A stretch of DNA of 64,000 nt. Source: Acidobacteriota bacterium (GTDB lineage: Bacteria > Acidobacteriota > Vicinamibacteria > Vicinamibacterales > UBA8438). This document shows positions 1 to 64,000 of this stretch, piece after piece. Position 1 is the first letter of the stretch; each line of letters opens with the position of its first letter. The stretch lies in the NCBI GenBank assembly GCA_009861545.1, contig VXME01000025.1, positions 2,346-66,345 of the forward strand, written 5' to 3'. The notes below the pieces were generated by a model. That model did not search any database. It worked only from the letters and a program-made list of their open reading frames with translations, and was not told where the DNA came from. A program made the translations under genes and the position numbers.

Positions 1-942
1 GACCAGCCGGTGCGGGATGCCCCGGTCCACCAGCCAGACGTTGCCGTCGGCGTCGAAGCGCGGATCCTGCCCGTAGCGCCCGACCCGGTCGCGCGCCCAC
101 GGCTCGGCGTTGACGCCCTCGTCCGGCCCGTCCTTGGCGAGGTAGTACTCGATGTACATCGCCTTGCCGAGGGCCTCCTCGTCGACCGGCGTCTGCTGCT
201 CGATGGCCACGCGCCGGCGCTTGCTGTCCGGCCCGAAGTTCTTCACGACGTAGGCGAGCAGGTCGTCGCGGTCCTGCCGGCCGAAGCGGAACATCGACGC
301 GCGGAACGACAGCAGCCCCTGCCCGTAGCGCGTGGGATCCTGCTCCCCGAGCGTGCTGCCGACCATGTGGTCGATCCAGGACATCCATTGCCGCTCGGTG
401 CCCGGCCGCGTGGGGAAGAAGTTCTCGCCGTGGCACGCCATGCAGACCTGCTCGGCGACCTCCTTGCCGGGGCCCGGCGGGTAAATCTCGTCGTAGCTCG
501 CGTACTCGAAGGCCCCGGCCCGGCCGCTCTCCATCGCCGTCCGGCCGGCGGGGATGACGAGCGGGGGCGCGTCGCCCTCGAGCGGGCCCAGCGTCAGATC
601 GATCTCCCCCGCGTCGCCGGCGCCCAGCGTCAGGGTCTGAACGTCCGACTCGAGGTGCTTCGTGCTGGCGCTCACCTCGTAGGCGCCCGGGAACAGGGCG
701 ACGGCCCGGTAGCGCCCCTGGTTGGTGTAGACCATGTACACCATGTCCCGGTCGAGGTTGCGCAGGTAGACCTGCGCCGCCGTGAACGACTCGGAAGCGG
801 TCACCGTCCCTGACAGAGTAGCCGTTCCAGGCACCTCCGCCTGCAGGCCGACCCCGGTCAGGACCAGGACCGCCGCGCACGCGGCCGCGGCCAGCAGCCG
901 GGCAGGGTGTCGGTTCGCGCCGCGCATTCTCGAAAGCATCAT
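1..942 (-). CDS. exported cytochrome c domain protein (carboxypeptidase-regulatory-like N-terminal region, CxxCH haem motif); C-terminus lies beyond window start
   Basis: Own minus-strand translation from ATG at 942-940, with AAGGAGAG just upstream: MMLSRMRGANRHPARLLAAAACAAVLVL... It has a signal-like N-terminus and 'EQVCMACHGENFF' (CxxCH). The frame stays open to position 1, so it is missing from the ORF track. The + ORF 10..813 is its antisense shadow. Confidence 0.7.
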   Translation of the reverse strand, partial: MMLSRMRGANRHPARLLAAAACAAVLVLTGVGLQAEVPGTATLSGTVTASESFTAAQVYLRNLDRDMVYMVYTNQGRYRAVALFPGAYEVSASTKHLESDVQTLTLGAGDAGEIDLTLGPLEGDAPPLVIPAGRTAMESGRAGAFEYASYDEIYPPGPGKEVAEQVCMACHGENFFPTRPGTERQWMSWIDHMVGSTLGEQDPTRYGQGLLSFRASMFRFGRQDRDDLLAYVVKNFGPDSKRRRVAIEQQTPVDEEALGKAMYIEYYLAKDGPDEGVNAEPWARDRVGRYGQDPRFDADGNVWLVDRGIPHRLV

Positions 943-1241
943 CGTCTCTCCTTGGACGTCCGCGCGCCGGACATCTGTTCCCTGGACGTTCGATGGGATG
1001 TGTGAGACAGAGAATGCGCCCGGCGGCAGGTCAAGTCAAGTCGCGCGCGCCCGCGCCGACCCGTGTCGACAACCGGAGACAGCGCCTGCCGACGACGCGC
1101 AGAGCCCGGACCTCGCCTCCCCGCGTGCGGATCCCGCCCGGCGGGTCATGACGCCGGAATAGAATCAGGTTTCCACGGCGACCCCTCGGCGCCGCGGCGC
1201 CCGCAACGCCGGCGGTCGCCCAGACGAAGGAGATCGACAGC

Positions 1242-2084
1242 GTGAGGCCCGCGAGCCTGCTCGTCGTTTCGCTGTCGGCGCTCGCTCTCATCCAGTGCGC
1301 GGCCGCCGTCGATACGGTACAGCGGCCTGACGTCGCGCCGGCCGACATCGCCGAGTTCGGTATCGCCCAGCTTCGTCTCGCCGCCCAGGAGGGAGACGCA
1401 CGGGCGCAAGTCGAGCTTGGCGCCCGGTACGAGAACGGTCGCGGCGTGGAACAGGACTACCGTTCCGCGGTGGTGTGGTTCCGGCGCGCGGCCGAGCAGG
1501 GCCACGCGCCCGGCCAGGCGGCCCTGGGTTTCCTCTACAGCACCGGCCGCGGCGTGGAGCGGAACGATGCGGTCGCGACGTCGTGGCACCGCCGGGCAGC
1601 CGAGCAGGGGAACGCCCGCGCGCAGAACAACCTCGGCACCCAGTACCGGAACGGCCACGGGGTGGCGCGCGACGACGAGGAGGCGGTCCGCTGGTTCCGG
1701 CAGGCGGCCGAGCAGCAGAACGGCTTCGCGCAGAACAACCTCGGCGAGATGTACCGGGACGGCCTCGGGGTGGCGCAGGACGACGCCGAGGCGGTGCGCT
1801 GGTTCCGGCGGGCGGCCGAGCAGGGGCACGACTTCGCGCAGGTCAACCTCGGCTTCATGCACGACCGCGGTCGGGGCGTGCCGCAGGACGACACCGAAGC
1901 GCTCGGGTGGTATCGCCGCGCCGCCGAGCAGGGTCACGTGCAGGCGCAGTTCAACCTGGGCGTCATGTACCTGGAAGGCCGCGGCGTGCCCCGGGATTTC
2001 GTGGAGGCGGCGCGCTGGTATCGTCTGGCCGCCGCACAGGGCCACGCCGAAGCACAGCAGTTGGTCGGCGACGACGGCCGCTGA
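1242..2084 (+). CDS. Sel1 (SLR/TPR-like) repeat protein with signal peptide
   Basis: Contains about 6 tandem copies of the Sel1 pattern 'AQxxLGxxYxxGxGVxxDxxEAxxWxRxAAEQGxxxAQ'. The N-terminus is hydrophobic (SLLVVSLSALALIQCAAA). Confidence 0.9.
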   Translation: MRPASLLVVSLSALALIQCAAAVDTVQRPDVAPADIAEFGIAQLRLAAQEGDARAQVELGARYENGRGVEQDYRSAVVWFRRAAEQGHAPGQAALGFLYSTGRGVERNDAVATSWHRRAAEQGNARAQNNLGTQYRNGHGVARDDEEAVRWFRQAAEQQNGFAQNNLGEMYRDGLGVAQDDAEAVRWFRRAAEQGHDFAQVNLGFMHDRGRGVPQDDTEALGWYRRAAEQGHVQAQFNLGVMYLEGRGVPRDFVEAARWYRLAAAQGHAEAQQLVGDDGR

Positions 2085-2161
2085 AAGCTGGAAACGGCCA
2101 ACGCTCTTACCGCGGTTCGAAGTGTCGCTCGGGAAGCCTCCTCACGCCCGCGGGTCCGGGA

Positions 2162-3247
2162 TCACGCGCCGGTCTTCGGCGCATCGAACAGCGTGGTCAC
2201 ACCGACGAGCCGGGCCGCGACGGTCGACAGGCCCAGCCGGTGATCGGCCGGATCGATCCAGCGTCCCACGCCGTCGCGCACTGCCGCCGGCCGCGCCCGC
2301 AGACGTACGTAGACCGGCTCGACGTCGAGGTCGAAGTGAGTGAACCCGTGCCGGAAGACGCCGGCCTGCTGGACCTGATCCACCAGGTCCGCCGCGATGC
2401 CGGCCTGCTCGAGGAACCGGCTCACGGACTCGCCGGCGTCACGCTCCGGCGGCGACCACAGGCCGCCCCAGATGCCGTCCGGCGGCCGCCGCTCCACCAG
2501 GCAGGCGCCCTCCGGATCGACGACCACGAAGAAACGGCTGCGCTCCAGACGGCGCTTCCGGCGCGGCGGCTTCTCCGGGTAGCCCTCGGGATTGCCCGCC
2601 GCATGCGCCTGGCAGTCCGCGCGAACGGGGCAATCGGCGCAACGCGGCCGGGTCCGGCGGCACACCGTGGCGCCCAGATCCATGATGGCCTGGGTGTAGT
2701 CCGCCACGCGTTCGTCAGGCGTGTGGGATTCGGCCAGCCGCCACAGCTCGTCGAGGGTTCCGGCCGACGACACCGCCCCGGCGACCCGGTGCCGGCGCGC
2801 CAGCACCCGCTTGACGTTGGCGTCCAGGATCGCCGCCCGCCGGCCGTGGCTCTGGGCGGCGATCGCCGCCGCGGTGGAGCGGCCGATCCCCGGCAGCCGC
2901 TGGATTCGCTCCAGTTCGTGGGGAAAGACCCCGCCGTGCTCCCGCACGACGACGCCGGCCGCCCGGTGCAGATTGCGCGCCCGCGCGTAGTACCCCAGGC
3001 CGCTCCACAGGTGCAGCACCTCGTCGAGATCGGCGTGCGCCAGGCTCGCCAGGTCCGGGAACCGCGCAAGGAACCGTTCGAAGTAGGGGACGACCGTGCT
3101 CACCTGGGTCTGCTGCAGCATGATCTCCGCCACCCAGACCCGGTACGGCGTGCGCTCGTATTGCCAGGGGAGGTTCTTGCGGCCTTGGACGTCCCACCAG
3201 GCGAGGAGGCGATGGGAGAAACCCGCCGCCGACCGCTCATCAGCCAC
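2162..3247 (-). CDS. mutY: A/G-specific adenine DNA glycosylase
   Basis: 'LLAWWDVQGRKNLPWQ..TPYRVWVAEIMLQQTQV' matches the HhH-GPD family. 'PGIGRSTAAAI' is the hairpin, the Cys cluster is 'CRRTRPRCADCPVRADC', and a NUDIX-like C-terminus follows. Confidence 0.9.
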   Translation of the reverse strand: MADERSAAGFSHRLLAWWDVQGRKNLPWQYERTPYRVWVAEIMLQQTQVSTVVPYFERFLARFPDLASLAHADLDEVLHLWSGLGYYARARNLHRAAGVVVREHGGVFPHELERIQRLPGIGRSTAAAIAAQSHGRRAAILDANVKRVLARRHRVAGAVSSAGTLDELWRLAESHTPDERVADYTQAIMDLGATVCRRTRPRCADCPVRADCQAHAAGNPEGYPEKPPRRKRRLERSRFFVVVDPEGACLVERRPPDGIWGGLWSPPERDAGESVSRFLEQAGIAADLVDQVQQAGVFRHGFTHFDLDVEPVYVRLRARPAAVRDGVGRWIDPADHRLGLSTVAARLVGVTTLFDAPKTGA

Positions 3248-3348
3248 GTTTCTTCATCAGCGGCGCGCCATGCGAGGCCAACCGCACGCCGGTCGCCGGA
3301 CCCCGATGGTTCGCCTTCCTTCTCGCCGGCCGCTTCCGTGCCGCAGCC

Positions 3349-4254
3349 TCAGGCGGACCGGGGGTCGATCCGGACCTCCTGCCCCATCCGCTCCTCGTAG
3401 ACCTTGACCATCGCGCTCTTCGGCTCGTCGCCGAACCCCATCTCGATGGCCGCGCGGTAGGCCTTCACCATCGCCTCGACGAGCGGCAGCGAGGCGTCCA
3501 GATGCGACGCCGCCTCCTGGATGTTCACGATGTCCTTGTAGGCGGCCCGCAGCGAGAAGTCGCCGTCGAAGCGGCGCTTCATGATGCGGGGCACGAAGTG
3601 CTCGCTGGCGAAGCTGCGGGAGTTGCCCGTGGTGAGGACCTCGGCAACCTGGGCCGGTTGCAGTCCTGCTTTCACGGCGAAGGGCAGGACCTCGCAGAAC
3701 GCGGCGATGTTGACGTCGTAGACGATGTTGTTGACCGCCTTCATGAGCTGGCCCATGCCGACGTCGCCGCAGTGGACGACGAACTCCCCCATGACGTCGA
3801 GGTACGGCTTCGACCGCGCGAACAGATCGTCGCTGCCGCCGAACATCATGGTCAGCGTCCCCTGCTCGGCCCGCAGGGGCATCCCGGAGACCGGACAGTC
3901 GGCGTAGGACAGCCCCGCGTCCCGAGCCCGCTCGGCCAGCCGCCGCGCCGCCCGGTGGTTCATGGTCGTGGTGTCGACGACGGCCGGGGTCTTTCCGCCC
4001 CGGGCTACTCCACGCTCGCCGAACAGAACCTCGCCCGCTTCCTTGTCGGACGGCACGCACAGAAAGATCAGCTCGGCGCTCGCGGCCAGCGCCGCCGGAT
4101 CCGCGGCCACGGAGGCGCCGTCTTCGGAGAGCGATCGCGCCGCCTCCGGAAGCACGTCCCAGACGACGAGCGGAACCCCCGCCTTCAGCAGGTTCCGGGA
4201 CATGCCCGAACCCATGCGGCCGAGCCCGATGAATCCGACGGTGCGTTCGTCCAT
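3349..4254 (-). CDS. NAD(P)-dependent oxidoreductase, 3-hydroxyisobutyrate dehydrogenase-like
   Basis: Start moved to 'MDERTVGFIGLGRMGSGMSRNL' (GxGxxG Rossmann N-terminus). The longer track ORF (to 4455) would overlap ppk2. Confidence 0.85.
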   Translation of the reverse strand: MDERTVGFIGLGRMGSGMSRNLLKAGVPLVVWDVLPEAARSLSEDGASVAADPAALAASAELIFLCVPSDKEAGEVLFGERGVARGGKTPAVVDTTTMNHRAARRLAERARDAGLSYADCPVSGMPLRAEQGTLTMMFGGSDDLFARSKPYLDVMGEFVVHCGDVGMGQLMKAVNNIVYDVNIAAFCEVLPFAVKAGLQPAQVAEVLTTGNSRSFASEHFVPRIMKRRFDGDFSLRAAYKDIVNIQEAASHLDASLPLVEAMVKAYRAAIEMGFGDEPKSAMVKVYEERMGQEVRIDPRSA

Positions 4255-4280
4255 GCGCGCGCAGCATAACACCGCGCGGC

Positions 4281-5258
4281 CTACCTGCCGGCGGCGGGAT
4301 CGGCGGCCCCGATCATGTCGGCGCTGGCGACGATCAGCGGGTCGGCCCGGCCCACGACGCGGGCGTCCTTGTTCGTATAGGGCAGCGCCGCCAGGAAGTG
4401 CCGCATGCAGTTCAGCCGCGCGCGCTTCTTGTCGTCGGACTTCACTATCGTCCACGGCGCGTCGGCGGTATCCGTATAGAAGAACATCGCCTCCTTGGCG
4501 GCGGTGTATTCATCCCACTTGTCGAACGACTGCCGATCGATCGGCGACAGCTTCCAGTGCTTCAGCACGTCCTTCTCTCGCGCCTCGAACCGGCGCCGCT
4601 GTTCCTCGCGGGTGACGGAGAACCAGTACTTGAACAGCCTGATCCCGCTGCGCACGAGCATGCGCTCCAACTCGGGCGCCTGGCGCATGAACTCCAGGTA
4701 GTCCTTGGGACCGCAGAACCCCATCACGCGCTCGACGCCGGCGCGGTTGTACCACGAGCGGTCGAACAGCACGATCTCGCCGCCGTGCGGCAGGTGGCGG
4801 ACGTAGCGCTGAAAGAACCACTCGGTCTGCTCGCTCTCGGTGGGCTTTTCGAGCGCCACCACCCGGGCGCCGCGCGGATTGAGATGCTCGGTGAACCGCT
4901 TGATGGTCCCGCCCTTGCCGGCGGCGTCCCGGCCCTCGAACAGGATGACGACCTTCCCGTTCGTGGCCTTCACCCAGTCCTGAACCTTGAGCAGCTCGAC
5001 CTGCAGCGCCGCCTTCTCCCGCTCGTAGGGCTTGCGGGCGAGCTTCTTTCCGTAGGGGTACTCTCCGGTCTCGAAGAGCCGGCGGATGACGTCGCGGTCG
5101 CGCTCGACCGGGGCGGCGGAGCCCCCCTTTCCCGCGCCGTCCTCCACGAGACCATCGTCCATTCGCGGCGCATCCACCGCCGGCCCGCCGCTGTCTCCCG
5201 CCTTCTTCATTGCCTTGTCCCGCGAAACCCTCATTCGAGGCATGCCCAGCGGTGTCAC
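4281..5258 (-). CDS. ppk2: polyphosphate kinase 2
   Basis: 'VVILFEGRDAAGKGGTIKR' is the Walker A-like PPK2 motif and 'FDRSWYNRAGVE' is also present. The start is uncertain, with alternative ATGs at 5234 and 5210. Confidence 0.9.
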   Translation of the reverse strand: MTPLGMPRMRVSRDKAMKKAGDSGGPAVDAPRMDDGLVEDGAGKGGSAAPVERDRDVIRRLFETGEYPYGKKLARKPYEREKAALQVELLKVQDWVKATNGKVVILFEGRDAAGKGGTIKRFTEHLNPRGARVVALEKPTESEQTEWFFQRYVRHLPHGGEIVLFDRSWYNRAGVERVMGFCGPKDYLEFMRQAPELERMLVRSGIRLFKYWFSVTREEQRRRFEAREKDVLKHWKLSPIDRQSFDKWDEYTAAKEAMFFYTDTADAPWTIVKSDDKKRARLNCMRHFLAALPYTNKDARVVGRADPLIVASADMIGAADPAAGR

Positions 5259-5291
5259 CGCTTCAACCGGATTCGGACAGATCGGACCGCC

Positions 5292-5918
5292 TCAGAAACC
5301 CGCCTTCCAGATGGCTGCAACGTCGAGCACGAACCCCGGTAGCACGGACTCGCCGGTAAGGACGCCCGATCCGGTGCGCTGCTCCGCGACGCCATCGGCG
5401 CGGTAGATGGCGACCTGCCGCCGACCCGGATCGACGAGCCAGCCCAGGCGGGCGCCGTTGTCCCGGTATTCCTCCATCTTTCGCCGGACCACGGCGCGGG
5501 AATCCGACGGCGAGAGCAATTCGATGACGAAGTCCGGACACAGCGGCAGGAATCCCTGCTTGTCCTCGGCCGGAAGCCGCTCCAGTCGGGCGCGCGCAAC
5601 CCAGGCCGCATCCGGCGACCGCACGGCGCCGTTGGGAAGCTCGAAACCGGTCGAGGAATCGAAGGCCACACCGCTCCCGTCGTCCTCGGCCCAACGAAAG
5701 ACGGCGGCGAACAAGCGGCCGCTACGCGCCCCCGTTTCCCCGCCCGTGGGCGCCATGACCGCGATGCTCCCTTCCGCGTTGCGCTCGATGCGCACGTCCC
5801 GATTCAGTTGGCAGAACCGCAGGAACTGCTCGCGGTTCATGTCGATGACCGGTTGCACGTGCAATTCCAACGCCAAACTTTGCGCACGAAACCGCGGGGA
5901 GCCTACCACCATGACCAC
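5292..5918 (-). CDS. Uma2 family (DUF820) putative endonuclease
   Basis: 'RIERNAEGSIAVMAPTGGETG...PDAAWV...PDFVIELLSPSD' is the typical Uma2 PD-(D/E)xK-like layout. Confidence 0.8.
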   Translation of the reverse strand: MVMVVGSPRFRAQSLALELHVQPVIDMNREQFLRFCQLNRDVRIERNAEGSIAVMAPTGGETGARSGRLFAAVFRWAEDDGSGVAFDSSTGFELPNGAVRSPDAAWVARARLERLPAEDKQGFLPLCPDFVIELLSPSDSRAVVRRKMEEYRDNGARLGWLVDPGRRQVAIYRADGVAEQRTGSGVLTGESVLPGFVLDVAAIWKAGF

Positions 5919-6089
5919 AGGCTAGGAGATTGTGCTGTAGAACGCAACGGAGCGACTTCATACAGCTCAAGCGCCCGGCGCATGCGTTCCGCGCAATCAA
6001 CGGCGGCTCGGTCGAGCTTGCGCCCGAACCCGTCGGAGGCCATCATGGGCCTGCGTCTACAGAAGACGGGTACGCACGAGGAGGACGAG

Positions 6090-7094
6090 ATGAGCCGAAG
6101 GTGTCTCGCGGCGGTATCGATCGTGGCTGCGATCATGGCGCTGACGCCCGCGTTTGCCGCGGCTCAGGATGCCGCGGAGGCTTCGCTCCGGACCGGCTGG
6201 GGCGACCCGGCCCTGCACGGCATCTGGGATTTCCGCTCCATCACACCCCTGCAGCGGCCCGAGCAGTACGCGGGCCGGGAGTTCCTGACGGCGGAAGAAG
6301 CGGCAGGCCTCGAGCAGGCGACCGTCGACCGCGAGCTGGAGTTGCTGCTGCGGCCGGCCCGGCGTACGCGGGCGGGCGCCAGCGTGGACCGCGGAGAGGA
6401 CGGCGCGCTCGGCGCCTACAACGACCTCTGGCTGGACCGGGGAACGACGACCCAGAACTCGCGGCGCACGTCGCTCATCGTGGACCCGCCGAACGGGCGC
6501 ATGCCGCCGTTGACCGCCGAGGCCCAGCGCAGGCGCGAGGAACGGGCCGCCTACCGGCGCGAGCACCCCGCCGATTCGTGGGAGGATCGGGGCCTGAACG
6601 ACCGGTGCATGTTCACCACCGGGCTGCCGATGGTCCCGAGCGCCTACAACAACAACGTGCACGTGTTCCAGACGCCCGACCACATCGCGATGCTCGTCGA
6701 GATGACCCATACCGTGCGCATCGTCCCGCTGGACGGACGCCCCCGCGGCGAGCAACCGATCCGGCAATTCGTGGGCGAGTCGCGCGGCCACTGGGAGGGC
6801 GACACCCTGGTCGTCGAAACGATGCACTTCAACCGTCTCGTCGGCCTGCGGGGCTCGACCCCGAACGCGCGCCTGGTCGAACGATTCAAGCGGGTTGGCC
6901 CGGACGTCATCGAGTACGAGTTCACCATCGAGGACCCGGCCACTTGGACGAGCCCGTGGGCGGCGCTGGTGGAGCTGCAGCGGACCGACGAGCCGCTCTA
7001 CGAGTACGCTTGCCACGAAGGGAACTACTCGATGGAGGGCATCCTGGCCGGTGCGCGGGCCGATGAGCGGAAGGCGGCAGCGCAGGCGAGATGA
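6090..7094 (+). CDS. exported hypothetical protein
   Basis: Start moved to 'MSRRCLAAVSIVAAIMALTPAFAAAQD' (signal peptide). The remainder has coding-like composition but no family I can name. Confidence 0.6.
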   Translation: MSRRCLAAVSIVAAIMALTPAFAAAQDAAEASLRTGWGDPALHGIWDFRSITPLQRPEQYAGREFLTAEEAAGLEQATVDRELELLLRPARRTRAGASVDRGEDGALGAYNDLWLDRGTTTQNSRRTSLIVDPPNGRMPPLTAEAQRRREERAAYRREHPADSWEDRGLNDRCMFTTGLPMVPSAYNNNVHVFQTPDHIAMLVEMTHTVRIVPLDGRPRGEQPIRQFVGESRGHWEGDTLVVETMHFNRLVGLRGSTPNARLVERFKRVGPDVIEYEFTIEDPATWTSPWAALVELQRTDEPLYEYACHEGNYSMEGILAGARADERKAAAQAR

Positions 7095-7161
7095 CCGAAC
7101 GGGCCGATAGAGAACGCGAGACGCCGTTCCAGGCCCTGAATGAATAACGGAGGAGAGCCCC

Positions 7162-8280
7162 ATGACGAGACGCACCGTTTGGATGATGACGATACTGCTG
7201 CCGCTGCTGATGGCGGCGTGTGGCGACGACCAGCCGCAGGTGACGGGAACCGCCCACGTGCTGCGGGTGCTCGAATCGCTCGAGAGCCAGCAGGAAACCG
7301 TGATCGACCGGCTCACGGCGCTCGAGGAGAGCGTCGGAGCGCTGGAGGAGGGCGGCGGGGCGGACGCCGCGCCCGCGGGCGGCGGGGCGACGGGCGCCGA
7401 GGTGACGGTGGCGACCACGGTGGCCTTCACGGAGGGTCCGACGGTGGCCGAGGACGGCACCCTGTACTTCACGGACCTGGGCAACAACCGCATCATGCGG
7501 CTGTCGACCGACGGTGAGCTTTCCACCTTCCGCCAGCCGAGCAACGACGCCAACGGCCTGATCTTCGACAGCGAGTGGCGTCTGGTGGCCTGCGAGGGGG
7601 GCGACGGCGAGACGGGCTTGCCCCGCGTCACCCGCACCGACATGGAGACGGGCGAGATCGAGGTGCTGGCCGACGCCTACGAGGGCCGGGAGCTGCATCG
7701 GCCCAACGACCTGACCATCGACGGCCAGGGCCGCATCTACTTCACCGACCGGCCCGGCCCGAGCCCGACGCCGGAACAGACCGGGGTGCATAGCGTCTAC
7801 CGCATCGACCCGGACGGATCGATCGAGCGCATCCTCACCGAGCCCGAGGTCCTGCGCCCCAACGGCATCGTGATCTCGCCCGACGACGCCACGCTGTACG
7901 TCATCGAGATCGATCGGGCCGAGGGCGGGCCGCGGATGGTCCGCGCGTTCGACCTCAGTCCGGAGGGAACGGCCGGCAACATGCGGGTGCTCTACGACTT
8001 CTATCCGGGACGGAGCGGGGACGGCATGACCATCGACAGCCAGGGCAACCTGTACGTGGCCGCGGGGCTGAACCGGCCGCGCGGGACCACCGAGACGCTC
8101 GACACGGTCGCCGGCGTCCACGTCATCTCGCCGGCCGGCGAGCTGATCCGGCACATCCCGATCCCGGAGGACACGATCACGAACGCGGCGTTCGGCGGAC
8201 CGGATCTGCGGACCCTGTACGTGACGGCCGGCAAGACGGTGTTCAGTGTGCGCACCGACATCGAGGGGACGAGACGATGA
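7162..8280 (+). CDS. SMP-30/gluconolactonase/LRE family lipoprotein
   Basis: Lipobox 'LLMAAC'; 'FTEGPTVAEDGTLYFTDLGNNRIMRL' and 'PNGIVISPDDATLYV' are propeller repeats; SD GGAGGAG lies upstream. Confidence 0.85.
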   Translation: MTRRTVWMMTILLPLLMAACGDDQPQVTGTAHVLRVLESLESQQETVIDRLTALEESVGALEEGGGADAAPAGGGATGAEVTVATTVAFTEGPTVAEDGTLYFTDLGNNRIMRLSTDGELSTFRQPSNDANGLIFDSEWRLVACEGGDGETGLPRVTRTDMETGEIEVLADAYEGRELHRPNDLTIDGQGRIYFTDRPGPSPTPEQTGVHSVYRIDPDGSIERILTEPEVLRPNGIVISPDDATLYVIEIDRAEGGPRMVRAFDLSPEGTAGNMRVLYDFYPGRSGDGMTIDSQGNLYVAAGLNRPRGTTETLDTVAGVHVISPAGELIRHIPIPEDTITNAAFGGPDLRTLYVTAGKTVFSVRTDIEGTRR

Positions 8281-9521
8281 CGCGACAGCACTCGCGAGCG
8301 CGTGACATGGCGCCAGCCGTCGTTACGCAGTCCTACCGCTTCCACGCGCTCCTGCTGCCGGCCGCGTTGGGATCTCGTCGCCTTCACGGGCTCCTGCTCG
8401 TGGCCGGGCTGGCTGTCGGCACGGCGGCCGCGACCGCGTCGGCCCAGTCGGCGGGCGCTCCCGCCACGGCCCCCTCGGTGGCTCCCGCCCCGCTGCATTA
8501 CGCGGAAGTGGTCGAGGAGGCGCGCGCGCTGGTGCGTGCGGATCTGGCCGCCCGCGGCTACCCCGGCATCGCTATCGCCGTGGCGGTCGACGGCGAAACC
8601 GTCTGGTCAGAGGGCTTCGGCTACGCCAACCTGGAGCACCGGGTGCCGATGCAGCCGTCGGTGAAGTTCCGCGTCGGCAGCATCTCGAAGTCGCTGACCG
8701 CGGCGGCGGTGGCGAGGCTGGTCGAGGACGGCCGCCTGGATCCGGACGCACCGGTCCAGGAGTACGTCCCCTCGTTCCCGGAGAAGTCGCACCCCATCTC
8801 GGCGCGGCAGCTCGGCGGCCACCTGGCCGGTATCCGGCACTACCGGGGCAACGAGAACTTCATCCGCGACCCGTACCCGACGGTGCTCGACGGCTTGACC
8901 ATCTTCGCCGACGATCCGCTGCTGCATGAGCCGGGCACGATGTTCGCCTACACCAGCTACGGCTTCAACCTGCTCAGCGCCGTGGTCGAAGGCGCCGCGA
9001 AGAAGCCGTTCCTCGACTATATGCGCGAGGCGGTCTTCCGTCCCCTGGGCCTGCGCGACACGGTCGCCGACTTCGTGGTCCCCATCATCCCCGGGCGGAC
9101 GAGCTACTACGTGCGCGACGACGCCGGCAGCGTGGTGAACGCGCCGTGGGTAGACAACAGCTACAAGTGGGCCGGCGGCGGATTCCTCTCGACGACCGGG
9201 GACGTGCTGGCGTTCGCCAACGCCCACCTCGACGACGACTTCCTGTCCGAGGCGTCCCGGAAGCTGCTGTTCACCGAGCAGAAGACCCGCGACGGCGAAG
9301 GGGTCGGCTACGGCCTCGGCTGGTTCATCCGGACGCGCGAGGACGGGCGGCGCCTGCTGTCCCACTCCGGCGGCTCGGTCGGCGGCACGTCGCTGATGGT
9401 GATGGAGCCCGAGTCGCGCGTGGTCGTGGTCGGCCTGATCAACCTGACCCGCGCGAACAACGGCGTCGTGCGCGAGGTGCTCGATCTGTTCATCGACGCC
9501 GCGGCAGCGACGGTGCACTGA
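8277..9521 (+). CDS. serine hydrolase, beta-lactamase/penicillin-binding (class C-like) family
   Basis: SxxK motif 'GSISKSLTAAAV'. The start overlaps the upstream stop as ATGA. Confidence 0.85.
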   Translation: MTRQHSRARDMAPAVVTQSYRFHALLLPAALGSRRLHGLLLVAGLAVGTAAATASAQSAGAPATAPSVAPAPLHYAEVVEEARALVRADLAARGYPGIAIAVAVDGETVWSEGFGYANLEHRVPMQPSVKFRVGSISKSLTAAAVARLVEDGRLDPDAPVQEYVPSFPEKSHPISARQLGGHLAGIRHYRGNENFIRDPYPTVLDGLTIFADDPLLHEPGTMFAYTSYGFNLLSAVVEGAAKKPFLDYMREAVFRPLGLRDTVADFVVPIIPGRTSYYVRDDAGSVVNAPWVDNSYKWAGGGFLSTTGDVLAFANAHLDDDFLSEASRKLLFTEQKTRDGEGVGYGLGWFIRTREDGRRLLSHSGGSVGGTSLMVMEPESRVVVVGLINLTRANNGVVREVLDLFIDAAAATVH

Positions 9522-9600
9522 GCTTCCCGACGGGGAACGACCGTCAAGTCGAGCGCCGGCGCGGTGACCGATCCCGGTGGTCGCCGAGTACGGATGGCGG

Positions 9601-10218
9601 CTATCCCTCGGCGTCGAACAGAGCTGTCACGTCGACGGCGACGCCGTCCAGCAGCGGCGACGTCGCCACGTCGCCGCGGGCGAACACACCGTGCTCGAAG
9701 TAGGCATTGGCGGTGAGGCCGAGCACGGTGACGGTTTCGGCGCGGGGATCGACGATCCAGTATTCGGGTATGGCGGCCTCGGCGTAGTCGGCGCGCTTGA
9801 CGACGAGATCGCGGGCAGGGTCATCGGGACTGACGATCTCGACCACCAGGTCCGCGCCCAGCCAGAAGCGGTCTCGACGACGGAAATCGGACCGGTCGCG
9901 AAGCAGCAGCAGATCCGGCTCGCGGAACTTCCCCTCGCGCACCCGCATCCGCAATCCCGAGGTCACGACGACGCCGTCGCGGGGCGATTCATGCACGTGG
10001 GCGTAGAGCAGCCGGTAGAGAAAGAGCAGGATGATCTGATGCCTCTCGGTCGGCATGGGGAGTACTTCGACGCGGCCGTCGGTGAACTCGATCAGGCGGC
10101 GTGTGCGGTCCGTGAGCCAGAGGTAGTGCTCGTCGCTCCAGGAGCCCTGGGACGGCATGGCATCGGAGAGGACAGCGTTCAGCGCCTCCTGAGACGTTGC
10201 CGCCACGCTCGTTGCCAT
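9601..10218 (-). CDS. Uma2 family (DUF820) putative endonuclease
   Basis: Start moved to 'MATSVAATSQ'. 'IEFTDGRVEVLPMPTERH...EPDLLLL...ADLVVEIVSPDD...EYWIVDP' matches the family layout. Confidence 0.8.
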   Translation of the reverse strand: MATSVAATSQEALNAVLSDAMPSQGSWSDEHYLWLTDRTRRLIEFTDGRVEVLPMPTERHQIILLFLYRLLYAHVHESPRDGVVVTSGLRMRVREGKFREPDLLLLRDRSDFRRRDRFWLGADLVVEIVSPDDPARDLVVKRADYAEAAIPEYWIVDPRAETVTVLGLTANAYFEHGVFARGDVATSPLLDGVAVDVTALFDAEG

Positions 10219-10274
10219 GCCACAGGCTAGCGCAAGCGCCCTGCGCGATTCAACGGGCGAGTAAACTCCACTGC

Positions 10275-12755
10275 ATGTCGATGGATCAGCCCGACGGAAA
10301 GGCGGCTCGCACGAGGCAGACCGCAAGGCTCGCAGGCGCGCTCGTGGTGTGCGCCTTGGCGCTGGGGGGAGCGACACCGCTGGCCGCCGCCCCCCAGGAG
10401 AACGCCGGCCCGGAGCGTGCCGCTGTTGCTGCCGGCGCGGAGACCCTGCCCTCTTCGCAGCCACCACGCCAGACCACGCCCCCGCCGGCGGGGTTTCAAC
10501 CCGCAGGCCCGTTCATCGATGGTCCGCCGGCCCCGGTGCCGCCGGCCACGATCAACCGCGACGCCAGCGGCGGGGCGACGGTGCGCGCCGTCCGGCTGGA
10601 TGAACCCCTGCGGGTCGACGGCGTGCTCGACGAGCCGATCTACGCTCGCGTCGAGCCGTTCGGCGGGTTCATCCAGCAGTCCCCCGACGAGGGGGCCCCG
10701 GCCACGGAGGGAACCGACAACTGGATCCTCTTCGACGACGAGTCGATCTACGTGGGGGCACGCGTCTACGAGTCGGTCCCCGAGTCGGAGTGGGTCGCCA
10801 ACGAGATGCAGCGCGACTCGTTCCGGATCATCAACAACGACGGCTACATCGTCGTGTTCGACACGTTCTACGACCGCCGCAACGGCTTCACCTTCCGGGT
10901 CAACCCCATCGGGGGCTTCCAGGATCAGCAGATCACCGACGAAGGCAACCCGAATCCCGACTGGAATCCCGTCTGGGACGTGCGCACGGGCCGCTTCGAC
11001 GGGGGCTGGACGGTGGAGATGGAAATTCCGTTCCAGTCGCTCCGCTTCCGGCCCGGCCCGAACCAGGTATGGGGCATCCAGTTGGGCCGGGACATCAGGT
11101 CGAACTTCGAGGAAGCCTATCTGACGGCGGTGCCGATCTCGGCCGGACCGGGACAGTTCCGCCTGTCGGTCGCCGGCACCCTGGTGGGCCTGGAGGTGCC
11201 GGCCGACAGCCGCACGTTCGAGATCAAGCCCTACGCGATCGGCTCGCTCAACACCGACCGGACCGCCGTGCCCCCGATCTCGAACGACGGTGACGGGAAC
11301 GGCGGCGTCGACGTCAAGTACGGCCTCACCGAGAACCTGACGGCGGACTTCACCTTCAATACCGACTTCGCGCAGGTCGAGGTGGACGAGCAGCAGATCA
11401 ACCTGACGCGGTTCAGCCTGTTCTTCCCGGAGAAGCGCGAGTTCTTCCTCGAGAGCCAGGGCATCTTCGACTTCGGGCGGGTGGCCGGCTTCGGCGGCTT
11501 CGGCGGCTCCGCGCGGGGAATCCTCAACGCGCCGCCGGGCGTGTTCCCACCCGGCGACGCGCCGACCCTCTTCTTCAGCCGGCGGATCGGTCTGGACCAG
11601 GGGGGACGAACCGTGCCGATTCGCGGCGGCGGACGACTGACCGGCAGGGTGGGCGACTTCAGCGTGGGCGCCATCAACATCCAGACCGACGATGCGCGGG
11701 CCAGCGACGCCCTCCCGACCAACTTCAGCGTGCTCCGCGTCAAGCGCGACATCCTCCGCCGGAGCCGCGTCGGCGCCATCTTCACCAACCGCTCGGTCTC
11801 GACGAGAGGCGACGGCGCGAACCAGGCCTACGGACTCGACGGGTCGTTCTCGTTCTACGACAACGTCAACATGTACGGCTACTACGCGCGGACGAACACG
11901 CCGGGCCTCGAGGGACGGAACGAGAGCTACCAGGCGGCATTCTCCTACGAGGGCGACCTCTACGGACTGCTCGTCGATCACCTGCAGGTCGGCCGCAACT
12001 TCAACCCGGAGATCGGTTTCATGCGCCGCGAGGACTTCCGGCGCAGCTACGTCTACGCGCAGTTCAGCCCGCGGCCGGAAGGCATCGAGGCGGTGCGGCA
12101 GTTCACCTGGGGCGGCAGCGTCGACTACATCGAGAACAGCGCCGGGCAACTCGAGACCCGCATCCTGTCGGGCCGCTTTCAGACCAGCTTCGAGAACAGC
12201 GACAGGCTGAGCGCGGACATTCAGCAGGACTACGAGTTCCTCCCCCGGCCCTTCGAGATCATCGACGGCGTGACCATCCCCGTCGGCGGCTACGAGTTCA
12301 CCGACTTCCAGGTGTCCTACAGCATGGGACCGCACCGGCGCGTGGCCGGCGGCCCCTCGTTCCAGTACGGCGAGTTCTTCGCCGGCAACATCACCGCGGT
12401 CGGCTTTTCGCGCGGCCTCATCGAGGTCTCGCCGCAGTTCGCGGTCGAGCCCAGCATCTCGTGGAACCGGATCACGATGCCGCAAGGGGACTTCACGGCC
12501 CGGGTGGCCACCACGCGGCTCACCTACGGATTCACGCCCCGCATGTTCGCCAGCGCGCTGCTGCAGTACAACTCGACCAACAACGTGCTCAGCACGAACG
12601 TGCGCCTGCGCTGGGAGTACCAGCCGGGGAGTGAACTGTTCGTCGTCTACAACGATCAGCGGGACACCTTCATGAACCTCAGGAACCGCGGCGGCTTCCC
12701 GATGTTGGAGAACCGCGCCTTCGTGGTGAAGCTCACCCGGCAGTTCCGCTTCTGA
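10275..12755 (+). CDS. DUF5916 / carbohydrate-binding family 9-like domain protein
   Basis: Start moved to 'MSMDQPDG..'. 'VDGVLDEPIYARVEPFGGFIQQSPDEGAPATEGTDNWILFDDESIYVG' is a CBM9-like N-terminus and a long beta-rich C-terminus ends in 'F'. Paralog of 12814..15180. Confidence 0.8.
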   Translation: MSMDQPDGKAARTRQTARLAGALVVCALALGGATPLAAAPQENAGPERAAVAAGAETLPSSQPPRQTTPPPAGFQPAGPFIDGPPAPVPPATINRDASGGATVRAVRLDEPLRVDGVLDEPIYARVEPFGGFIQQSPDEGAPATEGTDNWILFDDESIYVGARVYESVPESEWVANEMQRDSFRIINNDGYIVVFDTFYDRRNGFTFRVNPIGGFQDQQITDEGNPNPDWNPVWDVRTGRFDGGWTVEMEIPFQSLRFRPGPNQVWGIQLGRDIRSNFEEAYLTAVPISAGPGQFRLSVAGTLVGLEVPADSRTFEIKPYAIGSLNTDRTAVPPISNDGDGNGGVDVKYGLTENLTADFTFNTDFAQVEVDEQQINLTRFSLFFPEKREFFLESQGIFDFGRVAGFGGFGGSARGILNAPPGVFPPGDAPTLFFSRRIGLDQGGRTVPIRGGGRLTGRVGDFSVGAINIQTDDARASDALPTNFSVLRVKRDILRRSRVGAIFTNRSVSTRGDGANQAYGLDGSFSFYDNVNMYGYYARTNTPGLEGRNESYQAAFSYEGDLYGLLVDHLQVGRNFNPEIGFMRREDFRRSYVYAQFSPRPEGIEAVRQFTWGGSVDYIENSAGQLETRILSGRFQTSFENSDRLSADIQQDYEFLPRPFEIIDGVTIPVGGYEFTDFQVSYSMGPHRRVAGGPSFQYGEFFAGNITAVGFSRGLIEVSPQFAVEPSISWNRITMPQGDFTARVATTRLTYGFTPRMFASALLQYNSTNNVLSTNVRLRWEYQPGSELFVVYNDQRDTFMNLRNRGGFPMLENRAFVVKLTRQFRF

Positions 12756-12813
12756 GCCGTGACCGTCAGGCAGCGCCGCCAAACCCGTCGCAAGGCTCCG
12801 TAAACTCCACGAC

Positions 12814-15180
12814 ATGTCGCCGCCACAGCTCGACGGGAGAGCCCCCGCCGCCGGTCACGCCGCGAGGCTCGCGGCCGCGCTCGTCTTCTGGGTCCTGCCA
12901 CTGACGGCGCCGGCGCAATCCCCGCCAGCGGGATTCGCGGGCCCGCTGATCGACGGTCCGGCGGCACCAGTGCCGCCTGCCACCATCAACCGCGACGCCA
13001 ACGGCAGGGCGACGGTCCGGGCCGTGCGCCTCGAGGGACCCTGGCGGCTCGACGGCGTGCTCGACGAGCCGATCTACGACCGCGTGGAGCCGTTCGGCGA
13101 CTTCATCCAGCAGGCGCCCGACGAGGGGGCGCCGGCAACGGAGGCGACCGACGCCTGGATCTTCTTCGACGATCAGTCGATCTATGTGGGCGCCCGCGTC
13201 CACGAGTCGGTTCCCGAGTCGCAGTGGATCGCGAACGAGATGCAGCGAGACTCGTCTCAGCTCATCAACAACGACGGATTCATCGTCGTGTTCGACACCT
13301 TCTACGACCGCCGCAACGGCTTCGCCTTCCGGGTCAATCCCATCGGGGGGTTCAGCGATCGGCAGATCACCGACGAAGGAGACCCGAATCCCGACTGGAA
13401 TCCGGTCTGGGACGTGCGCACCGGTCGCTTCGACGGCGGCTGGACCGTCGAAATGGCGATCCCGTTCAAGTCGCTCCGCTTCCGGCCCGGGGCCGAGCAA
13501 CTGTGGGGCATCCAGTTGGGCCGGGACATCCGGTCGAGCTTCGAGGAGGCGTACCTCACGGCGGTGCCGATCTCTGCCGGGCCGGGACAGTTCCGCGTGT
13601 CGGCGGCGGGCACCCTCACCGGCCTGCAGGTGCCGGCAGGCAACCGCACGTTCGAGGTCAAGCCCTACGTGATCGGCTCGCTCGCCACCGACCGGACCAT
13701 CGTGCCCCCGATCTCGAACGACGGCGCCGGCCAGGCGGGCGGCGACGTCAAGTACGGACTCACCGAGAATCTGACGGCGGACTTCACCTGGAACACCGAT
13801 TTCGCGCAGGTCGAGGTGGACGAGCAGCAGATCAACCTGACGCGGTTCAGCCTGTTCTTCCCGGAGAAGCGCGAGTTCTTTCTGGAGAGTCAGGGCATCT
13901 TCGACTTCGCGCGGGCGCCCGGCGCCGGCGGCGGCGGGGCCGCGCGGCGGAGCGTCGGCGCGTCGGGCTTCTTTGGAAGCGGGGACGCCCCCACCATCTT
14001 CTTCAGCCGGCGGATCGGCCTCGAGCAGGGACGCACCGTGCCGATTCTGGGCGGCGGACGCCTGACCGGCAAGGTGGGTGATTTCAGCGTGGGGGCCATC
14101 AACATTCAGACCGACGACACGCCGGGCGCCGGCGCGGTGCCGACCAACTTCAGCGTGCTCCGGGTCAAGCGCGACATTCTGCGGCGGAGTCGGATCGGCG
14201 CGATCTTCACCAACCGGTCGGTCTCGCTGACCGGCGATGGCGCCAACCAGGCGTATGGAGTCGATGGGGCTTTTTCGTTCTACGACGACGTCAACCTCTA
14301 CGGCTACTACGCGCGCACGAACACGCCTGGCCTCGAGGGAAGGAACGAGAGCTACCAGGCGGCGTTCTCCTACGACGACGACCTCTACGGCCTGCGCGTC
14401 GATCACCTCCTCGTCGGCAGGAACTTCAACCCGGAGGTGGGTTTCCTGCGCCGCGACGACTTCCGGCGCACCTTCGTCTCCGGACAGTTCAGTCCGCGAC
14501 CGGCCGGCCTCGCGGCGGTTCGCCAGTTCACCTGGGGCGGCAGCGTCGACTACATCGAGAACGGCGCCGGGCAGCTCGAGACCCGGATTCTCCAGGGGCG
14601 CTTTCGGACCGCCTTCGAGAACAGCGACAGCCTGAGCGCGGACATCCAGCGGGACTACGAGTTCCTTGCCCGGCCCTTCCACATTACCGACGACGTGACC
14701 ATCCCCGTCGGCGGCTACGAGTTCCAGGACTTCCAGGTGTCCTATCGCATGGGACCGCACCGCCGGTTGGCGGGCGGCCTGGTGTTGCAGCACGGCGAGT
14801 TCTTCGACGGCGACATCACCGCGGTCGGCTACTCGCGCGGCCGCATCGAGGTCTCGCGCCAGTTCGCGGTGGAGCCGAGCATCTCGTTCAACCGGATCAC
14901 GCTGCCGCAGGGACAGTTCACGGCCCGGGTGGCCACCACGCGGCTCACCTACACGTTCACGCCCCGCATGTTCGCCAGCGCGCTGCTGCAGTACAACTCG
15001 ACCAACAACGTGCTGAGCACGAACGTGCGCCTGCGCTGGGAGTACCAGCCGGGGAGCGAGCTGTTCATCGTCTACAACGACCAGCGGGACACGTTCATGA
15101 ACCAGATGCGCGGCCGCCGCTTCCCGATACTGGAGAACCGCGCCTTCGTGGTGAAGCTCACCCGGCAGTTCCGCTTTTGA
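12814..15180 (+). CDS. DUF5916 / carbohydrate-binding family 9-like domain protein (tandem paralog)
   Basis: Collinear with 10275..12755 and highly similar to it. The last ~85 aa are nearly identical ('ARVATTRLTY.FTPRMFASALLQYNSTNNVLSTNVRLRWEYQPGSELF'). Confidence 0.8.
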   Translation: MSPPQLDGRAPAAGHAARLAAALVFWVLPLTAPAQSPPAGFAGPLIDGPAAPVPPATINRDANGRATVRAVRLEGPWRLDGVLDEPIYDRVEPFGDFIQQAPDEGAPATEATDAWIFFDDQSIYVGARVHESVPESQWIANEMQRDSSQLINNDGFIVVFDTFYDRRNGFAFRVNPIGGFSDRQITDEGDPNPDWNPVWDVRTGRFDGGWTVEMAIPFKSLRFRPGAEQLWGIQLGRDIRSSFEEAYLTAVPISAGPGQFRVSAAGTLTGLQVPAGNRTFEVKPYVIGSLATDRTIVPPISNDGAGQAGGDVKYGLTENLTADFTWNTDFAQVEVDEQQINLTRFSLFFPEKREFFLESQGIFDFARAPGAGGGGAARRSVGASGFFGSGDAPTIFFSRRIGLEQGRTVPILGGGRLTGKVGDFSVGAINIQTDDTPGAGAVPTNFSVLRVKRDILRRSRIGAIFTNRSVSLTGDGANQAYGVDGAFSFYDDVNLYGYYARTNTPGLEGRNESYQAAFSYDDDLYGLRVDHLLVGRNFNPEVGFLRRDDFRRTFVSGQFSPRPAGLAAVRQFTWGGSVDYIENGAGQLETRILQGRFRTAFENSDSLSADIQRDYEFLARPFHITDDVTIPVGGYEFQDFQVSYRMGPHRRLAGGLVLQHGEFFDGDITAVGYSRGRIEVSRQFAVEPSISFNRITLPQGQFTARVATTRLTYTFTPRMFASALLQYNSTNNVLSTNVRLRWEYQPGSELFIVYNDQRDTFMNQMRGRRFPILENRAFVVKLTRQFRF

Positions 15181-15361
15181 GACGGGAGCGGCAGAAGCCG
15201 TCCTCGCGGCGGTCGTTGAGAATCAGTGCGATGGCTGCCAGGAGGCTGCGTCGCGCTTCACCCTTGGTTCGTCCCTGTCCGTTGGCGCCGGGGATCTCCG
15301 GGCAGTAGGCGAGGTGCCATGCGCCGTCACGCTCGAACACCGCCGTGAACTCGTTTCGCAT
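15158..15361 (-). CDS. HicB-like (UPF0150) antitoxin-family protein, no adjacent HicA
   Basis: 'MRNEFTAVFERDGAWHLAYCPEIPGANGQGRTKGEARRSLLAAIALIL' resembles the HicB N-terminal domain. It overlaps the 3' end of the convergent gene by 23 nt. Confidence 0.55.
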   Translation of the reverse strand: MRNEFTAVFERDGAWHLAYCPEIPGANGQGRTKGEARRSLLAAIALILNDRREDGFCRSRLKSGTAG

Positions 15362-15460
15362 CTCGACAGCTACGATGGTCCGGCCTCGACCGGGAGTCAA
15401 GCGTCAACCCGCAGTCGGACGCCTCCTTCGTCGCAGGCCAGCCCATGGCAGAATCGACGC

Positions 15461-17389
15461 GTGAGCTCGATCGACGCGCTGATCGTCATCCTCTTCATCG
15501 CCTACGCCGTCGGCGTCGGCCTCCGGAACCGCCGGCAGGCGTCGAAGAACCTCGAAGAGTACTTTCTCGCCGGCCGGTCCCTGCCCGGCTGGAAGGCGGG
15601 GCTCAGCATGGCGGCCACCCAGTTTGCCGCCGACACGCCCTTGCTCGTGACGGGTCTGGTGGCCACCGCCGGGATCTTCGGACTGTGGCAGCTCTGGATC
15701 TTCGGCGTCACCTTTCTGGTGCTCGGCTTCGTGCTGGCCGGCGCGTGGCGCCGGGCCGGCGTGGTGACCGACGCCGAGCTGGCGGAGGTGCGCTACGGCG
15801 CCAGGCCGGCGGCCGTGTTGCGGTGCGTCAAGGCTCTCTACTTCGGCACCATCATCAACTGCGTCGCCCTCGCCTGGGTGCTGTTCGCCGCCGCCAAGAT
15901 CGCCGAGCCGTTCCTGCTGTGGAACGAATGGCTGCCCGGGGAGATCTTTCAACCGGTCGTCGGCCTGGTGGACGCGGTAGGCGTGCCGCTGACCATCGGC
16001 GGGCTCGCCGATCCCGACGTCTGGATCAAGACCGCCAACAACCTGCTGTCGCTCGTCATGATCCTGACGGTCGTGGCGCTCTACTCGGCCACCGGTGGAC
16101 TGCGGAGCGTCGTCGCGACCGACATCGGCCAGATCACCGTCATGGCCGTCGGCACGCTGGCGTTCACGACGATCGTCGTGTCGGAGGCGGGCGGGCTCGG
16201 CGGGATGCAGGCGAAGCTGCACGAGATGTTCGCCGGCGGCGGACCGGGGGGGATTCTGCCCGACGAGATCCTGGCGTTCACGCCGGGACGAGCGAAAGAC
16301 GTCACCCTGTCGGTGCTCTCGCTGCTGGGACTGCTGTGGCTCATCAACTCCGTTTCCGACGGCAGCGGGTATCTCGCCCAGCGCGCCATGGCCTGTCGCA
16401 GCGATCGCGACGCCAGGACGGCCGCGGTCGTCTTCACGTTCGCTCAGGTGCTGCTGCGCAGCCTGCTCTGGCTGCCGCTCGCCGTCGGGCTGCTGGTTCT
16501 GTTCCCACCCGACCCGGGGCTCGCCCCCGGCCTGATGCAGGCCGACCGGGAGGCGACGTATGTCCGGGGGATGGCGGAGCTGCTGCCGCCCGGCGTGACC
16601 GGGTTGATGCTGACCGGCATGCTGGCGGCGCTCGCCTCGACCGTCGACACGCATCTGAACTGGGGCGCCTCGTACTGGACCAACGACATCTACAAGCGGT
16701 TCATCTGCCAGGCGTGGCTGAAGACGGAGCCGAGCGGCCGCTCGCTCGTCTGGGTGGCGCGCGCCGCGAGCGTGCTGACCCTGGTGATCGCGATGGCGGT
16801 GATGAGCCAGTTGACGTCCATCAACCAGGCCTGGCAGATCAACCTTCTGTTCGGCGCCGGGCTCGGCGTGGTGCTGGTGCTGCGGTGGCTCTGGTGGCGG
16901 ATGAACGCGTGGGCGGAGATCGCGGCCATGGTCGTCGCCTCGGCCGTCGCGCCGTTGCTCATCGCCTATCTCGGTGACGACCAGCAGCCGCTGCGGTTGC
17001 TGCTCGCGGCCACGGCATCGACAGTTGCGGCGCTGGTCGCGATCTGGATCAAGGGACCCGAAGACCGGGAGCGCCTGACCGCGTTCTACCGGCGCGTGCG
17101 GCCGGTCGGCTTCTGGGGTCCGATCGCGGCAGGGCTCGGCGAGGAGGAAGACCTCGGTCCCAGGCGCCTCGCACGGGCCCTGGGCGCGACGGTGCTCTGC
17201 TCGGCCACCCTCTTCGCCGCTCTGGTGGGAATCGGGAGCTGGCTGGTCGGCAGCCCGCCGCCGGTGTGGCTGCCGTCGGCGCCCGTCTGGATCGGCGGGC
17301 TGCTGGTGATTGCCCTGGCGCTGTGCCCGCTCTGGTATCGGCTTGGATTCGGCGCGACCGCCGTGGCGGAGCGCAGGAGCAGACGATGA
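15461..17389 (+). CDS. sodium:solute symporter family transporter
   Basis: GTG start at '[44 protein letters not shown]' (typical SSF N-terminus), followed by about 13 hydrophobic segments. Confidence 0.85.
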   Translation: MSSIDALIVILFIAYAVGVGLRNRRQASKNLEEYFLAGRSLPGWKAGLSMAATQFAADTPLLVTGLVATAGIFGLWQLWIFGVTFLVLGFVLAGAWRRAGVVTDAELAEVRYGARPAAVLRCVKALYFGTIINCVALAWVLFAAAKIAEPFLLWNEWLPGEIFQPVVGLVDAVGVPLTIGGLADPDVWIKTANNLLSLVMILTVVALYSATGGLRSVVATDIGQITVMAVGTLAFTTIVVSEAGGLGGMQAKLHEMFAGGGPGGILPDEILAFTPGRAKDVTLSVLSLLGLLWLINSVSDGSGYLAQRAMACRSDRDARTAAVVFTFAQVLLRSLLWLPLAVGLLVLFPPDPGLAPGLMQADREATYVRGMAELLPPGVTGLMLTGMLAALASTVDTHLNWGASYWTNDIYKRFICQAWLKTEPSGRSLVWVARAASVLTLVIAMAVMSQLTSINQAWQINLLFGAGLGVVLVLRWLWWRMNAWAEIAAMVVASAVAPLLIAYLGDDQQPLRLLLAATASTVAALVAIWIKGPEDRERLTAFYRRVRPVGFWGPIAAGLGEEEDLGPRRLARALGATVLCSATLFAALVGIGSWLVGSPPPVWLPSAPVWIGGLLVIALALCPLWYRLGFGATAVAERRSRR

Positions 17390-19695
17390 CAACGCTGTCG
17401 GATCACCGGTACGACGTTGGACGAGTGGTCGCCGTGAGCGCGGCGCTCGGATGCGTGTGGACGATGGGTGTGACCGCCGCGTTCGCACAGAGCGCCTTTC
17501 AGATTGAAGAAGCCTCCATCGGCGGTATTCAGCGCGCGATCCGGCAGGGCGAGACGACCTGCGTGCAGGTGGTGGAGGCCTATGTCGAGCGGGCGAGGGC
17601 GTACAACGGCATCTGCACGCAGCTCGTCACCGCGGACGGTGGACTGGTTGCGCCGGGCCGGGGCGCAGTCCGGGCCGGCGTCCCGATAGAGTTTCCCTCC
17701 ACCACCGTGCCCGTGCGCGAGATTCTGCCCGACTACGACGACTACCGGGGGTTGCCGATCGAGTTCGGCCGCATGGAGGCGACGCGGTCCGACCCCAGCG
17801 TCCAGCAGCAGTACGGCATGGTCGTCGGCATGCCGGACGCGGGCCAGCTCAACGCGCTGAGCACGCTCAACCTGCGCGGCGAACGATCGGTGACCTGCCA
17901 AGCCGAGTGCGATGCGCACCCGTCGGACGGCAGTCTGCCCGCGCATTGCCCCGCCGCGTGCGAAGCGTTCCGCCAACAGCCGGACGCGCTCGAGCGAGCA
18001 GCCGAGCTCGACGCGCTGTACGGCAGGAATCCCGACCTCGAGCGGATGCCGATGTACTGCGCCGCGATCTCGTTCAAGGACGTCTTCGACACCACCGACA
18101 TGCGGTCGACGAGCGGGGCCGACACCGGCTACGCGATGGATGCGCCGCCGCGGGACGCGACGGTCGTCGCCGAGCTGCGCGCCAAGGGCGCCATCATCTA
18201 TGCCAAGGCCAACCTCTCCGAGTACAACGCCGGCGGCGGGAACCCGGGGGGCGCGGTTGCCGGCTCGCGGACGTACGGCGCGGGCGTCTCGCGCAGCAGT
18301 TGGGCCGGCCCGTCGTGCAACGTCTACGACACCGCCCGCGAACCCGGCGGCTCGAGCTCGGGGTCGGCCGTGTCGGTCGGCGCGAACCTCGCCACCTGCT
18401 CGATCTGCGAGGAGACCGGCGGATCGTGCCGGCAACCGGCCTGGCGCAACGGCGTCGTCGGCTTCGTGACGACCAAGGGGCTCGTGCCCTACGGCGGGTC
18501 GACCGGCGTGGAGCCCTACCTCGACCGGGGAGGCATCAACTGCCGCACGGTCGAGGACGCGGCCCTCGTCCTCGACGCGCTCAGGAACCCCGGCCGCGGC
18601 TTCCACGATCCGCGCGACATCTACGCCGCGCTCCCGCGCGCACTGATCCCCGAGGCGTCCTACGCGAGCTTCGTCGTCGACGACGAGGAGACCGCCGGCG
18701 CCAGGCCGCTCGCCGGCGTGCGCATCGGCGTGGTCCGGGAGTACATGGTCAAGCACACCGACAACGACGCCGCGATGAGCGATCTCGTCAACGAACAGAT
18801 CCTGCGCGTGCTGCGCGACGAGCTCGGCGCGGAGCTCGTCGAATCGTCCGATCCGGAGTATCCGGACGACCCGTCGATCCCGAACATGGCGTACGACTTC
18901 CAGCGAGCGATAGCCGAGATCCTGCCCGTCCACATGCCGGAGCTCATCCAGGCCCGCGACGCCGACGGCGCGTACCGGTTCGCCGTGCCCGGGCACGACG
19001 TGACCAGCCGCGACTATCTCGCGCGGGCGGCCGAGGGCGTCGCGCCGCTGTCGGCCGACCTGAACCTGCGCAGCATCAACCGCTCGCCACCCACCTTGAG
19101 CCTCAGCTTTCACCTGGCCCAGTACCTGATGCGCCGCGGGGACTCCAGGGTGACCGACTGGGCGAGCCTGAACGCAAATTCGAAGTACTACAGCGAGCGG
19201 CGCGCGGTGGCGATGCGCAACTGGGAGAACGCCCGCAACATCGTCTCGGAGGGCATCACCCGGCGCGTGAAGATGCGTGACGTCATGCGGCTCGTCCTGC
19301 TCAACGTGCTGCACAGGAACGATCTCGATGTGCTGGTCAACCCGACGATCACCGTGCCGCCGGTGCGAATCGGATACGCCGGGGAGCCGTCGGTCGAAAA
19401 CCGTCCGACCGGCCGGTTTCCCACGAGCGCCAACCTCGGCATTCCGGAGATCACGGTGCCAGCCGGCTTCAATCGAATCGTCTACGACCCCGAGTACGCG
19501 CTGAACGAGGACCAGGACGGCTACGACAACGTCACGGGCAGCCGGCGCACGGAGCTCGACGCCCCACTCCCCGTCGGCATCTCGTTCTGGGCGGGGCCCG
19601 GAGACGAGCCGCGCGTCCTGCGCGTCGCGTCGGCCTACGAGGCGGCAACGAGGCATCGCCGGCCGCCGCCCGACTTCGGGCCCGTCGGTCGATGA
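17386..19695 (+). CDS. amidase-signature family amidase, unusually long, with signal-like N-terminus
   Basis: '[15 protein letters not shown]' is the AS signature. The ATG overlaps the SSF stop as ATGA at 17386-17389. Confidence 0.85.
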
Positions 19696-19834
19696 TACCG
19701 GCGCGTGCGCCGGGGATCCCGCCACGTTCGCGACCGTCCCGATCATCCTCGCGGTGGTCGCGCTCGTCGCCGGCCACCTCCCTGCGCGACGCGCGGCACG
19801 CGTCGACCCGCTCGCCGCCTTGCGCTGCGACTAA
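19694..19834 (+). pseudogene. C-terminal remnant of an FtsX/MacB-type (ADOP-like) permease
   Basis: Own translation, frame without any start codon: '..[39 protein letters not shown]'. This matches the characteristic last TM plus the 'PARRAxRVDPxxALRxE' C-terminus of FtsX-like permeases. No upstream remainder is present. Confidence 0.45.
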
Positions 19835-20055
19835 CGCGCTGGCTTGGGTGTACACGAAATGACTACGATCCAGCGTCGCATGTCACCCTTCAGCGTTTCG
19901 GCCGGTGGCGACAGGTAACCTGCTCTTCTCGTAAACGGCTGAAGAAGAAGGTCTTCTGGTGTTCTTGGCGCGCCTGGCACCCCGTCTGCAATTCCCCCTT
20001 TCGGCGTCTCGGATCGGCCGCCGATGCCGGGAGAAACCGGAGAGGGAGGGGTGCG

Positions 20056-20886
20056 ATGGGCGTTGCCGCCATCTTCCACCGCGGAATCGTCGCCGGAGGT
20101 CTCGTCGCGCTCCTGAGTCTGAGTGGGCTGCCTGCCGCTGCGCAACCCCCGCCGGAGGACGCCACGGCCATCCCGTCGGGGTCGACCCCTCTGCTCCGTA
20201 GTACTCCCACGCGTTCCGGGAAGCCGCCGGGTGGACTCCCGGTGCGTGGGGATCCGGCTAGCCAGGAGAAGCGAAGTCCGTACTTCGACAGGTGGGGTAT
20301 CGAGCTGTCCGTTGGCTACGAGGTGTTCAAGGGTCTTCCGGGCGCGATCTCGACCGAAGGCTTCTTTCTGTCCGCGGGGCTCTACCTCAGCGATTCTCTC
20401 GCGCTCGTTGGTGAGACCGGGACCACCGGTTGGGCGAGCGGCCGCCTGACGACGCCCGGACGGGCGCCGCAGAAGTTCGTGGACGCGGCGCGGCCCTGGC
20501 CGTCGAAGCCGGCCGCGTGCCCCGAGATCGATGTGGGCTTCGGCAGTTACCTGGGCGGCGTGCGTTACCGCCGTCGCTTCCGCGGAACCGCCGTGTTCGT
20601 CCACGGCCTGGCCGGCCGTGCGGAGTACTCGGGAACGGCAACCGAGATCGGCCAGAGCGGCGTCCGAACGAGCTGCTACGAGGCGTTCGCCTCCGGTCGT
20701 GCGGTGGCTGCCGGCGGCGGGATCGACGTGCACCTCAACGACCGCATCGCCCTCCGTGTCACGGCGGACTACCGGCGTCTTGCCGTGCCGTCGTTGGAAG
20801 GGATGGAGACCGTGTTCATGGCGCCGGACGCCGCCGCACATCTCGACATGGCGCGCATCGCCATTGGTTTCGTCCTCGGTTTCTGA
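20056..20886 (+). CDS. outer-membrane beta-barrel protein (OmpA-like barrel/porin family)
   Basis: Start moved to 'MGVAAIFHRGIVAGGLVALLSLSGLPAAAQ' with GGAGAGGGAGG upstream. Alternating beta-strand pattern and a terminal '...IAIGFVLGF'. Confidence 0.6.
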   Translation: MGVAAIFHRGIVAGGLVALLSLSGLPAAAQPPPEDATAIPSGSTPLLRSTPTRSGKPPGGLPVRGDPASQEKRSPYFDRWGIELSVGYEVFKGLPGAISTEGFFLSAGLYLSDSLALVGETGTTGWASGRLTTPGRAPQKFVDAARPWPSKPAACPEIDVGFGSYLGGVRYRRRFRGTAVFVHGLAGRAEYSGTATEIGQSGVRTSCYEAFASGRAVAAGGGIDVHLNDRIALRVTADYRRLAVPSLEGMETVFMAPDAAAHLDMARIAIGFVLGF

Positions 20887-20921
20887 GATCCCGCGACCAC
20901 GCTCCGGGCGGGATGGCATTT

Positions 20922-21092
20922 CTTCCCCGTCTGCCGCGGCGCGTGCAGCACGAAGTACTTCTCGTCCCCGACGAGCGCGAGCACCTGCTCCGGATCGAGC
21001 CGGTCCAGCGGTGGAATGCAGTAGTGCCGGTCGGGCTTGACGGGGCCGGTCGTGGTGAAGAAGCGCCTGCTGTTCCCGGCCCCGGACGCCAT
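20922..21092 (-). pseudogene. N-terminal fragment of a predicted AAA-ATPase family protein
   Basis: 'MASGAGNSRRFFTTTGPVKPDRHYCIPPLDRLDPEQVLALVGDEKYFVLHAPRQTGK' is the recognisable N-terminus including Walker A. Similarity stops right after 'GK' and the frame runs into the 3' end of the OMP gene. Confidence 0.5.
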
Positions 21093-21144
21093 CGTGCGGC
21101 AAGCGTACTGCAGTACGCGAGACAACCTATACTGCCGACCGTCG

Positions 21145-22593
21145 ATGCGACCGCCCTCCGGCAAGCCTCGCTACCGGTTCTCCGGTCACGTCCTCTCCCC
21201 CGCCCGCAGGACGCTCGTCCGCGACGGCAGGGAGCTGCCGCTCATCCCGCGCTGCTTCGACCTACTCGTATTGCTTATCGAGCGGCGGAACGAGGCAGTG
21301 TCCAGGCGCGAGCTCCTCGACGCGGTCTGGAGCGACGTCGTGGTCACCGACGGGGCCCTGAGCCAGGCGGTCCGGATCCTCCGACGCACGCTGAGCGACG
21401 ATCCGCGCGAGCCGACCTTCATCCGCACGGTGCAGCGGCACGGGTACCGCTTCGTCTGCACCGACGTCGTCGAAGAGCCGGACGCGGGACAGCCGGAGCC
21501 CATGCGGGCCGCGGCGATGGAGCTGACCGCGAACGCCCGGGAACCGGCGCCAGCCGCTCCTCCGCCAGAAAACGTGCGGACCGCCGCGGCGGAGCCCGCT
21601 GCGAACGCCTCTTTCGACCAGGCTCTCGAGACGTTGCTCGAGGACGATGCCGGCGACGCCGAGACAGCGGATGTCCGGCGGCGGCAGGCCGCCGAGATCC
21701 TGCACCAGATGGGCACGGCGAAAGCGCTCCACCGGCTGGACCGTAGAGCGGGACATGCCGTGGCCCGCGCCTACTTGCGCGACACCCGCTGGGACGTCCC
21801 CGGTGCGGGACCGGTTCCGCTGCTCGGACACCCGGGGTGGCTTGCGGCCGGGAAGATTCTGTTCCTGCTTCGTATCCGGCGCGCGGCCCGACTGGCCGGG
21901 CGCAGGTGGCTGGCCGCGGCCGCCGGTGGAGCGGCCGCCGGGGCGATTGCCGGTCTCCTCGGCGGCTTCGTCCTCCGCTTCGGACCCGGATCGACGGCGG
22001 GCGATGGCGTGCTGGCAATGCTGCCGCTGCTCGGCACGGCGGTCGGCGGTCTCGCCGCGGCGGGGATCGGGGCCGGTCTGGCCGCCGCGGAAGCCGCCTT
22101 TCGCGCGCGGCGCTGGCTGGCGCTCGCCGTGGCCGGGGCGTCGAGCGGCCTGGCGATCGGCGCGACCGCTCACTTCCTGGGACGCCTCGTGCTCGAAAGT
22201 CTGTTCGGCCGCGATCTCTCGCCGCTGACCGGCGCGCTGGAGGGCCTCGTTCTCGGCGGCGCGGTCGGGCTGGGCTACGGGGTGGCCACGCCGACGGCGG
22301 ACGGCGGCATGGCCACCCCGCAGGGGCTCTCCCGGGTTCGCGTCGCGCTCCTGACGGGGCTCGCCTGTGCCCTGGCCGCCGGGATGCTCGGCTGGAGCGG
22401 CCGCTTCCTCGGTGCGATGAGCCTCGACTTCATGGCGCAGAGCTTCCCCGGCTCGCAGGTAGGCCTGGCGCCTCTCGCCCGCCTGCTCGGCGAGCAGGAG
22501 CCCGGGGTGGTGACCCGGGTCGCGATCAGCGTCTTCGAGGGCCTGATGTTCGGCTCGGGCCTGGCCGCCGGGCTGACCAGGAGGCCCGGTTGA
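21145..22593 (+). CDS. membrane-anchored winged-helix (OmpR/PhoB-type, ToxR/CadC-like) transcriptional regulator
   Basis: 'YRFSGHVLSPARRTLVRDGRELPLIPRCFDLLVLLIERRNEAVSRRELLDAVW...RTVQRHGYRF' is a trans_reg_C-type domain. The C-terminal half is Ala/Gly-rich and multi-TM. Confidence 0.75.
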   Translation: MRPPSGKPRYRFSGHVLSPARRTLVRDGRELPLIPRCFDLLVLLIERRNEAVSRRELLDAVWSDVVVTDGALSQAVRILRRTLSDDPREPTFIRTVQRHGYRFVCTDVVEEPDAGQPEPMRAAAMELTANAREPAPAAPPPENVRTAAAEPAANASFDQALETLLEDDAGDAETADVRRRQAAEILHQMGTAKALHRLDRRAGHAVARAYLRDTRWDVPGAGPVPLLGHPGWLAAGKILFLLRIRRAARLAGRRWLAAAAGGAAAGAIAGLLGGFVLRFGPGSTAGDGVLAMLPLLGTAVGGLAAAGIGAGLAAAEAAFRARRWLALAVAGASSGLAIGATAHFLGRLVLESLFGRDLSPLTGALEGLVLGGAVGLGYGVATPTADGGMATPQGLSRVRVALLTGLACALAAGMLGWSGRFLGAMSLDFMAQSFPGSQVGLAPLARLLGEQEPGVVTRVAISVFEGLMFGSGLAAGLTRRPG

Positions 22594-22808
22594 GCCGCGG
22601 TCGCCTGCGGCTTCGCTCGCCTACCAACCGACCCCGATGGGGGATCCGTACCACGCTATGGCGCAGACTGCGAGACCCGCCTCGGCCGCACTCAGCGGAA
22701 TATCACCGAACCCTCACTTCTCGCTCATGTCTCGGGGCCGGCCTCTCGCCGATACTGCCGCGAACGAATCGGACCGCGGCCCTGCCCGCCAGACAAGGAG
22801 TGAGAACG

Positions 22809-23138
22809 ATGCAACAGGCGCTCAGCGCTCTACAAGACCGGTTGATTCCCGCCGAGGAGATCTTCTTCGCCTGGCTGATGCGGGTATTCGTCGCCGCGAC
22901 TCTCGTCGGGTCGGCATGGATCGACGACGCGCCCCCGCTCGAGATCGGGGCCATGGTCATCGCGCTCTACGTGGCTCTTCGCGTGGCCACGCAGTTCGGT
23001 AACCTGGTCACTGCCGCCCCGTTCGAGAGCCGACCCCTGCGGATGATCTTCGCCGTCGGCGCCCTCATTCTGCTCGGTCTGGCGTTCCTCGTCATCGCCA
23101 CCCTCGTCGAGCGCCTGGCCCTCTCGATCGCCGGCTGA
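22809..23138 (+). CDS. small integral membrane protein, hypothetical
   Basis: AAGGAG lies 8 nt upstream of the ATG. 'MQQALSALQDRLIPAEEIFFAWLMRVFVAATLVG...' has three hydrophobic segments. Confidence 0.5.
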   Translation: MQQALSALQDRLIPAEEIFFAWLMRVFVAATLVGSAWIDDAPPLEIGAMVIALYVALRVATQFGNLVTAAPFESRPLRMIFAVGALILLGLAFLVIATLVERLALSIAG

Positions 23139-23233
23139 AGACCGAACGGGAACGGGTGCGCGCCGGCCGAACGCCTGGTGGCCCGGCCGCGGCGAGCGCC
23201 AGGTAACGACCGTCCAGCGAGAGGCGGCATGAG

Positions 23234-23965
23234 ATGGATCGAGCGATGAACGGCGGCCTGCACGTGGGCCTGATCATGGACGGCAACGGCCGCTGGGCCT
23301 GTGCGCGTGGGCTTCCGCGCACGGAGGGACACCGACGCGGAGCCGACGCCGTGCGGCGCGCGGTGGAAGCGGCGCCCGATCTCGGCATAGCGACGCTGAC
23401 GCTCTACGCCTTCTCCGCCGACAACTGGCGCCGACCGGCCGCCGAGGTGTCGACGCTGATGCGGTTGCTGCAGTCGTTTCTCGTGCGCGAGCGCACGCGC
23501 TGTCGCCGGCACGGCGTGCGGCTGGCGTTGATCGGCCGGCGAGACCGCCTGTCGCCCGCCCTGGTTCGCGCGATCGAGGAGACGGAGCGCGCGACACGCG
23601 ACGGCGCCCGGCTCTACCTCCGGTTGGCGGTGGACTACTCGGCACGTTCCGCGATCCTCGCCGCGGCGGGCACGCTGGGGTCGGACGAGCGCTGCGACGA
23701 AGACGGCTTCCTGCGGCGGGTCAACCGCGCGTGCCACTCCGACCCGGCAACACCGCCGGTCGACCTGGTGATCCGCACGAGCGGCGAGCAGCGCCTGAGC
23801 GACTTCCTGCTGTTCGAGTCGGCGTACGCGGAGCTCCTGTTCATCGACAGGCTGTGGCCGGACTTCGACGGCGAGGACCTGCGCCGGGCGGTCGAGGCGT
23901 TTCGTCGCCGCGAGCGGCGCTACGGGGGCCTGCCCCGCGAAGAGACAACCCGAGCGGCGAGTTGA
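23234..23965 (+). CDS. uppS: isoprenyl transferase (undecaprenyl-diphosphate synthase family)
   Basis: '[13 protein letters not shown]', '[14 protein letters not shown]' and '[25 protein letters not shown]' are canonical cis-prenyltransferase blocks. Confidence 0.9.
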
Positions 23966-24303
23966 TCTCGGAGCCCCCGGAAATCTCCTGCCACCTCCCC
24001 GCGCCACGTCGTGAAGCGCGTGACCGGCGCCGGCGGCATCGCGGTCGAGGTTTGCGCGGTCGGTGCACGCACGATCAGAAAGTGGCGATCGGGTTGATAG
24101 GCGGATCCGGTACCCCGCGTGGGCAGCGGCGCCGCCGTCAGCAGGAACTCGTAGCGGTTCAGCGACGCGGCCACTTCTCCCACGGCCTCGAGATCGAGGT
24201 TGATTGCAGTACGATGGCGGAACTCCATTCGGCGCGTCCCGCGGAATCGGGGCCACACGCTGCTCCTGCAGGCTCCGGCCGTCCAGATGGAGTTGGCGCG
24301 ACG

Positions 24304-25686
24304 ATGACGGTAGTTCACCCCGCAGTCGCCTACGCACCTGGCGTTGTACCCGAACCGCTGGCTGAGCCAGTCAGGCCGATCCAGTTCCTCCGTTTGCTGC
24401 GCGACAACCAACTGTCCGTGTACACCCGCGACTCCTTCACCACCGACTTCGGCGAAGCACGGCTTCTCTTTCACAACTTTGTTCTCCTCAATGAACCCGA
24501 TTTCATCGAGCACATCCTCGTCACCAACCACCAGAACTACGTCAAAGGGCACCTCGCACGCCAGGTTCTCGAATGGGCTCTGGGCAACAGCCTGCTGATC
24601 AGCGAGGGCGACTTCTGGCGCCGCCAGCGCCGGATCATCGCCCCCGCCTTCCATCACCAGCACCTCGCCCGGGCAGCCCACGTGATGGTGCGTCGCGCCC
24701 GGCAGCGCGTCGAACGCTGGCGCACGCCGTCTGAGCGGGGAGAACGCCTCGACATCGCCCACGAAATGATGTCGCTCACGATGGAGATCGTCGCCGAGGC
24801 GCTGTTCTCCAGCGACATTGCCAACTCGATAGATGAGCTGGGCCGGGCGATGACGACACTCCATGCGTCCCTGGGCACGCCGAATCCGCTCGACATTCTC
24901 GGCTTCCCGGCGTGGTTCCCACGCTGGCGCTCGCATCGCACCCGCTCGGCGCTGGCTCGGCTCGACCGGATGATCTACGGCATCATCGCCGCACGACGCG
25001 CCACCCGGAAGGGTCCCGACGATCTGTTGGGCTTGCTCCTTGTCGCGCGCGACGAGGAGACCGGCGAGGGGATGACGGACCGGCAGCTCCGCGACGAGGT
25101 GCTCACGTTCTTCGCCGCCGGACATGAGACGACGGCGCTGGCCCTGACGTGGACGCTGTACCTGCTGTCGCGACATCCCGGCATCGAACGCGCCCTGCAC
25201 GACGAGGTGGACCGTGCGCCGGGCGAAGGAGAGACGACGTTCGCTGACCTCGAAGCGCTGTCCTATACCCGCATGGTCATCGAGGAGGCGATGCGGTTGT
25301 TTCCGCCGGGCCACTCTTTGAGTCGCGCGGCGATCGCGGACGACGAGGTCGGGGGGCACGCCATTCGCGCCGGCAGCGTGGTGACCATCAGCCCCTACCT
25401 CACGCACCGCAATCCGCGGCTGTGGGAGAATCCGCTGCGCTTCGATCCCGAGCGGTTCACGCCCGATCGGGTCAAGGCACGTCACCGTTTCGCGTACTTT
25501 CCCTTCGGTGGCGGTCCGCGTATCTGCATCGGCAGGGGCTTTGCCATGACAGAGGCGTGCGTGGTGCTCGCCACCATGGCCCGTGCCTATCGCCTGCGCA
25601 TGGCGCCCGGACACCGGGTCGAAGCGCACGGCGGGATTACCCTTCGCCCGCGCTACGGTCTGCGCATGACGCTCGAGCCGCGCTGA
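24304..25686 (+). CDS. cytochrome P450
   Basis: Haem-binding loop 'FPFGGGPRICIGRGFA', 'EEAMRLFPP' (ExxR) and 'AGHETTA' (I-helix). Start moved to 'MTVVHPAVAY'. Confidence 0.9.
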   Translation: MTVVHPAVAYAPGVVPEPLAEPVRPIQFLRLLRDNQLSVYTRDSFTTDFGEARLLFHNFVLLNEPDFIEHILVTNHQNYVKGHLARQVLEWALGNSLLISEGDFWRRQRRIIAPAFHHQHLARAAHVMVRRARQRVERWRTPSERGERLDIAHEMMSLTMEIVAEALFSSDIANSIDELGRAMTTLHASLGTPNPLDILGFPAWFPRWRSHRTRSALARLDRMIYGIIAARRATRKGPDDLLGLLLVARDEETGEGMTDRQLRDEVLTFFAAGHETTALALTWTLYLLSRHPGIERALHDEVDRAPGEGETTFADLEALSYTRMVIEEAMRLFPPGHSLSRAAIADDEVGGHAIRAGSVVTISPYLTHRNPRLWENPLRFDPERFTPDRVKARHRFAYFPFGGGPRICIGRGFAMTEACVVLATMARAYRLRMAPGHRVEAHGGITLRPRYGLRMTLEPR

Positions 25687-25850
25687 CCCGGACTGGCGGT
25701 TGCAGTCCGACCTGCGCTGTTTCGCGACGCCCAGCGCGAAGACGAGGTAGTCACGGCGTGTAGAGACCGCAGCCTCCGCGTAGGCTCGTCGGAAGCACGA
25801 GATCCTGGCGTCGGGTATCCGCTCCGGTCTGCGCCGTTCCGCTCCGGAGT

Positions 25851-26717
25851 TCACAGCGCGAACCGCGCCCTGAACTCCGCGTAGCCTTCCTCGAACGTGC
25901 ACGGATAGCCCTGGAGTGCGTCGGCCATCGTCTCCAGTGACCCGCGGCGGAAGTACAGGTGCGCTCTTCGCAGCAACCCGTCGTCCTTCCGCCCGCGATA
26001 CCGTTCCAACACGCGTCCGGCGAAGTCGTGCCCGTATCCCATCAGTCCATCGAAGTCGAGGGCGGGGTCCCCGATGGAGCGGTCGCTGAAGTCGATGATG
26101 TTGACCTGCTGGCTCTCCGCGCCCCAGAGAATGTGGGCGCCGTCCAGGTCTCCATGGACGAGGCACGTCGGAGGCATCGACTGCGGTTCGGCCGCCAGTT
26201 CGGCGAGGAACTCTACGACGACGCGGGTTTCGCGCGGCGCAAGGCGCGGGAGCACGAGCGTTTCGACGTCACGAACGAGATCTTCGTGGTCCTTCTGCGG
26301 GTCCTGCTCGGACACGCCGCACTCGCGGGCGACCGACTTCGGGGTCTCGTGGACCGCGGTGAGGAACGTGGCGAGCTGTTCCGCTATCCGTTCCCGCTCC
26401 GTGTCGGAGAGGCGGCCGAACGTGGCGACGTCGAGCTCGCGGCCGGCGAGAAGCGGGTAGCCGGCGAACGAGCCATCGGTGGACTCGTAGACGTAGTCGG
26501 GAATGCCGACGTCGATCCTCGGCCGGAGGCGGCGGAGCAGCCTGGCTTCGTTCGCCAGCGCATCCCGGTACGGTTGGGCCTTGGGAGCCCGGAAGACGAG
26601 CGCCTCGTCGAGGATCAGGACCGCATGGTCCCATCCGTGCGTCAGGTACCGGTGCGACGTCCACGTGAGGCCGGGGAACTCCTCCCGTATCCGCCGCAGG
26701 AACCGTCCTTCTTCCAT
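25851..26717 (-). CDS. aminoglycoside/choline-kinase-type phosphotransferase (APH) family protein
   Basis: 'LVHGDLDGAHILW' (HxDxxxxN-like catalytic loop) and 'IIDFSD' (DFG-like). Confidence 0.85.
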   Translation of the reverse strand: MEEGRFLRRIREEFPGLTWTSHRYLTHGWDHAVLILDEALVFRAPKAQPYRDALANEARLLRRLRPRIDVGIPDYVYESTDGSFAGYPLLAGRELDVATFGRLSDTERERIAEQLATFLTAVHETPKSVARECGVSEQDPQKDHEDLVRDVETLVLPRLAPRETRVVVEFLAELAAEPQSMPPTCLVHGDLDGAHILWGAESQQVNIIDFSDRSIGDPALDFDGLMGYGHDFAGRVLERYRGRKDDGLLRRAHLYFRRGSLETMADALQGYPCTFEEGYAEFRARFAL

Positions 26718-26764
26718 ACCCGTCTCTCACCTGCAGCCAGCGCCGGACGGCCGCAAACCACATG

Positions 26765-28546
26765 CTATTCAGGCAGAGCGAACACGAAGAGGTTGTTCCC
26801 CAGGCTCGGGCGCAGCTCCGGCGTCAGCAGCAACAGGCCCATCGCCGTGCCGGCCACGCCGGTGCTCACCGCCACGTACTGCCGGCCGTCGACGGCATAC
26901 GTGATGGGAAACCCGGTGACCGGCGATCCGAGGTTGATCTCCCAGAGCACCTCGCCCGTTTCGTGGTCGTGCGCGCGGAAGCGGCCGTTCGCGTCGCCCC
27001 CGAAGACCAGGCCGCCGCCGGTGGCGACGAGCGACATCGTCATCGCGCGCTGGTCGTGCTGCCAGACGGTCTCGCCGGTCTCGGCCGAGATCGCGCGAAT
27101 CGTGCCGAGCTGGTCGATGCCGGGCGCGAGCTGGTTGCGCACGGCCAGCGAGTACAGCCGCTCACCCACCCCGTCATCCTCGCGTGCCGGCGTCGCCATC
27201 ATCCGCGCACAGGCGTTGCGGAGCGGGAAGTACATCGTGTTCGTCAGCGGACTGTACGTACCCGCCTCCCAGTCCTTGCCGCCGAGCCATGTCGGACAGG
27301 CAAGCACCTCCTGACCGATGCTCGTGAACACGAGCTCCGCGTTCTCGCGCACCGTGCCGGTGGCGCCGTCGATGTCGCTGATCACGTTCTGCGTGATCGT
27401 CGGCGTCGCCCAGAGGAACTCGCCGGTCTCCCGATCGAGGGTGTAGACGACGCCGGTCTTGCCGGGGATCCCGGTCACCACCTTCCGCACTTCCCCCGCC
27501 CGCACGCGGGGATTGATCCAACTGACGGCCATCGGATCCGGCGCCACGGCGGTGTCCAGCAGCAGGCGCTCGAACGGGTGATCGAGGTCCCAGTGGTCGT
27601 TCAGATGCTGGTAGTGCCAGCGAATCTCGCCCGTGGCGCCGTCGAGCGCGAGCGTCGAGTTGTGGTACAGGTGCGTGTTGTCGGTTCCGCCGAGCAGAAA
27701 CTTCGGGGCGGGCGAGGTGACCGACGTCCCGATGTAGACCAGGTCCAGCGCCGGATCGTAGCTGGGCACCATCCACGCGCCGACGTGGGCGCGCCGCTCG
27801 AACGGCACGCCGCCCCACGTCTCGTCGCCCGGCTCGCCGGGGGCCGGGATCGTCCGCCTGCGCCACAGCTCCGCGCCCGTCGCCGCGTCGTGGGCCGTGA
27901 TGACGCAGGCGTCCGGCCCGCCCAGCGGCATGCAACTGCGGCCCGAGAACACCTTGCCGTTGGCGATGATCGGGCCCGAGGTCTGGCTGGCCGGATGCGT
28001 CCGGTAGTCGAGGATCAGCGTCTCCCAGACCGGCTCGCCGGTCGCCGCGTCGAGCGCGAAGACGTGGTCGTCGGCGCTGGTGTCGATGATCAGGTTGCCG
28101 TGGATGGCGATGTTGCGGTTGGTCGCGGAGCCGAAGAGGTAGTCCTCGACGTCGTCGGGGATCTCGCGGCGGTGCTCCCAGAGGAGGTCGCCGGTGACCG
28201 CGTCGATGGCCTGGATGACGTCGCGCGGGTTCGGCATGTACAGCACCCCGTCGTAGGCGAGCGGCGTCCCCTCCTGCGTGCCGGGCTGCAAGGCCCGCGA
28301 CCAGACCATGCGCAGGTCGCCGACGTTCTCCCGCGTGATCTCCTCCAGGGGGCTGTAGCCCCATCCGTCGAGCGTCCTGCGCCACGTCAGCCAGTCCGCC
28401 GGATCGGGGTCCTGCAGCATGGCATCGGTGACCGGGACGAAGCTCTCGTCCTGCGCCCGGCCCGGCGCATCGGCGGCGACGACGAGCGCCGCGCACGCCA
28501 GCAACGAAGAACAGGATCGGGACATCGACGACCGGGGTGCACGCAT
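26765..28546 (-). CDS. PQQ-dependent dehydrogenase (quinoprotein alcohol/glucose dehydrogenase-like beta-propeller)
   Basis: Start moved to 'MRAPRSSMSRSCSSLLACAALVVA' with GGAGGAGGG upstream. 'DPADWLTWRRTLDGWGYSPLEEITRENVGDLRMVWS' is the typical quinoprotein N-terminus, followed by repeated W-containing propeller blades. Confidence 0.85.
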   Translation of the reverse strand: MRAPRSSMSRSCSSLLACAALVVAADAPGRAQDESFVPVTDAMLQDPDPADWLTWRRTLDGWGYSPLEEITRENVGDLRMVWSRALQPGTQEGTPLAYDGVLYMPNPRDVIQAIDAVTGDLLWEHRREIPDDVEDYLFGSATNRNIAIHGNLIIDTSADDHVFALDAATGEPVWETLILDYRTHPASQTSGPIIANGKVFSGRSCMPLGGPDACVITAHDAATGAELWRRRTIPAPGEPGDETWGGVPFERRAHVGAWMVPSYDPALDLVYIGTSVTSPAPKFLLGGTDNTHLYHNSTLALDGATGEIRWHYQHLNDHWDLDHPFERLLLDTAVAPDPMAVSWINPRVRAGEVRKVVTGIPGKTGVVYTLDRETGEFLWATPTITQNVISDIDGATGTVRENAELVFTSIGQEVLACPTWLGGKDWEAGTYSPLTNTMYFPLRNACARMMATPAREDDGVGERLYSLAVRNQLAPGIDQLGTIRAISAETGETVWQHDQRAMTMSLVATGGGLVFGGDANGRFRAHDHETGEVLWEINLGSPVTGFPITYAVDGRQYVAVSTGVAGTAMGLLLLTPELRPSLGNNLFVFALPE

Positions 28547-28683
28547 GATCCCTCCTCCGGGCGCAGCGCCCGCCAGTGCCGCGATTATATGCACGTGGAT
28601 CCCATTGCGGTTTGCCGTATGGACTCCTAGAATGGGGATCTCGATTCCGATTCGAAACCGCGTTCGCACCGAGGAGGCCGGAG

Positions 28684-30129
28684 ATGACGACGACGCGCAA
28701 CCGGCGGCGGACGTTCGCCTGGCAGGTCTTGCTCTCCACGGCGGTCGCGGCGCTCGTCGCGCTGCCGTCCCCGGCGGCCGCGCAGGCCGCGGCCACCGAC
28801 GATGTCACCTTCACCCGCGACATCGCTCCCATTCTGCAGCGGAGCTGTCAGAAGTGCCATCGGCCCAACGCGCTGGCCCCGATGTCGCTGATCGACTATG
28901 AGGAGGTGCGGCCCTGGGCGCGCGCCATCAAGTACCGCACCGGGCTCCGCGACACGCCGGGCGTGATGCCGCCGTGGTACATCGAGAAGGACATCGGCAT
29001 CCAGCAGTTCAAGGACGACCCGTCGCTAAGCGACCACGAGATCGCCCTGATCTCCAGGTGGGCGGACAGCGGCGCCCCGCGGGGCAACCCGGCGGATCTG
29101 CCCCCGCCGGTGCCGTTCATCGACGTGGACGAATGGGAGATCGGGCAGCCCGACCTCATCGTGTCGTCCCCGAGCTTCGAGATCGCGGGCGACGCGCCGG
29201 ACTGGTGGGGCTCCATCGGCGAGGTGCCGACGGGACTGACCGAGGACCGCTACGTCGCCGCGATGGAGTACAAGGAGATCACCGAGCGCAGCGAGGGCGA
29301 GACCCGCGCCACCGTCGGCGGGCTCTTCGTCGTGCACCATGCCACGCTCGGCGTGACCGATCCGGATCCCGATCCGAACGAGGACGACCCGCTGGCCGCG
29401 CAGCGCCGCTGGCCGACCCACGAGGTGGGGCGCAACGCCGACGTCTTCGACCCCGAGGCGGGCAAGATCATGAAGGCGGGATCGAGTCTCCAGTTCAATT
29501 CGATGCATCTGCACGCCAACGGCGCCGACACGCGGGCGCACCTGGAGGTGGGCTTCAGGTTCCATCCCCGCGGCTACCAGCCGACCCGCAAGTGGGTGCG
29601 CATGTCCTTCGGCAACGGCGTCGACCTCGACATCGAGGCGATGGATCCCGACCAGCAGATGGAGTCCTACTTCACCCTGCCGGAGAACACGCTGATCACG
29701 ATCTTCGAGCCCCACATGCACGCGCCCGGCGTGCGGATGTGCCTGGACGCCATCTGGGGGCACCACGTGCAGACGCTCAACTGCGCCGGCTACGACCATA
29801 GCTGGGTGCGGGTCTACAACTACGAGGACGACGCGGCGCCGCTGCTGCCCAAGGGCACCATCCTGCGGATGACCGGCTACTTCGACAACTCGCCCGCGAA
29901 CCCCAACGTGCCCGACCCGCGCAACTGGTCGGGAGGGGGGCACCGCTCCGTCGATCAGATGTTCATCAACCTGATGCGCGGCGTCTACATGACCGACGAG
30001 GAGTTCGCGGCCGAGATGGCCAAGCGGCGCGCGAACCTCGGTCTCGCCGACGGCGAGGTCACCATCGGCTGCCCGCTCTGCGGCACGGTCGAGGTGGAGC
30101 CGGCCGACGACGCCGGAGGAGGACAGTGA
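28684..30129 (+). CDS. exported cytochrome c (CxxCH) fused to a PHM/DBH-like copper-monooxygenase-like domain
   Basis: GGAGG SD upstream; Tat/Sec-like N-terminus 'MTTTRNRRRTFAW..'; 'CQKCH' at 28846-28860. His/Met blocks 'VVHHATL', 'MHLHANG', 'FEPHMHAPG' and 'DQMF' occur in the order of the PHM CuH/CuM ligands (inference). Confidence 0.7.
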   Translation: MTTTRNRRRTFAWQVLLSTAVAALVALPSPAAAQAAATDDVTFTRDIAPILQRSCQKCHRPNALAPMSLIDYEEVRPWARAIKYRTGLRDTPGVMPPWYIEKDIGIQQFKDDPSLSDHEIALISRWADSGAPRGNPADLPPPVPFIDVDEWEIGQPDLIVSSPSFEIAGDAPDWWGSIGEVPTGLTEDRYVAAMEYKEITERSEGETRATVGGLFVVHHATLGVTDPDPDPNEDDPLAAQRRWPTHEVGRNADVFDPEAGKIMKAGSSLQFNSMHLHANGADTRAHLEVGFRFHPRGYQPTRKWVRMSFGNGVDLDIEAMDPDQQMESYFTLPENTLITIFEPHMHAPGVRMCLDAIWGHHVQTLNCAGYDHSWVRVYNYEDDAAPLLPKGTILRMTGYFDNSPANPNVPDPRNWSGGGHRSVDQMFINLMRGVYMTDEEFAAEMAKRRANLGLADGEVTIGCPLCGTVEVEPADDAGGGQ

Positions 30130-31046
30130 GAGCGACGGGAGCGCGGCTGCCCCGCCGGCCGCTCGCGCTCGTTCTCCTCGCCGGGCTGCTGGTCGGCCTG
30201 GCCGCGCAGGACGCCGACGCGCAGCGCATGCGGCGGGCGTACGACTTCGGGCAGGAGGTAGTGCCCGCCTACGAAGGGTGGGAGCAGAACGAGGACGGGT
30301 CCTTCAACCTGGTGTTCGGGACGATGAACCGGAACTGGGAGGAGGAGCTCCACATCCCGATCGGCCCCGGGAACAGCATCGAGCCCGGCGGGCCGGACCA
30401 GGGTCAGCCCACCTGGTTCCTGCCGCGGCGCAACCGGTTCCTCTTCCGGATCCGGGTCCCCGCCGACTTCGGCGACCAGGAGCTGGTATGGACGCTCACC
30501 AGCCCCAACGGCGAGACGAAGCGCGCCTACGGGACGCTTCTCCCGGACTACTACATGGACAACAACGTCCGGATGGCGAACAACGGGGCGGGTGTCTCCG
30601 GCGAGCTGTTCAAGAACGTGGGCCCGACGCTCGCGGTGCACGGTGAGAAGACCAGGAGGGTCGAGGCGAACGAGCCGGTCACCCTGACCGCGGTGGCGCA
30701 CGACGAGGACGGCCTGCCTGCGCCGCGGGCGATGCGTCCCGTGGACCCGGGCCGACCGACCAGCTTGACCCCGATCGCGGCGAGGGGCCTGCGGCTCTCG
30801 TGGTTCGTCTACCGCGGGGCGGTTCCGGTGACCTTCGATCCGGTACAGGCCAAGGTCTGGGAGGATACGCGGGCAAACTCCAACTCGCCGTGGGGCGCCG
30901 GTTGGGAAACGCCCGAGCCTCCTCCGGACAACAAGTGGGTGGTGCGGGCGACCTTCAGCGAGCCGGGCACCTATGTGCTGCGGTGCATCGCCCACGACGG
31001 GGGCCTGGGGACCTACGAGGACATCACGTTCGAGGTGACGGAGTGA
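30126..31046 (+). CDS. secreted hypothetical protein (N-terminal domain shared with 32333..32842, plus extra C-terminal beta-rich domain)
   Basis: The GTG overlaps the upstream stop (GTGA). Signal-like 'LALVLLAGLLVGLAAQDADA' and shared block 'EGWEQNEDGSFNLVFG..N.N......PG..DQGQPTWFLPRRNRF'. Confidence 0.6.
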   Translation: MRATGARLPRRPLALVLLAGLLVGLAAQDADAQRMRRAYDFGQEVVPAYEGWEQNEDGSFNLVFGTMNRNWEEELHIPIGPGNSIEPGGPDQGQPTWFLPRRNRFLFRIRVPADFGDQELVWTLTSPNGETKRAYGTLLPDYYMDNNVRMANNGAGVSGELFKNVGPTLAVHGEKTRRVEANEPVTLTAVAHDEDGLPAPRAMRPVDPGRPTSLTPIAARGLRLSWFVYRGAVPVTFDPVQAKVWEDTRANSNSPWGAGWETPEPPPDNKWVVRATFSEPGTYVLRCIAHDGGLGTYEDITFEVTE

Positions 31047-32329
31047 GCGTGTTGTCGAAGGTCTCGGCGGGCGCCATGGTGCTGCTTGCGTTGGTGGGGG
31101 CAAATCCGACCGCCGCGGCCGCGAACGACGGCGGGACGGTCCCCGAGCACCCCACGTTCACCCGCGACGTGCTCCCCATCCTGCAGCGCTCGTGCCAGGT
31201 GTGTCACCGGCCCGACATGTTCACACCCATGTCGCTCCTCACCTACGAGGAGGTGCGACCGTGGGCGCGCTCCATCAAGCAGCGCGTCGAGGCGCGCGTG
31301 ATGCCGCCCTGGTTCGCCGACCGTACGGTGGGGAGGTATCGCGACGACCCCTCGCTGAACGACACCGAGATCGCCACCGTCGCGCGCTGGGTCGACCAGG
31401 GCGCTCCGCGCGGCAACCCCGCGGACGCGCCACCGCCGGTCGCATGGGCGGCCGTCGACACTTGGTACCACGGGGAGGAGCCGGACCTGGTGGTCACCAG
31501 CCCGCCTGTCGTGGTGCCCCCCAACTCGATCGAGACCTATCCGGAACCCGAGATGGAGACCGGCCTGACCGAGGACCGCTACATCAAGTGGATCCAGGTG
31601 ATGCCCGGCGAGTCGCGCGTCGTCCACCACGTGCTGGTGTACGCCGTGCGGGACGAGGAAGACGAGTCGGCCGGCGGCGGCCCCCGCGGCGTGCGCGAGC
31701 TGCTCGCCAACCGGGCGCGCGGCGACTTCGTCGGCGACTGGTTCGAGGACGGCTACGCGCGGCTGCTCCGCAAGGAAGACCGGATCCGGCTGCAGCTCCA
31801 CTACCTGCCGGACGACGAGCGGAGCTTCACCGACCGGACCAGCGTGGGCATCAAGTTCTACCCGCCGGGGTACGAGCCGGCCTACGTCGTCACGACCAAG
31901 GCGGTGTCCAACCGCGATGACCTGATCATTCCGCCCGGCGAGGCCAACGCGCGCAGCGACGCCTACTTCACCCTGCCCGAGCCGACCCGGATCATCAGCT
32001 TCCAGCCGCACATGCACTACCGCGGCAAGGCGATGACTCTGGAGGCGATCCGCCCGGATGCCGGGCGGCCGGAACTGCTGACCGACATCGACCGGTTCGC
32101 GTGGGACTGGCAGCCTACCTACGTGTACGAGACCCCGTTGACCCTGCCGGCCGGGACCGTCATGCACGTGACCGCGTACCACGACAACTCGACCGCCAAC
32201 CGGGTCAACCCCGACCCGACCGCGGCGGTCGGCTGGGGGCAACGGACCATCGACGAGATGAACATCGGCTGGCTGGACTACTTCCACATCTCGGAGGAGG
32301 AGTACGCCGCGCTGCAGGACGAGGAATAG
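31043..32329 (+). CDS. exported cytochrome c (CxxCH) fused to a PHM/DBH-like copper-monooxygenase-like domain (paralog)
   Basis: The GTG overlaps the upstream TGA. 'FTRDVLPILQRSCQVCHRPDMFTPMSLLTYEEVRPWARSIK' has CxxCH at 31193-31207. 'VVHHVLVY' and 'FQPHMHYRGKAM' are present. Collinear with 28684..30129. Confidence 0.7.
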   Translation: MSVLSKVSAGAMVLLALVGANPTAAAANDGGTVPEHPTFTRDVLPILQRSCQVCHRPDMFTPMSLLTYEEVRPWARSIKQRVEARVMPPWFADRTVGRYRDDPSLNDTEIATVARWVDQGAPRGNPADAPPPVAWAAVDTWYHGEEPDLVVTSPPVVVPPNSIETYPEPEMETGLTEDRYIKWIQVMPGESRVVHHVLVYAVRDEEDESAGGGPRGVRELLANRARGDFVGDWFEDGYARLLRKEDRIRLQLHYLPDDERSFTDRTSVGIKFYPPGYEPAYVVTTKAVSNRDDLIIPPGEANARSDAYFTLPEPTRIISFQPHMHYRGKAMTLEAIRPDAGRPELLTDIDRFAWDWQPTYVYETPLTLPAGTVMHVTAYHDNSTANRVNPDPTAAVGWGQRTIDEMNIGWLDYFHISEEEYAALQDEE

Positions 32330-32332
32330 GTC

Positions 32333-32842
32333 GTGCCGCGAGGCTCCCTCGTCCTCTCGCTGGCTGCCGCGGTCGTTTTGCCTGCTGCCGCGGTCGCCAC
32401 ACTTGCCGTGCCCGCTGCCGCGTCGCTGCTCGCGGCCCAACCGCGCCACCCCGTCTACCTGATATACGACGGCTTCGTCCGCAACGCCGATGGGGCCCTG
32501 ACGCTGGCCTTCGGCTACCACAACGTGAACCGCGTCGAGGTTGCGCTCGACGGGGAGGACAACGCCTTCCTTCCGGGTCCGGCCGACCGCGGCCAGCCCA
32601 CCGTGTTCCTGCCGGGGCGGCAGCGATTCGCCTGCGTGCTGGTCGTGCCCGAGGTGTTCGACGGCCGGCTGCAGTGGCAGGTCCGCTTCGCCGGTCACGA
32701 GTCGGTGACGACCGCGCGCGTACTGGATCCCCTGTACGCGCTCGAAGAAGCGAGCGCCGAGCAGGCGGTCGAGGGAATCGAACTGGACGGCGCGCCGCAG
32801 GGAATCTGCCTGGAGCGGGACGCCATGAGTGAACGGCGGTAA
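32333..32842 (+). CDS. secreted hypothetical protein (paralog of N-terminal domain of 30126..31046)
   Basis: Starts 3 nt after the upstream stop. 'YDGFVRNADGALTLAFGYHNVN...PGPADRGQPTVFLPGRQRF' aligns with the 30126 product. Confidence 0.6.
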   Translation: MPRGSLVLSLAAAVVLPAAAVATLAVPAAASLLAAQPRHPVYLIYDGFVRNADGALTLAFGYHNVNRVEVALDGEDNAFLPGPADRGQPTVFLPGRQRFACVLVVPEVFDGRLQWQVRFAGHESVTTARVLDPLYALEEASAEQAVEGIELDGAPQGICLERDAMSERR

Positions 32843-32863
32843 GTGTCGCGCAGTCCTTGCGAC
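32831..32863. repeat. 33-nt direct repeat, copy 1 (overlaps stop codon of 32333..32842)
   Basis: gaacggcggtaagtgtcgcgcagTccttgcgac. It contains the short inverted repeat GTCGC...GCGAC. Confidence 0.8.
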
Positions 32864-32903
32864 GAGGTCAACGGCTAGGAGTTCTTCTGGGACCACGGCG
32901 AGC

Positions 32904-32936
32904 GAACGGCGGTAAGTGTCGCGCAGCCCTTGCGAC
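32904..32936. repeat. 33-nt direct repeat, copy 2
   Basis: gaacggcggtaagtgtcgcgcagCccttgcgac. It matches copy 1 at 32/33 positions, lies 40 nt downstream of it, and sits just upstream of the TA pair at 32965. Confidence 0.8.
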
Positions 32937-32964
32937 CCACTGTCAGGAAGCGTAATCTCGACAC

Positions 32965-33165
32965 ATGCCCAACGTGGCAGATATCGAGTCGGCGGTTGCT
33001 CGCCTCTCGCCAGCCGATCTCGCGGAGTTTCGGGCTTGGTTTGCCAGGTTCGACGCTGCACAGTGGGACGTACAGATAAAACAAGACGCATCAAGCGGCC
33101 TGCTCGACGCGCTCGCGGATGAAGCAATCGAGGATCTCCGAGCGGGCCGGGCGACCGACCTGTGA
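32965..33165 (+). CDS. putative type II antitoxin (small acidic protein)
   Basis: 66 aa, 'IESAVARLSPADLAEFRAWFARFDAAQWDVQIKQD'. Its stop overlaps the start of the downstream toxin-like ORF (GTGA). Confidence 0.6.
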   Translation: MPNVADIESAVARLSPADLAEFRAWFARFDAAQWDVQIKQDASSGLLDALADEAIEDLRAGRATDL

Positions 33166-33422
33166 AGCATCGCGCCACCCGTCGGTTCTGGCGCTCCTAC
33201 GACGAACTTCCCGAGCAACTCCAGCGATTGGCCGACGAGTGCTACGAACGGCTCCGCCGGAATCCTCGCCACCCGTCGCTGCATCTGAAGAGGACCGGGC
33301 GGTTCTGGTCTGTTCGCATCGGTCTCCGACATCGTGCGCTTGGCGTGGAGGACGATGACACCGTGGCATGGTTCTGGATCGGGACGCACGCGCAGTACGA
33401 CCGACTGCTGAAGCGGACATGA
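33162..33422 (+). CDS. putative ParE/RelE-superfamily-like toxin
   Basis: 86 aa, 'FWRSYDELPEQLQRLADECYERLRRNPRHPSLHLKRTGRFWSVRIGLRHRALGVEDDDTVAWFWIGTHAQYDRLL' matches the ParE-like toxin pattern as I recall it. Confidence 0.6.
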   Translation: MKHRATRRFWRSYDELPEQLQRLADECYERLRRNPRHPSLHLKRTGRFWSVRIGLRHRALGVEDDDTVAWFWIGTHAQYDRLLKRT

Positions 33423-33455
33423 CGGGGTACACTCCTTCGACACGGGAACACCCTC

Positions 33456-33842
33456 ATGGGCCGGATCGCAGTCGAAGCGACGATCGAGAACGGGACCGAC
33501 GCGACCTTCCGCATCCGTTGCGATGCGCTGGTCGACACGGGCGCTGCCTACCTGACGCTCCCGAACGTCTGGCGGGACCGCCTGGGAACGCTCACGACCC
33601 TCGATACGGTCGCCGTCGAGACGGCGACGCAGGCGGTCGTCAGCGGCGACATCTGTGGACCGGTTCTCCTCCGGATGGAGCATTTCCGGCCGGTTCTGAC
33701 CGAGGTGCTGTTCATCGAGATGGACCCGGCCGACGGTCAGTACGAGCCGCTGATAGGCTACATCCCGCTCGAGCAGGCGCAGGCCGTCGTCGACCTGGTG
33801 GGACATCGTCTGGTCAAGGTGAGCCGGGTCGACCTGAAATGA
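33456..33842 (+). CDS. retropepsin-like (clan AA) aspartic peptidase domain protein
   Basis: The 'ALVDTGAAYLTLP' D-T-G-A active-site motif sits in a 128-aa single-domain protein. Confidence 0.7.
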   Translation: MGRIAVEATIENGTDATFRIRCDALVDTGAAYLTLPNVWRDRLGTLTTLDTVAVETATQAVVSGDICGPVLLRMEHFRPVLTEVLFIEMDPADGQYEPLIGYIPLEQAQAVVDLVGHRLVKVSRVDLK

Positions 33843-33887
33843 CCTCGGCCAAGTGCTCGCGAACGACCGCACGGGAGTACGGATACG

Positions 33888-35642
33888 CTATCGCGATCCC
33901 GCCTCGTACCACGCCGTCGACGCGCCGGCCGGAGCATTGCCGCTGATGTGGTCCGCCATCCGCCGCACGAGCTCGGCGTTGGTGAACGGCGACCACAGAT
34001 GGCCCTTCATCGGGCGGCCGTGCACGAACTCGCCGCCGTAGTGCGGATCGGTCGTGCCTTCGAGGAACTCCTCCAGCAGGTACACCGCGTACGGCAGGTA
34101 GAACTGGTCCATCTCGGGGTTGTAGATCCGGATCTTGCCGACGAGATCCGGACCGATGCGCGGCCAGTTCTCTTCCAGGTAGTGCCGCAGGTCGTAGCCG
34201 TTGTCGCGCATATGGTGCGCCACCTCGCGGTCGATGACGCCGGTCTCCAGGTCCCATAGGCGGCGCGGATAGCCGTCCGCGTCGGTCGGCCCGTACGCGG
34301 CGTTCCAGGCGTCGATCTGCCCCCCGGATCGGCCGCGCGAGCCTTGGGCCCGCTCGAGTTGGCTCAACTGCCGGACGCTGCCGACCGGTTGCCCCTCGAT
34401 GGTCCGCTGGAACATCCGCTCCGGGGCGCCCGGTACCGCATCCGGGACCAGGAACGCGCTCTCGTCCTCGTAGATGTCGATCAACTGGTAGCGGCGGAAG
34501 TCGACGGAATCGGGGTAGAAGGTCCACGTGCCGCCGTAGAAGGTCGGGTAGTGGATCTGCGAAGCCAGCGAGATCCAACCGCCGGTGGAGCCGCCGGTGA
34601 TCACCCGGGCGTAGGGCTCGCCGATCATCCGGAAGTTCTCTTCGAGGTACGGGATCAGCTCCTGGTGGATGGCGTCGCCGTAAGGGCCGTTGTTCGCCGA
34701 GTTCAGGCCGTAGGAGTCGTCGAAGAAGGGTGTGGGGTGCTGAATCGTCACCGCGATCAGGCGCGGGAAGTCGTCGCCCGTCCACGCCCGCTGGAAGTCG
34801 TACCCCGACTCGCGCATCCCGCCCGACTCGCGCATCATCTGCGCGAACAGTTGCGGCTCTCCCGAGGGCGGCTCCGCCGTGAAGCCGAAGGCGGGCTCCA
34901 GCTTGAAGTGGTCGGCCTCGAACACCACCGGGTAGCGCATCTCGGGGCTCTCGTCGTAGCCGCGCGGCAGCAGGACCACGGCGCCGAGATACATGGGGTG
35001 CCCCCACCAGTCGCTCAGGATTCGGCTCCGTATCTTGACGCGCCTGACCCACGCGGTGTCCGGCGGCGTCTCGATGGGCGGAATCTCGCCCGTCAGTTCC
35101 AGTTGGATCGGCGTGTCCGAGCCCGGATCCACGCGAACGCGTTGCGGTGCGCTGATCAGGTTCCCCGGGGAGAACGCCCAGCGCTGGCCCTCCCACTGGT
35201 CCTGCGGCGCCCAGACGACGTGGCCGTCCCGGCGGCGGTACTCCGTGTACACGTGGAGCAGAGCCTGCACCCAATAGTCGCCCGACGGCAGCTCCCCCAG
35301 GCGCGCGTAGGGATAGCCGTCCGCCGCGGCGTCGATGACCATGGTCTCGCCCGGTTCGACATCGGCCACGTCCGTCGCGAAGAAGGGCACGCGGCCATCA
35401 CGCTGCCGCGCCGAGTTGTAGGCCGCAATCCGGGGCTCCGGGTCCGCCGACGGGCTGATTCCCAGGAAGAGGCGTCCGGCGAGCGGGCCTGGAACAAGAC
35501 CGGCTGCGTAGCTGACCTCGATGCGGAGCCGGGAGGAGACGCCGCCCTCATCGACCGCGGCACGCCGCATCGGAGCACATGCCGTCAGCAGCACGGCCAA
35601 GGCCAGCGCGGCATATCGAATCCCGGTAGACGCCAGACGCAT
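33888..35642 (-). CDS. lipoprotein, alpha/beta-hydrolase 'putative esterase' family with N-terminal beta-rich domain
   Basis: Lipobox 'LLTAC' and a nucleophile-elbow-like 'ITGGSTGGW'. Confidence 0.7.
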   Translation of the reverse strand: MRLASTGIRYAALALAVLLTACAPMRRAAVDEGGVSSRLRIEVSYAAGLVPGPLAGRLFLGISPSADPEPRIAAYNSARQRDGRVPFFATDVADVEPGETMVIDAAADGYPYARLGELPSGDYWVQALLHVYTEYRRRDGHVVWAPQDQWEGQRWAFSPGNLISAPQRVRVDPGSDTPIQLELTGEIPPIETPPDTAWVRRVKIRSRILSDWWGHPMYLGAVVLLPRGYDESPEMRYPVVFEADHFKLEPAFGFTAEPPSGEPQLFAQMMRESGGMRESGYDFQRAWTGDDFPRLIAVTIQHPTPFFDDSYGLNSANNGPYGDAIHQELIPYLEENFRMIGEPYARVITGGSTGGWISLASQIHYPTFYGGTWTFYPDSVDFRRYQLIDIYEDESAFLVPDAVPGAPERMFQRTIEGQPVGSVRQLSQLERAQGSRGRSGGQIDAWNAAYGPTDADGYPRRLWDLETGVIDREVAHHMRDNGYDLRHYLEENWPRIGPDLVGKIRIYNPEMDQFYLPYAVYLLEEFLEGTTDPHYGGEFVHGRPMKGHLWSPFTNAELVRRMADHISGNAPAGASTAWYEAGSR

Positions 35643-35693
35643 GATCTTCTCCCGTTGCGTGATGGCCGCGCGGCTTGAGAAGCGATCGGCCAG

Positions 35694-36260
35694 TCAATCA
35701 CCATCAATCGAATCGACCGCGTCATCGAGGCGCGGGAGTAGATCCGACTGACCGAGGGCCTCCTCCAACTGGCCGAGAATATCGCGCACCTCCGTCAGGT
35801 CCACATCGCCGCTCGCCAACAGCGAGCGCAGGTCGTCCAGGTCCTTCCCCCGCCCCGCGAGCACCTTCATCACGGCGAGGTCCGTCGCCTGCGCCACCGG
35901 CACGTCCACGCCGTCAATCGCGACACGGCTGGCGCGCTCGAGCGTCAGCGCTTCCAATCCGGACCCGGCGAGCACGAGATCGACCTCCATTCCCGAAGCG
36001 TGGACCAATGGAACGACTGCTCCCCTCTCAATGAGCTGCTCCGCGATGTCGGGGTAGCGGTGAGTCAGCCCCTCCGATTCGAGCGCCTGGACGAGCGTAC
36101 CAAGTCGTGCAGGCGCCACCTGCACAGTAACGTCGACGTCCTGTGTCGCGCGCGGGCTGCCGCGCACGGCAACAGCCTGCGCTCCGAAGACGAACCAGGA
36201 AAGCCCCTGCCCGTCGAGCACGCGGCGAAGGATGCGGAGGACGTCAGCGACGGCCGACAT
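35694..36260 (-). CDS. nucleotidyltransferase-fold protein (MNT/DUF-type, TA-associated-like)
   Basis: Start moved to 'MSAVADVLRILRRVLDGQGLSWFVFGAQAVAVRGSPRATQDVDVTV', a G-x-x-A...DVDV pattern typical of minimal NTases. Confidence 0.6.
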   Translation of the reverse strand: MSAVADVLRILRRVLDGQGLSWFVFGAQAVAVRGSPRATQDVDVTVQVAPARLGTLVQALESEGLTHRYPDIAEQLIERGAVVPLVHASGMEVDLVLAGSGLEALTLERASRVAIDGVDVPVAQATDLAVMKVLAGRGKDLDDLRSLLASGDVDLTEVRDILGQLEEALGQSDLLPRLDDAVDSIDGD

Positions 36261-36489
36261 GGGCGGCGCGATCGAGCAGCGCGCGGACGCGCTGGTGATT
36301 GGTGAGGTCGGCGCGACGCATCGCCTCGTTCGGTGACTCGGGCCTGCCGGTCCGAGTTGCCTCGTACAGATCGATAGCCAGCCGAACCTTCTGTGCAACG
36401 GGAAGTCTCGCCCGGTGCCTGCGCGCCAGCCGTTCCGGCAGCCCCCAGTCACGGCGGGCGTAGCTCCGCAACTCGTCGTGGTCAAGCAA
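36244..36489 (-). CDS. small hypothetical protein upstream of NTase (possible partner)
   Basis: Candidate TTG start at 36489, just after the stop of the upstream gene. It overlaps the NTase start by 17 nt. No recognisable family. Confidence 0.3.
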   Translation of the reverse strand: MLDHDELRSYARRDWGLPERLARRHRARLPVAQKVRLAIDLYEATRTGRPESPNEAMRRADLTNHQRVRALLDRAAHVGRR

Positions 36490-37783
36490 ACCGCGCCTCC
36501 ATCTCGCGCCGCGCCACGACAGCGTCGACGTTCGGATCGAGCTCCACGTCGTCCCACCGCACGACCTCGCCCGCCGCAACACCCTGCTTCAGCACCACGC
36601 CGTGCGCGAGCCCGATCGGCAGCGCGCCGCGCTCGAGCGACGCCCGCGCCGGAAGCAGCTTGCCGTAGACGGTGAACCCGCCTTCCCCGTCGAGGGTCTC
36701 CCCCGCCGCGAGATCGCGCTTCGCGGTGGCCGCCGCGTCGCCGACGAAGCTGCGGGTGGCGCCGGTCGGCTTCGCGAGTAGCCCGGCGGCCAGAATCGAC
36801 ACGTTCAGCTCCAGCCCGATGAGATGGAACGGCTTGTACATCGCCGAGTAGCGGCCGGTCGCGTCCGTGTTCATGCCGTACTGGCGGAAGCAGCCGGCCG
36901 TGTAGTCGTTGGGCGCCTCGATGACGACGTAGACACCCCACCGCAGGTCGTTCGGGACCGGCCGGCCGTCGCGCTCGAGCGACGACACCACCTCGACCTG
37001 TCCCTTGTGGTGAAGCTGGCCGCCGACCTTCGCGGGCCGCAGCACGTGCGCGAGGTCCTCCTTGCCGCACGGCGGGAATCGCAGGCCGTCGGGCGGTGGC
37101 GTGAGGCCGGTCGCATTGGCGATGGCGGCCATCTCGATGGCGGACTTCGTGCCGTCGAGGAACGAGTTGAACATCCGGCTGTTCATCCCGGCCGCCGCGG
37201 CCTGCTCGGCGGTGAGTCCGTAGTGCTCCCACACCGTGTCCGGCGTCGAGGCGTGGTAGGACGGCAGGTACTTCGTGCCCTTCCCTGCCGCCACGACCTC
37301 GAAGCCGCACGAGCGCGCCCATTCCACCAGCTCGCAGGTGAGGGCCGGCTGATCGCCGTAGGCCATCGTGTAGACCACGCCCGCCTCGCGCGCCTCGGCG
37401 GCGAGCAGGGGTCCGGCCAGCACGTCGGCCTCGACGTTGACCATCACGATGTGCCGGCGCGCCGCGAAGGCGGCGCGGGCGTGCGCGATGCCCGCCGCGG
37501 GGTCGCCGGTCGCCTCGACCACGACGTCGACGCCACCCTCGCCGATGGCTTCGAGTGCGTCCGCGGTGAACCGCGTCCCCGCGATGCGCTGGGCGCTCCA
37601 GCCCACCGCGCGGCAGGCGGCGCGGGCGCGGTCCGGATCGAGATCCGCGATCACGCGCACCTCGAGTCCGATCGAGGACGGCGCCTGACTCAGGAACATC
37701 GATCCGAACTTGCCGGCGCCGACGAGCCCGACCCGCACCGGCCGGCCGGCGGCGTGCTCGCGAAGCTGGTCGTAGAGGTACAT
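36482..37783 (-). CDS. NAD(P)-binding oxidoreductase with C-terminal SAF domain (homoserine-dehydrogenase-like, COG4091-type)
   Basis: Start moved to 'MYLYDQLREHAAGRPVRVGLVGAGKFGSMF' (Rossmann). The C-terminus 'GEVVRWDDVEL' is SAF-like. Confidence 0.75.
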   Translation of the reverse strand: MYLYDQLREHAAGRPVRVGLVGAGKFGSMFLSQAPSSIGLEVRVIADLDPDRARAACRAVGWSAQRIAGTRFTADALEAIGEGGVDVVVEATGDPAAGIAHARAAFAARRHIVMVNVEADVLAGPLLAAEAREAGVVYTMAYGDQPALTCELVEWARSCGFEVVAAGKGTKYLPSYHASTPDTVWEHYGLTAEQAAAAGMNSRMFNSFLDGTKSAIEMAAIANATGLTPPPDGLRFPPCGKEDLAHVLRPAKVGGQLHHKGQVEVVSSLERDGRPVPNDLRWGVYVVIEAPNDYTAGCFRQYGMNTDATGRYSAMYKPFHLIGLELNVSILAAGLLAKPTGATRSFVGDAAATAKRDLAAGETLDGEGGFTVYGKLLPARASLERGALPIGLAHGVVLKQGVAAGEVVRWDDVELDPNVDAVVARREMEARFA

Positions 37784-37793
37784 GCCGTGTCGC

Positions 37794-38588
37794 TCAGGCC
37801 GCCGTTCCGGCGCGCGCGAGCTCCGCAAGACAGTCGTCCGCCAGCGGTTCGATCGGCGCGAAGTCACGATGCGCGATCCACGCCGCCCGCTTGAACCGCC
37901 GGATGTGGTTGTCGACGTGGCACAGCGACAGGTACACGATGCTGCGGCCGAACGGGCTGATGTTGGGCGGACTCGCATGCACGAGCGTGGAAGCGAAGAC
38001 GATGATGCTGCCGGGCGGCCCGGTCGGGGCCACGCAGCCGCCCCGCTCGGCGAGCCGCGTCACCGTGGCGCGGTCGAGCGTCCAGAGCGGATAACTCGTC
38101 GTCTCCAGGTCGTGGCCGGCCTCGAACACCCCCTGCTTGTGACTTCCCGGCAGGAACAGCAACGGCCCGTTGGCGGCGGTCACCTCGTCGAGGAACACGG
38201 CGATGTTCATCGCGCGCGGCTCCGGCATCCGATCATCGCGGTGCCAGGTGCCGAAGTCCTGGTGCCACTGCCAGACCTCGCCGTCGAACGCCGCCTTGGC
38301 ATTCACCTTGTACTGGTGCATGTAGACGGGGCCGTCGACGAGTTGCATCACCGGCTCGACCAGCCGGGGGTGGCGCCCGAGGCGGCGGAACGCCTCGTTG
38401 TAGGTGTGCGCGGCGAACGCGGTGCGGGCGACGCCGGTCGACTCGCGCCACACCTCCTCGCGGTCGAGCGCGTAGACCTCGTCCGCGGCGGCCCGCAGCA
38501 GCGCCGCCTCGTCGGCCGAGAAGCGTGACGGGAAGAACAGGTAGCCCTGCTCGTCGAACCGCGCGATCTCCTCGGGAGTCAGCTTCAT
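37794..38588 (-). CDS. phytanoyl-CoA dioxygenase (PhyH) family Fe(II)/2-oxoglutarate dioxygenase, ectoine-hydroxylase-like
   Basis: 'FDEQGYLFFPSRF'. 'VWQWHQDFGTWHRDDRMP' resembles the EctD signature FxWHSDFETWHxEDG(M/L)P. Confidence 0.85.
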   Translation of the reverse strand: MKLTPEEIARFDEQGYLFFPSRFSADEAALLRAAADEVYALDREEVWRESTGVARTAFAAHTYNEAFRRLGRHPRLVEPVMQLVDGPVYMHQYKVNAKAAFDGEVWQWHQDFGTWHRDDRMPEPRAMNIAVFLDEVTAANGPLLFLPGSHKQGVFEAGHDLETTSYPLWTLDRATVTRLAERGGCVAPTGPPGSIIVFASTLVHASPPNISPFGRSIVYLSLCHVDNHIRRFKRAAWIAHRDFAPIEPLADDCLAELARAGTAA

Positions 38589-38617
38589 GACGGTTCTCCC
38601 GGCTTACACTGGGCACC

Positions 38618-38995
38618 ATGCCCAACGCAGCCACCGTCACCAAGTTTACGTGGAACGACATGCCGAAGGAGCGGGTCACCAACCGCATCGACCGCCGCAT
38701 CGTGGCTGGCGAGAGCACGATGGTCGCGCACGTCTATCTGCAGAAGGGCGCGATCGTGCCGGAGCATTCGCACCACAACGAGCAGCTCACCTACGTCCTG
38801 AAGGGCAAGCTCCGGTTCTGGGTCGGCGACGACTTCTCGCAGGTCTTCGACGTCGGCGAGGGCGAGATCCTGCACCTTCCGTCGCACGTACCGCACAAGG
38901 CCGAGGCGCTGGAGGAGACGCTCGACGTCGACATCTTCAGTCCGCCGCGGCAGGACTGGCTGGACCACACGGACGACTACTTCAAGGATCAGTAG
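38618..38995 (+). CDS. cupin domain protein
   Basis: 'GAIVPEHSHHNEQLTYVLKGKLRFWV...GEILHLPSHVPHKAEAL' shows cupin motifs 1 and 2. Confidence 0.85.
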   Translation: MPNAATVTKFTWNDMPKERVTNRIDRRIVAGESTMVAHVYLQKGAIVPEHSHHNEQLTYVLKGKLRFWVGDDFSQVFDVGEGEILHLPSHVPHKAEALEETLDVDIFSPPRQDWLDHTDDYFKDQ

Positions 38996-39400
38996 GAACC
39001 GATGATGTCGATCCGAAAGACCCGGGAGTCGTAGAGGAGTCCTGGCCGCGTGCCTCGACGCCGAGTGCGGCCGGGTTGCGCCCTGGGCTGCGCGCCGGCC
39101 TACCAGACCGGTTGGCGCCAATCATCCAGACAGGAGCGCGACCGCAAACGGCGGCAGCGGCGCACCATCTTGGCTCACTTCGACGACCGACTGCGGTCCA
39201 CCGCCTGCCGCCGGACGCTCTCGACGTGCTATCTTGGCTGAGTGGCTGATTCTGTACCGCCAGCAAGCACGCATGGACGTCCGCCCCGTCGCTCCGGCAC
39301 CAGGGAGGGAGCCGGCGCCTCGGATCGGAAGGTCGGGACGAAGACAGGCGACCGACTTCGTTCACCGGGACACAGCGAGCAGTCGCTGAGCGACGTCCAG

Positions 39401-40357
39401 GTGTCCGACGCCGTAACCGACGCCGAACACCTGTTTCCGCTGGACAACCTCCTGAAGTGCGATTACTTCGTGAAGTATCGCAAGGGCTACTACAAGGCTC
39501 GGGACCTGAATCTCCTCAACCCGTACAGGAACTACGTTGAACTCCTGACGTCGTTGAGCGAGATTTACGCATACAACGAGCGACATGCAAGATCGTTCGC
39601 AAAGCGAATCACGGCGAACGCGAGCGACTTCGGACAGTGTGAGGCGGTGTTCGCGGAGATAATCGTCTATCGTCACTACGTAAGGCCTGTTCACGAAGAC
39701 CTGGTTCGCCGGGTAGAACTCCACGAATCCGAAGCCGATGTTATCGTCGAACGGCCGGACGGCTCCAGGATGTTCCTCGAAGTCTTCAGCGTCAATCCGG
39801 ATTTTCCCATAGCGAAGAGAGGCGAGAAGCCAATCGTGAAGGACGTCAGGACGCATACCCAAAACGCCATGGCGTCGATCCGCCAGAAGCTGCTTCGAAA
39901 AATCAAGAGACAGAAGCAGATGTCTGCGCCGCGCGAGAACTATGCGGTCATCGAACTCAACAATCCCTCGATTGCGGGCGATTTCTCCGTCCTTTCGTCC
40001 CTGTCCGGCGGATACAAGGTGCAGCTCGACAGACGCACGCTACGGCCGGTGTCCTCCGGCTATGACTGGGGCGAATCAATTTTCAATGATCCAGCCACTC
40101 GATTCCTCAAGGGCATCATATATTTCAGCCTGGGTGACTATTCATCCAGGAAGTATCTATTGAATCCTGAAACGAGGCGGACCGATCAGGCTCCACTCGG
40201 TGAACGTTTCGATATGGACCAGTTTCTGCACGAAGCCAGACCCAGGATCTTCGATCCGGATGGAAATGTCACAGCGAGCGAAGGATTCGACGTCGATGAC
40301 TTTGTTCGGACGATCCACGAGGGCCGTGGCGTGGAGCGAAAGGACCTCTCGGATTGA
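39401..40357 (+). CDS. hypothetical protein, no recognisable family; 3' end translationally coupled to PIN toxin gene
   Basis: The ORF is open from 39242. The GTG at 39401 is a guess, placed where composition turns A/T-richer and coding-like. A possible weak PD-(D/E)xK-like block is 'AEIIVYRHY..ADVIVERPDGSRMFLEVFSV'. Confidence 0.5.
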   Translation: MSDAVTDAEHLFPLDNLLKCDYFVKYRKGYYKARDLNLLNPYRNYVELLTSLSEIYAYNERHARSFAKRITANASDFGQCEAVFAEIIVYRHYVRPVHEDLVRRVELHESEADVIVERPDGSRMFLEVFSVNPDFPIAKRGEKPIVKDVRTHTQNAMASIRQKLLRKIKRQKQMSAPRENYAVIELNNPSIAGDFSVLSSLSGGYKVQLDRRTLRPVSSGYDWGESIFNDPATRFLKGIIYFSLGDYSSRKYLLNPETRRTDQAPLGERFDMDQFLHEARPRIFDPDGNVTASEGFDVDDFVRTIHEGRGVERKDLSD

Positions 40358-40743
40358 TCGTCCTGGACACGAACGTCGTTTCCTACATCTTCGGTGGAGA
40401 CGACCGCGCCCAGTACTACATCGAACAGATCCGTGGTAGTCGAGCGCTGATCTCTTTTCAGACGCTGGAGGAGCTCTGGTACGGCGCGTTCGCCAAGGGC
40501 TGGGGCATACGGCGGAAGAACGAGCTCGCCCGCCATATCGAGCAATACGAAATCGTCTGGACCGGGCCCGAACTTGCGAAGGTGTGCGCGCGCCTGCGCA
40601 GCGAACGCCGGTCGGCCGGCCGCGAGATGAACTCCGCTGACGCCTGGATAGCCGCCACCGCCATCCTGCTGGAGTGCCCTCTTGCTTCGCATGACCGTGA
40701 CTTTTCCGAAATCCCGGGGCTGGAACTCATCCGGTCTTCGTGA
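40354..40743 (+). CDS. vapC: PIN domain ribonuclease toxin (VapC family)
   Basis: 'IVLDTNVVSYIF', 'SFQTLEELWYGA' and 'ADAWIAATAILLECPLASHDRDF' carry the acidic PIN residues. The TTG start overlaps the upstream TGA. Confidence 0.85.
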   Translation: MIVLDTNVVSYIFGGDDRAQYYIEQIRGSRALISFQTLEELWYGAFAKGWGIRRKNELARHIEQYEIVWTGPELAKVCARLRSERRSAGREMNSADAWIAATAILLECPLASHDRDFSEIPGLELIRSS

Positions 40744-40768
40744 CCGACGCGATCCAAGAGATGGCATC

Positions 40769-41503
40769 ATGCCTCGACTGACCGACTACCGCGTCCTGAC
40801 CTTCGACTGCTACGGCACCCTGATCGACTGGGAGTGCGGGATCTGGGACGCGCTGCAGCCGCTCATCATGCGCAACGGCAGGGCCGGGAACCACGTCTCC
40901 CGCGGCCCCGGCCTCCGGGCCTTCGCGCAGTGCGAGAGCCGGCAGGAGCAGGCAACGCCCGGCCTCCGCTATCCGGAGTTGCTGGCCCGCGTGCACCGGC
41001 GCATCGCTGAAAGCCTGGACCTCGAGAGCAGCGCGGCGCTCGACGAGGCGTTCGGCGCCTCGGTGCCGCACTGGCCCGCGTTCCCCGACACAGCCGACGC
41101 GCTGCGCGTCCTCAAGCGGCACTACAAGCTCGTCATCCTGTCCAACGTGCACCGCGAGGGCATCGCCGCCTCGAACCGCAAGCTCGGCGTGGAGTTCGAC
41201 GCCATCTACACCGCCGAGGACATCGGCTCGTACAAGCCTTCGGACGCCAACTTCGAGTACATGCTGACGCACCTGGAATCGGACCTGGGCCTGGAACGCT
41301 CCGTCGTCCTGCACACCGCGCAGAGCCTGCACCACGATCACGTGCCGGCGAAGCGCTTCGGGCTCGCCAACGCCTGGATCGACCGGCAGCGGCTGTCCGC
41401 GGGCGGAAGCTGGGGCGCCACCGAGCGCGTCGAAGAGATGCCGTCGACCGACTTCGTGTTCTTCTCGATGGGTGAGATGGCGGAAGCCGTGTCCACCATG
41501 TGA
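40769..41503 (+). CDS. HAD-superfamily hydrolase, haloacid dehalogenase type II-like
   Basis: 'VLTFDCYGTLIDWE' (DxYGT motif I), 'LVILSNV' and 'SYKPS'. Confidence 0.85.
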   Translation: MPRLTDYRVLTFDCYGTLIDWECGIWDALQPLIMRNGRAGNHVSRGPGLRAFAQCESRQEQATPGLRYPELLARVHRRIAESLDLESSAALDEAFGASVPHWPAFPDTADALRVLKRHYKLVILSNVHREGIAASNRKLGVEFDAIYTAEDIGSYKPSDANFEYMLTHLESDLGLERSVVLHTAQSLHHDHVPAKRFGLANAWIDRQRLSAGGSWGATERVEEMPSTDFVFFSMGEMAEAVSTM

Positions 41504-41563
41504 GGAACGATTCAACGTCCCGCGCGCCCCGCGGTGCCACCCAATGTGCCATGGGGCGTGCAG

Positions 41564-41604
41564 GGGAGCGACCCGCCGGAAACCTGCCGGGCCGGGTCGC
41601 TCCC
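41564..41604. terminator. GC-rich hairpin between convergent genes (possible bidirectional terminator)
   Basis: The 12-bp perfect stem GGGAGCGACCCG (41564-41575) pairs with CGGGTCGCTCCC (41593-41604) around a 17-nt loop, followed by 'ttcaaaag' (weak T tract). Confidence 0.35.
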
Positions 41605-41640
41605 TTCAAAAGTGTCCCTGGGGGAAGGCGGACCCGTCGC

Positions 41641-42342
41641 TCAAGCACGTGATCTTGAGTGCGCTCCGTCGCTGTAGCCGTGCCGCCGGAGCATCGCGAT
41701 GAACTCGGTTGGGTCAGTGGTGGCCGTGCGCAGGCTACGGTTCTTGAGCAGGGCGACGTACAGGGCGCAAGACCGAGCCTGACAGTTGATGGACTTGTCT
41801 GGATTGAATTCGATATCCGTAAACGCGTCGAACCCGACGAGCGCGTCATCGATCTCACCGTCCCGCTCGGCCAGAGCGCCCAACGCCCGGACATAGAGCC
41901 AATCGTAGAACGCTGTCTTCGGGGTGAGTTCCCAGTCGCGCCCGTCGAAACGGAATCCGGTCAGGTGATCGCCGGAGAACTGCCTCATGTACCGCTTCAC
42001 GTCACGGCCGGATCGCACCGAGTACAAGTGGGTGAATGGACCCCGAGCACCGAAGACCTTCGAGCCTTGGAAGGCCGCCTCCAGCAGGATCGGATTCGGC
42101 TGAGCATCGATCTCGATCGACAGACTGAAGGCACTGAGCCGCACTCCTAGTGGATTCGCCGACTTCGTAGACACCTCCAGCACGCTAGACGTGCCTAGAT
42201 CGGTCGCAGCCGACCGGTGAAGTGACTCGACGCAGCGCCGCTTCTGGCTCGCGGCGAAACCCGAGAACCACTCGAATTCAACGATTCGTTCTTCGACCAG
42301 GTAACCAGCGGGATCCGGGACGAATAGAGGACGTTTGGCCAT
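41641..42342 (-). CDS. hypothetical protein, putative cognate partner of DarT-like ART (not macrodomain/NADAR-like by eye)
   Basis: 233 aa, starting 32 nt downstream of the DarT-like ORF. Distinctive blocks are 'FEWFSGFAASQKRR', 'LEAAFQGSKVF', 'AFYDWLYVRAL' and 'FTDIEFNPDKSINCQARSCALYVAL'. Confidence 0.7.
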   Translation of the reverse strand: MAKRPLFVPDPAGYLVEERIVEFEWFSGFAASQKRRCVESLHRSAATDLGTSSVLEVSTKSANPLGVRLSAFSLSIEIDAQPNPILLEAAFQGSKVFGARGPFTHLYSVRSGRDVKRYMRQFSGDHLTGFRFDGRDWELTPKTAFYDWLYVRALGALAERDGEIDDALVGFDAFTDIEFNPDKSINCQARSCALYVALLKNRSLRTATTDPTEFIAMLRRHGYSDGAHSRSRA

Positions 42343-42373
42343 CGGACTGCAACCTGTGCCTTACGATGCCGAC

Positions 42374-43081
42374 TCAACGTTTGTAGCCCCGAATGGTCTT
42401 GGAGAGTTCATTTCGGTCGAATAGGTCCTTCTGGACGTCAACAGTCGGCGGTTCTACAGGCCAACTCGGGAGTGGTTTGTCAGTGGGCCAAATCGCGAGC
42501 AAGGGCGCGACGCTCGCCTTGACCGCATCCGATTCGACGACTATCTGGACAATGGCCCAAGTTGGAACGGCGTGTCTTACTAGGACTTCAGCTTGAATGT
42601 CGGTCGGGCAGTTCGGAAGACGATACTCTTGTCGACGGCGTCCCCGCGCGGACACGCGTGGCTGGAACATCGATTCGAACCCTTCGATACCGTCCTGGAC
42701 AAGGTCGCCGCGCGCAGTCGCGGCGTTGACCGGCGAGAATCTTGTACTCGGAAGCGCGAGTAGGACAGGCGTCAGACACAGATGAACCCACTCTTGCTCA
42801 GGTCGTTCCTTGCGGTAGTCGTCGAGCAAGTAGACGTTCGGATACTCAATCGAACAGCACACGTAATCCCGATGACGGTCCAATCGTCGGGGGTCGTTCA
42901 CCACTCCGTTGACGCCCCGATTGAGCAGGCTCCGCGTCGATGCGATTTCGCGGGCGGCGATGATCCCTGCCAGCGACGTGACGCGTGTGAAGTGGACGAG
43001 ACGGGTGATCGCAAGTTCCTTGATCCGTCGTAGTATTTGGCCGTTGAACGTAGCGGCTGACATGGCGTCCGTGACCGTCAT
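42374..43081 (-). CDS. DarT-like (DUF4433-like) ADP-ribosyltransferase
   Basis: Ordered blocks 'RLVHFTRVTSLAGII', 'DYVCCSIEYPNVYLL', 'FSPVNAAT' and 'IQAEVLVRHAVPTWAIVQIVV' match my recollection of the DarT H-Y-E motif order (h-H-h-T; D-Y-V-x-F-Y-F; x-A-E-h-L-V). Confidence 0.65.
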   Translation of the reverse strand: MTVTDAMSAATFNGQILRRIKELAITRLVHFTRVTSLAGIIAAREIASTRSLLNRGVNGVVNDPRRLDRHRDYVCCSIEYPNVYLLDDYRKERPEQEWVHLCLTPVLLALPSTRFSPVNAATARGDLVQDGIEGFESMFQPRVSARGRRRQEYRLPNCPTDIQAEVLVRHAVPTWAIVQIVVESDAVKASVAPLLAIWPTDKPLPSWPVEPPTVDVQKDLFDRNELSKTIRGYKR

Positions 43082-43215
43082 GGAGCGTCGACGCGCCCGC
43101 TACAGGCGCCGCTGCGTGCCGTCAGGCGAGCTTCACGGGTGGCGACAGACATGGCACCAGTAAGACTGCCGACCATGATCAGGAGCATGACGCCCTGGAT
43201 CCACGGTTTCGTCAT
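43078..43215 (-). CDS. 45-aa predicted membrane peptide (below ORF-track cutoff)
   Basis: Own translation: MTKPWIQGVMLLIMVGSLTGAMSVATREARLTARSGACSGRVDAP*. GAGG lies upstream and its TGA overlaps the DarT-like ATG (ATGA). Confidence 0.35.
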   Translation of the reverse strand: MTKPWIQGVMLLIMVGSLTGAMSVATREARLTARSGACSGRVDAP

Positions 43216-43250
43216 GACAACCTCGGCGGGAGCCCGTGGATCTGGTTCCA

Positions 43251-43460
43251 TCATGGGAAGAACACGAGCTTGATCAGCAAGCCGAGAATGGCTGGCCCGT
43301 AGCCGAACTTCAGCAACTTCATGTCGGCTTTCAGGTCGGCGATTGCCGCCTTCAGGTCATTGCCGATCCGTCCGATCTCGGTCTGCATGCGGTTGACGTC
43401 ACGTTCGAGGTCGAGCTTGGTCACCAAGTCTTCGCGGCCAGTGACCATCCTTCGGATCAT
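43251..43460 (-). CDS. small coiled-coil protein with C-terminal TM helix (DUF1640/XhlA-like)
   Basis: 'DLVTKLDLERDVNRMQTEIGRIGNDLKAAIADLKADMKLLKFGYGPAILGLLIKLVFFP' shows heptad-like repeats followed by a hydrophobic tail. Confidence 0.5.
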   Translation of the reverse strand: MIRRMVTGREDLVTKLDLERDVNRMQTEIGRIGNDLKAAIADLKADMKLLKFGYGPAILGLLIKLVFFP

Positions 43461-43573
43461 GCTACCACGGCCGGCGGCGGGCGCGCGGGCGGGGAACGCG
43501 GACCACGAGTAGCACAGGCCTTCCCTCTGCGGCCGTTCGGCGCATTCTTGGCCGACGGTGTTCCGGGCGAGCG

Positions 43574-46541
43574 TCAGTAGTACTGCCGGATGTAGCCATA
43601 GGCCCGGTCGAACAGCTCCTGGTCCTGGTGCAGGCGGTACTTGAACAACGTCTTTCGGAGCGCCCTCTTCACCTCCCGCTCGCCGGCCTTGGTCGTCTGC
43701 CAGCCCTCGAAGCGCACGTGCCGGACGATCTCGTCGATGTCGTTGACGACTCGCTCGACCATGACGGGCGTACGGTCGTTGCGGGCTTCCTCGAACAGCT
43801 CCGTCAGGGCGGCCTTGCCGCGCTCCTCGGGCGTTGCCGGCTCGACGGTCCGCTCTGCCTCTACCACGTCGCGGGCCAGATCGAGCAGTGACTTGAGGAA
43901 CTCGATACTGACGAGCAGCCCTTGCTCGTGCTTCTGCCGCAGCGCTTCGAGCCGCTCGCCGAGCGCGCGAAAGCGGGGGTCGCTCAGATGTCTGCGAAGC
44001 CGCTCGACGACCCTGATCTCGATCTCCTTCGACTTCTTCTCCGGGTCCGTCGTGCCGAGCACGGCGTCCAGCACGTCGGCGTCGAGCACCAGCGTCTCCA
44101 GGTCGTCGCGCACGGCCTCGACGTGAACGTGCCGGTGGATGAGGTCGATGGTCTTGGCGCCGAGCGTGTGCCAGAGGAGCTTGTCCGTTCCCGTCGAGGG
44201 CTTCAGCGACTCGTACACCTGGCCCAGCCAGCCGTGGTCGGCTTCGTACGGCTCCAGACTCGGGTCGGGGGAAATCGCGTCCCAGAGGCGCGCCAGGTAG
44301 CTGTAGTCGGCGGCGAATCCGTCGCGTGTCTCATTGTCCGGGAGACACTCCTGCGCGGCGATCAGTCCCTCGTAGCCGGTGACCGTGCGATCTACCCCGG
44401 AGAACCACGCCAGGCATTTCTGCACCGCCGCAGGAAGCGCGGCGACCAGCTCATTGAGGTTCGTGACGACGCGGGTGATGCCCTCCTCGTCGAACTGGAT
44501 CGCCTGGGCCACATCGTCGAATACCCCGAGGTAGTCGACGATCAGCCCGTGGGTCTTGGTCTCGCCGTACGGCCGGTTCGTGCGGCAGATGGCCTGCAGC
44601 AGCGTGTGGTCACGCAGCGGCTTGTCCAGGTACATCGCCTGCAGGATGGGCGCATCGAAGCCGGTCAGCAGCTTCGACGTGACAATCAGCAACTTGAGCG
44701 GGTCGTTCGGATCGCGGAAGCGGTCGAGCAGCCGCTCTTCGGCGTCCCGGTCCCGGCGGTAGGCGGCGTACTCGTCCTCTCCGCTGTTGACGGTCATGAC
44801 GACATCGGACATCTCGACGGGCAACACCCGGTCGAGCGCCTGCTTGTACAGCAGGCAGCCTTCACGGTCGTAGGTGACCACCTGCGCGCCAAAGCCGTTG
44901 GGAGCCACCTTCTCCTGGAAGTGCTTCGCGATGTCGACGCAGATCCGCTCGACCCGTTCCGGCGTCTTCAACAGCACCGCCGTGCGGGCCGCGGTCTTCG
45001 AGAGTTGCTCCCGATCCAGGTCGCTCAGCCCACCGGTCAGCTCCTGGTACTCGGCGTCAATGGAGGCCCGGTCGATGTGCAGCTCCGGCAACCGCGGCTC
45101 GAAGTGCAGCGGCTTCGTCGCGCCGTCTCGGATCGACTCCTCGAAACCGTAGCGGCTCAGGTAGCCGTATTCATCCTCCTCGGCGCCGAAAGCGAAGAAC
45201 GTGTTCCGGTCGGCGCGGTTGATCGGGGTCCCGGTCAGTCCGAACAGGAACGCGTTGGGGAGCGCCCTGCGCATCTTCCGCCCGAGGTCCCCTTCCTGAG
45301 AACGATGGGCCTCGTCGACCAGCACGATGATGTTTGTGACGGTCGTTCAGGACACCGTCCACCTCGCCGAACTTGAAGATCGTCGTGATGATGATCTTCC
45401 GAGCGTCCTGCGCGAGCAACCGTTCGAGATCCGCCCGGCTGTCGGCCTTCTCCAGATTCGGCGCGTCGGCCGCGTGGAAAGTGCTGGATATCTGCGTGTC
45501 GAGGTCGATCCGGTCGACCACGATGATCACCGTCGGGTTTCCCAACGCCGGATGCAGCCGCAGCTTGCGGGCCGCGAACAGCATCAGGAGCGACTTGCCG
45601 GAACCCTGGAAGTGCCAGACCAGGCCCTTCTTGGGGTGGCCGGCGACGACCCGTTCGACAATGCGGTTCGCCGCCTCGACTTGTTGGTAACGTGCGACGA
45701 TCTTGGCTCGCCGCTTCCCCTTGCCCGTGGCGTAGGCCGTGTAGCTGCCCAGCAGATCCAGAACCGTGTGGGGGCGCAGCATGGACGAAACGGTCTGCCT
45801 GATTCGTTCGAGGGCCGGCGTACCTGCGTCGTCGTCCGCCCGCCACGGTCCCCAGAGATCGACCGGCAGGCCGATCGATCCGTATCGCAGGTCTTTCCCT
45901 TCGGTGGCGACCGAGCAGAGGTTCGGCACGAACAGATCGGGCACGTTGCGCTCGTAGTCGTCGTGGATCTGCGTTGCCCCGTCGAACCAGCTCTGACTCG
46001 ACCGCACCGGCGTCTTCGCCTCGATGACGACCAGCGGCAGGCCGTTCACCAGCAGCACGAGATCCGCGCGGCGCTCGTTCGCACCCGATCGGACGGTGTA
46101 CTGCATGCTGACGACATACTGGTTTCGCTCGACGTCCTCATGGTCGACGAGCCGCACGGTGACGTGCTCGCCGTCCGCGCCGAACGGCATCGACCGCTCT
46201 CCGGCGAGCCACGCTGCGAACTCCTCGTTCGCCTTGACCAGCCCGTCCGTCCGCACGCCCATCAGAAAGGCGCGCAGCCGGTACAGCACGTCGTCGGCCC
46301 TATCCGGCTGCGCCGCGATCTCCGGGTTGAGGCGGAGCAGCGCTTCGCGCACGTGGTCCTCGACGAGGACCTCGTGTGCCTGTCGCGGAAGGTGCTGCGG
46401 CCCGAGGTAGTGCCATCCGAGGCCGGAGAGCGCGCCGTGCCGCCGAGCGAGACCGGGTCCGACCGCCGTGTGGTGGGTTACGCCGCCGCAGAGGATGTCA
46501 CGGACGAGGGCCTCGACCGTGTTCGACTCGGTGAAGGTCAT
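43574..46541 (-). pseudogene. hsdR: type I restriction enzyme R subunit, interrupted by a 1-nt frameshift
   Basis: The N-terminal ORF 45171..46541 ('ADLVLLVNGLPLVVIEAK' nuclease core; 'WHFQGSGKSLLM' Walker A) and the C-terminal ORF 43574..45325 ('LVDEAHRSQ' DEAH box; 'TGTPI'; 'QAICRTNR') are in different frames. Coding-strand sequence '...gac cgt cac aaA cat c...' has one extra A (plus-strand TTT at 45333-45335) relative to the '..DRHNIIVLVDEAH..' reading. Confidence 0.85.
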
Positions 46542-46567
46542 GCTGGCAAACCTTGATCGGGGTGCCG

Positions 46568-46924
46568 CTACGACACGCCGGCACCCTGGCCGGGTTCGAT
46601 CACAAGCAGCGTCGTGTCCGGTTCGGTGGTGAACGTTTCGATCTCATCGCGGTGGCTACGGAGACGCCGTTCAATCTCGCTGGTCGAGCAGTTGCCGAGC
46701 GCCAGCCAGACTACTTTCGGCGGCGCACCGTACAGGGAGGATCGACCGCTGAAGTCGCCGTCCTTCGACACGATGGTGAAGCCGTGCTGCCTCGCGTACG
46801 CCCAGACGGCCGAGTCGTCCGCGGCCGCCAGACCGACCGCTCGAACGTGAACGACCTCGGTCCAGACGTCGCGAAGGCGGTCGCACAGCCGCGGCGAGAG
46901 ATTCTGGTCGAGGAGCAGCTTCAC
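46568..46924 (-). CDS. DUF5615 (Mut7-C/PIN-like) family protein, putative toxin
   Basis: GTG start at 'VKLLLDQNLSPRLCDRLRDVWTEVVHVRAVGLAAADDSAVWAYARQHGFTIVSKDGDF'. It overlaps the upstream stop (GTGA). Confidence 0.75.
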   Translation of the reverse strand: MKLLLDQNLSPRLCDRLRDVWTEVVHVRAVGLAAADDSAVWAYARQHGFTIVSKDGDFSGRSSLYGAPPKVVWLALGNCSTSEIERRLRSHRDEIETFTTEPDTTLLVIEPGQGAGVS

Positions 46925-47148
46925 CTTCCGCCGACCGCAACCAGTCGCCGCTCGCGATCCGCGGCGAATGCGAGACAGGCCCGGATGTCTTCGCGCGTCA
47001 GATCCGGGAAGTCTCGGAGGAGGTCGTCCTCGGACATGCCGGACGCCAGGTAGTCGAGCACGTCGGAGACCGTCATGCGCAGGCCACGGATACACGGCTT
47101 GCCGCTGCGTTTTCCGGGCTCGATCGTGATCCGGTCCAAGTGCGCCAT
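46921..47148 (-). CDS. DUF433 family protein, putative antitoxin
   Basis: Start moved to 'MAHLDRITIEPGKRSGKPCIRGLRMTVSDVLDYLASGMSEDDLLRDFPDLTREDIRACLAFA', the typical DUF433 pattern. Confidence 0.75.
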   Translation of the reverse strand: MAHLDRITIEPGKRSGKPCIRGLRMTVSDVLDYLASGMSEDDLLRDFPDLTREDIRACLAFAADRERRLVAVGGR

Positions 47149-47410
47149 CGGCTCAGAGTACGAAACGTCCCGCCATCGGTCAAGCGGCTGGGCGGAGGGA
47201 CGCATGCCACGAAACGCCCTTGTTCCATACCTCGCGCAGCCAGGCGACGCCAACCGCGTGACCGGGTCATCCGCGGCTACGCTCACGGAATGAGCCGTTC
47301 GCCCTCTTGGACCCAGCGAAGGGTATCGGCCGGCTACACGCGCATCGTGGTGGCGATTCGTCTCCACGACTGAACGCTCTCATGCTTGTGAATACTGTCA
47401 CTGGCGGCGC

Positions 47411-48574
47411 CTACAAGGCGGACGAGAGCATGGTGGACCGCATCCGCTTCAACGCGCGTAGTCGACGTTCTACCGAGGAGCACGCCGCCCTCACGCCGCC
47501 TGCCCTTCGGAGGATGGCATCCTGGATGTCAGACGACGGTAACGCAATGGATAGCCGGCGGACGGCGTGCCCATTGATCTTCTTCATGCTTGCGCTCGTC
47601 CCGGCCGCGAAGCACTCAATCTGTCGTCGCCCCGCCGCCGAACGGAGATACAGTTCCAGGAAGTGAGGACGAGCAACGGATCGGTCCGGTCGCAATCTCA
47701 TCATCGTATCCGGCCATGACACGTCGCATCGATCCTCGTTGAAGATGCCCGACAACCCGACGCGCTCACGCGTATTGGAGCGAGAAATCAATAGGTCACC
47801 TGCCTCAACGACGGAGTTGAGCATGGCGGGGGTTCGCTGGACTTGCTTGAGCCGTCCGGGACGATACCCGGACTTCGTTAGCGCATCGAGCCCCAGTACC
47901 CAGTGTCCGGTCGGAGTAGACGATTCGATGGCCGAACAGCCGTTTCGAGGCGCTTCGGTCAACAAGGAACCAAGTGCGACGCCTCTCGTGTCGGAGTTGG
48001 CGACCAAGGTGTCGAACACGCTGGCCTGCGCTAACTGCGCAGCTTCGACAAGTGCAAAGAGAGCCTCCGTAGCGCGGTCAATCTCCCGAAGAGTGACAGC
48101 GATCCGACGCTGTTCGTCCAGCGGCGGCAGGGCGAACTCGTACGTCGCGAGACTCTGCCAGTTGGTCCGAGGCGACAGAGACCCTGCCGATGTGCCGATG
48201 GCGTGCTTGAAAAACGCATCGGTCTGGCAGATAAACGGTAGCAGTTTCGGCAGCAGGTAGCCCTTGTTCCTCGACTCCAGCACGTAGATATCCCCGCTAC
48301 AGACGCCGCTGAAATCCGGGACGGCGACCTTGCGGAGGTAAGCGCGGCGCTTTCCGAACAACACTTGACCGGGCCGGAAGAGGCTCGTGAACGTGGTGCC
48401 GCCGCCCACGTCGCCCCAGCGTCGAATCGCAAGTTCGCCGGGGTCCAGATGCTCCAGGCCGACGTAGCGACCGACGCCAGCGGCCTCGGGACTTGACGAC
48501 CGTTCGGGGCTGCGCTTGACGACATCCCCGAAGGCGACCAGCGTCCAGCCGGGCTTGAGCTTGGCGCTACCCAT
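47411..48574 (-). CDS. hsdS: type I restriction-modification specificity subunit
   Basis: Two TRD-like halves with conserved spacers ('LPPLDEQRRIA', 'ALPSSDIQDAI'). The start overlaps the hsdM stop by 8 nt. Confidence 0.85.
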   Translation of the reverse strand: MGSAKLKPGWTLVAFGDVVKRSPERSSSPEAAGVGRYVGLEHLDPGELAIRRWGDVGGGTTFTSLFRPGQVLFGKRRAYLRKVAVPDFSGVCSGDIYVLESRNKGYLLPKLLPFICQTDAFFKHAIGTSAGSLSPRTNWQSLATYEFALPPLDEQRRIAVTLREIDRATEALFALVEAAQLAQASVFDTLVANSDTRGVALGSLLTEAPRNGCSAIESSTPTGHWVLGLDALTKSGYRPGRLKQVQRTPAMLNSVVEAGDLLISRSNTRERVGLSGIFNEDRCDVSWPDTMMRLRPDRSVARPHFLELYLRSAAGRRQIECFAAGTSASMKKINGHAVRRLSIALPSSDIQDAILRRAGGVRAACSSVERRLRALKRMRSTMLSSAL

Positions 48575-50096
48575 CGGATCGGCTCTCCGCAGCGATCCGC
48601 TCGATCATCGCGACCACGTCTTCCATCTCCGACCAGAACGCTTTGTTGCCGGCGTCGAAATCGCTCCACGCGTCCCGCAGATCACCTCCAATCTGGGTGT
48701 CGGTGTCCGAGTGAGCGATCCGCGGGACGTAGCGGGGAATGGACAAGTTGCCGTCGTTGGCAAGCACGTCGTCGTTGGGCACGACGGCGGCGATTCCAGG
48801 CTCGGCGCCGAACGCGTCGTACGCCGTCAGGATCCGCTTCTGATGCTCCGGCGTCAGGAAGCTCTGCGCCCGCTCCCGCGCTACTTGTCGAACCGCGTCG
48901 ATGAACAGCACCTTGCCGCGGCGCTCGGGCGGCTTCCGCGTCCGGCAGACCACGACGCACGCCTCCATCGGCGAGTTGTAGAACAGGTTCGGCCCCAAGC
49001 CGAGCACGCACTCGATGAGGTCGCGCTCGATCAGGGCGCGCCGCATCGCTGCCTCCTCCTGCCGGAACAGGACGCCGTGCGGGAAGAGGATGGCGCAACG
49101 GCCGGTACTCCGGTCGAGGCTCTCGAGAATGTGCTGAAAGAAGGCGTAGTCGGCCCGTCCCTGCGGCGGCGTGCCGAGGATGTTGCGGCCCCACGGGTCG
49201 TCGAGCCACGCGTCCCGGTTCCAGGTCTTGATCGAATACGGCGGATTGGCGAGCACCACGTCGAACCTCATCAGGCGGTCCCGCTCGATGAAGGCGGGAT
49301 CGCTCAGCGCGTTGCCAACGGCGATCCGGAAGTCCTCGACGCCGTGCAGCACGAGGTTCATCCGCGCAATGGACGCCGTCGTGCCGATGATCTCCTGGCC
49401 GTAGAGGCCGAGCGTCCGGGCATCGCCGCCGTTGCGCCGCACCTCCGCCAGCGCGGAGATGAGCATGCCGCCGGTGCCGGCCGTCGGGTCGTAGATGCGC
49501 TCGCCCGACCGCGGCCGGAGCATCCGGGTCATCAGGTGCACCAGCGTCCGGTTGGTGTAGAACTCCTGCGCCGTGTGGCCGCTGTCGTCGGCGAACTGCT
49601 TGACGAGGTACTCGTAGGCGTTGCCCAGCTCGTCTTCCGGCACCGCGGCGAGGCTCAGCGTGTGCTTCGAGAAGTGCTCGACCAGGTTCTTGAGCGTCTC
49701 GTCCGGCATCTGCGCCTTGTCGGTCCAGGGCGCGTTCCCGAAGACGCCGGCGAGACGCTCCGGGTTGCCTGTCTCGATGGCGCGGAACGCGTTGCGCAGC
49801 GTCCGGCCCACATCGCGCGCCGCACGGCGGACATCGGACCAGTGCGCCCCGGTCGGGATGACGAACCGGTCGTTGGCGGTCGCCTCTGCGTACCCGCGGT
49901 CGCCGGTCTCATCGAAGGCGTGCCCGTAGTCCTCGTCCCACACGTCCGAGAGGCGCTTGAAGAAGAGCAGCGGGAAGACGTACTGCTTGTAGTCGCCGGC
50001 GTCGATCAGTCCCCGCAGGAGGTTGGCCGCCCTCCAGAGGTACGACTCCAGTGCCTGCTGGCCCAGGTGCCGCGGGGAGGGATGCGCGTCAGCCAC
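48567..50096 (-). CDS. hsdM: type I restriction-modification N6-adenine DNA methyltransferase subunit
   Basis: GTG start at 'VADAHPSPRHLGQQALESYLWRAANLLRG..YKQYVFPLLFFKRLSDVWDE' (HsdM N-terminal domain). 'YDPTAGTGGML' is the AdoMet motif I and 'ANPPYS' is motif IV. Confidence 0.9.
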   Translation of the reverse strand: MADAHPSPRHLGQQALESYLWRAANLLRGLIDAGDYKQYVFPLLFFKRLSDVWDEDYGHAFDETGDRGYAEATANDRFVIPTGAHWSDVRRAARDVGRTLRNAFRAIETGNPERLAGVFGNAPWTDKAQMPDETLKNLVEHFSKHTLSLAAVPEDELGNAYEYLVKQFADDSGHTAQEFYTNRTLVHLMTRMLRPRSGERIYDPTAGTGGMLISALAEVRRNGGDARTLGLYGQEIIGTTASIARMNLVLHGVEDFRIAVGNALSDPAFIERDRLMRFDVVLANPPYSIKTWNRDAWLDDPWGRNILGTPPQGRADYAFFQHILESLDRSTGRCAILFPHGVLFRQEEAAMRRALIERDLIECVLGLGPNLFYNSPMEACVVVCRTRKPPERRGKVLFIDAVRQVARERAQSFLTPEHQKRILTAYDAFGAEPGIAAVVPNDDVLANDGNLSIPRYVPRIAHSDTDTQIGGDLRDAWSDFDAGNKAFWSEMEDVVAMIERIAAESRSDG

Positions 50097-50137
50097 GTTC
50101 CTGTGCTCTCGGTCAGCCGTTGCCCGGCGCGATTGCG

Positions 50138-51643
50138 TCACTCCAGCCAGCCATCCTCGACCAGCACGCGTCGCAGGCGATCCTCGGCGGCGCGGGCTTC
50201 CGTCAACGCCGTCTTGAAGGCAGCCAGCGCCTCGGGCAGCGGCGGGATGTCCTGGCCGATGGGCGGCAGGACGTAGCGAGAGATGTTGAGCGTCCAGTCT
50301 TCGCCCTCGATGTCCTCCGTCGAGACGACCTTGGCCCGGTTCTCCACGTCCCGGAAACGCCGCACCCAACCGACGATCTGTTCGGCATGCCCCGGGTCGA
50401 GGAAGTTCTGCGCCCGGCCCTTGCGGAACAGGCTCGACGCGTCGATCACGATCACCCTGCCGCGCCGGCCGTGTCGCTTCGCGCGGCGCAGCGTCACCAC
50501 CGCCGGGGCGAGACCCGTGCCGTGGAAGATGTTGGGCGCGAGCCCGATCACCGCCTCGATCAGATCCTGCTCCAGCAGCGCCCGGCGGATGCGTCCCTCC
50601 GCGCCCTTGCGGAACAGCGCCCCCTGCGGCAGCACGACAGCCATCCGGCCCGAATCTTCCGCCATCGACGCCACCATCTGCTGGACCCAGGCGTAGTCGC
50701 CGTAGCTCGCCGGCGGCAGGCCGAAGGCGGCGCGGCCCCACGGATCCGCCTCCCACACCTCGCGGCCCCACTCCTTGAGCGAGAACGGCGGGTTGGCGAT
50801 GACGCAGTCGAACGTCGCCAGAGCGCCGGACGCGTCGGTGAAGGCCGGGCCGCGGAGCGTGTCGTTCTGCTCGATCCGGAAGTCCTCGACGCCGTGCAGC
50901 ACGAGGTTCATGCGCGCAATCGACGACGTGGTCAGGTTCTTCTCCTCGCCGAAGATGCGACCGAAGAAGGTCCGCGGGTCGCCGCCGGCCCGCTCGACGT
51001 GCTCGATCGCACCGAGCAACATGCCGCCGGTGCCGCAGGCCGGATCGTAGATGCTCTCGCCCTCCTGCGGATCGAGCAGATCGACCATCATCCGCACCAC
51101 GCTCCGTGGGGTGTAGAACTCACCCGCCTTCTTGCGCCGCGTGATGTCGGCGAACTTGCCGATCAGGTACTCGTAGGCGTCGCCGAGGATGTCGGACCCG
51201 ACCTTCGTGTTGCCCAGCGGCACCACGGACAGTCCCTCGATGAGGTCCTTGAGCAACTCGTCGCCGAGCATCTCGCGGTTGCCCCAGTCGGCCGCGCCGA
51301 AGACGCGCGTCAAGGTGTGGGGGTTGGCCCGTTCGATCGCCCGCATCGCCCGCGCCAGCGCCGTGCCGACACGGGCCGGCGTCTCGCGGACGTCCCGCCA
51401 GTGGCACGCGTCCGGCAGCTTGAAGCGGTGCAGCTCGGGAAAGACGCCCAGGTCGATGTCGCCGTATTCCTCCCGCGCCTCGGCCGTCTCCTCGTCCCAG
51501 ACGTCGCTGATCCGCTTGAAGAACAGCAGCGGAAGGATGTAGCCCTTCCAGTCCGTCCGGTCGACGGCGCTGCCGCGGAGAATCTCCGCGCACCTCCACA
51601 GCTCGGACTTCAAATCCTTCAGGGTCAGTTGATTCGCCGGCAT
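50138..51643 (-). CDS. hsdM: second type I N6-adenine DNA methyltransferase subunit (tandem paralog, no own hsdS)
   Basis: 'LKSELWRCAEILRGSAVDRTDWKGYILPLLFFKRISDVWDEE', 'YDPACGTGGML' and 'ANPPFS'. Collinear with 48567..50096. Confidence 0.9.
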   Translation of the reverse strand: MPANQLTLKDLKSELWRCAEILRGSAVDRTDWKGYILPLLFFKRISDVWDEETAEAREEYGDIDLGVFPELHRFKLPDACHWRDVRETPARVGTALARAMRAIERANPHTLTRVFGAADWGNREMLGDELLKDLIEGLSVVPLGNTKVGSDILGDAYEYLIGKFADITRRKKAGEFYTPRSVVRMMVDLLDPQEGESIYDPACGTGGMLLGAIEHVERAGGDPRTFFGRIFGEEKNLTTSSIARMNLVLHGVEDFRIEQNDTLRGPAFTDASGALATFDCVIANPPFSLKEWGREVWEADPWGRAAFGLPPASYGDYAWVQQMVASMAEDSGRMAVVLPQGALFRKGAEGRIRRALLEQDLIEAVIGLAPNIFHGTGLAPAVVTLRRAKRHGRRGRVIVIDASSLFRKGRAQNFLDPGHAEQIVGWVRRFRDVENRAKVVSTEDIEGEDWTLNISRYVLPPIGQDIPPLPEALAAFKTALTEARAAEDRLRRVLVEDGWLE

Positions 51644-51768
51644 GGGCCGGCGATATGCTATTCGTTCTCTCGGTCAGCTTGCACGAATCGGCTCGGCACG
51701 GGCCGACACAGCGAGCCCTGACAAACCGTAGCTGCCTCGCTTCCGAACGGCTCGCAGGAGCCATCCGG

Positions 51769-52485
51769 TCATACCGGCGTGAGGGTGACCGATGCGCGGG
51801 TGAAGTAGATCGCCGTCCGGCTCTCGAATCCCGAGTCGACCCCGAACAGCAGCCAGGCCCGGCCATCGGGAGCTACCGTGATCGGGTCTGGTACCGGTCG
51901 GCCCTGGAAGGACTTGCGTTCCCACCGACGCGCCTGCTCGCAGCGTCTGGAGTTGGCGACGTTGCCGAGCACCACGCCCTGCGCACCGCCGGCGGACTGG
52001 TTGCCGATGTCGATGTTCATCCGCAGGTAGGAGCCGTCGCGGATCGGGAGCGGTTCGACGGCGGTTGCGCCGGCCTTGATCCAGACGCTCTCGCCCGGCG
52101 CGCCGCCGACGCCGATGCACCCGGCCGGCGTATTGGTGGCGATTTCCACGCTGACGGTCACGCTGTAGCGCGCACCGGGCGACAGGCCGCCGGCGGGTCC
52201 CTTGAAGAACATGAAGAGGTCGTCGCTCCGGTTGATTCCGGAGAGGAACAGGGCGGACTGCGGCTCCAGCGGGGGCGGGAGCGCGCGGTAGTCGGCGGTC
52301 AACTCGTAGATCGCGGCATGGGCGGGTGGATAGTCGGCGAAGCCGGCGATGAAACCCTGCGGTCCGCGACTGAAGTCGAAGGTGAACGTCAGCGCCTCCG
52401 TCGGCTCGCTCGGATGGCCCGAGCAACCGCCGGCGAACGCGGCGGCCAGCAGGGCCGCGGCGGCGAAGCGGGAATGCGGACCCAT
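51769..52485 (-). CDS. lipoprotein, hypothetical
   Basis: 'AAALLAAAFAGGCSG' is lipobox-like. Native-looking high G+C; no family recognised. Confidence 0.6.
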   Translation of the reverse strand: MGPHSRFAAAALLAAAFAGGCSGHPSEPTEALTFTFDFSRGPQGFIAGFADYPPAHAAIYELTADYRALPPPLEPQSALFLSGINRSDDLFMFFKGPAGGLSPGARYSVTVSVEIATNTPAGCIGVGGAPGESVWIKAGATAVEPLPIRDGSYLRMNIDIGNQSAGGAQGVVLGNVANSRRCEQARRWERKSFQGRPVPDPITVAPDGRAWLLFGVDSGFESRTAIYFTRASVTLTPV

Positions 52486-52492
52486 CGGGAGC

Positions 52493-53206
52493 TCAGCCGC
52501 ACATCGCCCGCGCCAGCGCCGCGAAGTCCTCGACGATCAGATCGGGCTGGTGCGGCGTATCGCCGAAGGGGCGCCGGCGGCGGTCGATGAATGCGGTGCG
52601 CATGCCGTAGGCCTTGGCGCCGATGCAGTCGAACGCGTGGTTGGCGACGAACAGCACGCTCGAACGGTCGACGCCCAGCAGCTCGCACGCCTTCGCGTAG
52701 GTCGCATGGTGCGGCTTGAAGCAGCCGGCCTCCTCCACCGAGATCACCGCGTCGAAGTCGAATCCGATGTGCGGCTTCGCCGCCTCCAGCATGTCGCGAT
52801 CGCCGTTGGAGAGGATGGCAAGCCGATACCGTTTACGCAGCCGGCCGAGGGCCTCCAGCACGTCGGGAAAGGGCTTCAGGCGCTCGATGCAGGAGACCAG
52901 TCGACGCACCTCGTCGTGGGTGTGGTCGATGCCGGCGCGGCGCATGACCTGCGCCACCGCGCAGTGGCCGATCTGCCGGTAGGAAGTGTGGCCGCGGCCG
53001 CACAGCGAATCGATCATGGAATCCTCGAAGTGCGTGCGCCGCCACCAGGTGACGAAGCGGTGCGGGTCGCCGGGCCAGCCCTTGGCGGCCAGGAACGGTT
53101 TCGCCATCTCGGTCAGTCCCCCCTGCATGTCCACGACCGTGCCGTACTGGTCGAACATCAGGGTGGTGACCTCCCGGCGCAGAAGGCCGGCCTCGGTGGC
53201 GTTCAT
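52493..53206 (-). CDS. HAD-superfamily hydrolase, haloacid dehalogenase type II-like
   Basis: 'LMFDQYGTVVDM' (DxYGT), 'LAILSNGD' and 'CFKPH'. Confidence 0.8.
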   Translation of the reverse strand: MNATEAGLLRREVTTLMFDQYGTVVDMQGGLTEMAKPFLAAKGWPGDPHRFVTWWRRTHFEDSMIDSLCGRGHTSYRQIGHCAVAQVMRRAGIDHTHDEVRRLVSCIERLKPFPDVLEALGRLRKRYRLAILSNGDRDMLEAAKPHIGFDFDAVISVEEAGCFKPHHATYAKACELLGVDRSSVLFVANHAFDCIGAKAYGMRTAFIDRRRRPFGDTPHQPDLIVEDFAALARAMCG

Positions 53207-53711
53207 GACGTGGCTATTCTGCCCGCAGGGCGGTCACCAGGTCGAGCCTGGTCCGGGAACGTCTCTCTCCGCTCGACCGTCGACCCTGCCGGCTACAGGT
53301 CGAATCCGGAACTTCCGATAGCTCCAACAGGAGAGCTCGCAGATGTCACAGTTCATGACCTGTCACGAGACAGGCAACCGGCGCCCTCGGCGGATCCTCG
53401 TACACGAAGTCGCCAAGGTCGAGCCTCGAGCCCCGGCGTGGGCCATCTTCAGTCCCACGACGATTACGTTGCGATCCGGCGAGCGGGTGCAGGTCATCGA
53501 GCCGCCCTGCACCGTGCGTGAAATGACCCGCCGCGCGACGGGCGAGAACGGCGCGTAGCAGGCAATCCACGCGGTCCCCGTGTCCGGAGCTCGCTACGGG
53601 CCTACTCCGCTCGCAGCGCGCTCATGGGGTCGAGTCGGGCGGCCCGGCGCGCCCCGCCCGATTCCCGCGTAACCGCTGACGCCCCTTCGAGCCGCAGGCG
53701 ACCACAGGCAC

Positions 53712-54722
53712 ATGGAGATCCGCGTCCTTTCCGCCACCGACATTCGGCGCGCGCTCACCGCACGGGACGCGGTGGACGCCATGCGCATCGCGTTCGGCGA
53801 GCTGTCCGCCGGCACGGCCACGGTCCCGGTCCGCAGCCACCTGGAGAGCGCCCGCGGGCTCATGCTGGTCATGCCGGCCGTGCTCGGCAACCACCGAGCC
53901 CTCGGCACGAAGGTGGTGTCGGTCTTTCCGGACAATCCCTCGCGGGGCGCGCCGATGGTGCAGGGCGCGGTCCTGCTTCTCGACGCGGAGACGGGCCGCG
54001 CCCGCGCGTTGCTCGACGGGGCGTCGCTGACCGCGGTGCGCACTGCCGCCGGCAGCGCGCTCGCCACGGAGCTGCTCGCGCCCCGCGACGCCGACACGCT
54101 GACCGTGTTCGGGGCCGGCGCGCAAGGACGGTCGCACGTCGAGCTGCTCGCGCGGACGCGCCGGCTGCGGGAAGTGCGGATCGTGTCGCGGTCGGAGACC
54201 AGCGCCGAGCGCCTGGCCGCCCGACTGTCGGAGGTCGCGGACGCCCTGACGCCGGAGCTCGATCCGGGTCCGCCGCCGGTCGTGCGCGCGGTCCGTGACC
54301 CGGCCGAGGCGCTCGATGGCGCGCGCCTGATCGTGACGGCGACCAGCAGCAGCAGCCCGGTGTTCGACGCTCGCGACCTGGCGCCGGGCGCGCACGTGAA
54401 CGCCGTCGGCTCCTACCGCCCCGACATGCAGGAGATCGACCCGGATGTGCTGCGGCGCGCCCGCGTGGTGGTGGATCAGCGCGAGGCGGCGTGGCAGGAA
54501 GCGGGCGACCTCGTCATGCCCCTGGAATCCGGACTGATCGGAAACGACGCCGTCGACGCAGAGCTAGGAGAGATCGTGAACGGGAAGGCGCCGCCCGGAC
54601 CCGGAGATCGCGACTGCACCCTGTTCAAGTCCGTCGGCAACGCCGCCCAGGACATCGCGATCGCAGCCGCCGCCCTGGCCGGAGCCGAACGAGCGGACCT
54701 CGGGGTTGTGGTGCCGCTGTGA
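53712..54722 (+). CDS. ornithine cyclodeaminase / mu-crystallin family protein
   Basis: 'DAVDAMRIAFGELSAG', 'LTAVRTAAGSALATELLA' and 'LTVFGAGAQG' (Rossmann) are family-typical. Confidence 0.85.
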   Translation: MEIRVLSATDIRRALTARDAVDAMRIAFGELSAGTATVPVRSHLESARGLMLVMPAVLGNHRALGTKVVSVFPDNPSRGAPMVQGAVLLLDAETGRARALLDGASLTAVRTAAGSALATELLAPRDADTLTVFGAGAQGRSHVELLARTRRLREVRIVSRSETSAERLAARLSEVADALTPELDPGPPPVVRAVRDPAEALDGARLIVTATSSSSPVFDARDLAPGAHVNAVGSYRPDMQEIDPDVLRRARVVVDQREAAWQEAGDLVMPLESGLIGNDAVDAELGEIVNGKAPPGPGDRDCTLFKSVGNAAQDIAIAAAALAGAERADLGVVVPL

Positions 54723-55050
54723 AGCCGCGGCGGCGCCCACACCGGCTGTGTCGTCCGGGTGGCGCGGCTGGCGTGCACGTGATTGCACTTGCGGGAGATG
54801 CCGATGCGTAGTACTTTGATTGGATGGACGCGCTTCTGGCCCAGGCTCCGACCATAGGCACCATCCTCGTCGCCGGGTTCTCCATCTGGCGTAGTCTCTC
54901 CCGGCGCCTGGACCGGCTCGAGGACCGCTGGGACCGCCATCTCGAGTGGCACGCCAACCGGCACGAGTAGCGCGGCCGGTCGCTTCCTGTCGGGGTCGTT
55001 CGAGCGCGGAAGGCAAAGCGCGACGCCCGACCGACCGCTACACTGCCTGC

Positions 55051-55977
55051 ATGCCGCAGTCCCGCCTGTTCGTGGCCTGGCGTCAACGCCGTCTTCGTAT
55101 CGCCGTGTCCGCCGCCGGACTCGTGCTGCTCGTCTACGCCGGCTTGTCCTTGGTGGTCGCCGAGACGCTGACGAAACCCTACCGCCGCGCCCTGGCATCG
55201 TCGCCGGCCGACTTCGACCTCGCCTACGAGGACGTGACCTTCCCGAGCACCGGCGACGCCATCCCGCTGCGCGGCTGGTTCGTGCCCGCCGCCGGGAGCG
55301 ACCGCGTGGTGCTCATCGTCCACGGCCGCAACTCGAATCGTGCTGGCGACAACGGGCAGCACGTACCGAACGCGGCGGCACTCGTGGCGCGAGGCTACAA
55401 CGCGCTGCTCTTCGACCTCCGCGGCCACGGGGAGTCCGACGGCGTGCGCTACACCCTGGGAACGGCCGAGCAACGCGACGTGCTGGGCGCGGTCGCCTAC
55501 CTCGAGGACCGCGGATTCGCACCGGAGCGGATGGGATTCTGGTCGCATTCGATGGGCGCCGCCACCGTTCTGCTGGCAGCCGCCGTCTCGCCGGACGTGC
55601 GCACCATCGTCGCGGACAGCAGCTTCGCCCGACTGGAGGATCTGCTGGACAGGGAGTTGCCGCGCGCGAGCGGACTGCCCGGCTTCTTCAACCCGCCGAT
55701 CCTCTTCTTCGCCCGGACCGTGTTCGGTGCCGACGCGCGGGTCCTGAACCCGGTGGAGGTGGTCGCCGGGCTTCCGCCGGACTCGCTGTTCATCATCCAT
55801 GGCGAGGCGGACGGGCTCATCCCGGTCGATCACGCGCGGCGCATCGCGGCGGCGGCCGGACCGGCCGTCTACGATCTGTGGATCGTCCCCAACGCGCGCC
55901 ACGACCGGGTGTCGGAGGTCTCCCCGGAGCAGTACGAAGAGCGCGTGCTAACGTTCTTCGACGAGAAGCTGCCGTGA
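55051..55977 (+). CDS. membrane-anchored alpha/beta hydrolase
   Basis: Start moved to 'MPQSRLFVAWRQRRLRIAVSAAGLVLLVYAG' (TM anchor). 'VVLIVHGRNS', nucleophile elbow 'WSHSMGAA' and 'IIHGEADGLIP' are present. Confidence 0.8.
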   Translation: MPQSRLFVAWRQRRLRIAVSAAGLVLLVYAGLSLVVAETLTKPYRRALASSPADFDLAYEDVTFPSTGDAIPLRGWFVPAAGSDRVVLIVHGRNSNRAGDNGQHVPNAAALVARGYNALLFDLRGHGESDGVRYTLGTAEQRDVLGAVAYLEDRGFAPERMGFWSHSMGAATVLLAAAVSPDVRTIVADSSFARLEDLLDRELPRASGLPGFFNPPILFFARTVFGADARVLNPVEVVAGLPPDSLFIIHGEADGLIPVDHARRIAAAAGPAVYDLWIVPNARHDRVSEVSPEQYEERVLTFFDEKLP

Positions 55978-56154
55978 AGAAGTTGCAGCACGCGTCAGGC
56001 CCCGGCCCCACCGCCCCGGGAACCTGCGCGGCGGAACTCACTCCGTTGCGTTCTACGGCACAGGCTCCTAGACTGCCTTCAGCACCCGCACGTACGCACG
56101 CACCCGCGCGGCCGCCCCCGGCGGGGGGCGCGCGGCGGGTGCGGGAGGACGTCG

Positions 56155-56718
56155 ATGAGCGCCATCGGAGCGGATGAACTGGTGCGGCGGCTCGATGCCG
56201 CCGTCAGCGCCGGGGACGTGGAGACGATCACCCGGCAGGTACAGAACGAGATCGAGAACGTCCTGCAGCCGGGCCGGCTACGGCTCGACGAGCGGTTCCG
56301 GCGCACGCTGCAGGACCACTATGCCCGGCGTCTGCTGTACCGCGATCCGGCGCGCCGCTACACCATCCTGGTGCTGGCGTGGGCCCCCGGCCAGGGGACG
56401 CCGATCCACGACCACCCCAATCTCTGGAGCGTCGAGGGGGTGCTGGAAGGGGAGCTGGAGGTGACCCACTACACCCCGATCAAGGAAGAGGCGCACCGCT
56501 GCAAGTTCGCGCCGGTCGAGTCGCACCGCGTCGTCGCCGGCGAGGCCAACTTTCTGATTCCCCCGTTCGAGTACCACGCCCTGACGAACGACCTGACCGA
56601 CCAGCCGTGCCTGACCATCCATGCCTTCGGCGGCGAGCTGATGGAGATGAACACGTTCGATCCGGTGGGCAACGGCTGGTACGAGCGATCCCTGCGCCGG
56701 GTCTCCTACGACGCCTGA
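56155..56718 (+). CDS. cysteine dioxygenase type I-like cupin protein
   Basis: 'YARRLLYRDPARRYTILVLAWAPGQGTPIHDHPNLWSVEGVLEGEL' follows the CDO-family pattern. Confidence 0.7.
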   Translation: MSAIGADELVRRLDAAVSAGDVETITRQVQNEIENVLQPGRLRLDERFRRTLQDHYARRLLYRDPARRYTILVLAWAPGQGTPIHDHPNLWSVEGVLEGELEVTHYTPIKEEAHRCKFAPVESHRVVAGEANFLIPPFEYHALTNDLTDQPCLTIHAFGGELMEMNTFDPVGNGWYERSLRRVSYDA

Positions 56719-56770
56719 CCAGGGGCGGGATCCTCCCGGGGAACTCGTTCCACATCCGGAATCGCCCGAA

Positions 56771-58054
56771 ATGGATGCGACCTCCCTCCGACGCCTGCGG
56801 GTCGCGTTCGGCCCCGGGCTGCTCTGGGCCGCCACCGCGATCGGCGTCTCGCACCTGGTGCAATCGACGCGCGCCGGCGCGTCGGCCGGCTTCGCGCTCG
56901 CCGGCGTCATCCTGATCGCCCTGGTCCTGAAGTACCCCTTCTTCGAGTACGGGCCGCGCTACGCCGCCGCGACCGGCCGCAGCCTGATCGAGGGCTACGC
57001 CCGCATCGGCCGCTGGGCGCTGTGGCTCTACCTGGCCATCACCGTGTCGACGATGGCCGTCGTCCCGCCGGCGGTGGTGATGTTCACGGCCTATCTGCTG
57101 GGCTTCACTATCGACCTCGACTGGTCGCTGCCGGTACTGGCCGCGGCGGTCATGGCGCCGGTCGCCGCGTTGCTCTGGTGGGGGCGGTTCCGGGGCCTGG
57201 ACCTGTCCATCAAGCTGATCGTGGCGCTACTGGCGCTGTCGACCCTGCTGGCCGCGGCGGTCAGCCTGCCGCGGGCCGATCTGTCGACGCTGGCGTTGTG
57301 GCCCGCCGACGCGGTCGGCACGACCGTCCCGTTCGTGTTCCTGCTGGCCCTGGCCGGCTGGATGCCCTCCGGGGTCGACAGCGCGGTGTGGAGCTCGCTG
57401 TGGACCCTGGCCAAGAACGACTCTTCCGGCCTGCGGTGCTCCGTCGCGACGGCGCGGCAGGACTTCGCCGTCGGCTACGCCGGGACCGGGGTGCTGGCCT
57501 TCGCCTTCCTCACGCTCGGGGCCGGCGTGATGTTCGGCTCCGGCGAGACGTTCGCGCCGCAGGGGCCCGTGTTCTCCACCCAGCTCGTCGAGCTCTACAG
57601 CGCGACCCTCGGCGCGTGGACCCGGCCGGTGGTGCTGGCGGCGGTAGTCACCACGATGCTGTCGACGGCGCTCACCGTGCTCGACGGCGGACCCCGCGCC
57701 ATCGAGCGCTCCCTCCTGGTGCTGCGCACGACCGAGCGGGAGCCGCACCCCGCGGCGGACGCACCCGCGGTCGCGGGCGGTCCAATCTACTGGTGGAGCC
57801 TCGCCGGCGTGATGCTCGTCACCCTGGTGATCCTGTCGCTGTTCATCGGCAACCTGACGACGATGATCGACTTCGCCACCACGCTCACGTTCCTGACCAG
57901 TCCGGTGCTCGGCTACCTGAACCTGCGCGCGGTCTGCTCGGACGAGATGCCGCCCGAGCACCGGCCCGGCCGGGGGCTGCGGGCCCTGTCCTGGGTGGGC
58001 CTCGTGCTGCTGGGGGGGACGGGACTGTTCTACCTGCTGACGCTGGCGGCGTGA
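56771..58054 (+). CDS. NRAMP-family divalent metal cation transporter
   Basis: 'FGPGLLWAATAIGVSHLVQSTRAGASAGFAL' plus about 11 TM segments. Confidence 0.8.
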   Translation: MDATSLRRLRVAFGPGLLWAATAIGVSHLVQSTRAGASAGFALAGVILIALVLKYPFFEYGPRYAAATGRSLIEGYARIGRWALWLYLAITVSTMAVVPPAVVMFTAYLLGFTIDLDWSLPVLAAAVMAPVAALLWWGRFRGLDLSIKLIVALLALSTLLAAAVSLPRADLSTLALWPADAVGTTVPFVFLLALAGWMPSGVDSAVWSSLWTLAKNDSSGLRCSVATARQDFAVGYAGTGVLAFAFLTLGAGVMFGSGETFAPQGPVFSTQLVELYSATLGAWTRPVVLAAVVTTMLSTALTVLDGGPRAIERSLLVLRTTEREPHPAADAPAVAGGPIYWWSLAGVMLVTLVILSLFIGNLTTMIDFATTLTFLTSPVLGYLNLRAVCSDEMPPEHRPGRGLRALSWVGLVLLGGTGLFYLLTLAA

Positions 58055-58163
58055 GGAGACGGCCCGCTCCTCCTGTCCATCGCCGGGAGGTTGCGAATCC
58101 GATCGGGCGTCCGGGGCGGTCGTCCGGCAGGCACCCGGCGCCGGTGCGGACCGGTCGAGCGGT

Positions 58164-59138
58164 TCACCGCTGCAGTTCCAGGCGCGCCACGACCGGGTAG
58201 TGATCGGACGGGTACCGCCCGTCGTCGTGGTCGACGATCGTCTCGACCGAGCGAACGCCGACCGGGCCGCGTACCAGGATCCAGTCGATACGCCCCGGAT
58301 TGGCCAGCTCCGGCGCGCGGAAGTCGTTGGACGTGCGGGGCGGGCCGATCCGCTCGCCGGCGAGCAGCCAGGCGTCCTGCAACCCCTGACCGGTGGCCGC
58401 CGACCAGGTTTCGCTGATCTCGGCCAACGCGTTGAAGTCCCCCGTGACGACGACGGCGCCGGCCGCCGGAAGCGCCGCGACGCGCGCCGCGATCCGCTTG
58501 GCGGAATCGACCTGCCGCTGCCCCCGGCGGAGCGTCAGGTGGGTATTGAAGACGTGGAACCTTCTGCCGCTCTCGCGGTGGTGAAAGCGCGCCCAGGTGA
58601 CGATGCGGGAGACGTTGCGCCGCCAGCCGACCCCGGTCGGTCCGTCGGCATTCGGCGAGAGCCAGAAGGTGCCGGACTCGATCGGGATCAGCGCATCGCG
58701 CCGGTAGAAGATCGGCGTGTACTCGCTCAGGCCGGTGCCGCCGTTGAGGCCGCGGTCGGCGCCCAGCCAGCGGTAGCCGGGAAGCGCGTCCGCCAGGTAC
58801 TCCACCTGCTCGTCGAGGGCCTCCTGCAGGCCCGCCACGTCCGGCGCGAACCGCTCGATCGTTCTCGCCACGAGTGCGCGGCGGTGCACCCAGCCGTTGT
58901 CGCCGTCGTTGCCGAGGGACGTGCGGATGTTGAAGGTCATGACGCGGAGCGGCGTCGGAGTCTCGTCCTGCCCGCCCGCGGGCCGGGCGGCGCCGGTCGG
59001 TGCGCCGGCGGCCGCCACACCGGGAACCGGCGCGGCCCCTGCCGTCCACACAAGGGTCGCCGCCGCGCCCGCCCGGACGAGAAGAGCAAACGCGGCCACC
59101 ACGGCTCTCACGCCCGATCCGGCGGTTCTACCGTCCAT
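58164..59138 (-). CDS. endonuclease/exonuclease/phosphatase (EEP) family protein, exported
   Basis: 'LRVMTFNIRTS', 'VAGLQE', 'VVTGDFN' and 'SDHYPVVARL' are EEP motifs. Confidence 0.85.
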   Translation of the reverse strand: MDGRTAGSGVRAVVAAFALLVRAGAAATLVWTAGAAPVPGVAAAGAPTGAARPAGGQDETPTPLRVMTFNIRTSLGNDGDNGWVHRRALVARTIERFAPDVAGLQEALDEQVEYLADALPGYRWLGADRGLNGGTGLSEYTPIFYRRDALIPIESGTFWLSPNADGPTGVGWRRNVSRIVTWARFHHRESGRRFHVFNTHLTLRRGQRQVDSAKRIAARVAALPAAGAVVVTGDFNALAEISETWSAATGQGLQDAWLLAGERIGPPRTSNDFRAPELANPGRIDWILVRGPVGVRSVETIVDHDDGRYPSDHYPVVARLELQR

Positions 59139-59979
59139 CGTCCCAGTCTGCCGGCCGCCCCGACCGCCGCCGCAGCCACTCGACGGTGCACAGCAGCAGG
59201 ACCGCGAACAGGATCAGAAAGGTCGCCACGGCCAGCATCGCGGGGCTGATCTGCTCGCGGATACCGGCCCACATCTGCCGCGGTATGGTGCGCTGGTTCT
59301 CGCCGGCCATGAACAGCACCACGACCACCTCATCGAACGACGTCGCGAAGGCGAACAGGGCGCCGGAGACGACGCCCGGCGCGATCAGCGGAAGTTGCAC
59401 GCGGCGGAAGGTGGTCACCGGCCCGGCCCCCAGACTGGCCGCGGCCCGCGTCAAGTTCGTGTCGAAGGCGGACAGCGTGGCGGTGACCGTGATCACCACG
59501 AACGGGGTGCCGAGCGCGGCGTGGGCGAGGATGAGCCCCAGATGCGTCTGGGACAGTCCCAGCGTCGAGTAGAAGAAGAACATTCCCGCCGCCGAGATGA
59601 TCAGCGGCGTAACCATCGGCGAGATCAGCAGCCCCATCGCCAGGTGCCGGGCCGGCATCGCGCGGCTCGACAGCCCCAGCGCGGCGAGCGTGCCGAGGGC
59701 CGTCGCCAGCACGGTGGCCGCGACGCCGATGAGCAGGCTGTTGGCGAGCCCGCGCGCCCACGCCCCGTCGCCGAGGACCTGCCGGTACCAGCGCAGCGAA
59801 TACGCCTCCGGATCGAGGCGCAGCATCCCGTCGGTGAAGGTGAAGTACGGCTCGGCGTTGAAGCTGAGCGGCACGATCACCAGGATCGGCGCCACCAGGA
59901 ACGCGAAGATCAGCCCGCAGGCGACGCGATGCGCGAGCCTTCCGGCGCCGAATCGGGACGCGGCGTCCGTCAGGCTCAT
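59128..59979 (-). CDS. ABC transporter permease (PotC-like, polyamine/opine-type)
   Basis: Start moved to 'MSLTDAASRF' (ATGA overlap with the upstream permease stop). 'AFDTNLTRAAASLGAGPVTTFRRVQLPLIAPG' is the EAA loop. Confidence 0.85.
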   Translation of the reverse strand: MSLTDAASRFGAGRLAHRVACGLIFAFLVAPILVIVPLSFNAEPYFTFTDGMLRLDPEAYSLRWYRQVLGDGAWARGLANSLLIGVAATVLATALGTLAALGLSSRAMPARHLAMGLLISPMVTPLIISAAGMFFFYSTLGLSQTHLGLILAHAALGTPFVVITVTATLSAFDTNLTRAAASLGAGPVTTFRRVQLPLIAPGVVSGALFAFATSFDEVVVVLFMAGENQRTIPRQMWAGIREQISPAMLAVATFLILFAVLLLCTVEWLRRRSGRPADWDDGR

Positions 59980-61208
59980 CCCAGCCTCATGCGCTCGACG
60001 CCGACCACGCGGTCGTAGAGCAGATAGAGCCCGACCACGCACGCCAGCAGGATCCCGCCCAGCGCGCCGGCCAGACCCCAGTTCAGCGACGTCTGCATGT
60101 GGTAGGCGATGAAGTTCGAGATGAGCTGCCCGCTCTGGCCGCCCACCAGCGCCGGGGTGATGTAGTAGCCGATGGCCAGGATGAACACCAGCAGCGACCC
60201 GGCCCCCACCCCAGCCAGCGACTGCGGCCAGTAGACGCGCCGGAAGGCCACGGGGAAGCCCGCTCCCAGCGACTCGGCGGCCCGCATCTGCTGCGGCGGA
60301 ATGGTGCGCATCACCGAGTAGAGCGGCAGGACCATGAAGGGCAGCAGCACGTGGGTCATCGCCACCACGGTGCCGGTCATGTTGTAGATCATCGCCAGCC
60401 GCCCGTCGTCGCCGATCAGCCCCAGCGCCACCAGCAGGTCGTTGACCACCCCCTGGCTCTGCAGCAGGACGATCCACGAGGTGGTGCGCACCAGCAGCGA
60501 CGTCCAGAACGGCACCAGCACCAGGGCCAGCAGCAGGCCCGCCCGGCCCGGCGGCGCATGCGCGATGAGATACGCCACCGGGTACCCCAGCAGCAGGCAC
60601 AGCGCGGTGATGCCGAGGCTGACCACGAACGTCCGCCAGAACAGCGCCAGGTAGATGCGCCGCTCGGGCGGCTGGCGGGCGATGGAGCCGTCCGGCAGGC
60701 GCTGCAGGTCGACCGCGTTCAGGTAATGGCGCGTCGTGAAACGGTCCCCCGCGGTACGTATGGCGTGCCACGTCAGCGGGTCGCCCCAGTCGGCGTCGAT
60801 GTCGAGCAGCGCCTGCCGCCACGGGCCTGCCTCGACCTCCAGCAACAGGCGCCCGCTGCGGACGAGGACGCTGCGCAGGCCGCCGCGAATCCGGTTGACG
60901 CGGCTGGCGACGCGCCCGATCGTCCGCGCCTCCCGCGCCCGCACCAGCTCGCGCGCCGTGGCGGCGTACACCGCCTCGCCGGGGTCGGACTCGCCGTCCC
61001 ACTCGCGCAGCAGCGCGATGGTCTCCGGCAGCGCGTCGGCCACCACCGGGTCGTAGACGCTGCGCAGCAGCATCGTCGCCAGCGGCACGACGAACGTCAC
61101 GCCGATAAAGGCCACGAGCGGCAGGGCGAGCCCGGCGGCACGCAACCGCGGCCGGGTCAACGCGCCAGCCATGCGCTGCAGCGCTCGTTCACTTCTTTCG
61201 TGGGCCAT
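59976..61208 (-). CDS. ABC transporter permease (PotB-like)
   Basis: EAA loop 'MRAAESLGAGFPVAFRRVYWPQSLAG'. The listed ATG 61208 lies outside the duplicated junction. The ATG at 61172 ('MAGALTRPRLRAAGLALPL') lies inside the repeat and may be the ancestral start. Confidence 0.85.
   Translation of the reverse strand: MAHERSERALQRMAGALTRPRLRAAGLALPLVAFIGVTFVVPLATMLLRSVYDPVVADALPETIALLREWDGESDPGEAVYAATARELVRAREARTIGRVASRVNRIRGGLRSVLVRSGRLLLEVEAGPWRQALLDIDADWGDPLTWHAIRTAGDRFTTRHYLNAVDLQRLPDGSIARQPPERRIYLALFWRTFVVSLGITALCLLLGYPVAYLIAHAPPGRAGLLLALVLVPFWTSLLVRTTSWIVLLQSQGVVNDLLVALGLIGDDGRLAMIYNMTGTVVAMTHVLLPFMVLPLYSVMRTIPPQQMRAAESLGAGFPVAFRRVYWPQSLAGVGAGSLLVFILAIGYYITPALVGGQSGQLISNFIAYHMQTSLNWGLAGALGGILLACVVGLYLLYDRVVGVERMRLG
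61146..61191. repeat. 46-bp imperfect direct repeat, left copy (covers permease 5' end and relic of SBP 3' end)
   Basis: ccgcggccgggtcaAcgCGccagccatgcgctgCagcgctcgttca matches 63161-63206 at 42/46 positions (hand alignment). In the SBP frame it still reads '..NERCSAWLAR*'. Confidence 0.85.
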
Positions 61209-62157
61209 CGCCGATTACCGCGCTGATGCGCGTTCTCAGACGGTCACGGAACTCGTCCAGATTCTTCGCTTCCCACACGATATGGTTGTATTGACGCGTG
61301 TCGAAATGCACCTTTTCGATTGCATCTTCCCGGCACGAGAAGACGACCGGGATGTCGCGACCGTGGGCGAATCCTGCTTCGTAGTAGACACCGCCCCGAG
61401 GCCCGTCTTTGCCTTGCGTAAAGTCCGCGACGACGAAGCGAGCACGCCGCAGCTCAGCGATGATCGCGTCGTCGACCTTACCGGCATGCTCCTCCTTGTC
61501 GATTCGCACTGCTTCGTAACCGGCGTCCTCGATTCCGGGCTTGATTGCATTCTCCCAGACTTCGTCCATGGACTCGTCGAACCACATGGCGACGAACGCC
61601 TTGGATGCCTCGGTGGCAGTTCGTTCAAGCTCTGCAAGCCGTGCGTACCCGTGAACCGAAACTTGGTACTCTGCTGCTCGTCCAACCGTACCCGGGCGCG
61701 ACCCCTGTATCCACCCTCGACTCGCGAGGAAGGACTCCAGGTACTGCAACTCCTCGAGTCGAGTACACTCTGACCATGCTAGCCTGCGAGCCACGTCAGG
61801 ACTCTGCGCATGCGCATGTAGGCGGAATGTCGCTGCCACGTGCGGCAGTTCCGACGCAACGAATCGAAGAAGTTGATCCGCTCGCTCGTGAACACTCAAC
61901 GGTGGCCGTCGCTTGGCGTCCTCAACGGCTTGGGTTGTCACTTCGGGACACCCCTCGCCTAGTTGCCTCTGCTCAACCAGCCAGGACGTAAGGCGCGACT
62001 TTTGGACTTCATCAAGTGCAAGCAAACCATCCCGCGTCCTGTTCGTAATCCAGTACTCTCCGCCGGCGCGCGGCGAAGCCAGGAGTGAAACCGAAGACGC
62101 ACGCTTCATTTCAGAAGCCGGTGTTCTCCAGATCGGGCAGGTGCCATTCTCATTCAT
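61189..62157 (-). CDS. nucleoside 2-deoxyribosyltransferase-like (NDT/TIR-like Rossmannoid) C-terminal domain protein with unknown N-terminal domain
   Basis: The C-terminal 'AFVAMWFDESMDEVWENAIKPGIEDAGYEAVRID...DDAIIAELRRARFVVADFTQGKDGPRGGVYYEAGFAHGRDIPVV' follows the NDT-like pattern (h-h-h-F...D-h-T...G-x-x-x-E-x-G-h-A). The N-terminal ~190 aa are unassigned. Confidence 0.6.
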   Translation of the reverse strand: MNENGTCPIWRTPASEMKRASSVSLLASPRAGGEYWITNRTRDGLLALDEVQKSRLTSWLVEQRQLGEGCPEVTTQAVEDAKRRPPLSVHERADQLLRFVASELPHVAATFRLHAHAQSPDVARRLAWSECTRLEELQYLESFLASRGWIQGSRPGTVGRAAEYQVSVHGYARLAELERTATEASKAFVAMWFDESMDEVWENAIKPGIEDAGYEAVRIDKEEHAGKVDDAIIAELRRARFVVADFTQGKDGPRGGVYYEAGFAHGRDIPVVFSCREDAIEKVHFDTRQYNHIVWEAKNLDEFRDRLRTRISAVIGDGPRKK

Positions 62158-62258
62158 TCTTCGTGAATCCTTGCCCCGGCACGGTCATGATGCGGCGCGG
62201 CCCAAGTCCTGTTGTAGTCGGTGCACTGGTGCCGGGCGTGGACCCTCATCGTCCTTCG

Positions 62259-62465
62259 TCAACCGATGACGCGCAGAATCGCACCGACGGCGGCCATCGC
62301 GCTGACCGGGCGCCAGGTGAGCCGGGTCTCCATCACGCCCATGTCGGCGCACAGCTCCGCGGCCACGGCGGTCAGGTCTGCCTTGGTCGGCAGCTTCTCG
62401 ATGTCGACCCGGCGGGCGTCATGCCGGGTACCCGTACCCGCGACTGCGTGCCGCCTGCGTGTCAT
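62259..62465 (-). CDS. small coiled-coil/TM protein (DUF1640-like)
   Basis: 'LPTKADLTAVAAELCADMGVMETRLTWRPVSAMAAVGAILRVIG'. The ATG overlaps the upstream stop (ATGA). Confidence 0.45.
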   Translation of the reverse strand: MTRRRHAVAGTGTRHDARRVDIEKLPTKADLTAVAAELCADMGVMETRLTWRPVSAMAAVGAILRVIG

Positions 62466-62680
62466 CGCTCGAGCGGAGACGCTTCCGCAGATCCAGCTCG
62501 ATCTTCGGCGCCAACGGCTACACGTCGAGCGGGATAACGGACGTACGTGCGGCCCGAGGCCTTCTGACTGGCCCGGATGTCGTTGAAGATGGCCTCGACG
62601 TCGTAGTCGAAGCGGGCTGCGTGTTCGTCGCGAACCGCCCGGATTTCGGCGATGATCGGGTCAATCGGTGGCTTCTGCAT
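62462..62680 (-). CDS. small hypothetical protein, putative antitoxin of adjacent PIN protein
   Basis: 72 aa, 'DPIIAEIRAVRDEHAARFDYDVEAIFNDIRASQKASGR'. It overlaps the PIN gene's 3' end by 20 nt. Confidence 0.5.
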   Translation of the reverse strand: MQKPPIDPIIAEIRAVRDEHAARFDYDVEAIFNDIRASQKASGRTYVRYPARRVAVGAEDRAGSAEASPLER

Positions 62681-63155
62681 GGTCTGGCTCGATGAGTTCG
62701 CTGGGTGTGCAAATGACCGCCGGCTGGTATCCGACGCTTAGACAGACATGCTCGATCCGGTACCGCATGGCGGCGTTGGCGATGTGCCGAAAATTCCACG
62801 TTACCAGATAATCGACTCCGTTCGTCACCGCGATGGCAATATGCGCGGCATCGTCCGCAGCCCTCCGCGGGACGGCCCCGAGATCAAGCAGCTTCCGTGT
62901 CAGTTCCACCGCGTCCTCGGTCACGTCAAGCAGCGTAACGGATTCGAGCAACTCCACACGAGCCCGAGCGGCATCGGCATCACCGGCACGAGCTTCCTTG
63001 GCCACAAGCTCCGACGAAACCAATTCGAATCGGTCCGGCGCACTCGCCCACCACTCGCGGGTCACCTGTTGATAGCCGGCAATCACGACGTCACGAGAGG
63101 GTCGCGCGGCCAGGTAGCTGAGCACCGAGGTCTCGACGTAGACGGTGGGATTCAT
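62661..63155 (-). CDS. PIN domain protein (VapC-like toxin)
   Basis: 'VYVETSVLSYL', 'DAAHIAIAVTNGVDYLVTWNFRHIAN'. Confidence 0.8.
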   Translation of the reverse strand: MNPTVYVETSVLSYLAARPSRDVVIAGYQQVTREWWASAPDRFELVSSELVAKEARAGDADAARARVELLESVTLLDVTEDAVELTRKLLDLGAVPRRAADDAAHIAIAVTNGVDYLVTWNFRHIANAAMRYRIEHVCLSVGYQPAVICTPSELIEPDHAEATD

Positions 63156-63160
63156 GCCTG

Positions 63161-63206
63161 CCGCGGCCGGGTCAGCGGACCAGCCATGCGCTGAAGCGCT
63201 CGTTCA
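63161..63206. repeat. 46-bp imperfect direct repeat, right copy (covers SBP stop codon)
   Basis: ccgcggccgggtcaGcgGAccagccatgcgctgAagcgctcgttca encodes '..NERFSAWLVR*' on the minus strand. Confidence 0.85.
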
Positions 63207-64000
63207 TGTCGTCCAGGTTGTCGCTCCACCACAGCCAGTCGTTCTGCAGGGTGCGGCGCATGTGCGCGGGGTAGGTCGGCATGTGGGGGTTCATGTCGAT
63301 GCCCGCGTCGGCGTGCCGGCCGATGAGCGGCAGGCCGGAGCGGCGCACCGGGCTGTAGGCGATGTAGCGGCCGATGGCGGCCATCGAACTCGCGCGGGTG
63401 GCGAACTTCACCAGCTCGAGAGCCGGTTCGAGGTCCGGCGTCCCGGCGACGATGCCGATGGGACCGACGTCGAGCACCTGCCCGTCCCAGACGATCTCGA
63501 ACGGCTGGCCTTCGAGCACCTGCGCGTTGAAGATGCGGCCGTTGTAGGCGGTGCTCATCGCCACCTCGCCGTCGGCCAGCATCTGCGGGGGCTGCGCCCC
63601 CGCTTCCCACCAGACCACCTGGTCCTTGATGGTGTCGAGCTTGCGGAAGGCGCGGTCCAGCCCCTCGGGCGTGTCGAGCACGGCGTAGACCTCGTCGACC
63701 GAGACGCCGTCGGCGATCAGCGCGAACTCGAGGTTCACGAACGGCACCCGGCGCATGCCGCGCCGGCCCGGGAAGCGCTCGAGGTCGAAGAAGTCCTCCA
63801 TCGTCGACGGCGCCTCGCCCGCCAACCGCTCGGTGTTGTAGGCGTAGACGGTGGAATAGAACGTCGTGCCGACGCCGCATTCCGCCAGGGTGTCGGGCAG
63901 GAAGTCCGCCGCCGCCGGCGTGCCGTCCGCCGCCGGCGCGAGGATGGATACGTCGATCGGCTCCAGCACGCCCTCGTCGCAGCCGGCCACCGCGTCGGCC
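63172..64000 (-). CDS. ABC transporter periplasmic substrate-binding protein (PotD/PotF-like); N-terminus beyond window end
   Basis: 'YNGRIFNAQVLEGQPFEIVWDGQVLDVGPIGIVAGTPD' is SBP-like. The frame stays open through position 64000. Confidence 0.85.
   Translation of the reverse strand, partial: ADAVAGCDEGVLEPIDVSILAPAADGTPAAADFLPDTLAECGVGTTFYSTVYAYNTERLAGEAPSTMEDFFDLERFPGRRGMRRVPFVNLEFALIADGVSVDEVYAVLDTPEGLDRAFRKLDTIKDQVVWWEAGAQPPQMLADGEVAMSTAYNGRIFNAQVLEGQPFEIVWDGQVLDVGPIGIVAGTPDLEPALELVKFATRASSMAAIGRYIAYSPVRRSGLPLIGRHADAGIDMNPHMPTYPAHMRRTLQNDWLWWSDNLDDMNERFSAWLVR

Follow-up and report, generated by a model that had tools for sequence, protein, structure and literature searches.

The closest described relatives of the gene pair analysed here are the DarTG1 systems of Escherichia coli C7 and Geobacter (Trichlorobacter) lovleyi (Schuller et al., 2023, PMC11543638; PDB 8BAQ, 8BAR, 8BAS and 8BAT), in which a toxin gene is followed by a gene for a single-domain NADAR protein. 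DarT1 enzymes have a conserved serine where the H-Y-E motif has its tyrosine (S63 of the E. coli C7 enzyme), and mutagenesis has identified R52, D54, M71, N104 and E152 as essential (PMC11543638). M71 of the E. coli C7 enzyme stabilizes the oxocarbenium ion, K74 contacts the guanine N7, and K74 and Y75 together provide the guanine contacts. In the cognate NADAR (E. coli C7 numbering) the catalytic residues are E88, K95 and D171, the last an aspartate and not the glutamate of YbiA-type proteins, and K115 is specific to DarT1-NADARs (PMC11543638). Phage defence by DarTG1 is documented and was tested in E. coli (PMC11825919), and a defence role is also attributed to LeRoux (2022), as cited by PMC9503650; the structures, chemistry and defence role of this family were published between 2022 and 2025.

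Two further groups provide points of comparison. The DarTG2 systems of Thermus, M. tuberculosis and EPEC (7OMV–7OMY, 7YK3) pair a DarT2 toxin, which modifies thymine in TNTC motifs by way of H119 and Y71, with a DarG partner made up of a macrodomain and a C-terminal DarT-binding domain. Orphan NADARs of phages, such as AdfN of T-even phages, belong to the NADAR superfamily and remove DarT1-made ADP-ribose from DNA (PMC11825919).

Results

The window, a 64,000-nt stretch of DNA from an Acidobacteriota bacterium, carries on its minus strand at 41641–43081 two genes whose sequences indicate that they very probably form a canonical DarT1–NADAR (DarTG1) toxin–antitoxin pair, a kind of system already characterized. 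The four minus-strand ORFs listed in the initial annotation were all found (Table 1), as were the sequence blocks it had quoted from their products. The second ORF encodes 58 aa from its first ATG, or 45 aa if translation begins at the ATG of 43215, and the overlap of its TGA with the darT ATG (ATGA) is confirmed by the sequence. The description of a tight four-ORF run holds as geometry but not as organization, since comparison with two related loci, L001 and L002, reveals the small ORFs to be products of deletions of ~105 and ~290 nt. The expected co-occurrence of the two larger genes is borne out elsewhere: in eight other NADAR-linked loci (L001–L004, L007, L008, L014 and L085) a DarT1-type NADAR gene lies 3′ of darT on the same strand, with order and strand conserved and a gap of 17–111 nt. 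The sole matches of the pair in the PDB by phmmer are 8BAQ and 8BAT, both from the same characterized kind of system.

Table 1. Features of the darT1–nadar locus, in window coordinates.
Feature	Position	Strand	Basis or description
~2-kb cassette common to L001 and L002	41563..43543	-	blastn, 83–96% DNA identity
Perfect 12-bp GC-rich hairpin	41564..41604	-	inverted repeat GGGAGCGACCCG/CGGGTCGCTCCC, 17 nt between arms
nadar (darG1), single-domain DarT1-associated NADAR, predicted ADP-ribosyl-guanine hydrolase, putative antitoxin	41641..42342	-	PF22397, 8BAT
darT–nadar spacer	42343..42373	-	31 nt, read from sequence
darT1, DarT1-type ADP-ribosyltransferase, putative toxin	42374..43081	-	PF14487, PADLOC, PDB, fold
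Remnant ORF, 58/45 aa	43078..43254	-	~290-bp deletion joins start of 97-aa gene to darT leader
Conserved 5′ leader of darT	43082..43149	-	homologous to L001 and L002 5933–6000
Remnant ORF, 69 aa	43251..43460	-	5′-deleted copy of a gene for a 101-aa protein with coiled coil and C-terminal TM segment

The 235-aa protein belongs to the DarT family, as had been proposed, with residues 30–194 matching PF14487 at E=8.1e-18 (65.3 bits; cutoff 22.5) and a PADLOC DarT match at 1.6e-8; PF14487 is likewise present in all 44 homologues with precomputed Pfam annotation (P0045 has none). A phmmer search of the PDB returned only DarT1 of E. coli C7 (8BAQ, 1.4e-14), and none of the DarT2 structures matched at E≤1. 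An AF2 model (pLDDT 92) has 8BAQ as its best Foldseek match with TM 0.84 and an rmsd of 2.4 Å, as compared with TM 0.55–0.63 and 5.4–6.4 Å for the DarT2 entries. By sequence and by predicted fold, the protein is thus closer to DarT1 than to DarT2.

The initial annotation had correctly assigned the histidine block (H30) and the catalytic glutamate (E165 in QAEVLV), which align with H17 and E152 of E. coli C7 DarT1. Its tyrosine block, DYVCCSIEYP, marks the right region, but the position of the H-Y-E tyrosine is occupied here by the serine conserved in DarT1 enzymes, S77. Across 25 homologues H30, F31, T32, D63, R66, D68, S77, N119, Q163 and E165 are invariant, and seven of these (R66, D68, N119, E165, H30, F31 and S77) are also invariant in 86 locus-derived sequences. 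Four of the five essential DarT1 residues are kept, as R66, D68, N119 and E165, the fifth, M71, being replaced by L85. This substitution falls within the ARTT loop, where F72, Y73 and K74 are also replaced (by L86, D87 and D88) while Y75 persists as Y89; with M71 essential in E. coli and K74 a guanine contact, these differences count against the DarTG1 reading. Among nine NADAR-linked toxins, however, the M71 position is occupied by L, V or M in eight and the Y75 position by Y in eight, the other replaced positions being variable; since NADAR-linked toxins mostly carry L, V or M there, the change of M71 is typical of the class. The window toxin bears the NADAR-linked signature, with N62, an aliphatic side chain at position 85 and Y89, and groups with NADAR-linked relatives in a neighbour-joining tree, midpoint-rooted and without support values, which was used for this grouping alone and not for DarT1 monophyly.

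The 233-aa partner, which had been described as having no NADAR layout, is a full-length DarT1-type NADAR. It matches the Pfam family of DarT1-associated NADAR antitoxins, PF22397, at E=1.1e-74 (250.9 bits; cutoff 27), residues 2–217 covering profile positions 1–211 of 212, and the crystallized G. lovleyi DarT1-NADAR (8BAT) at E=1.6e-49 over residues 1–218, with ~47% identity over the aligned residues as counted by eye. Chance cannot account for the Pfam matches of either protein. The blocks that could not be assigned in the initial annotation hold the NADAR catalytic sites, E88 and K95 in LEAAFQGSK and D176 in FTDIEF. Together with K116, these residues are invariant in nine DarT-linked NADARs (those of the window, 8BAT and seven loci); they correspond to E88, K95, D171 and K115 of the E. 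coli C7 protein in a mapping made by motif and spacing. The equivalent of E173 (E178) varies among the aligned NADARs, in agreement with its published dispensability.

The generic NADAR/YbiA Pfam model gave no match to the partner at E≤1, which is probably why the NADAR layout was missed by eye, and PF25214 matched below threshold only. PADLOC v2 and NCBIfam were likewise silent, leaving PF22397 as the only model to recognize this type of NADAR. DarT1-type NADARs are far diverged from the YbiA type, and such pairs are therefore easily mistaken for novel systems. The reported absence of a macrodomain is confirmed, there being no Macro Pfam match at E≤1, and a diverged macrodomain as partner was rejected on this ground. 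Membership of DarTG2 was rejected because a single NADAR domain takes the place of the macrodomain.

Discussion

The window pair shares with the DarTG1 systems of E. coli C7 and G. lovleyi its two-gene, toxin-first arrangement, the DarT1 fold predicted for its toxin, the serine in place of the H-Y-E tyrosine, the equivalents of R52, D54, N104 and E152, and in its NADAR the equivalents of all four catalytic or class-specific residues. It differs from them in its uncultured host lineage, and its toxin is only ~25–35% identical to DarT1 of E. coli C7, from which it is further set apart by its ARTT loop and by ~27 additional residues, most of them in an extension of the C terminus that bears the conserved tail LFD...IRGYKR. 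With DarTG2 the pair has in common the ART superfamily (PF14487) and, by analogy, would share the logic of reversible DNA-base ADP-ribosylation and a combined toxin–antitoxin and defence role; unlike DarTG2, it has no macrodomain partner, its toxin fold is clearly less similar (rmsd above 5 Å), and the guanine-coordinating asparagine (N119) and the serine S77 stand in place of H119 and Y71 of DarT2. Unlike the orphan NADARs of phages, which are stand-alone counter-defence genes of other NADAR clades, the NADAR of the window is of the PF22397 type, linked to its cognate toxin.

From the literature on these relatives, the toxin of the window pair would be expected to be harmful to the cell and specific for guanine, the NADAR to rescue from it, and the pair to defend against phage. 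By homology to DarTG1 of E. coli C7 and of G. lovleyi, the toxin would use NAD+ to ADP-ribosylate the guanines of single-stranded DNA at their N2 amino group, and the modified guanines would block replication with a bacteriostatic outcome. In uninfected cells the NADAR encoded downstream would neutralize the toxin by hydrolysing ADP-ribosyl-guanine; upon phage infection the activity of the toxin may escape this control, so that phage DNA becomes modified.

The neighbourhood of the pair bears on its role. The initial annotation had placed it at the distal end of a type I R-M operon, and in the window it does lie just downstream of hsdR. The same ~2-kb cassette, with 88% DNA identity, recurs, though, in L001 and L002 in surroundings that are unrelated (an OMP and a kinase in L001, ApeA-HEPN and AAA_13 in L002); its flanks differ in all three loci, blastn homology to L001 and L002 stopping at 41582 and 41563, respectively, on the 3′ side, and also about 30 nt past the hsdR stop. 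No hsd genes occur in the neighbourhoods of L001, L002 or L003, the last of which has DruA, a helicase and Dnd-associated genes. Recurring in three unrelated neighbourhoods, the cassette therefore does not belong to the type I R-M operon, and the pair travels with it, having landed in varied defence or mobile-element contexts. Scanning the whole window for Rfam families and tRNAs as clues to an integration site returned nothing. Placed as it is among defence and toxin–antitoxin genes, the DarT protein could plausibly serve in defence, as had been suggested. A genuine DarT1–NADAR pair might instead serve mainly for the addiction or stabilization of a mobile island, or regulate growth. The variety of mobile contexts, the presence on the island of other toxin–antitoxin-like pairs (DUF433/DUF5615 and a VapC-like PIN) and the growth regulation ascribed to M. 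tuberculosis DarTG2 in PMC12170906 are consistent with such a function; the phage defence afforded by DarTG1 in E. coli and the defence genes adjoining the relatives in L002 and L003 argue against it. We regard this reading as unlikely, and addiction or regulation and phage defence are in any case not mutually exclusive.

A second question is whether the pair still functions. The shortened small ORFs and an apparent 1-nt frameshift in hsdR, which lies at an AAA run (45333–45335) and may be a homopolymer error of long reads, suggest that the island may be under relaxed selection, and ~290 bp upstream of the darT leader are deleted, which makes expression of darT and nadar less certain. A scan for sigma-70-like promoters found none, although the sigma-70 consensus is a poor test in a genome of 65–70% GC. 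The only site called by a terminator scan lies inside the 69-aa ORF and is within chance expectation. A GC-rich hairpin 37 nt past the nadar stop, at the 3′ edge of the cassette, is a probable terminator, one that the consensus scan does not call because it lacks a T-tract. Against decay to an inactive relic, both ORFs are full length by comparison with their homologues (100% coverage), all catalytic residues checked in the two products are intact, and the ~65-nt leader directly upstream of darT has been kept. That the pair is an inactive relic on an island in decay is thus distinctly unlikely, and a functional DarTG1 pair remains the preferred reading.

Within this DarTG1 assignment, the altered ARTT loop (K74 to D, Y73 to D and M71 to L) and the conserved C-terminal extension of this acidobacterial-type DarT1 clade might signify a sequence or base preference, or a mode of toxin–antitoxin contact, other than that of E. 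coli C7 DarT1, and in an ancestral cassette of the L001/L002 type the two small membrane proteins might also have served as accessories; we consider this quite improbable.

The two small upstream ORFs had been taken as members of a four-gene module, and their products, both with predicted hydrophobic, TM-like segments, could on that account be seen as a sensor, a membrane anchor or a second effector. They accompany the cassette at three independent loci, those of the window, L001 and L002, and in the window and L002 the stop of the first overlaps the start of the second (ATGA). Each locus, however, shows its own pattern of damage. The 101-aa gene, intact at L001 5276–5581, has lost an internal stretch in L002, where 34 aa remain, and in the window a ~105-nt alignment gap leaves the 69-aa ORF without the native GAGGAA/ATG start region and ~31 codons. 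The gene for a 97-aa, three-TM, glycine-zipper-like protein is intact at L002 5536–5829 and apparently frameshifted in L001, where a read error of the same kind may likewise be the cause; in the window only its first ~36 codons, which start with the ATG at 43254 and encode the first TM helix, remain in the 58-aa ORF, with the deletion junction at 43149 by the break in blastn and tblastn coverage confined to residues 1–43. The darT leader, which in the relatives is non-coding and lies 3′ of the stop of the 97-aa gene, has thereby become the tail of the 45/58-aa ORF.

A search of the window and 85 loci found the small ORFs in the window, L001 and L002 only, so that they are missing from L003/L004, L007, L008, L014, L085 and all other DarT loci. 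The 101-aa form has no Pfam match, the intact 97-aa form has glycine-zipper matches below cutoff only (E=0.003), and every match to PHROGs exceeds 0.04. Since the characterized DarTG1 systems also need two genes only (PMC11543638), a four-gene module is very improbable. Not components of the system, the two tiny ORFs are what decay has left of two genes for small membrane proteins that accompanied the cassette in this lineage. Tight packing of ORFs in a high-GC genome can thus come from deletions and not from operon structure.

A new class of reversal enzyme, neither macrodomain nor NADAR, can be dismissed as hardly credible despite the silence of the Macro, generic NADAR/YbiA, PADLOC and NCBIfam models, because the dedicated PF22397 model fits the partner end to end, the G. 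lovleyi crystal structure is a close match and the once unassignable blocks contain the catalytic residues, which leaves an ordinary DarTG, the very outcome that the initial annotation had named as refuting its idea. The window pair adds one DarTG1 system from an uncultured, high-GC lineage and matters little in itself.

A separate observation from the survey, outside the window, concerns distant DarT relatives, most of which pair, at 67 loci, with an ARH/DraG-type hydrolase. No credible remnant of a NADAR was found at E≤10 beside the orphan DarT of L005/L006, and a literature search returned no description of an ARH-linked DarT pairing and no named DarT3. The ARH-linked toxins are 31–42% identical to the window toxin and have the same invariant catalytic core; unlike it, they carry T, Y/F and A/V at the positions of N62, L85 and Y89. 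Their partner is a PF03747 ADP-ribosylglycohydrolase of 520–820 aa, which in some cases also has a glyoxalase/VOC domain. As ARH is the third ADP-ribosylhydrolase superfamily, its pairing with DarT would make a possible third type of DarTG, and this clade may be of more interest than the pair in the window.

A DarT1-NADAR toxin-antitoxin pair

The 233-aa partner, the sequence blocks of which were unassigned in the initial annotation, matches PF22397 ("DarT1-associated NADAR antitoxin", E=1.1e-74) with residues 2-217 on profile positions 1-211 of 212, and among all PDB sequences it matches 8BAT alone, the NADAR of Geobacter lovleyi (E=1.6e-49, residues 1-218). The blocks form the NADAR active site: LEAAFQGSK contains E88 and K95 and FTDIEF contains D176, which corresponds to E. 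coli D171; K116 is the counterpart of the DarT1-NADAR-specific K115. These four residues are invariant across the window partner, 8BAT and seven other DarT-linked NADARs; the position equivalent to the dispensable E173 varies among DarT-linked NADARs. The proposal of a novel class of antidote is refuted by this NADAR assignment, the very outcome named beforehand as refuting it.

The 235-aa toxin matches PF14487 (DarT; E=8.1e-18) and the PADLOC DarT model (1.6e-8), its sole match among all PDB sequences being E. coli C7 DarT1 (8BAQ/8BAR/8BAS; E=1.4e-14). An AlphaFold2 model built on 25 homologues (mean pLDDT 92.1, pTM 0.89) was compared with the PDB by Foldseek, with 8BAQ as the top match (E=5e-14, TM 0.84, rmsd 2.4 Å), followed by structures of DarT2, the toxin of macrodomain-paired DarTG2 (7OMY, 7OMV and 7YK3; TM 0.55-0.63, rmsd 5.4-6.4 Å). 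For E. coli C7 DarT1, the published residues H17, F18, T19, N48, D49, R52, D54, S63, N104, Q150 and E152 were transferred through a HMMER alignment to H30, F31, T32, N62, D63, R66, D68, S77, N119, Q163 and E165, respectively; H30, F31, T32, D63, R66, D68, S77, N119, Q163 and E165 are invariant in the 25-homologue alignment and near-completely conserved among 86 locus-derived sequences. The ARTT loop differs from that of E. coli C7 DarT1 in that M71, F72, Y73 and K74 are replaced by L85, L86, D87 and D88, whereas Y75 is retained as Y89. The change from M71 to L85 is typical of the NADAR-linked class, since these toxins usually carry a leucine or valine at this position.

The window pair is an ordinary DarT1-NADAR (DarTG1), a further example of a known system, and both proteins are family members with intact active sites. 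By homology to the system defined in the study from which structures 8BAQ/8BAR/8BAS and 8BAT derive, a toxin-antitoxin system of reversible guanine ADP-ribosylation (Schuller et al. 2023, PMC11543638), the toxin would move ADP-ribose from NAD+ onto guanine N2 of ssDNA, with E165 predicted to polarise NAD+, N119 and Y89 to position the guanine and R66 and D68 to take up the proton, while the NADAR partner would hydrolyse the adduct via E88, K95 and D176. In E. coli, DarTG1 confers protection against phages, which counter it with orphan NADARs (PMC11825919).

No PADLOC v2 or NCBIfam model detects the partner, and the NCBIfam DarT model scores the toxin at 21 bits, far under its 150-bit cutoff. 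Automated defence annotation would probably miss this DarTG system.

Deletion products upstream of darT

The four consecutive minus-strand ORFs of the initial annotation are present in the ORF listing, in a region of 59-61% GC compared with 67-71% in the flanks, and the TGA of the second small ORF does share bases with the ATG of the toxin. The two tiny ORFs preceding the toxin exist as read, but not as intact genes. Neither falls into a Pfam or PHROG family, and tblastn matches them in L001 and L002 alone, the loci with the closest toxin relatives, with no counterparts in L003 or more distant DarT1-NADAR loci. Their intact forms are a 101-aa protein (coiled coil and C-terminal TM) in L001 and a 97-aa three-TM protein in L002. 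Alignment A2 and blastn place different lesions in each locus: in the window the 101-aa gene has lost ~105 nt, among them the GAGGAA/ATG start region and ~31 codons, and the 97-aa gene has lost ~290 bp at 43149; L001 has a frameshifted 97-aa gene and an intact 101-aa gene; L002 retains 34 codons of the 101-aa gene and an intact 97-aa gene. After the ~290-bp deletion the 97-aa gene keeps one of its three TM segments and no stop codon, and what remains is fused to the conserved non-coding darT leader. Given these differing lesions and this fusion, the window "69-aa" and "45-aa" ORFs are deletion products, and the ATGA overlap with darT therefore belongs to the leader and not to a conserved gene.

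Features of the window and of related loci
Feature	Locus	Coordinates	Strand	Remarks
hsdM, first of tandem pair	window	50138-51643	-	N6_Mtase + HsdM_N
hsdM, second of tandem pair	window	~48567-50050	-	N6_Mtase + HsdM_N
hsdS	window	47411-48574	-	
DUF433/DUF5615 PIN-like pair	window	46568-47367	-	toxin-antitoxin-like; PF04255, 1e-25; PF18480, 5e-32
hsdR, two overlapping ORFs	window	45171-46541 and 43574-45325	-	
69-aa ORF	window	43251-43460	-	
58-aa ORF	window	43078-43254	-	58 aa from first ATG, 45 aa from ATG at 43215
235-aa ORF (toxin)	window	42374-43081	-	darT
233-aa ORF (partner)	window	41641-42342	-	NADAR
Perfect 12-bp hairpin	window	41564-41604		end of cassette homology
220-aa and 371-aa ORFs, VapC-like PIN gene	window	38587-40743	+	PIN gene PF01850, 9e-19
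101-aa gene, intact	L001	5276-5581		
97-aa gene, intact	L002	5536-5829		
OMP, kinase	L001			neighbours
ApeA_NTD1/HEPN_Apea, AAA_13	L002	3482-4813 and 8464-10746		neighbours
DruA, DEAD/ResIII helicase, AAA_15/23, Dnd-associated gene	L003	1-540 and 7841-12819		neighbours
DruA, helicase, Dnd-associated genes	L004			neighbours, as L003
DarT1-like gene	L005	6001-6744		also in L006
ARH-linked locus	L011	4696-6501		
ARH-linked locus	L017	4687-6492		
ARH-linked loci	L041, L059			

A cassette within a defence island

DNA homology to L001 and L002 (blastn, 83-96% identity) delimits a cassette from ~43543 to 41563-41582. The type I R-M operon lies upstream in the same orientation, and the pair had been placed at its distal end; the pair does not belong to that operon, as cassette homology begins ~30 nt past the hsdR stop and the relatives' neighbourhoods are unrelated. 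A PF22397 gene directly follows the toxin in all closest homologues (56-77% identity), the surroundings of which otherwise have nothing in common. The presence of other defence genes beside the cassette in L002 and L003 is consistent with movement between defence islands. The window pair itself lies in a defence/TA island, and the genes that follow downstream, a HAD hydrolase and a VapC-like PIN gene, are encoded on the opposite strand.

The R-M genes comprise two tandem hsdM to a single hsdS, and across the stretch examined the second methylase lacks an obvious S or R partner; the DUF433/DUF5615 pair is inserted after hsdS and ahead of hsdR. The split in hsdR falls just ahead of the DEAH box, and an intact 988-aa HsdR is regained when a single A is taken out of the AAA run (45333-45335); either hsdR is a true pseudogene, leaving the R-M system with methylation alone, or the homopolymer was misassembled. 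The names of related contigs, ctg..._8x_l, suggest that these assemblies were built from long reads at low coverage. On the plus strand, the segment with the lowest GC of the region (55-60%) carries two ORFs lacking any Pfam or PADLOC match, the 371-aa one overlapping at its end the start of the VapC-like PIN gene, and may be further island cargo. No tRNA gene or Rfam family reached threshold across the whole 64-kb window (1-64000).

Relatives of the toxin and their partners

Among 185,579 species genomes scanned, 171 stretches encode relatives, and 80 of these were fetched; the nearest come from Vicinamibacterales and Thermoanaerobaculia MAGs (Acidobacteriota), which suggests, short of proof, that the window belongs to this phylum. 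With the window NADAR as tblastn query, 8 of the 85 loci show a homologue downstream. L005 and L006 (Vicinamibacterales MAG) encode a DarT1-like protein, 54% identical and with catalytic motifs present, beside IS genes that include a DDE transposase. A NADAR is absent from the surrounding 4-6 kb, and the toxin appears either to be an orphan or to have lost its antitoxin through IS insertion.

Outside the window, most of the distant relatives (31-42% identity) have another kind of partner: in 67 of the 80 genome loci (among L010-L084) a 520-820-aa PF03747 ADP-ribosylglycohydrolase (ARH/DraG type; E=1e-31 to 1e-45) lies downstream, mostly overlapping or abutting the darT stop and in some cases bearing a C-terminal glyoxalase/VOC domain. 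A NADAR or macrodomain partner is absent from these loci, and no specific NCBIfam or PADLOC model exists for the ARH-type partner. The toxins retain the entire catalytic core, but differ from E. coli DarT1 in having T for N48, Y/F for M71 and A/V for the guanine-contacting Y75. The searchable literature on DarT partners mentions Macro and NADAR alone and does not describe an ARH pairing, which may constitute a third DarTG type; it occurs in cyanobacteria, Desulfobacterota, Lachnospiraceae, Burkholderiales, Micromonosporaceae and one Bathyarchaeia MAG.

Follow-up and report, generated by a model that had tools for sequence, protein, structure and literature searches.

A segment of about 2 kb carrying four genes, toxin-antitoxin and defence-like ones among them, lies within a conserved PotABCD-like ABC transporter operon of a Vicinamibacterales (Acidobacteriota) genome, between the gene for the substrate-binding protein (SBP) and that for the first permease. 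Comparison with orthologous operons suggests, with a probability that we put at about 60%, that this segment represents one local state of an accessory-gene islet with variable content, which sits at the overlapping SBP/first-permease stop/start junction (J) and is turned over without a dedicated recombinase. Related genomes show the junction as a recurrent, apparently recombinase-free site of varied gene gain and loss. Here, the window is the whole 64-kb stretch of DNA analyzed, and loci from other genomes and contigs are designated L001 and so on.

Layout of the operon and its junction repeats

The cassette and its flanking genes are all encoded on the minus strand (Table 1), and the upstream end of the operon is outside the window. 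The SBP matches Pfam PF13416 (E 1.3e-39) and has orthologues in 60+ loci. The PotB-like permease has two start options, an ATG within J (61172-61170) and another at 61208-61206 that arises within GDG codons of the NDT-like gene. The earlier note had described four ORFs filling the interval between the repeats, and this was borne out; 5 nt separate the PIN start codon (63153-63155) from the right repeat, and the NDT-like stop codon (61189-61191), located in the left repeat as had been claimed, occupies the opening 3 nt of copy B. No terminator-like sites were found in the cassette.

Table 1. Features of the operon and of the segment at its SBP/permease junction (window positions).
Feature	Position	Strand	Basis or content
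SBP gene (SBP_bac_8), 3′ part, runs off the window end	63172..64000	minus	stop 63172-63174
Junction copy A, SBP-proximal direct repeat	63161..63206	minus	SBP 3′ end + stop + permease 5′ relic
Candidate VapC-family toxin with a PIN domain, 164 aa	62661..63155	minus	Pfam PIN E 2.4e-4
72-aa conserved PIN partner, candidate antitoxin	62462..62680	minus	20-nt overlap with PIN 3′ end
68-aa ORF, apparent remnant of a coiled-coil/TM protein	62259..62465	minus	alignment with full-length L007 and L059 genes
NDT-like protein, 322 aa, candidate defence/toxin effector	61189..62157	minus	C-terminal NDT/DNPH1/TIR fold (predicted)
Junction copy B, permease-proximal direct repeat	61146..61191	minus	permease 5′ end + relic SBP 3′ end
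PotB-like ABC permease	59976..61208	minus	Pfam BPD_transp_1; NCBIfam PotB E 2e-40, below cut-off
PotC-like permease, second in the operon	59128..59970	minus	Pfam BPD_transp_1, E 6e-17

Alignment reproduced the reported direct repeats, which are identical at 42 of 46 positions (91%), mismatch at the other 4, and have a start-to-start spacing of 2015 nt. A 27-nt J core, searched with up to 3 mismatches, occurred at only these two places, compared to 0 expected in 100 shuffles; there is thus no third J-like copy in the 64-kb window. Copy A encodes the last 11 SBP codons and the stop (..NERFSAWLVR*), restoring the same SBP 3′ end as is found at empty sites, and continues into an 11-nt match to the permease 5′ end. 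Copy B holds the permease 5′ end (..ERALQRMAGALTRPR..) in addition to the NDT-like stop codon. Relatives have empty sites with a single J, and the ancestral SBP-stop/permease-start junction is therefore duplicated in the window with both flanking genes intact, as had been proposed: the real SBP stop is in copy A and the permease 5′ end in copy B. The SBP and permease genes overlap by 16 nt when counted from ATG to TGA. The functional overlap is probably longer, which would account for a duplication of tens of nucleotides.

Composition sets the segment apart, in accordance with the A/T-richness noted earlier. The 1969-bp insert has a GC content of 0.618, compared to 0.70–0.72 in the flanks, and GC3 is 0.64–0.69 in the PIN, 72-aa, and NDT-like genes, 0.86 in the 68-aa ORF, and 0.93–0.96 in the SBP and permease genes. 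The cargo GC3 of 0.64–0.69 is unameliorated relative to a genome value of around 0.95. Integrase, transposase, or recombinase domains were absent from the cassette ORFs and from the ORFs scanned over window 38–64 kb (beyond the cassette, 20 ORFs across 38–59 kb), and no inverted repeats were found at the cassette ends, in agreement with the earlier note.

Empty and occupied junctions in related genomes

The orthologous operons show the single-copy junction as the common state. In most of them the SBP and permease genes overlap at one J and nothing intervenes. The empty, one-J sites for which the earlier note had called also occur in close relatives (L001, L003, L023, L092) whose permease and SBP are 91–96% identical to those of the window, and 3 of the 11 closest genomes have one. 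J is present in at least two copies in all 17 occupied loci (the window, 15 genome loci, and L089), and three copies bound two tandem cassettes in L045, L047, and L049. Altogether, 16 related loci have J in two or three copies.

Occupied islets span 0.9–3.4 kb and their cargo is mostly co-oriented. Across loci it comprises a PIN/VapC-like gene with its 72-aa partner, HicAB, a DUF1640-like remnant, the NDT/DNPH1/TIR-fold protein, and a glucose/sorbosone dehydrogenase, the cassette of which is reverse-oriented. Several modules can be bounded by one shared J pair; the PIN-72-aa and 68-aa modules were added within an existing islet without an extra J copy. Content varies by genome and decays through internal deletions. 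For example, PIN is deleted in L005 and L006, yet the copy-A tail (ccgcggcaggc) is unchanged; L045 retains a 3′ remnant of the NDT-like gene; and in L002, L004, L005, and L006 the NDT-like gene is preceded by HicB remnants. The dehydrogenase clade forms a decay series consistent with descent. In distant lineages (L145 and L128), where a spacer of 150–200 nt separates non-overlapping SBP and permease genes, inserts are present without direct repeats. The earlier picture of a 2-kb cassette insertion is refined accordingly: the segment does not stem from one recent event but is an old islet of several modules, at a junction whose occupancy varies across the order.

Other features of these loci bear on how the content moves. 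NDT-like proteins are only 49–76% identical among genomes with 91–96% identical permeases, their grouping conflicts with that of the permease tree, and flank identity is mosaic across the compared genomes. In each of three distant clades (the top clade, L089, and L047/L049), the point of fusion between the NDT-like gene and J is identical to the nucleotide, which fits either one ancient event or a cassette travelling with its own J copy. J pairs are nearly identical in L002, L005, L006, L029, and L045, and this may reflect recent integration via J instead of gene conversion. Duplications free of cargo also exist: J is duplicated as 103 nt × 1.9 copies in L009 and as approximately 66 nt in L040 and L093, while L028 has 98 nt × 4 copies at the next junction, between the first and second permease genes. 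These could be scars of cargo loss rather than precursors.

Cargo genes

The PIN protein scores 22.1 bits against Pfam PIN, just under the 23.6-bit cut-off. It has 1391 homologues, several of which NCBI names VapC-family toxins, with about 70% identity across phyla. Its 72-aa partner, for which Pfam, NCBIfam, PADLOC, and PHROG returned zero matches, is conserved in L002, L004, L005, and L008, adjoins a PIN gene in L048 at another locus, and is kept in L005 and L008 despite deletion of PIN. With its small neighboring partner, the candidate PIN/VapC-family protein resembles a type II toxin-antitoxin system such as VapBC. However, VapBC has a small antitoxin upstream with a DNA-binding domain, whereas the candidate partner here is downstream and has no recognized DNA-binding domain. 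Type II toxin-antitoxin cargo is present in sister loci as HicA/HicB pairs.

The 68-aa ORF had been described as a coiled-coil/TM ORF. Alignment with L007 and L059 indicates that it is a 5′-truncated remnant of a coiled-coil/TM gene of 87–94 aa; the full-length L007 protein has a weak match to PF07798 (CCDC90/DUF1640-like).

The NDT-like protein consists of an uncharacterized N-terminal domain of 180 aa and a C-terminal domain that, in the predicted structure, has a flavodoxin-like NDT/TIR fold. The AF2 model has a mean pLDDT of 82, and Foldseek matched the C-terminal domain to DNPH1, NDT, SPARTA-TIR, SARM1, and TIR-STING (probability 1.00, TM (target) 0.5–0.67). Sequence matches were to PADLOC TIR effector PDLC00733 (E 1.2e-11), phrog_16139 (E 1e-38), and Pfam NDT PF05014 (E 3.4e-4; 21.2 bits, under the 28.8-bit cut-off). 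The family is unnamed, contains at least 3,951 proteins, and is found in defence islands and prophages; its homologues adjoin BREX, restriction-modification, and toxin-antitoxin genes and also occur in viral contigs. It thus shares the C-terminal fold and this genomic setting with known NDT/TIR-fold effectors, and differs from them in having no name, falling under Pfam cut-offs, and carrying the N-terminal domain; here it is a candidate effector.

Proposed origin and turnover of the islet

Of the two mechanisms that the earlier note had left side by side, the sequence comparison favors duplication-mediated capture over an att-type site-specific event. We propose that a tandem duplication of the overlap region would uncouple the SBP and permease genes, either alone or jointly with the first insert in one replicative template-switch step. 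The span between the SBP stop of the first copy and the permease start of the second would then serve as a landing pad, in which an insertion breaks neither gene. Selfish or defensive modules (HicAB, the NDT/TIR-like gene) may have landed there by illegitimate events; the DUF1640-like gene would also have landed, and PIN and its 72-aa partner would be later arrivals. Because the cargo is co-oriented, tightly packed, and terminator-free, it would ride on the operon transcript, and the 3′ end of the NDT-like gene would supply an in-frame ATG to the permease. Content would turn over via host homologous recombination with DNA of related genomes, with the flanks and J as the homology, as well as via internal deletions and precise J × J deletions that restore the empty site.

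With a lower probability, the J-bounded units may instead form an integron-like cassette system inside the operon, with the overlap copy as the recombination site for RecA alone or for an unlinked recombinase. If so, promoterless toxin-antitoxin or defence cassettes would be cut out, swapped between genomes, and arrayed in tandem, and they would be expressed from the transporter promoter with both host genes kept intact.

A version in which RecA-mediated J × J recombination excises a one-J cargo circle, which then re-integrates by a single crossover at the J of another genome, seems unlikely. It would account for the near-identical J pairs of several genomes, the three-copy J arrays, the empty sites scattered among occupied close relatives, and a copy-A tail in L047 that is closer to the permease 5′ end of the top clade than to its own. 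Repeats of 35–60 nt are also above the minimal length for RecA recombination. However, the L029 repeats bear lineage-specific sequence in both copies, which points to local duplication or descent, as in L089, and the pattern of the dehydrogenase clade is explained by descent with decay. In addition, no obvious path would take a 2-kb circle from one cell to another, and recombination over ~46 bp is far less efficient than a double crossover in the long conserved flanks.

Quite unlikely, in our estimation, is that J is an att-like site of an unlinked tyrosine, serine, or Xer-type recombinase and that cassettes move as one-J circles, similar to integron cassettes or to elements that hijack host Xer recombinases. 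J does flank both ends of every occupied site, tandem arrays with three J copies exist, the cassettes have no recombinase of their own, and the NDT-J fusion point is fixed in distant clades. J of many lineages also contains a 7-bp inverted repeat (TCAGCGC..GCGCTGA), but this sits in doubly coding sequence and shows no compensating changes that would maintain it, and J folds no better than its shuffles (z −0.19 to +1.79 for J regions of 5 loci). The repeats vary in length (35–60 nt) and their boundaries change with cassette type, copy A reaching 0–25 nt beyond the SBP stop and the start of copy B shifting. Modules were gained inside the islet without new J copies, and cargo-free tandem duplications are not products of a cut-and-join recombinase. 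Finally, viral contigs yielded no J-like site, and the scanned ORFs of window 38–64 kb no recombinase.

Strictly vertical inheritance of one ancient HicAB and NDT-like insertion, with empty sites as losses and fast-evolving cargo, is improbable. The shared NDT-J fusion point, the HicB remnants, and the decay series of the dehydrogenase clade are all compatible with it, but it requires more than a dozen independent precise losses and leaves the independent dehydrogenase cassette and the cargo-free duplications unexplained. The incongruence between NDT-like and permease trees, uneven divergence ratios, and the unameliorated cargo GC3 also argue against it. A collapsed or chimeric join at the repeat, conceivable for short repeats in a metagenome-type assembly, is effectively refuted by an independent Logan contig (L088; run SRR9841447; 2637 nt) that is 100% identical to window 60855-63491 and covers both repeats, by recurrence of the architecture in many chromosome-level MAGs, and by the 4 differences between the repeats. 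None of the contrary outcomes that the earlier note had named beforehand (no empty site, an assembly artefact, equal composition) was observed.

Comparison with known systems

Neisseria minimal mobile elements exchange cassettes between conserved flanking genes after transformation. As at the islet, one pair of conserved genes encloses either one of several small cassettes or nothing, and exchange proceeds by homologous recombination with no mobility genes. We know of no minimal mobile element with a duplicated gene junction, a position at overlapping genes within an operon, or repeat-bounded tandem arrays.

Gene-transfer hotspots that lack mobile elements and evolve by recombination at flanking core genes have been documented (Oliveira et al., 2017; PMC5635113), and core defence hotspots lie between conserved core genes in P. 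aeruginosa (PMC10250203). The junction described here behaves similarly: the same flanking core genes enclose differing content in related genomes, empty sites included and close relatives not excepted; the content is AT-richer and rich in toxin-antitoxin and defence genes; there is no integrase or transposase; and the mosaic identity of the flanks may reflect recombination. In contrast to such hotspots, it is an overlapping stop/start junction inside an operon rather than an intergenic gap between operons, and its islet is tiny, terminator-free, and always bracketed by copies of the gene overlap.

Integron arrays have short, mostly promoterless, co-oriented cassettes in tandem, a repeated site between them, an upstream promoter, and common toxin-antitoxin cassettes. 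The islet shares the toxin-antitoxin cargo and resembles the arrangement in part, with three J copies around tandem cassettes in L045, L047, and L049. However, no IntI, attI, or attC was found here, J is copied host coding sequence without a hairpin signal, boundaries vary, one repeat pair can hold multiple modules, and the dehydrogenase cassette is inverted. An integron cassette array is disfavored by the absence of recombinase domains (cassette and 20 ORFs, 38–59 kb) and by the shuffle-like folding of J. In integrase-borne islands at the 3′ ends of tRNA, tmRNA, or protein genes, the target gene likewise stays intact because its 3′ end is included in the repeats, and tandem accretion gives additional repeat copies, as here. 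The repeat at this junction must in addition restore the 5′ end of a downstream overlapping gene, and such an island was rejected given that no occupied allele has an element-encoded integrase and that the boundaries of copies A and B are not fixed to the nucleotide. A transposon or IS was rejected in view of the absence of transposase domains and terminal inverted repeats and the variable length of the direct repeats.

Implications

A conserved operon can apparently house variable genes at an overlapping gene pair, provided that the overlap is duplicated. The related loci offer a natural series on the birth of a hotspot without mobile-element enzymes, comprising empty junctions, duplications without cargo, single and double cassettes, and decayed forms. 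Among the cargo, the NDT/TIR-fold family is a candidate single-gene defence or toxin. The arrangement leaves a searchable signature, a stop/start junction in two or three copies around AT-richer genes. A genome-wide search for it could reveal small defence or toxin-antitoxin islets that escape island-finding tools, since these are geared to integrases, tRNAs, or large size.

The duplicated junction in the window

Every gene of the SBP-permease region lies on the minus strand (table below). The overlapping stop/start junction of the substrate-binding protein (SBP) gene and the first, PotB-like permease gene, here called J, is present twice, as an SBP-proximal copy A and a permease-proximal copy B that are 42/46 identical. 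An earlier note, made from the sequence alone, had described an A/T-richer accessory cassette inserted exactly between these direct repeats, and every detail of that observation was borne out. Copy A holds the SBP end (..NERFSAWLVR*), followed by 11 nt matching the permease 5′ end; copy B holds the permease 5′ end with a relic SBP terminus before it, and opens with the three bases that stop the NDT-like gene. GC content is 0.618 across the 1969 bp separating the repeats versus about 0.71 in the flanks, and GC3 is 0.64-0.69 in the PIN gene, the 72-aa ORF (o72) and the NDT-like gene versus 0.93-0.96 in the SBP and permease genes. A 27-nt J core with at most 3 mismatches matched the window twice, at both repeats, where chance predicts none. 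The window contains no further copies of the 46-nt motif and no other junction-type repeats, the remaining repeats being paralogous genes.

Coordinates of features in the window
Feature	Position	Strand	Remark
SBP_bac_8 substrate-binding-protein gene, 3′ part	63172-64000	-	continues beyond window end
J copy A	63161-63206		direct repeat, right
PIN-domain gene	62661-63155	-	164 aa
72-aa ORF (o72)	62462-62680	-	
68-aa ORF (o68)	62259-62465	-	
Gene with NDT-like C-terminal domain	61189-62157	-	322 aa
J copy B	61146-61191		direct repeat, left
PotB-like permease	59976-61172, or to 61208	-	
PotC-like permease	59128-59970	-	
HsdM paralogues, two in tandem	48567-50771 and 50138-51643		defence island
HsdS, type I R-M	47411-48574		defence island
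HsdR, two ORFs	45171-46541 and 43574-45325		defence island
DarT	42374-43081	-	defence island
DarT1-associated NADAR antitoxin	41641-42342	-	defence island

The permease frame stays open upstream through J (..ERALQR(M/L)AGAL..), and the position of the window's permease ATG is CTG or GTG in many lineages, so the functional SBP/permease overlap probably exceeds 16 nt. A new in-frame ATG regularly accompanies copy B, 18 nt upstream of J, and NDT-type cassettes supply it through a conserved GDG motif at the C-terminus of the NDT-like protein. Wherever the permease follows, this motif is encoded GAT-GGN (window 61200-61208; 4939-4960 and ~4420-4442 in the related loci L089 and L047); next to the middle J copies, which have no permease after them (L045, L047, and L049), it is GAC-GGN. 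This difference, seen in only about three independent lineages, suggests that the ATG serves as the permease start.

Empty and occupied junctions in relatives

A permease scan with one genome per species returned 80 loci, nearly all labelled Vicinamibacterales or Acidobacteria, the more distant ones Longimicrobiales or Pseudomonadales. The empty site by which the earlier note had proposed to check its reading was found in most of them, SBP and permease genes overlapping with a single J copy; the J consensus is GAACGAGCGCTTCAGCGC(A/C/G)TGGCTGGCGCGCTGA. Among the nearest relatives, L001, L003, L023, and the metagenome-derived L092 are empty, and share 91-96% identity with the window in permease and SBP; L092 was the only additional close relative from the metagenome scan. 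Inserts of 0.85-3.4 kb lie exactly at J in fifteen genome loci, and context look-ups supplied one more occupied locus, L089. J stands at both insert ends in every occupied locus, and in L045, L047, and L049 three J copies surround two tandem cassettes. The operon appears twice in the MAG SRP338948_co1_127: empty in L001 (CAZMWA010000177.1), at 95% identity to the window's operon, and occupied by a dehydrogenase cassette in L052 (CAZMWA010000123.1), at 81%. Either the genome has two paralogous operons or strains are mixed in the bin.

Cargo modules and their decay

Inserts with toxin-antitoxin (TA) or defence-like genes have a GC content of 0.60-0.66 and are AT-richer than their flanks; one cassette has host-like GC. 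PIN and its 72-aa partner occur in the window, L002, and L004. HicA/HicB, with a conserved promoter-like leader, are found in L008, L029, L045, L047, and L089, HicA being deleted in L044 and L049, and a truncated HicB lies immediately upstream of the NDT-like gene in L002, L004, L005, and L006. L007 and L059 encode the full-length form of a small coiled-coil/TM protein that weakly matches CCDC90/DUF1640; the window's o68 is a 5′-truncated remnant of it. Seven genomes, which are monophyletic, carry a 1.5-kb cassette whose glucose/sorbosone dehydrogenase (PF07995, E 5e-105) lies in reverse orientation.

An intact NDT-like gene always stops in, or directly before, the three bases that begin the J copy downstream of it. 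Internal deletions are recorded in several loci: L005 and L006 lack PIN, yet keep the copy-A tail ccgcggcaggc and the last PIN bases; L045 retains just the last ~45 nt of the NDT-like gene, before the middle J; and L044 lacks the middle J as well. The NDT-like ORF of L002 (5015-6016) shifts frame near its 3′ end and continues through J in the SBP frame (...MNERFSAWLAR*), while tblastn homology ends at 5851; the change is either a gene-disrupting frameshift or a long-read assembly error.

Predicted functions of the cargo

The PIN protein scores slightly under the Pfam cut-off (22.1 versus 23.6 bits). Its 1391 homologues, at about 70% identity, span several phyla, and NCBI names some of them VapC-family toxin. 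Searches of PADLOC, NCBIfam, and PHROGs with PIN, o72, and o68 gave no matches. The 72-aa ORF is conserved and persists where PIN is gone. L048 also has PIN with its 72-aa partner (674-1232; 62% and 51% identity to the proteins of the window) on the opposite strand, ~5 kb upstream of an SBP/permease junction that is empty, with no direct repeats detected on either side; the module thus also exists outside J. Occurrence beside PIN at another locus and retention after PIN loss are behaviour expected of an antitoxin, and o72 may be considered a candidate antitoxin, though it lies downstream of PIN and has no recognised domain.

The NDT-like protein belongs to an unnamed family of at least 3951 members, and a PADLOC TIR-effector model recognises its C-terminal domain (E 1.2e-11). 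In the AlphaFold model (pLDDT 82), this domain superposes on DNPH1, nucleoside 2-deoxyribosyltransferases, and the TIR domains of SPARTA, SARM1, and TIR-STING. The top Foldseek matches of the whole model, to GlmS/SIS, were set aside (rmsd ~20 Å), and Foldseek matches are meaningful for the C-terminal domain only. Family members neighbour BREX genes (L081), a restriction/SNF2/HEPN island (L084), and an IS/TA island (L091), and occur in 15 viral contigs. Predicted fold and neighbourhood point to a candidate defence or toxin effector.

Elsewhere in the window, positions 38000-51700 form a low-GC (0.59-0.66) defence island, with no integrase among its scanned ORFs; the split of HsdR reflects a frameshift/pseudogene or else a sequencing error. 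A pair of 37-nt direct repeats at 32827-32863 and 32900-32936 (spacing 73 nt, identity 95%) has the sequence GAG(T/C)GAACGGCGGTAAGTGTCGCGCAG(T/C)CCTTGCGAC.

Origin of the duplicated junction

The reading we favour, at a probability of about 0.6, is that duplication of the overlap made a permissive landing pad within the operon, which is now a miniature hotspot without mobile elements. TA and defence-like modules would have gathered in this pad, co-oriented and without terminators; the cassette contains no terminator-like site, so the cargo is probably co-transcribed with the transporter.

The duplicated segment has no fixed boundaries: copy A extends 0, 11, ~16, or ~25 nt beyond the SBP stop, and the start point of copy B differs with cassette type. 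Junction duplications also occur free of cargo, in L009 (5850-6043, 103 nt in 1.9 copies), in L040 (~5885-6010, ~66 nt; uncalled by TRF, visible by eye and local alignment), and, with the same sequence as L040, in L093. Those of L009 and L040 are either precursors of occupied alleles or scars from them. The operon's second overlapping junction is amplified in L028 (7098-7490), again free of cargo: a tandem array has 98 nt in 4.0 copies (82% matches), each unit comprising the final 98 nt of the PotB-like permease gene with its stop codon and the PotC-like start that overlaps it. In the window's clade, PIN-o72 and a DUF1640-like gene were added inside the islet with no new J copies, and in distant lineages with an SBP-permease spacer of 150-200 nt, extra genes lie between the two without direct repeats (L145, L128). 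Together with the absence of a recombinase from the cassettes and the scanned ORFs, and of a J fold beyond chance, these findings fit a J duplication that arose from the need to keep both overlapping genes, rather than from a cut-and-join enzyme.

Tandem SBP paralogues occupy the J position in other, more distant lineages, with one or two extra copies (L096 7815-8918; L098 7816-8994; L099 3412-5772; L151 1621-2697). Each terminates in ..NERF.AWLAR*, so the junction sequence is repeated there via whole-gene duplication. A second-SBP-paralogue remnant was rejected as the source of copy B, since that model does not predict the permease 5′ sequence in copy A. A transposon with target-site duplication was likewise rejected: there are no transposase and no inverted repeats, and the repeats are too long and variable.

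RecA-driven integration of circular cassettes at J is unlikely, although slightly the most probable of the rivals. A little less probable again is that J is an att site used by an unlinked recombinase. The earlier note had seen no recombinase, and indeed no recombinase or transposase domain occurs in any cassette or in the scanned ORFs of window 38-64 kb. The J motif had 0 matches in IMG/VR viral contigs, where an attP-like copy was sought, and RNA folding of J, in search of an attC-like or regulatory hairpin, was no different from shuffles. J does contain a short inverted repeat; it lies in sequence coding in two frames, and no compensating changes maintain it.

History on the permease tree

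A single ancient insertion, inherited strictly vertically, appears improbable, a shade more so than an att site. The dehydrogenase cassette is confined to one clade of the permease tree and so stems from one event; both branches of this clade carry HicAB/NDT remnants, and the cassette was precisely lost in L037 and L046. L029 (HicAB only) groups with L089 (HicAB-NDT), with L038 as empty sister, and both L029 J copies share a lineage-specific tail, 'gagatcccc'. Of the 11 genomes in the window's clade, 8 are occupied, and each of the three empty ones is sister to an occupied genome; NDT-like identity there is 49-76% versus 91-96% for the permease. The grouping of NDT-like proteins (e.g., L002 with L008) conflicts with the permease tree, the identity of the flanks to the window changes in mosaic fashion along the genes, and the low GC3 of the cargo is not ameliorated. 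Sequence comparison thus indicates that duplications and insertions were few and ancient, and were probably followed by recombinational allele replacement, internal deletion, and precise loss between repeats. An assembly artefact is ruled out, its probability being negligible: an independent Logan contig (L088, run SRR9841447, 2637 nt) matches window 60855-63491 at 100% identity, covering both repeats and extending ~300 nt into either flanking gene, and the J-flanked architecture recurs in many chromosome-level MAGs.

Significance

Gene-transfer and defence hotspots without mobile elements are of a type already described (Oliveira et al., PMC5635113; Johnson et al., PMC10250203), which the window locus resembles in miniature. 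Taken singly, its components are familiar: hotspots flanked by core genes, repeats restoring the end of a target gene, and TA cassettes in arrays. A literature search for the whole combination (an intra-operon overlapping stop/start site, obligatory overlap duplication, stacking to three, cargo-free intermediates, and no recombinase) found no described case. The main interest of the locus lies in a searchable signature for cryptic micro-islets and in an uncharacterised NDT/TIR-fold family.
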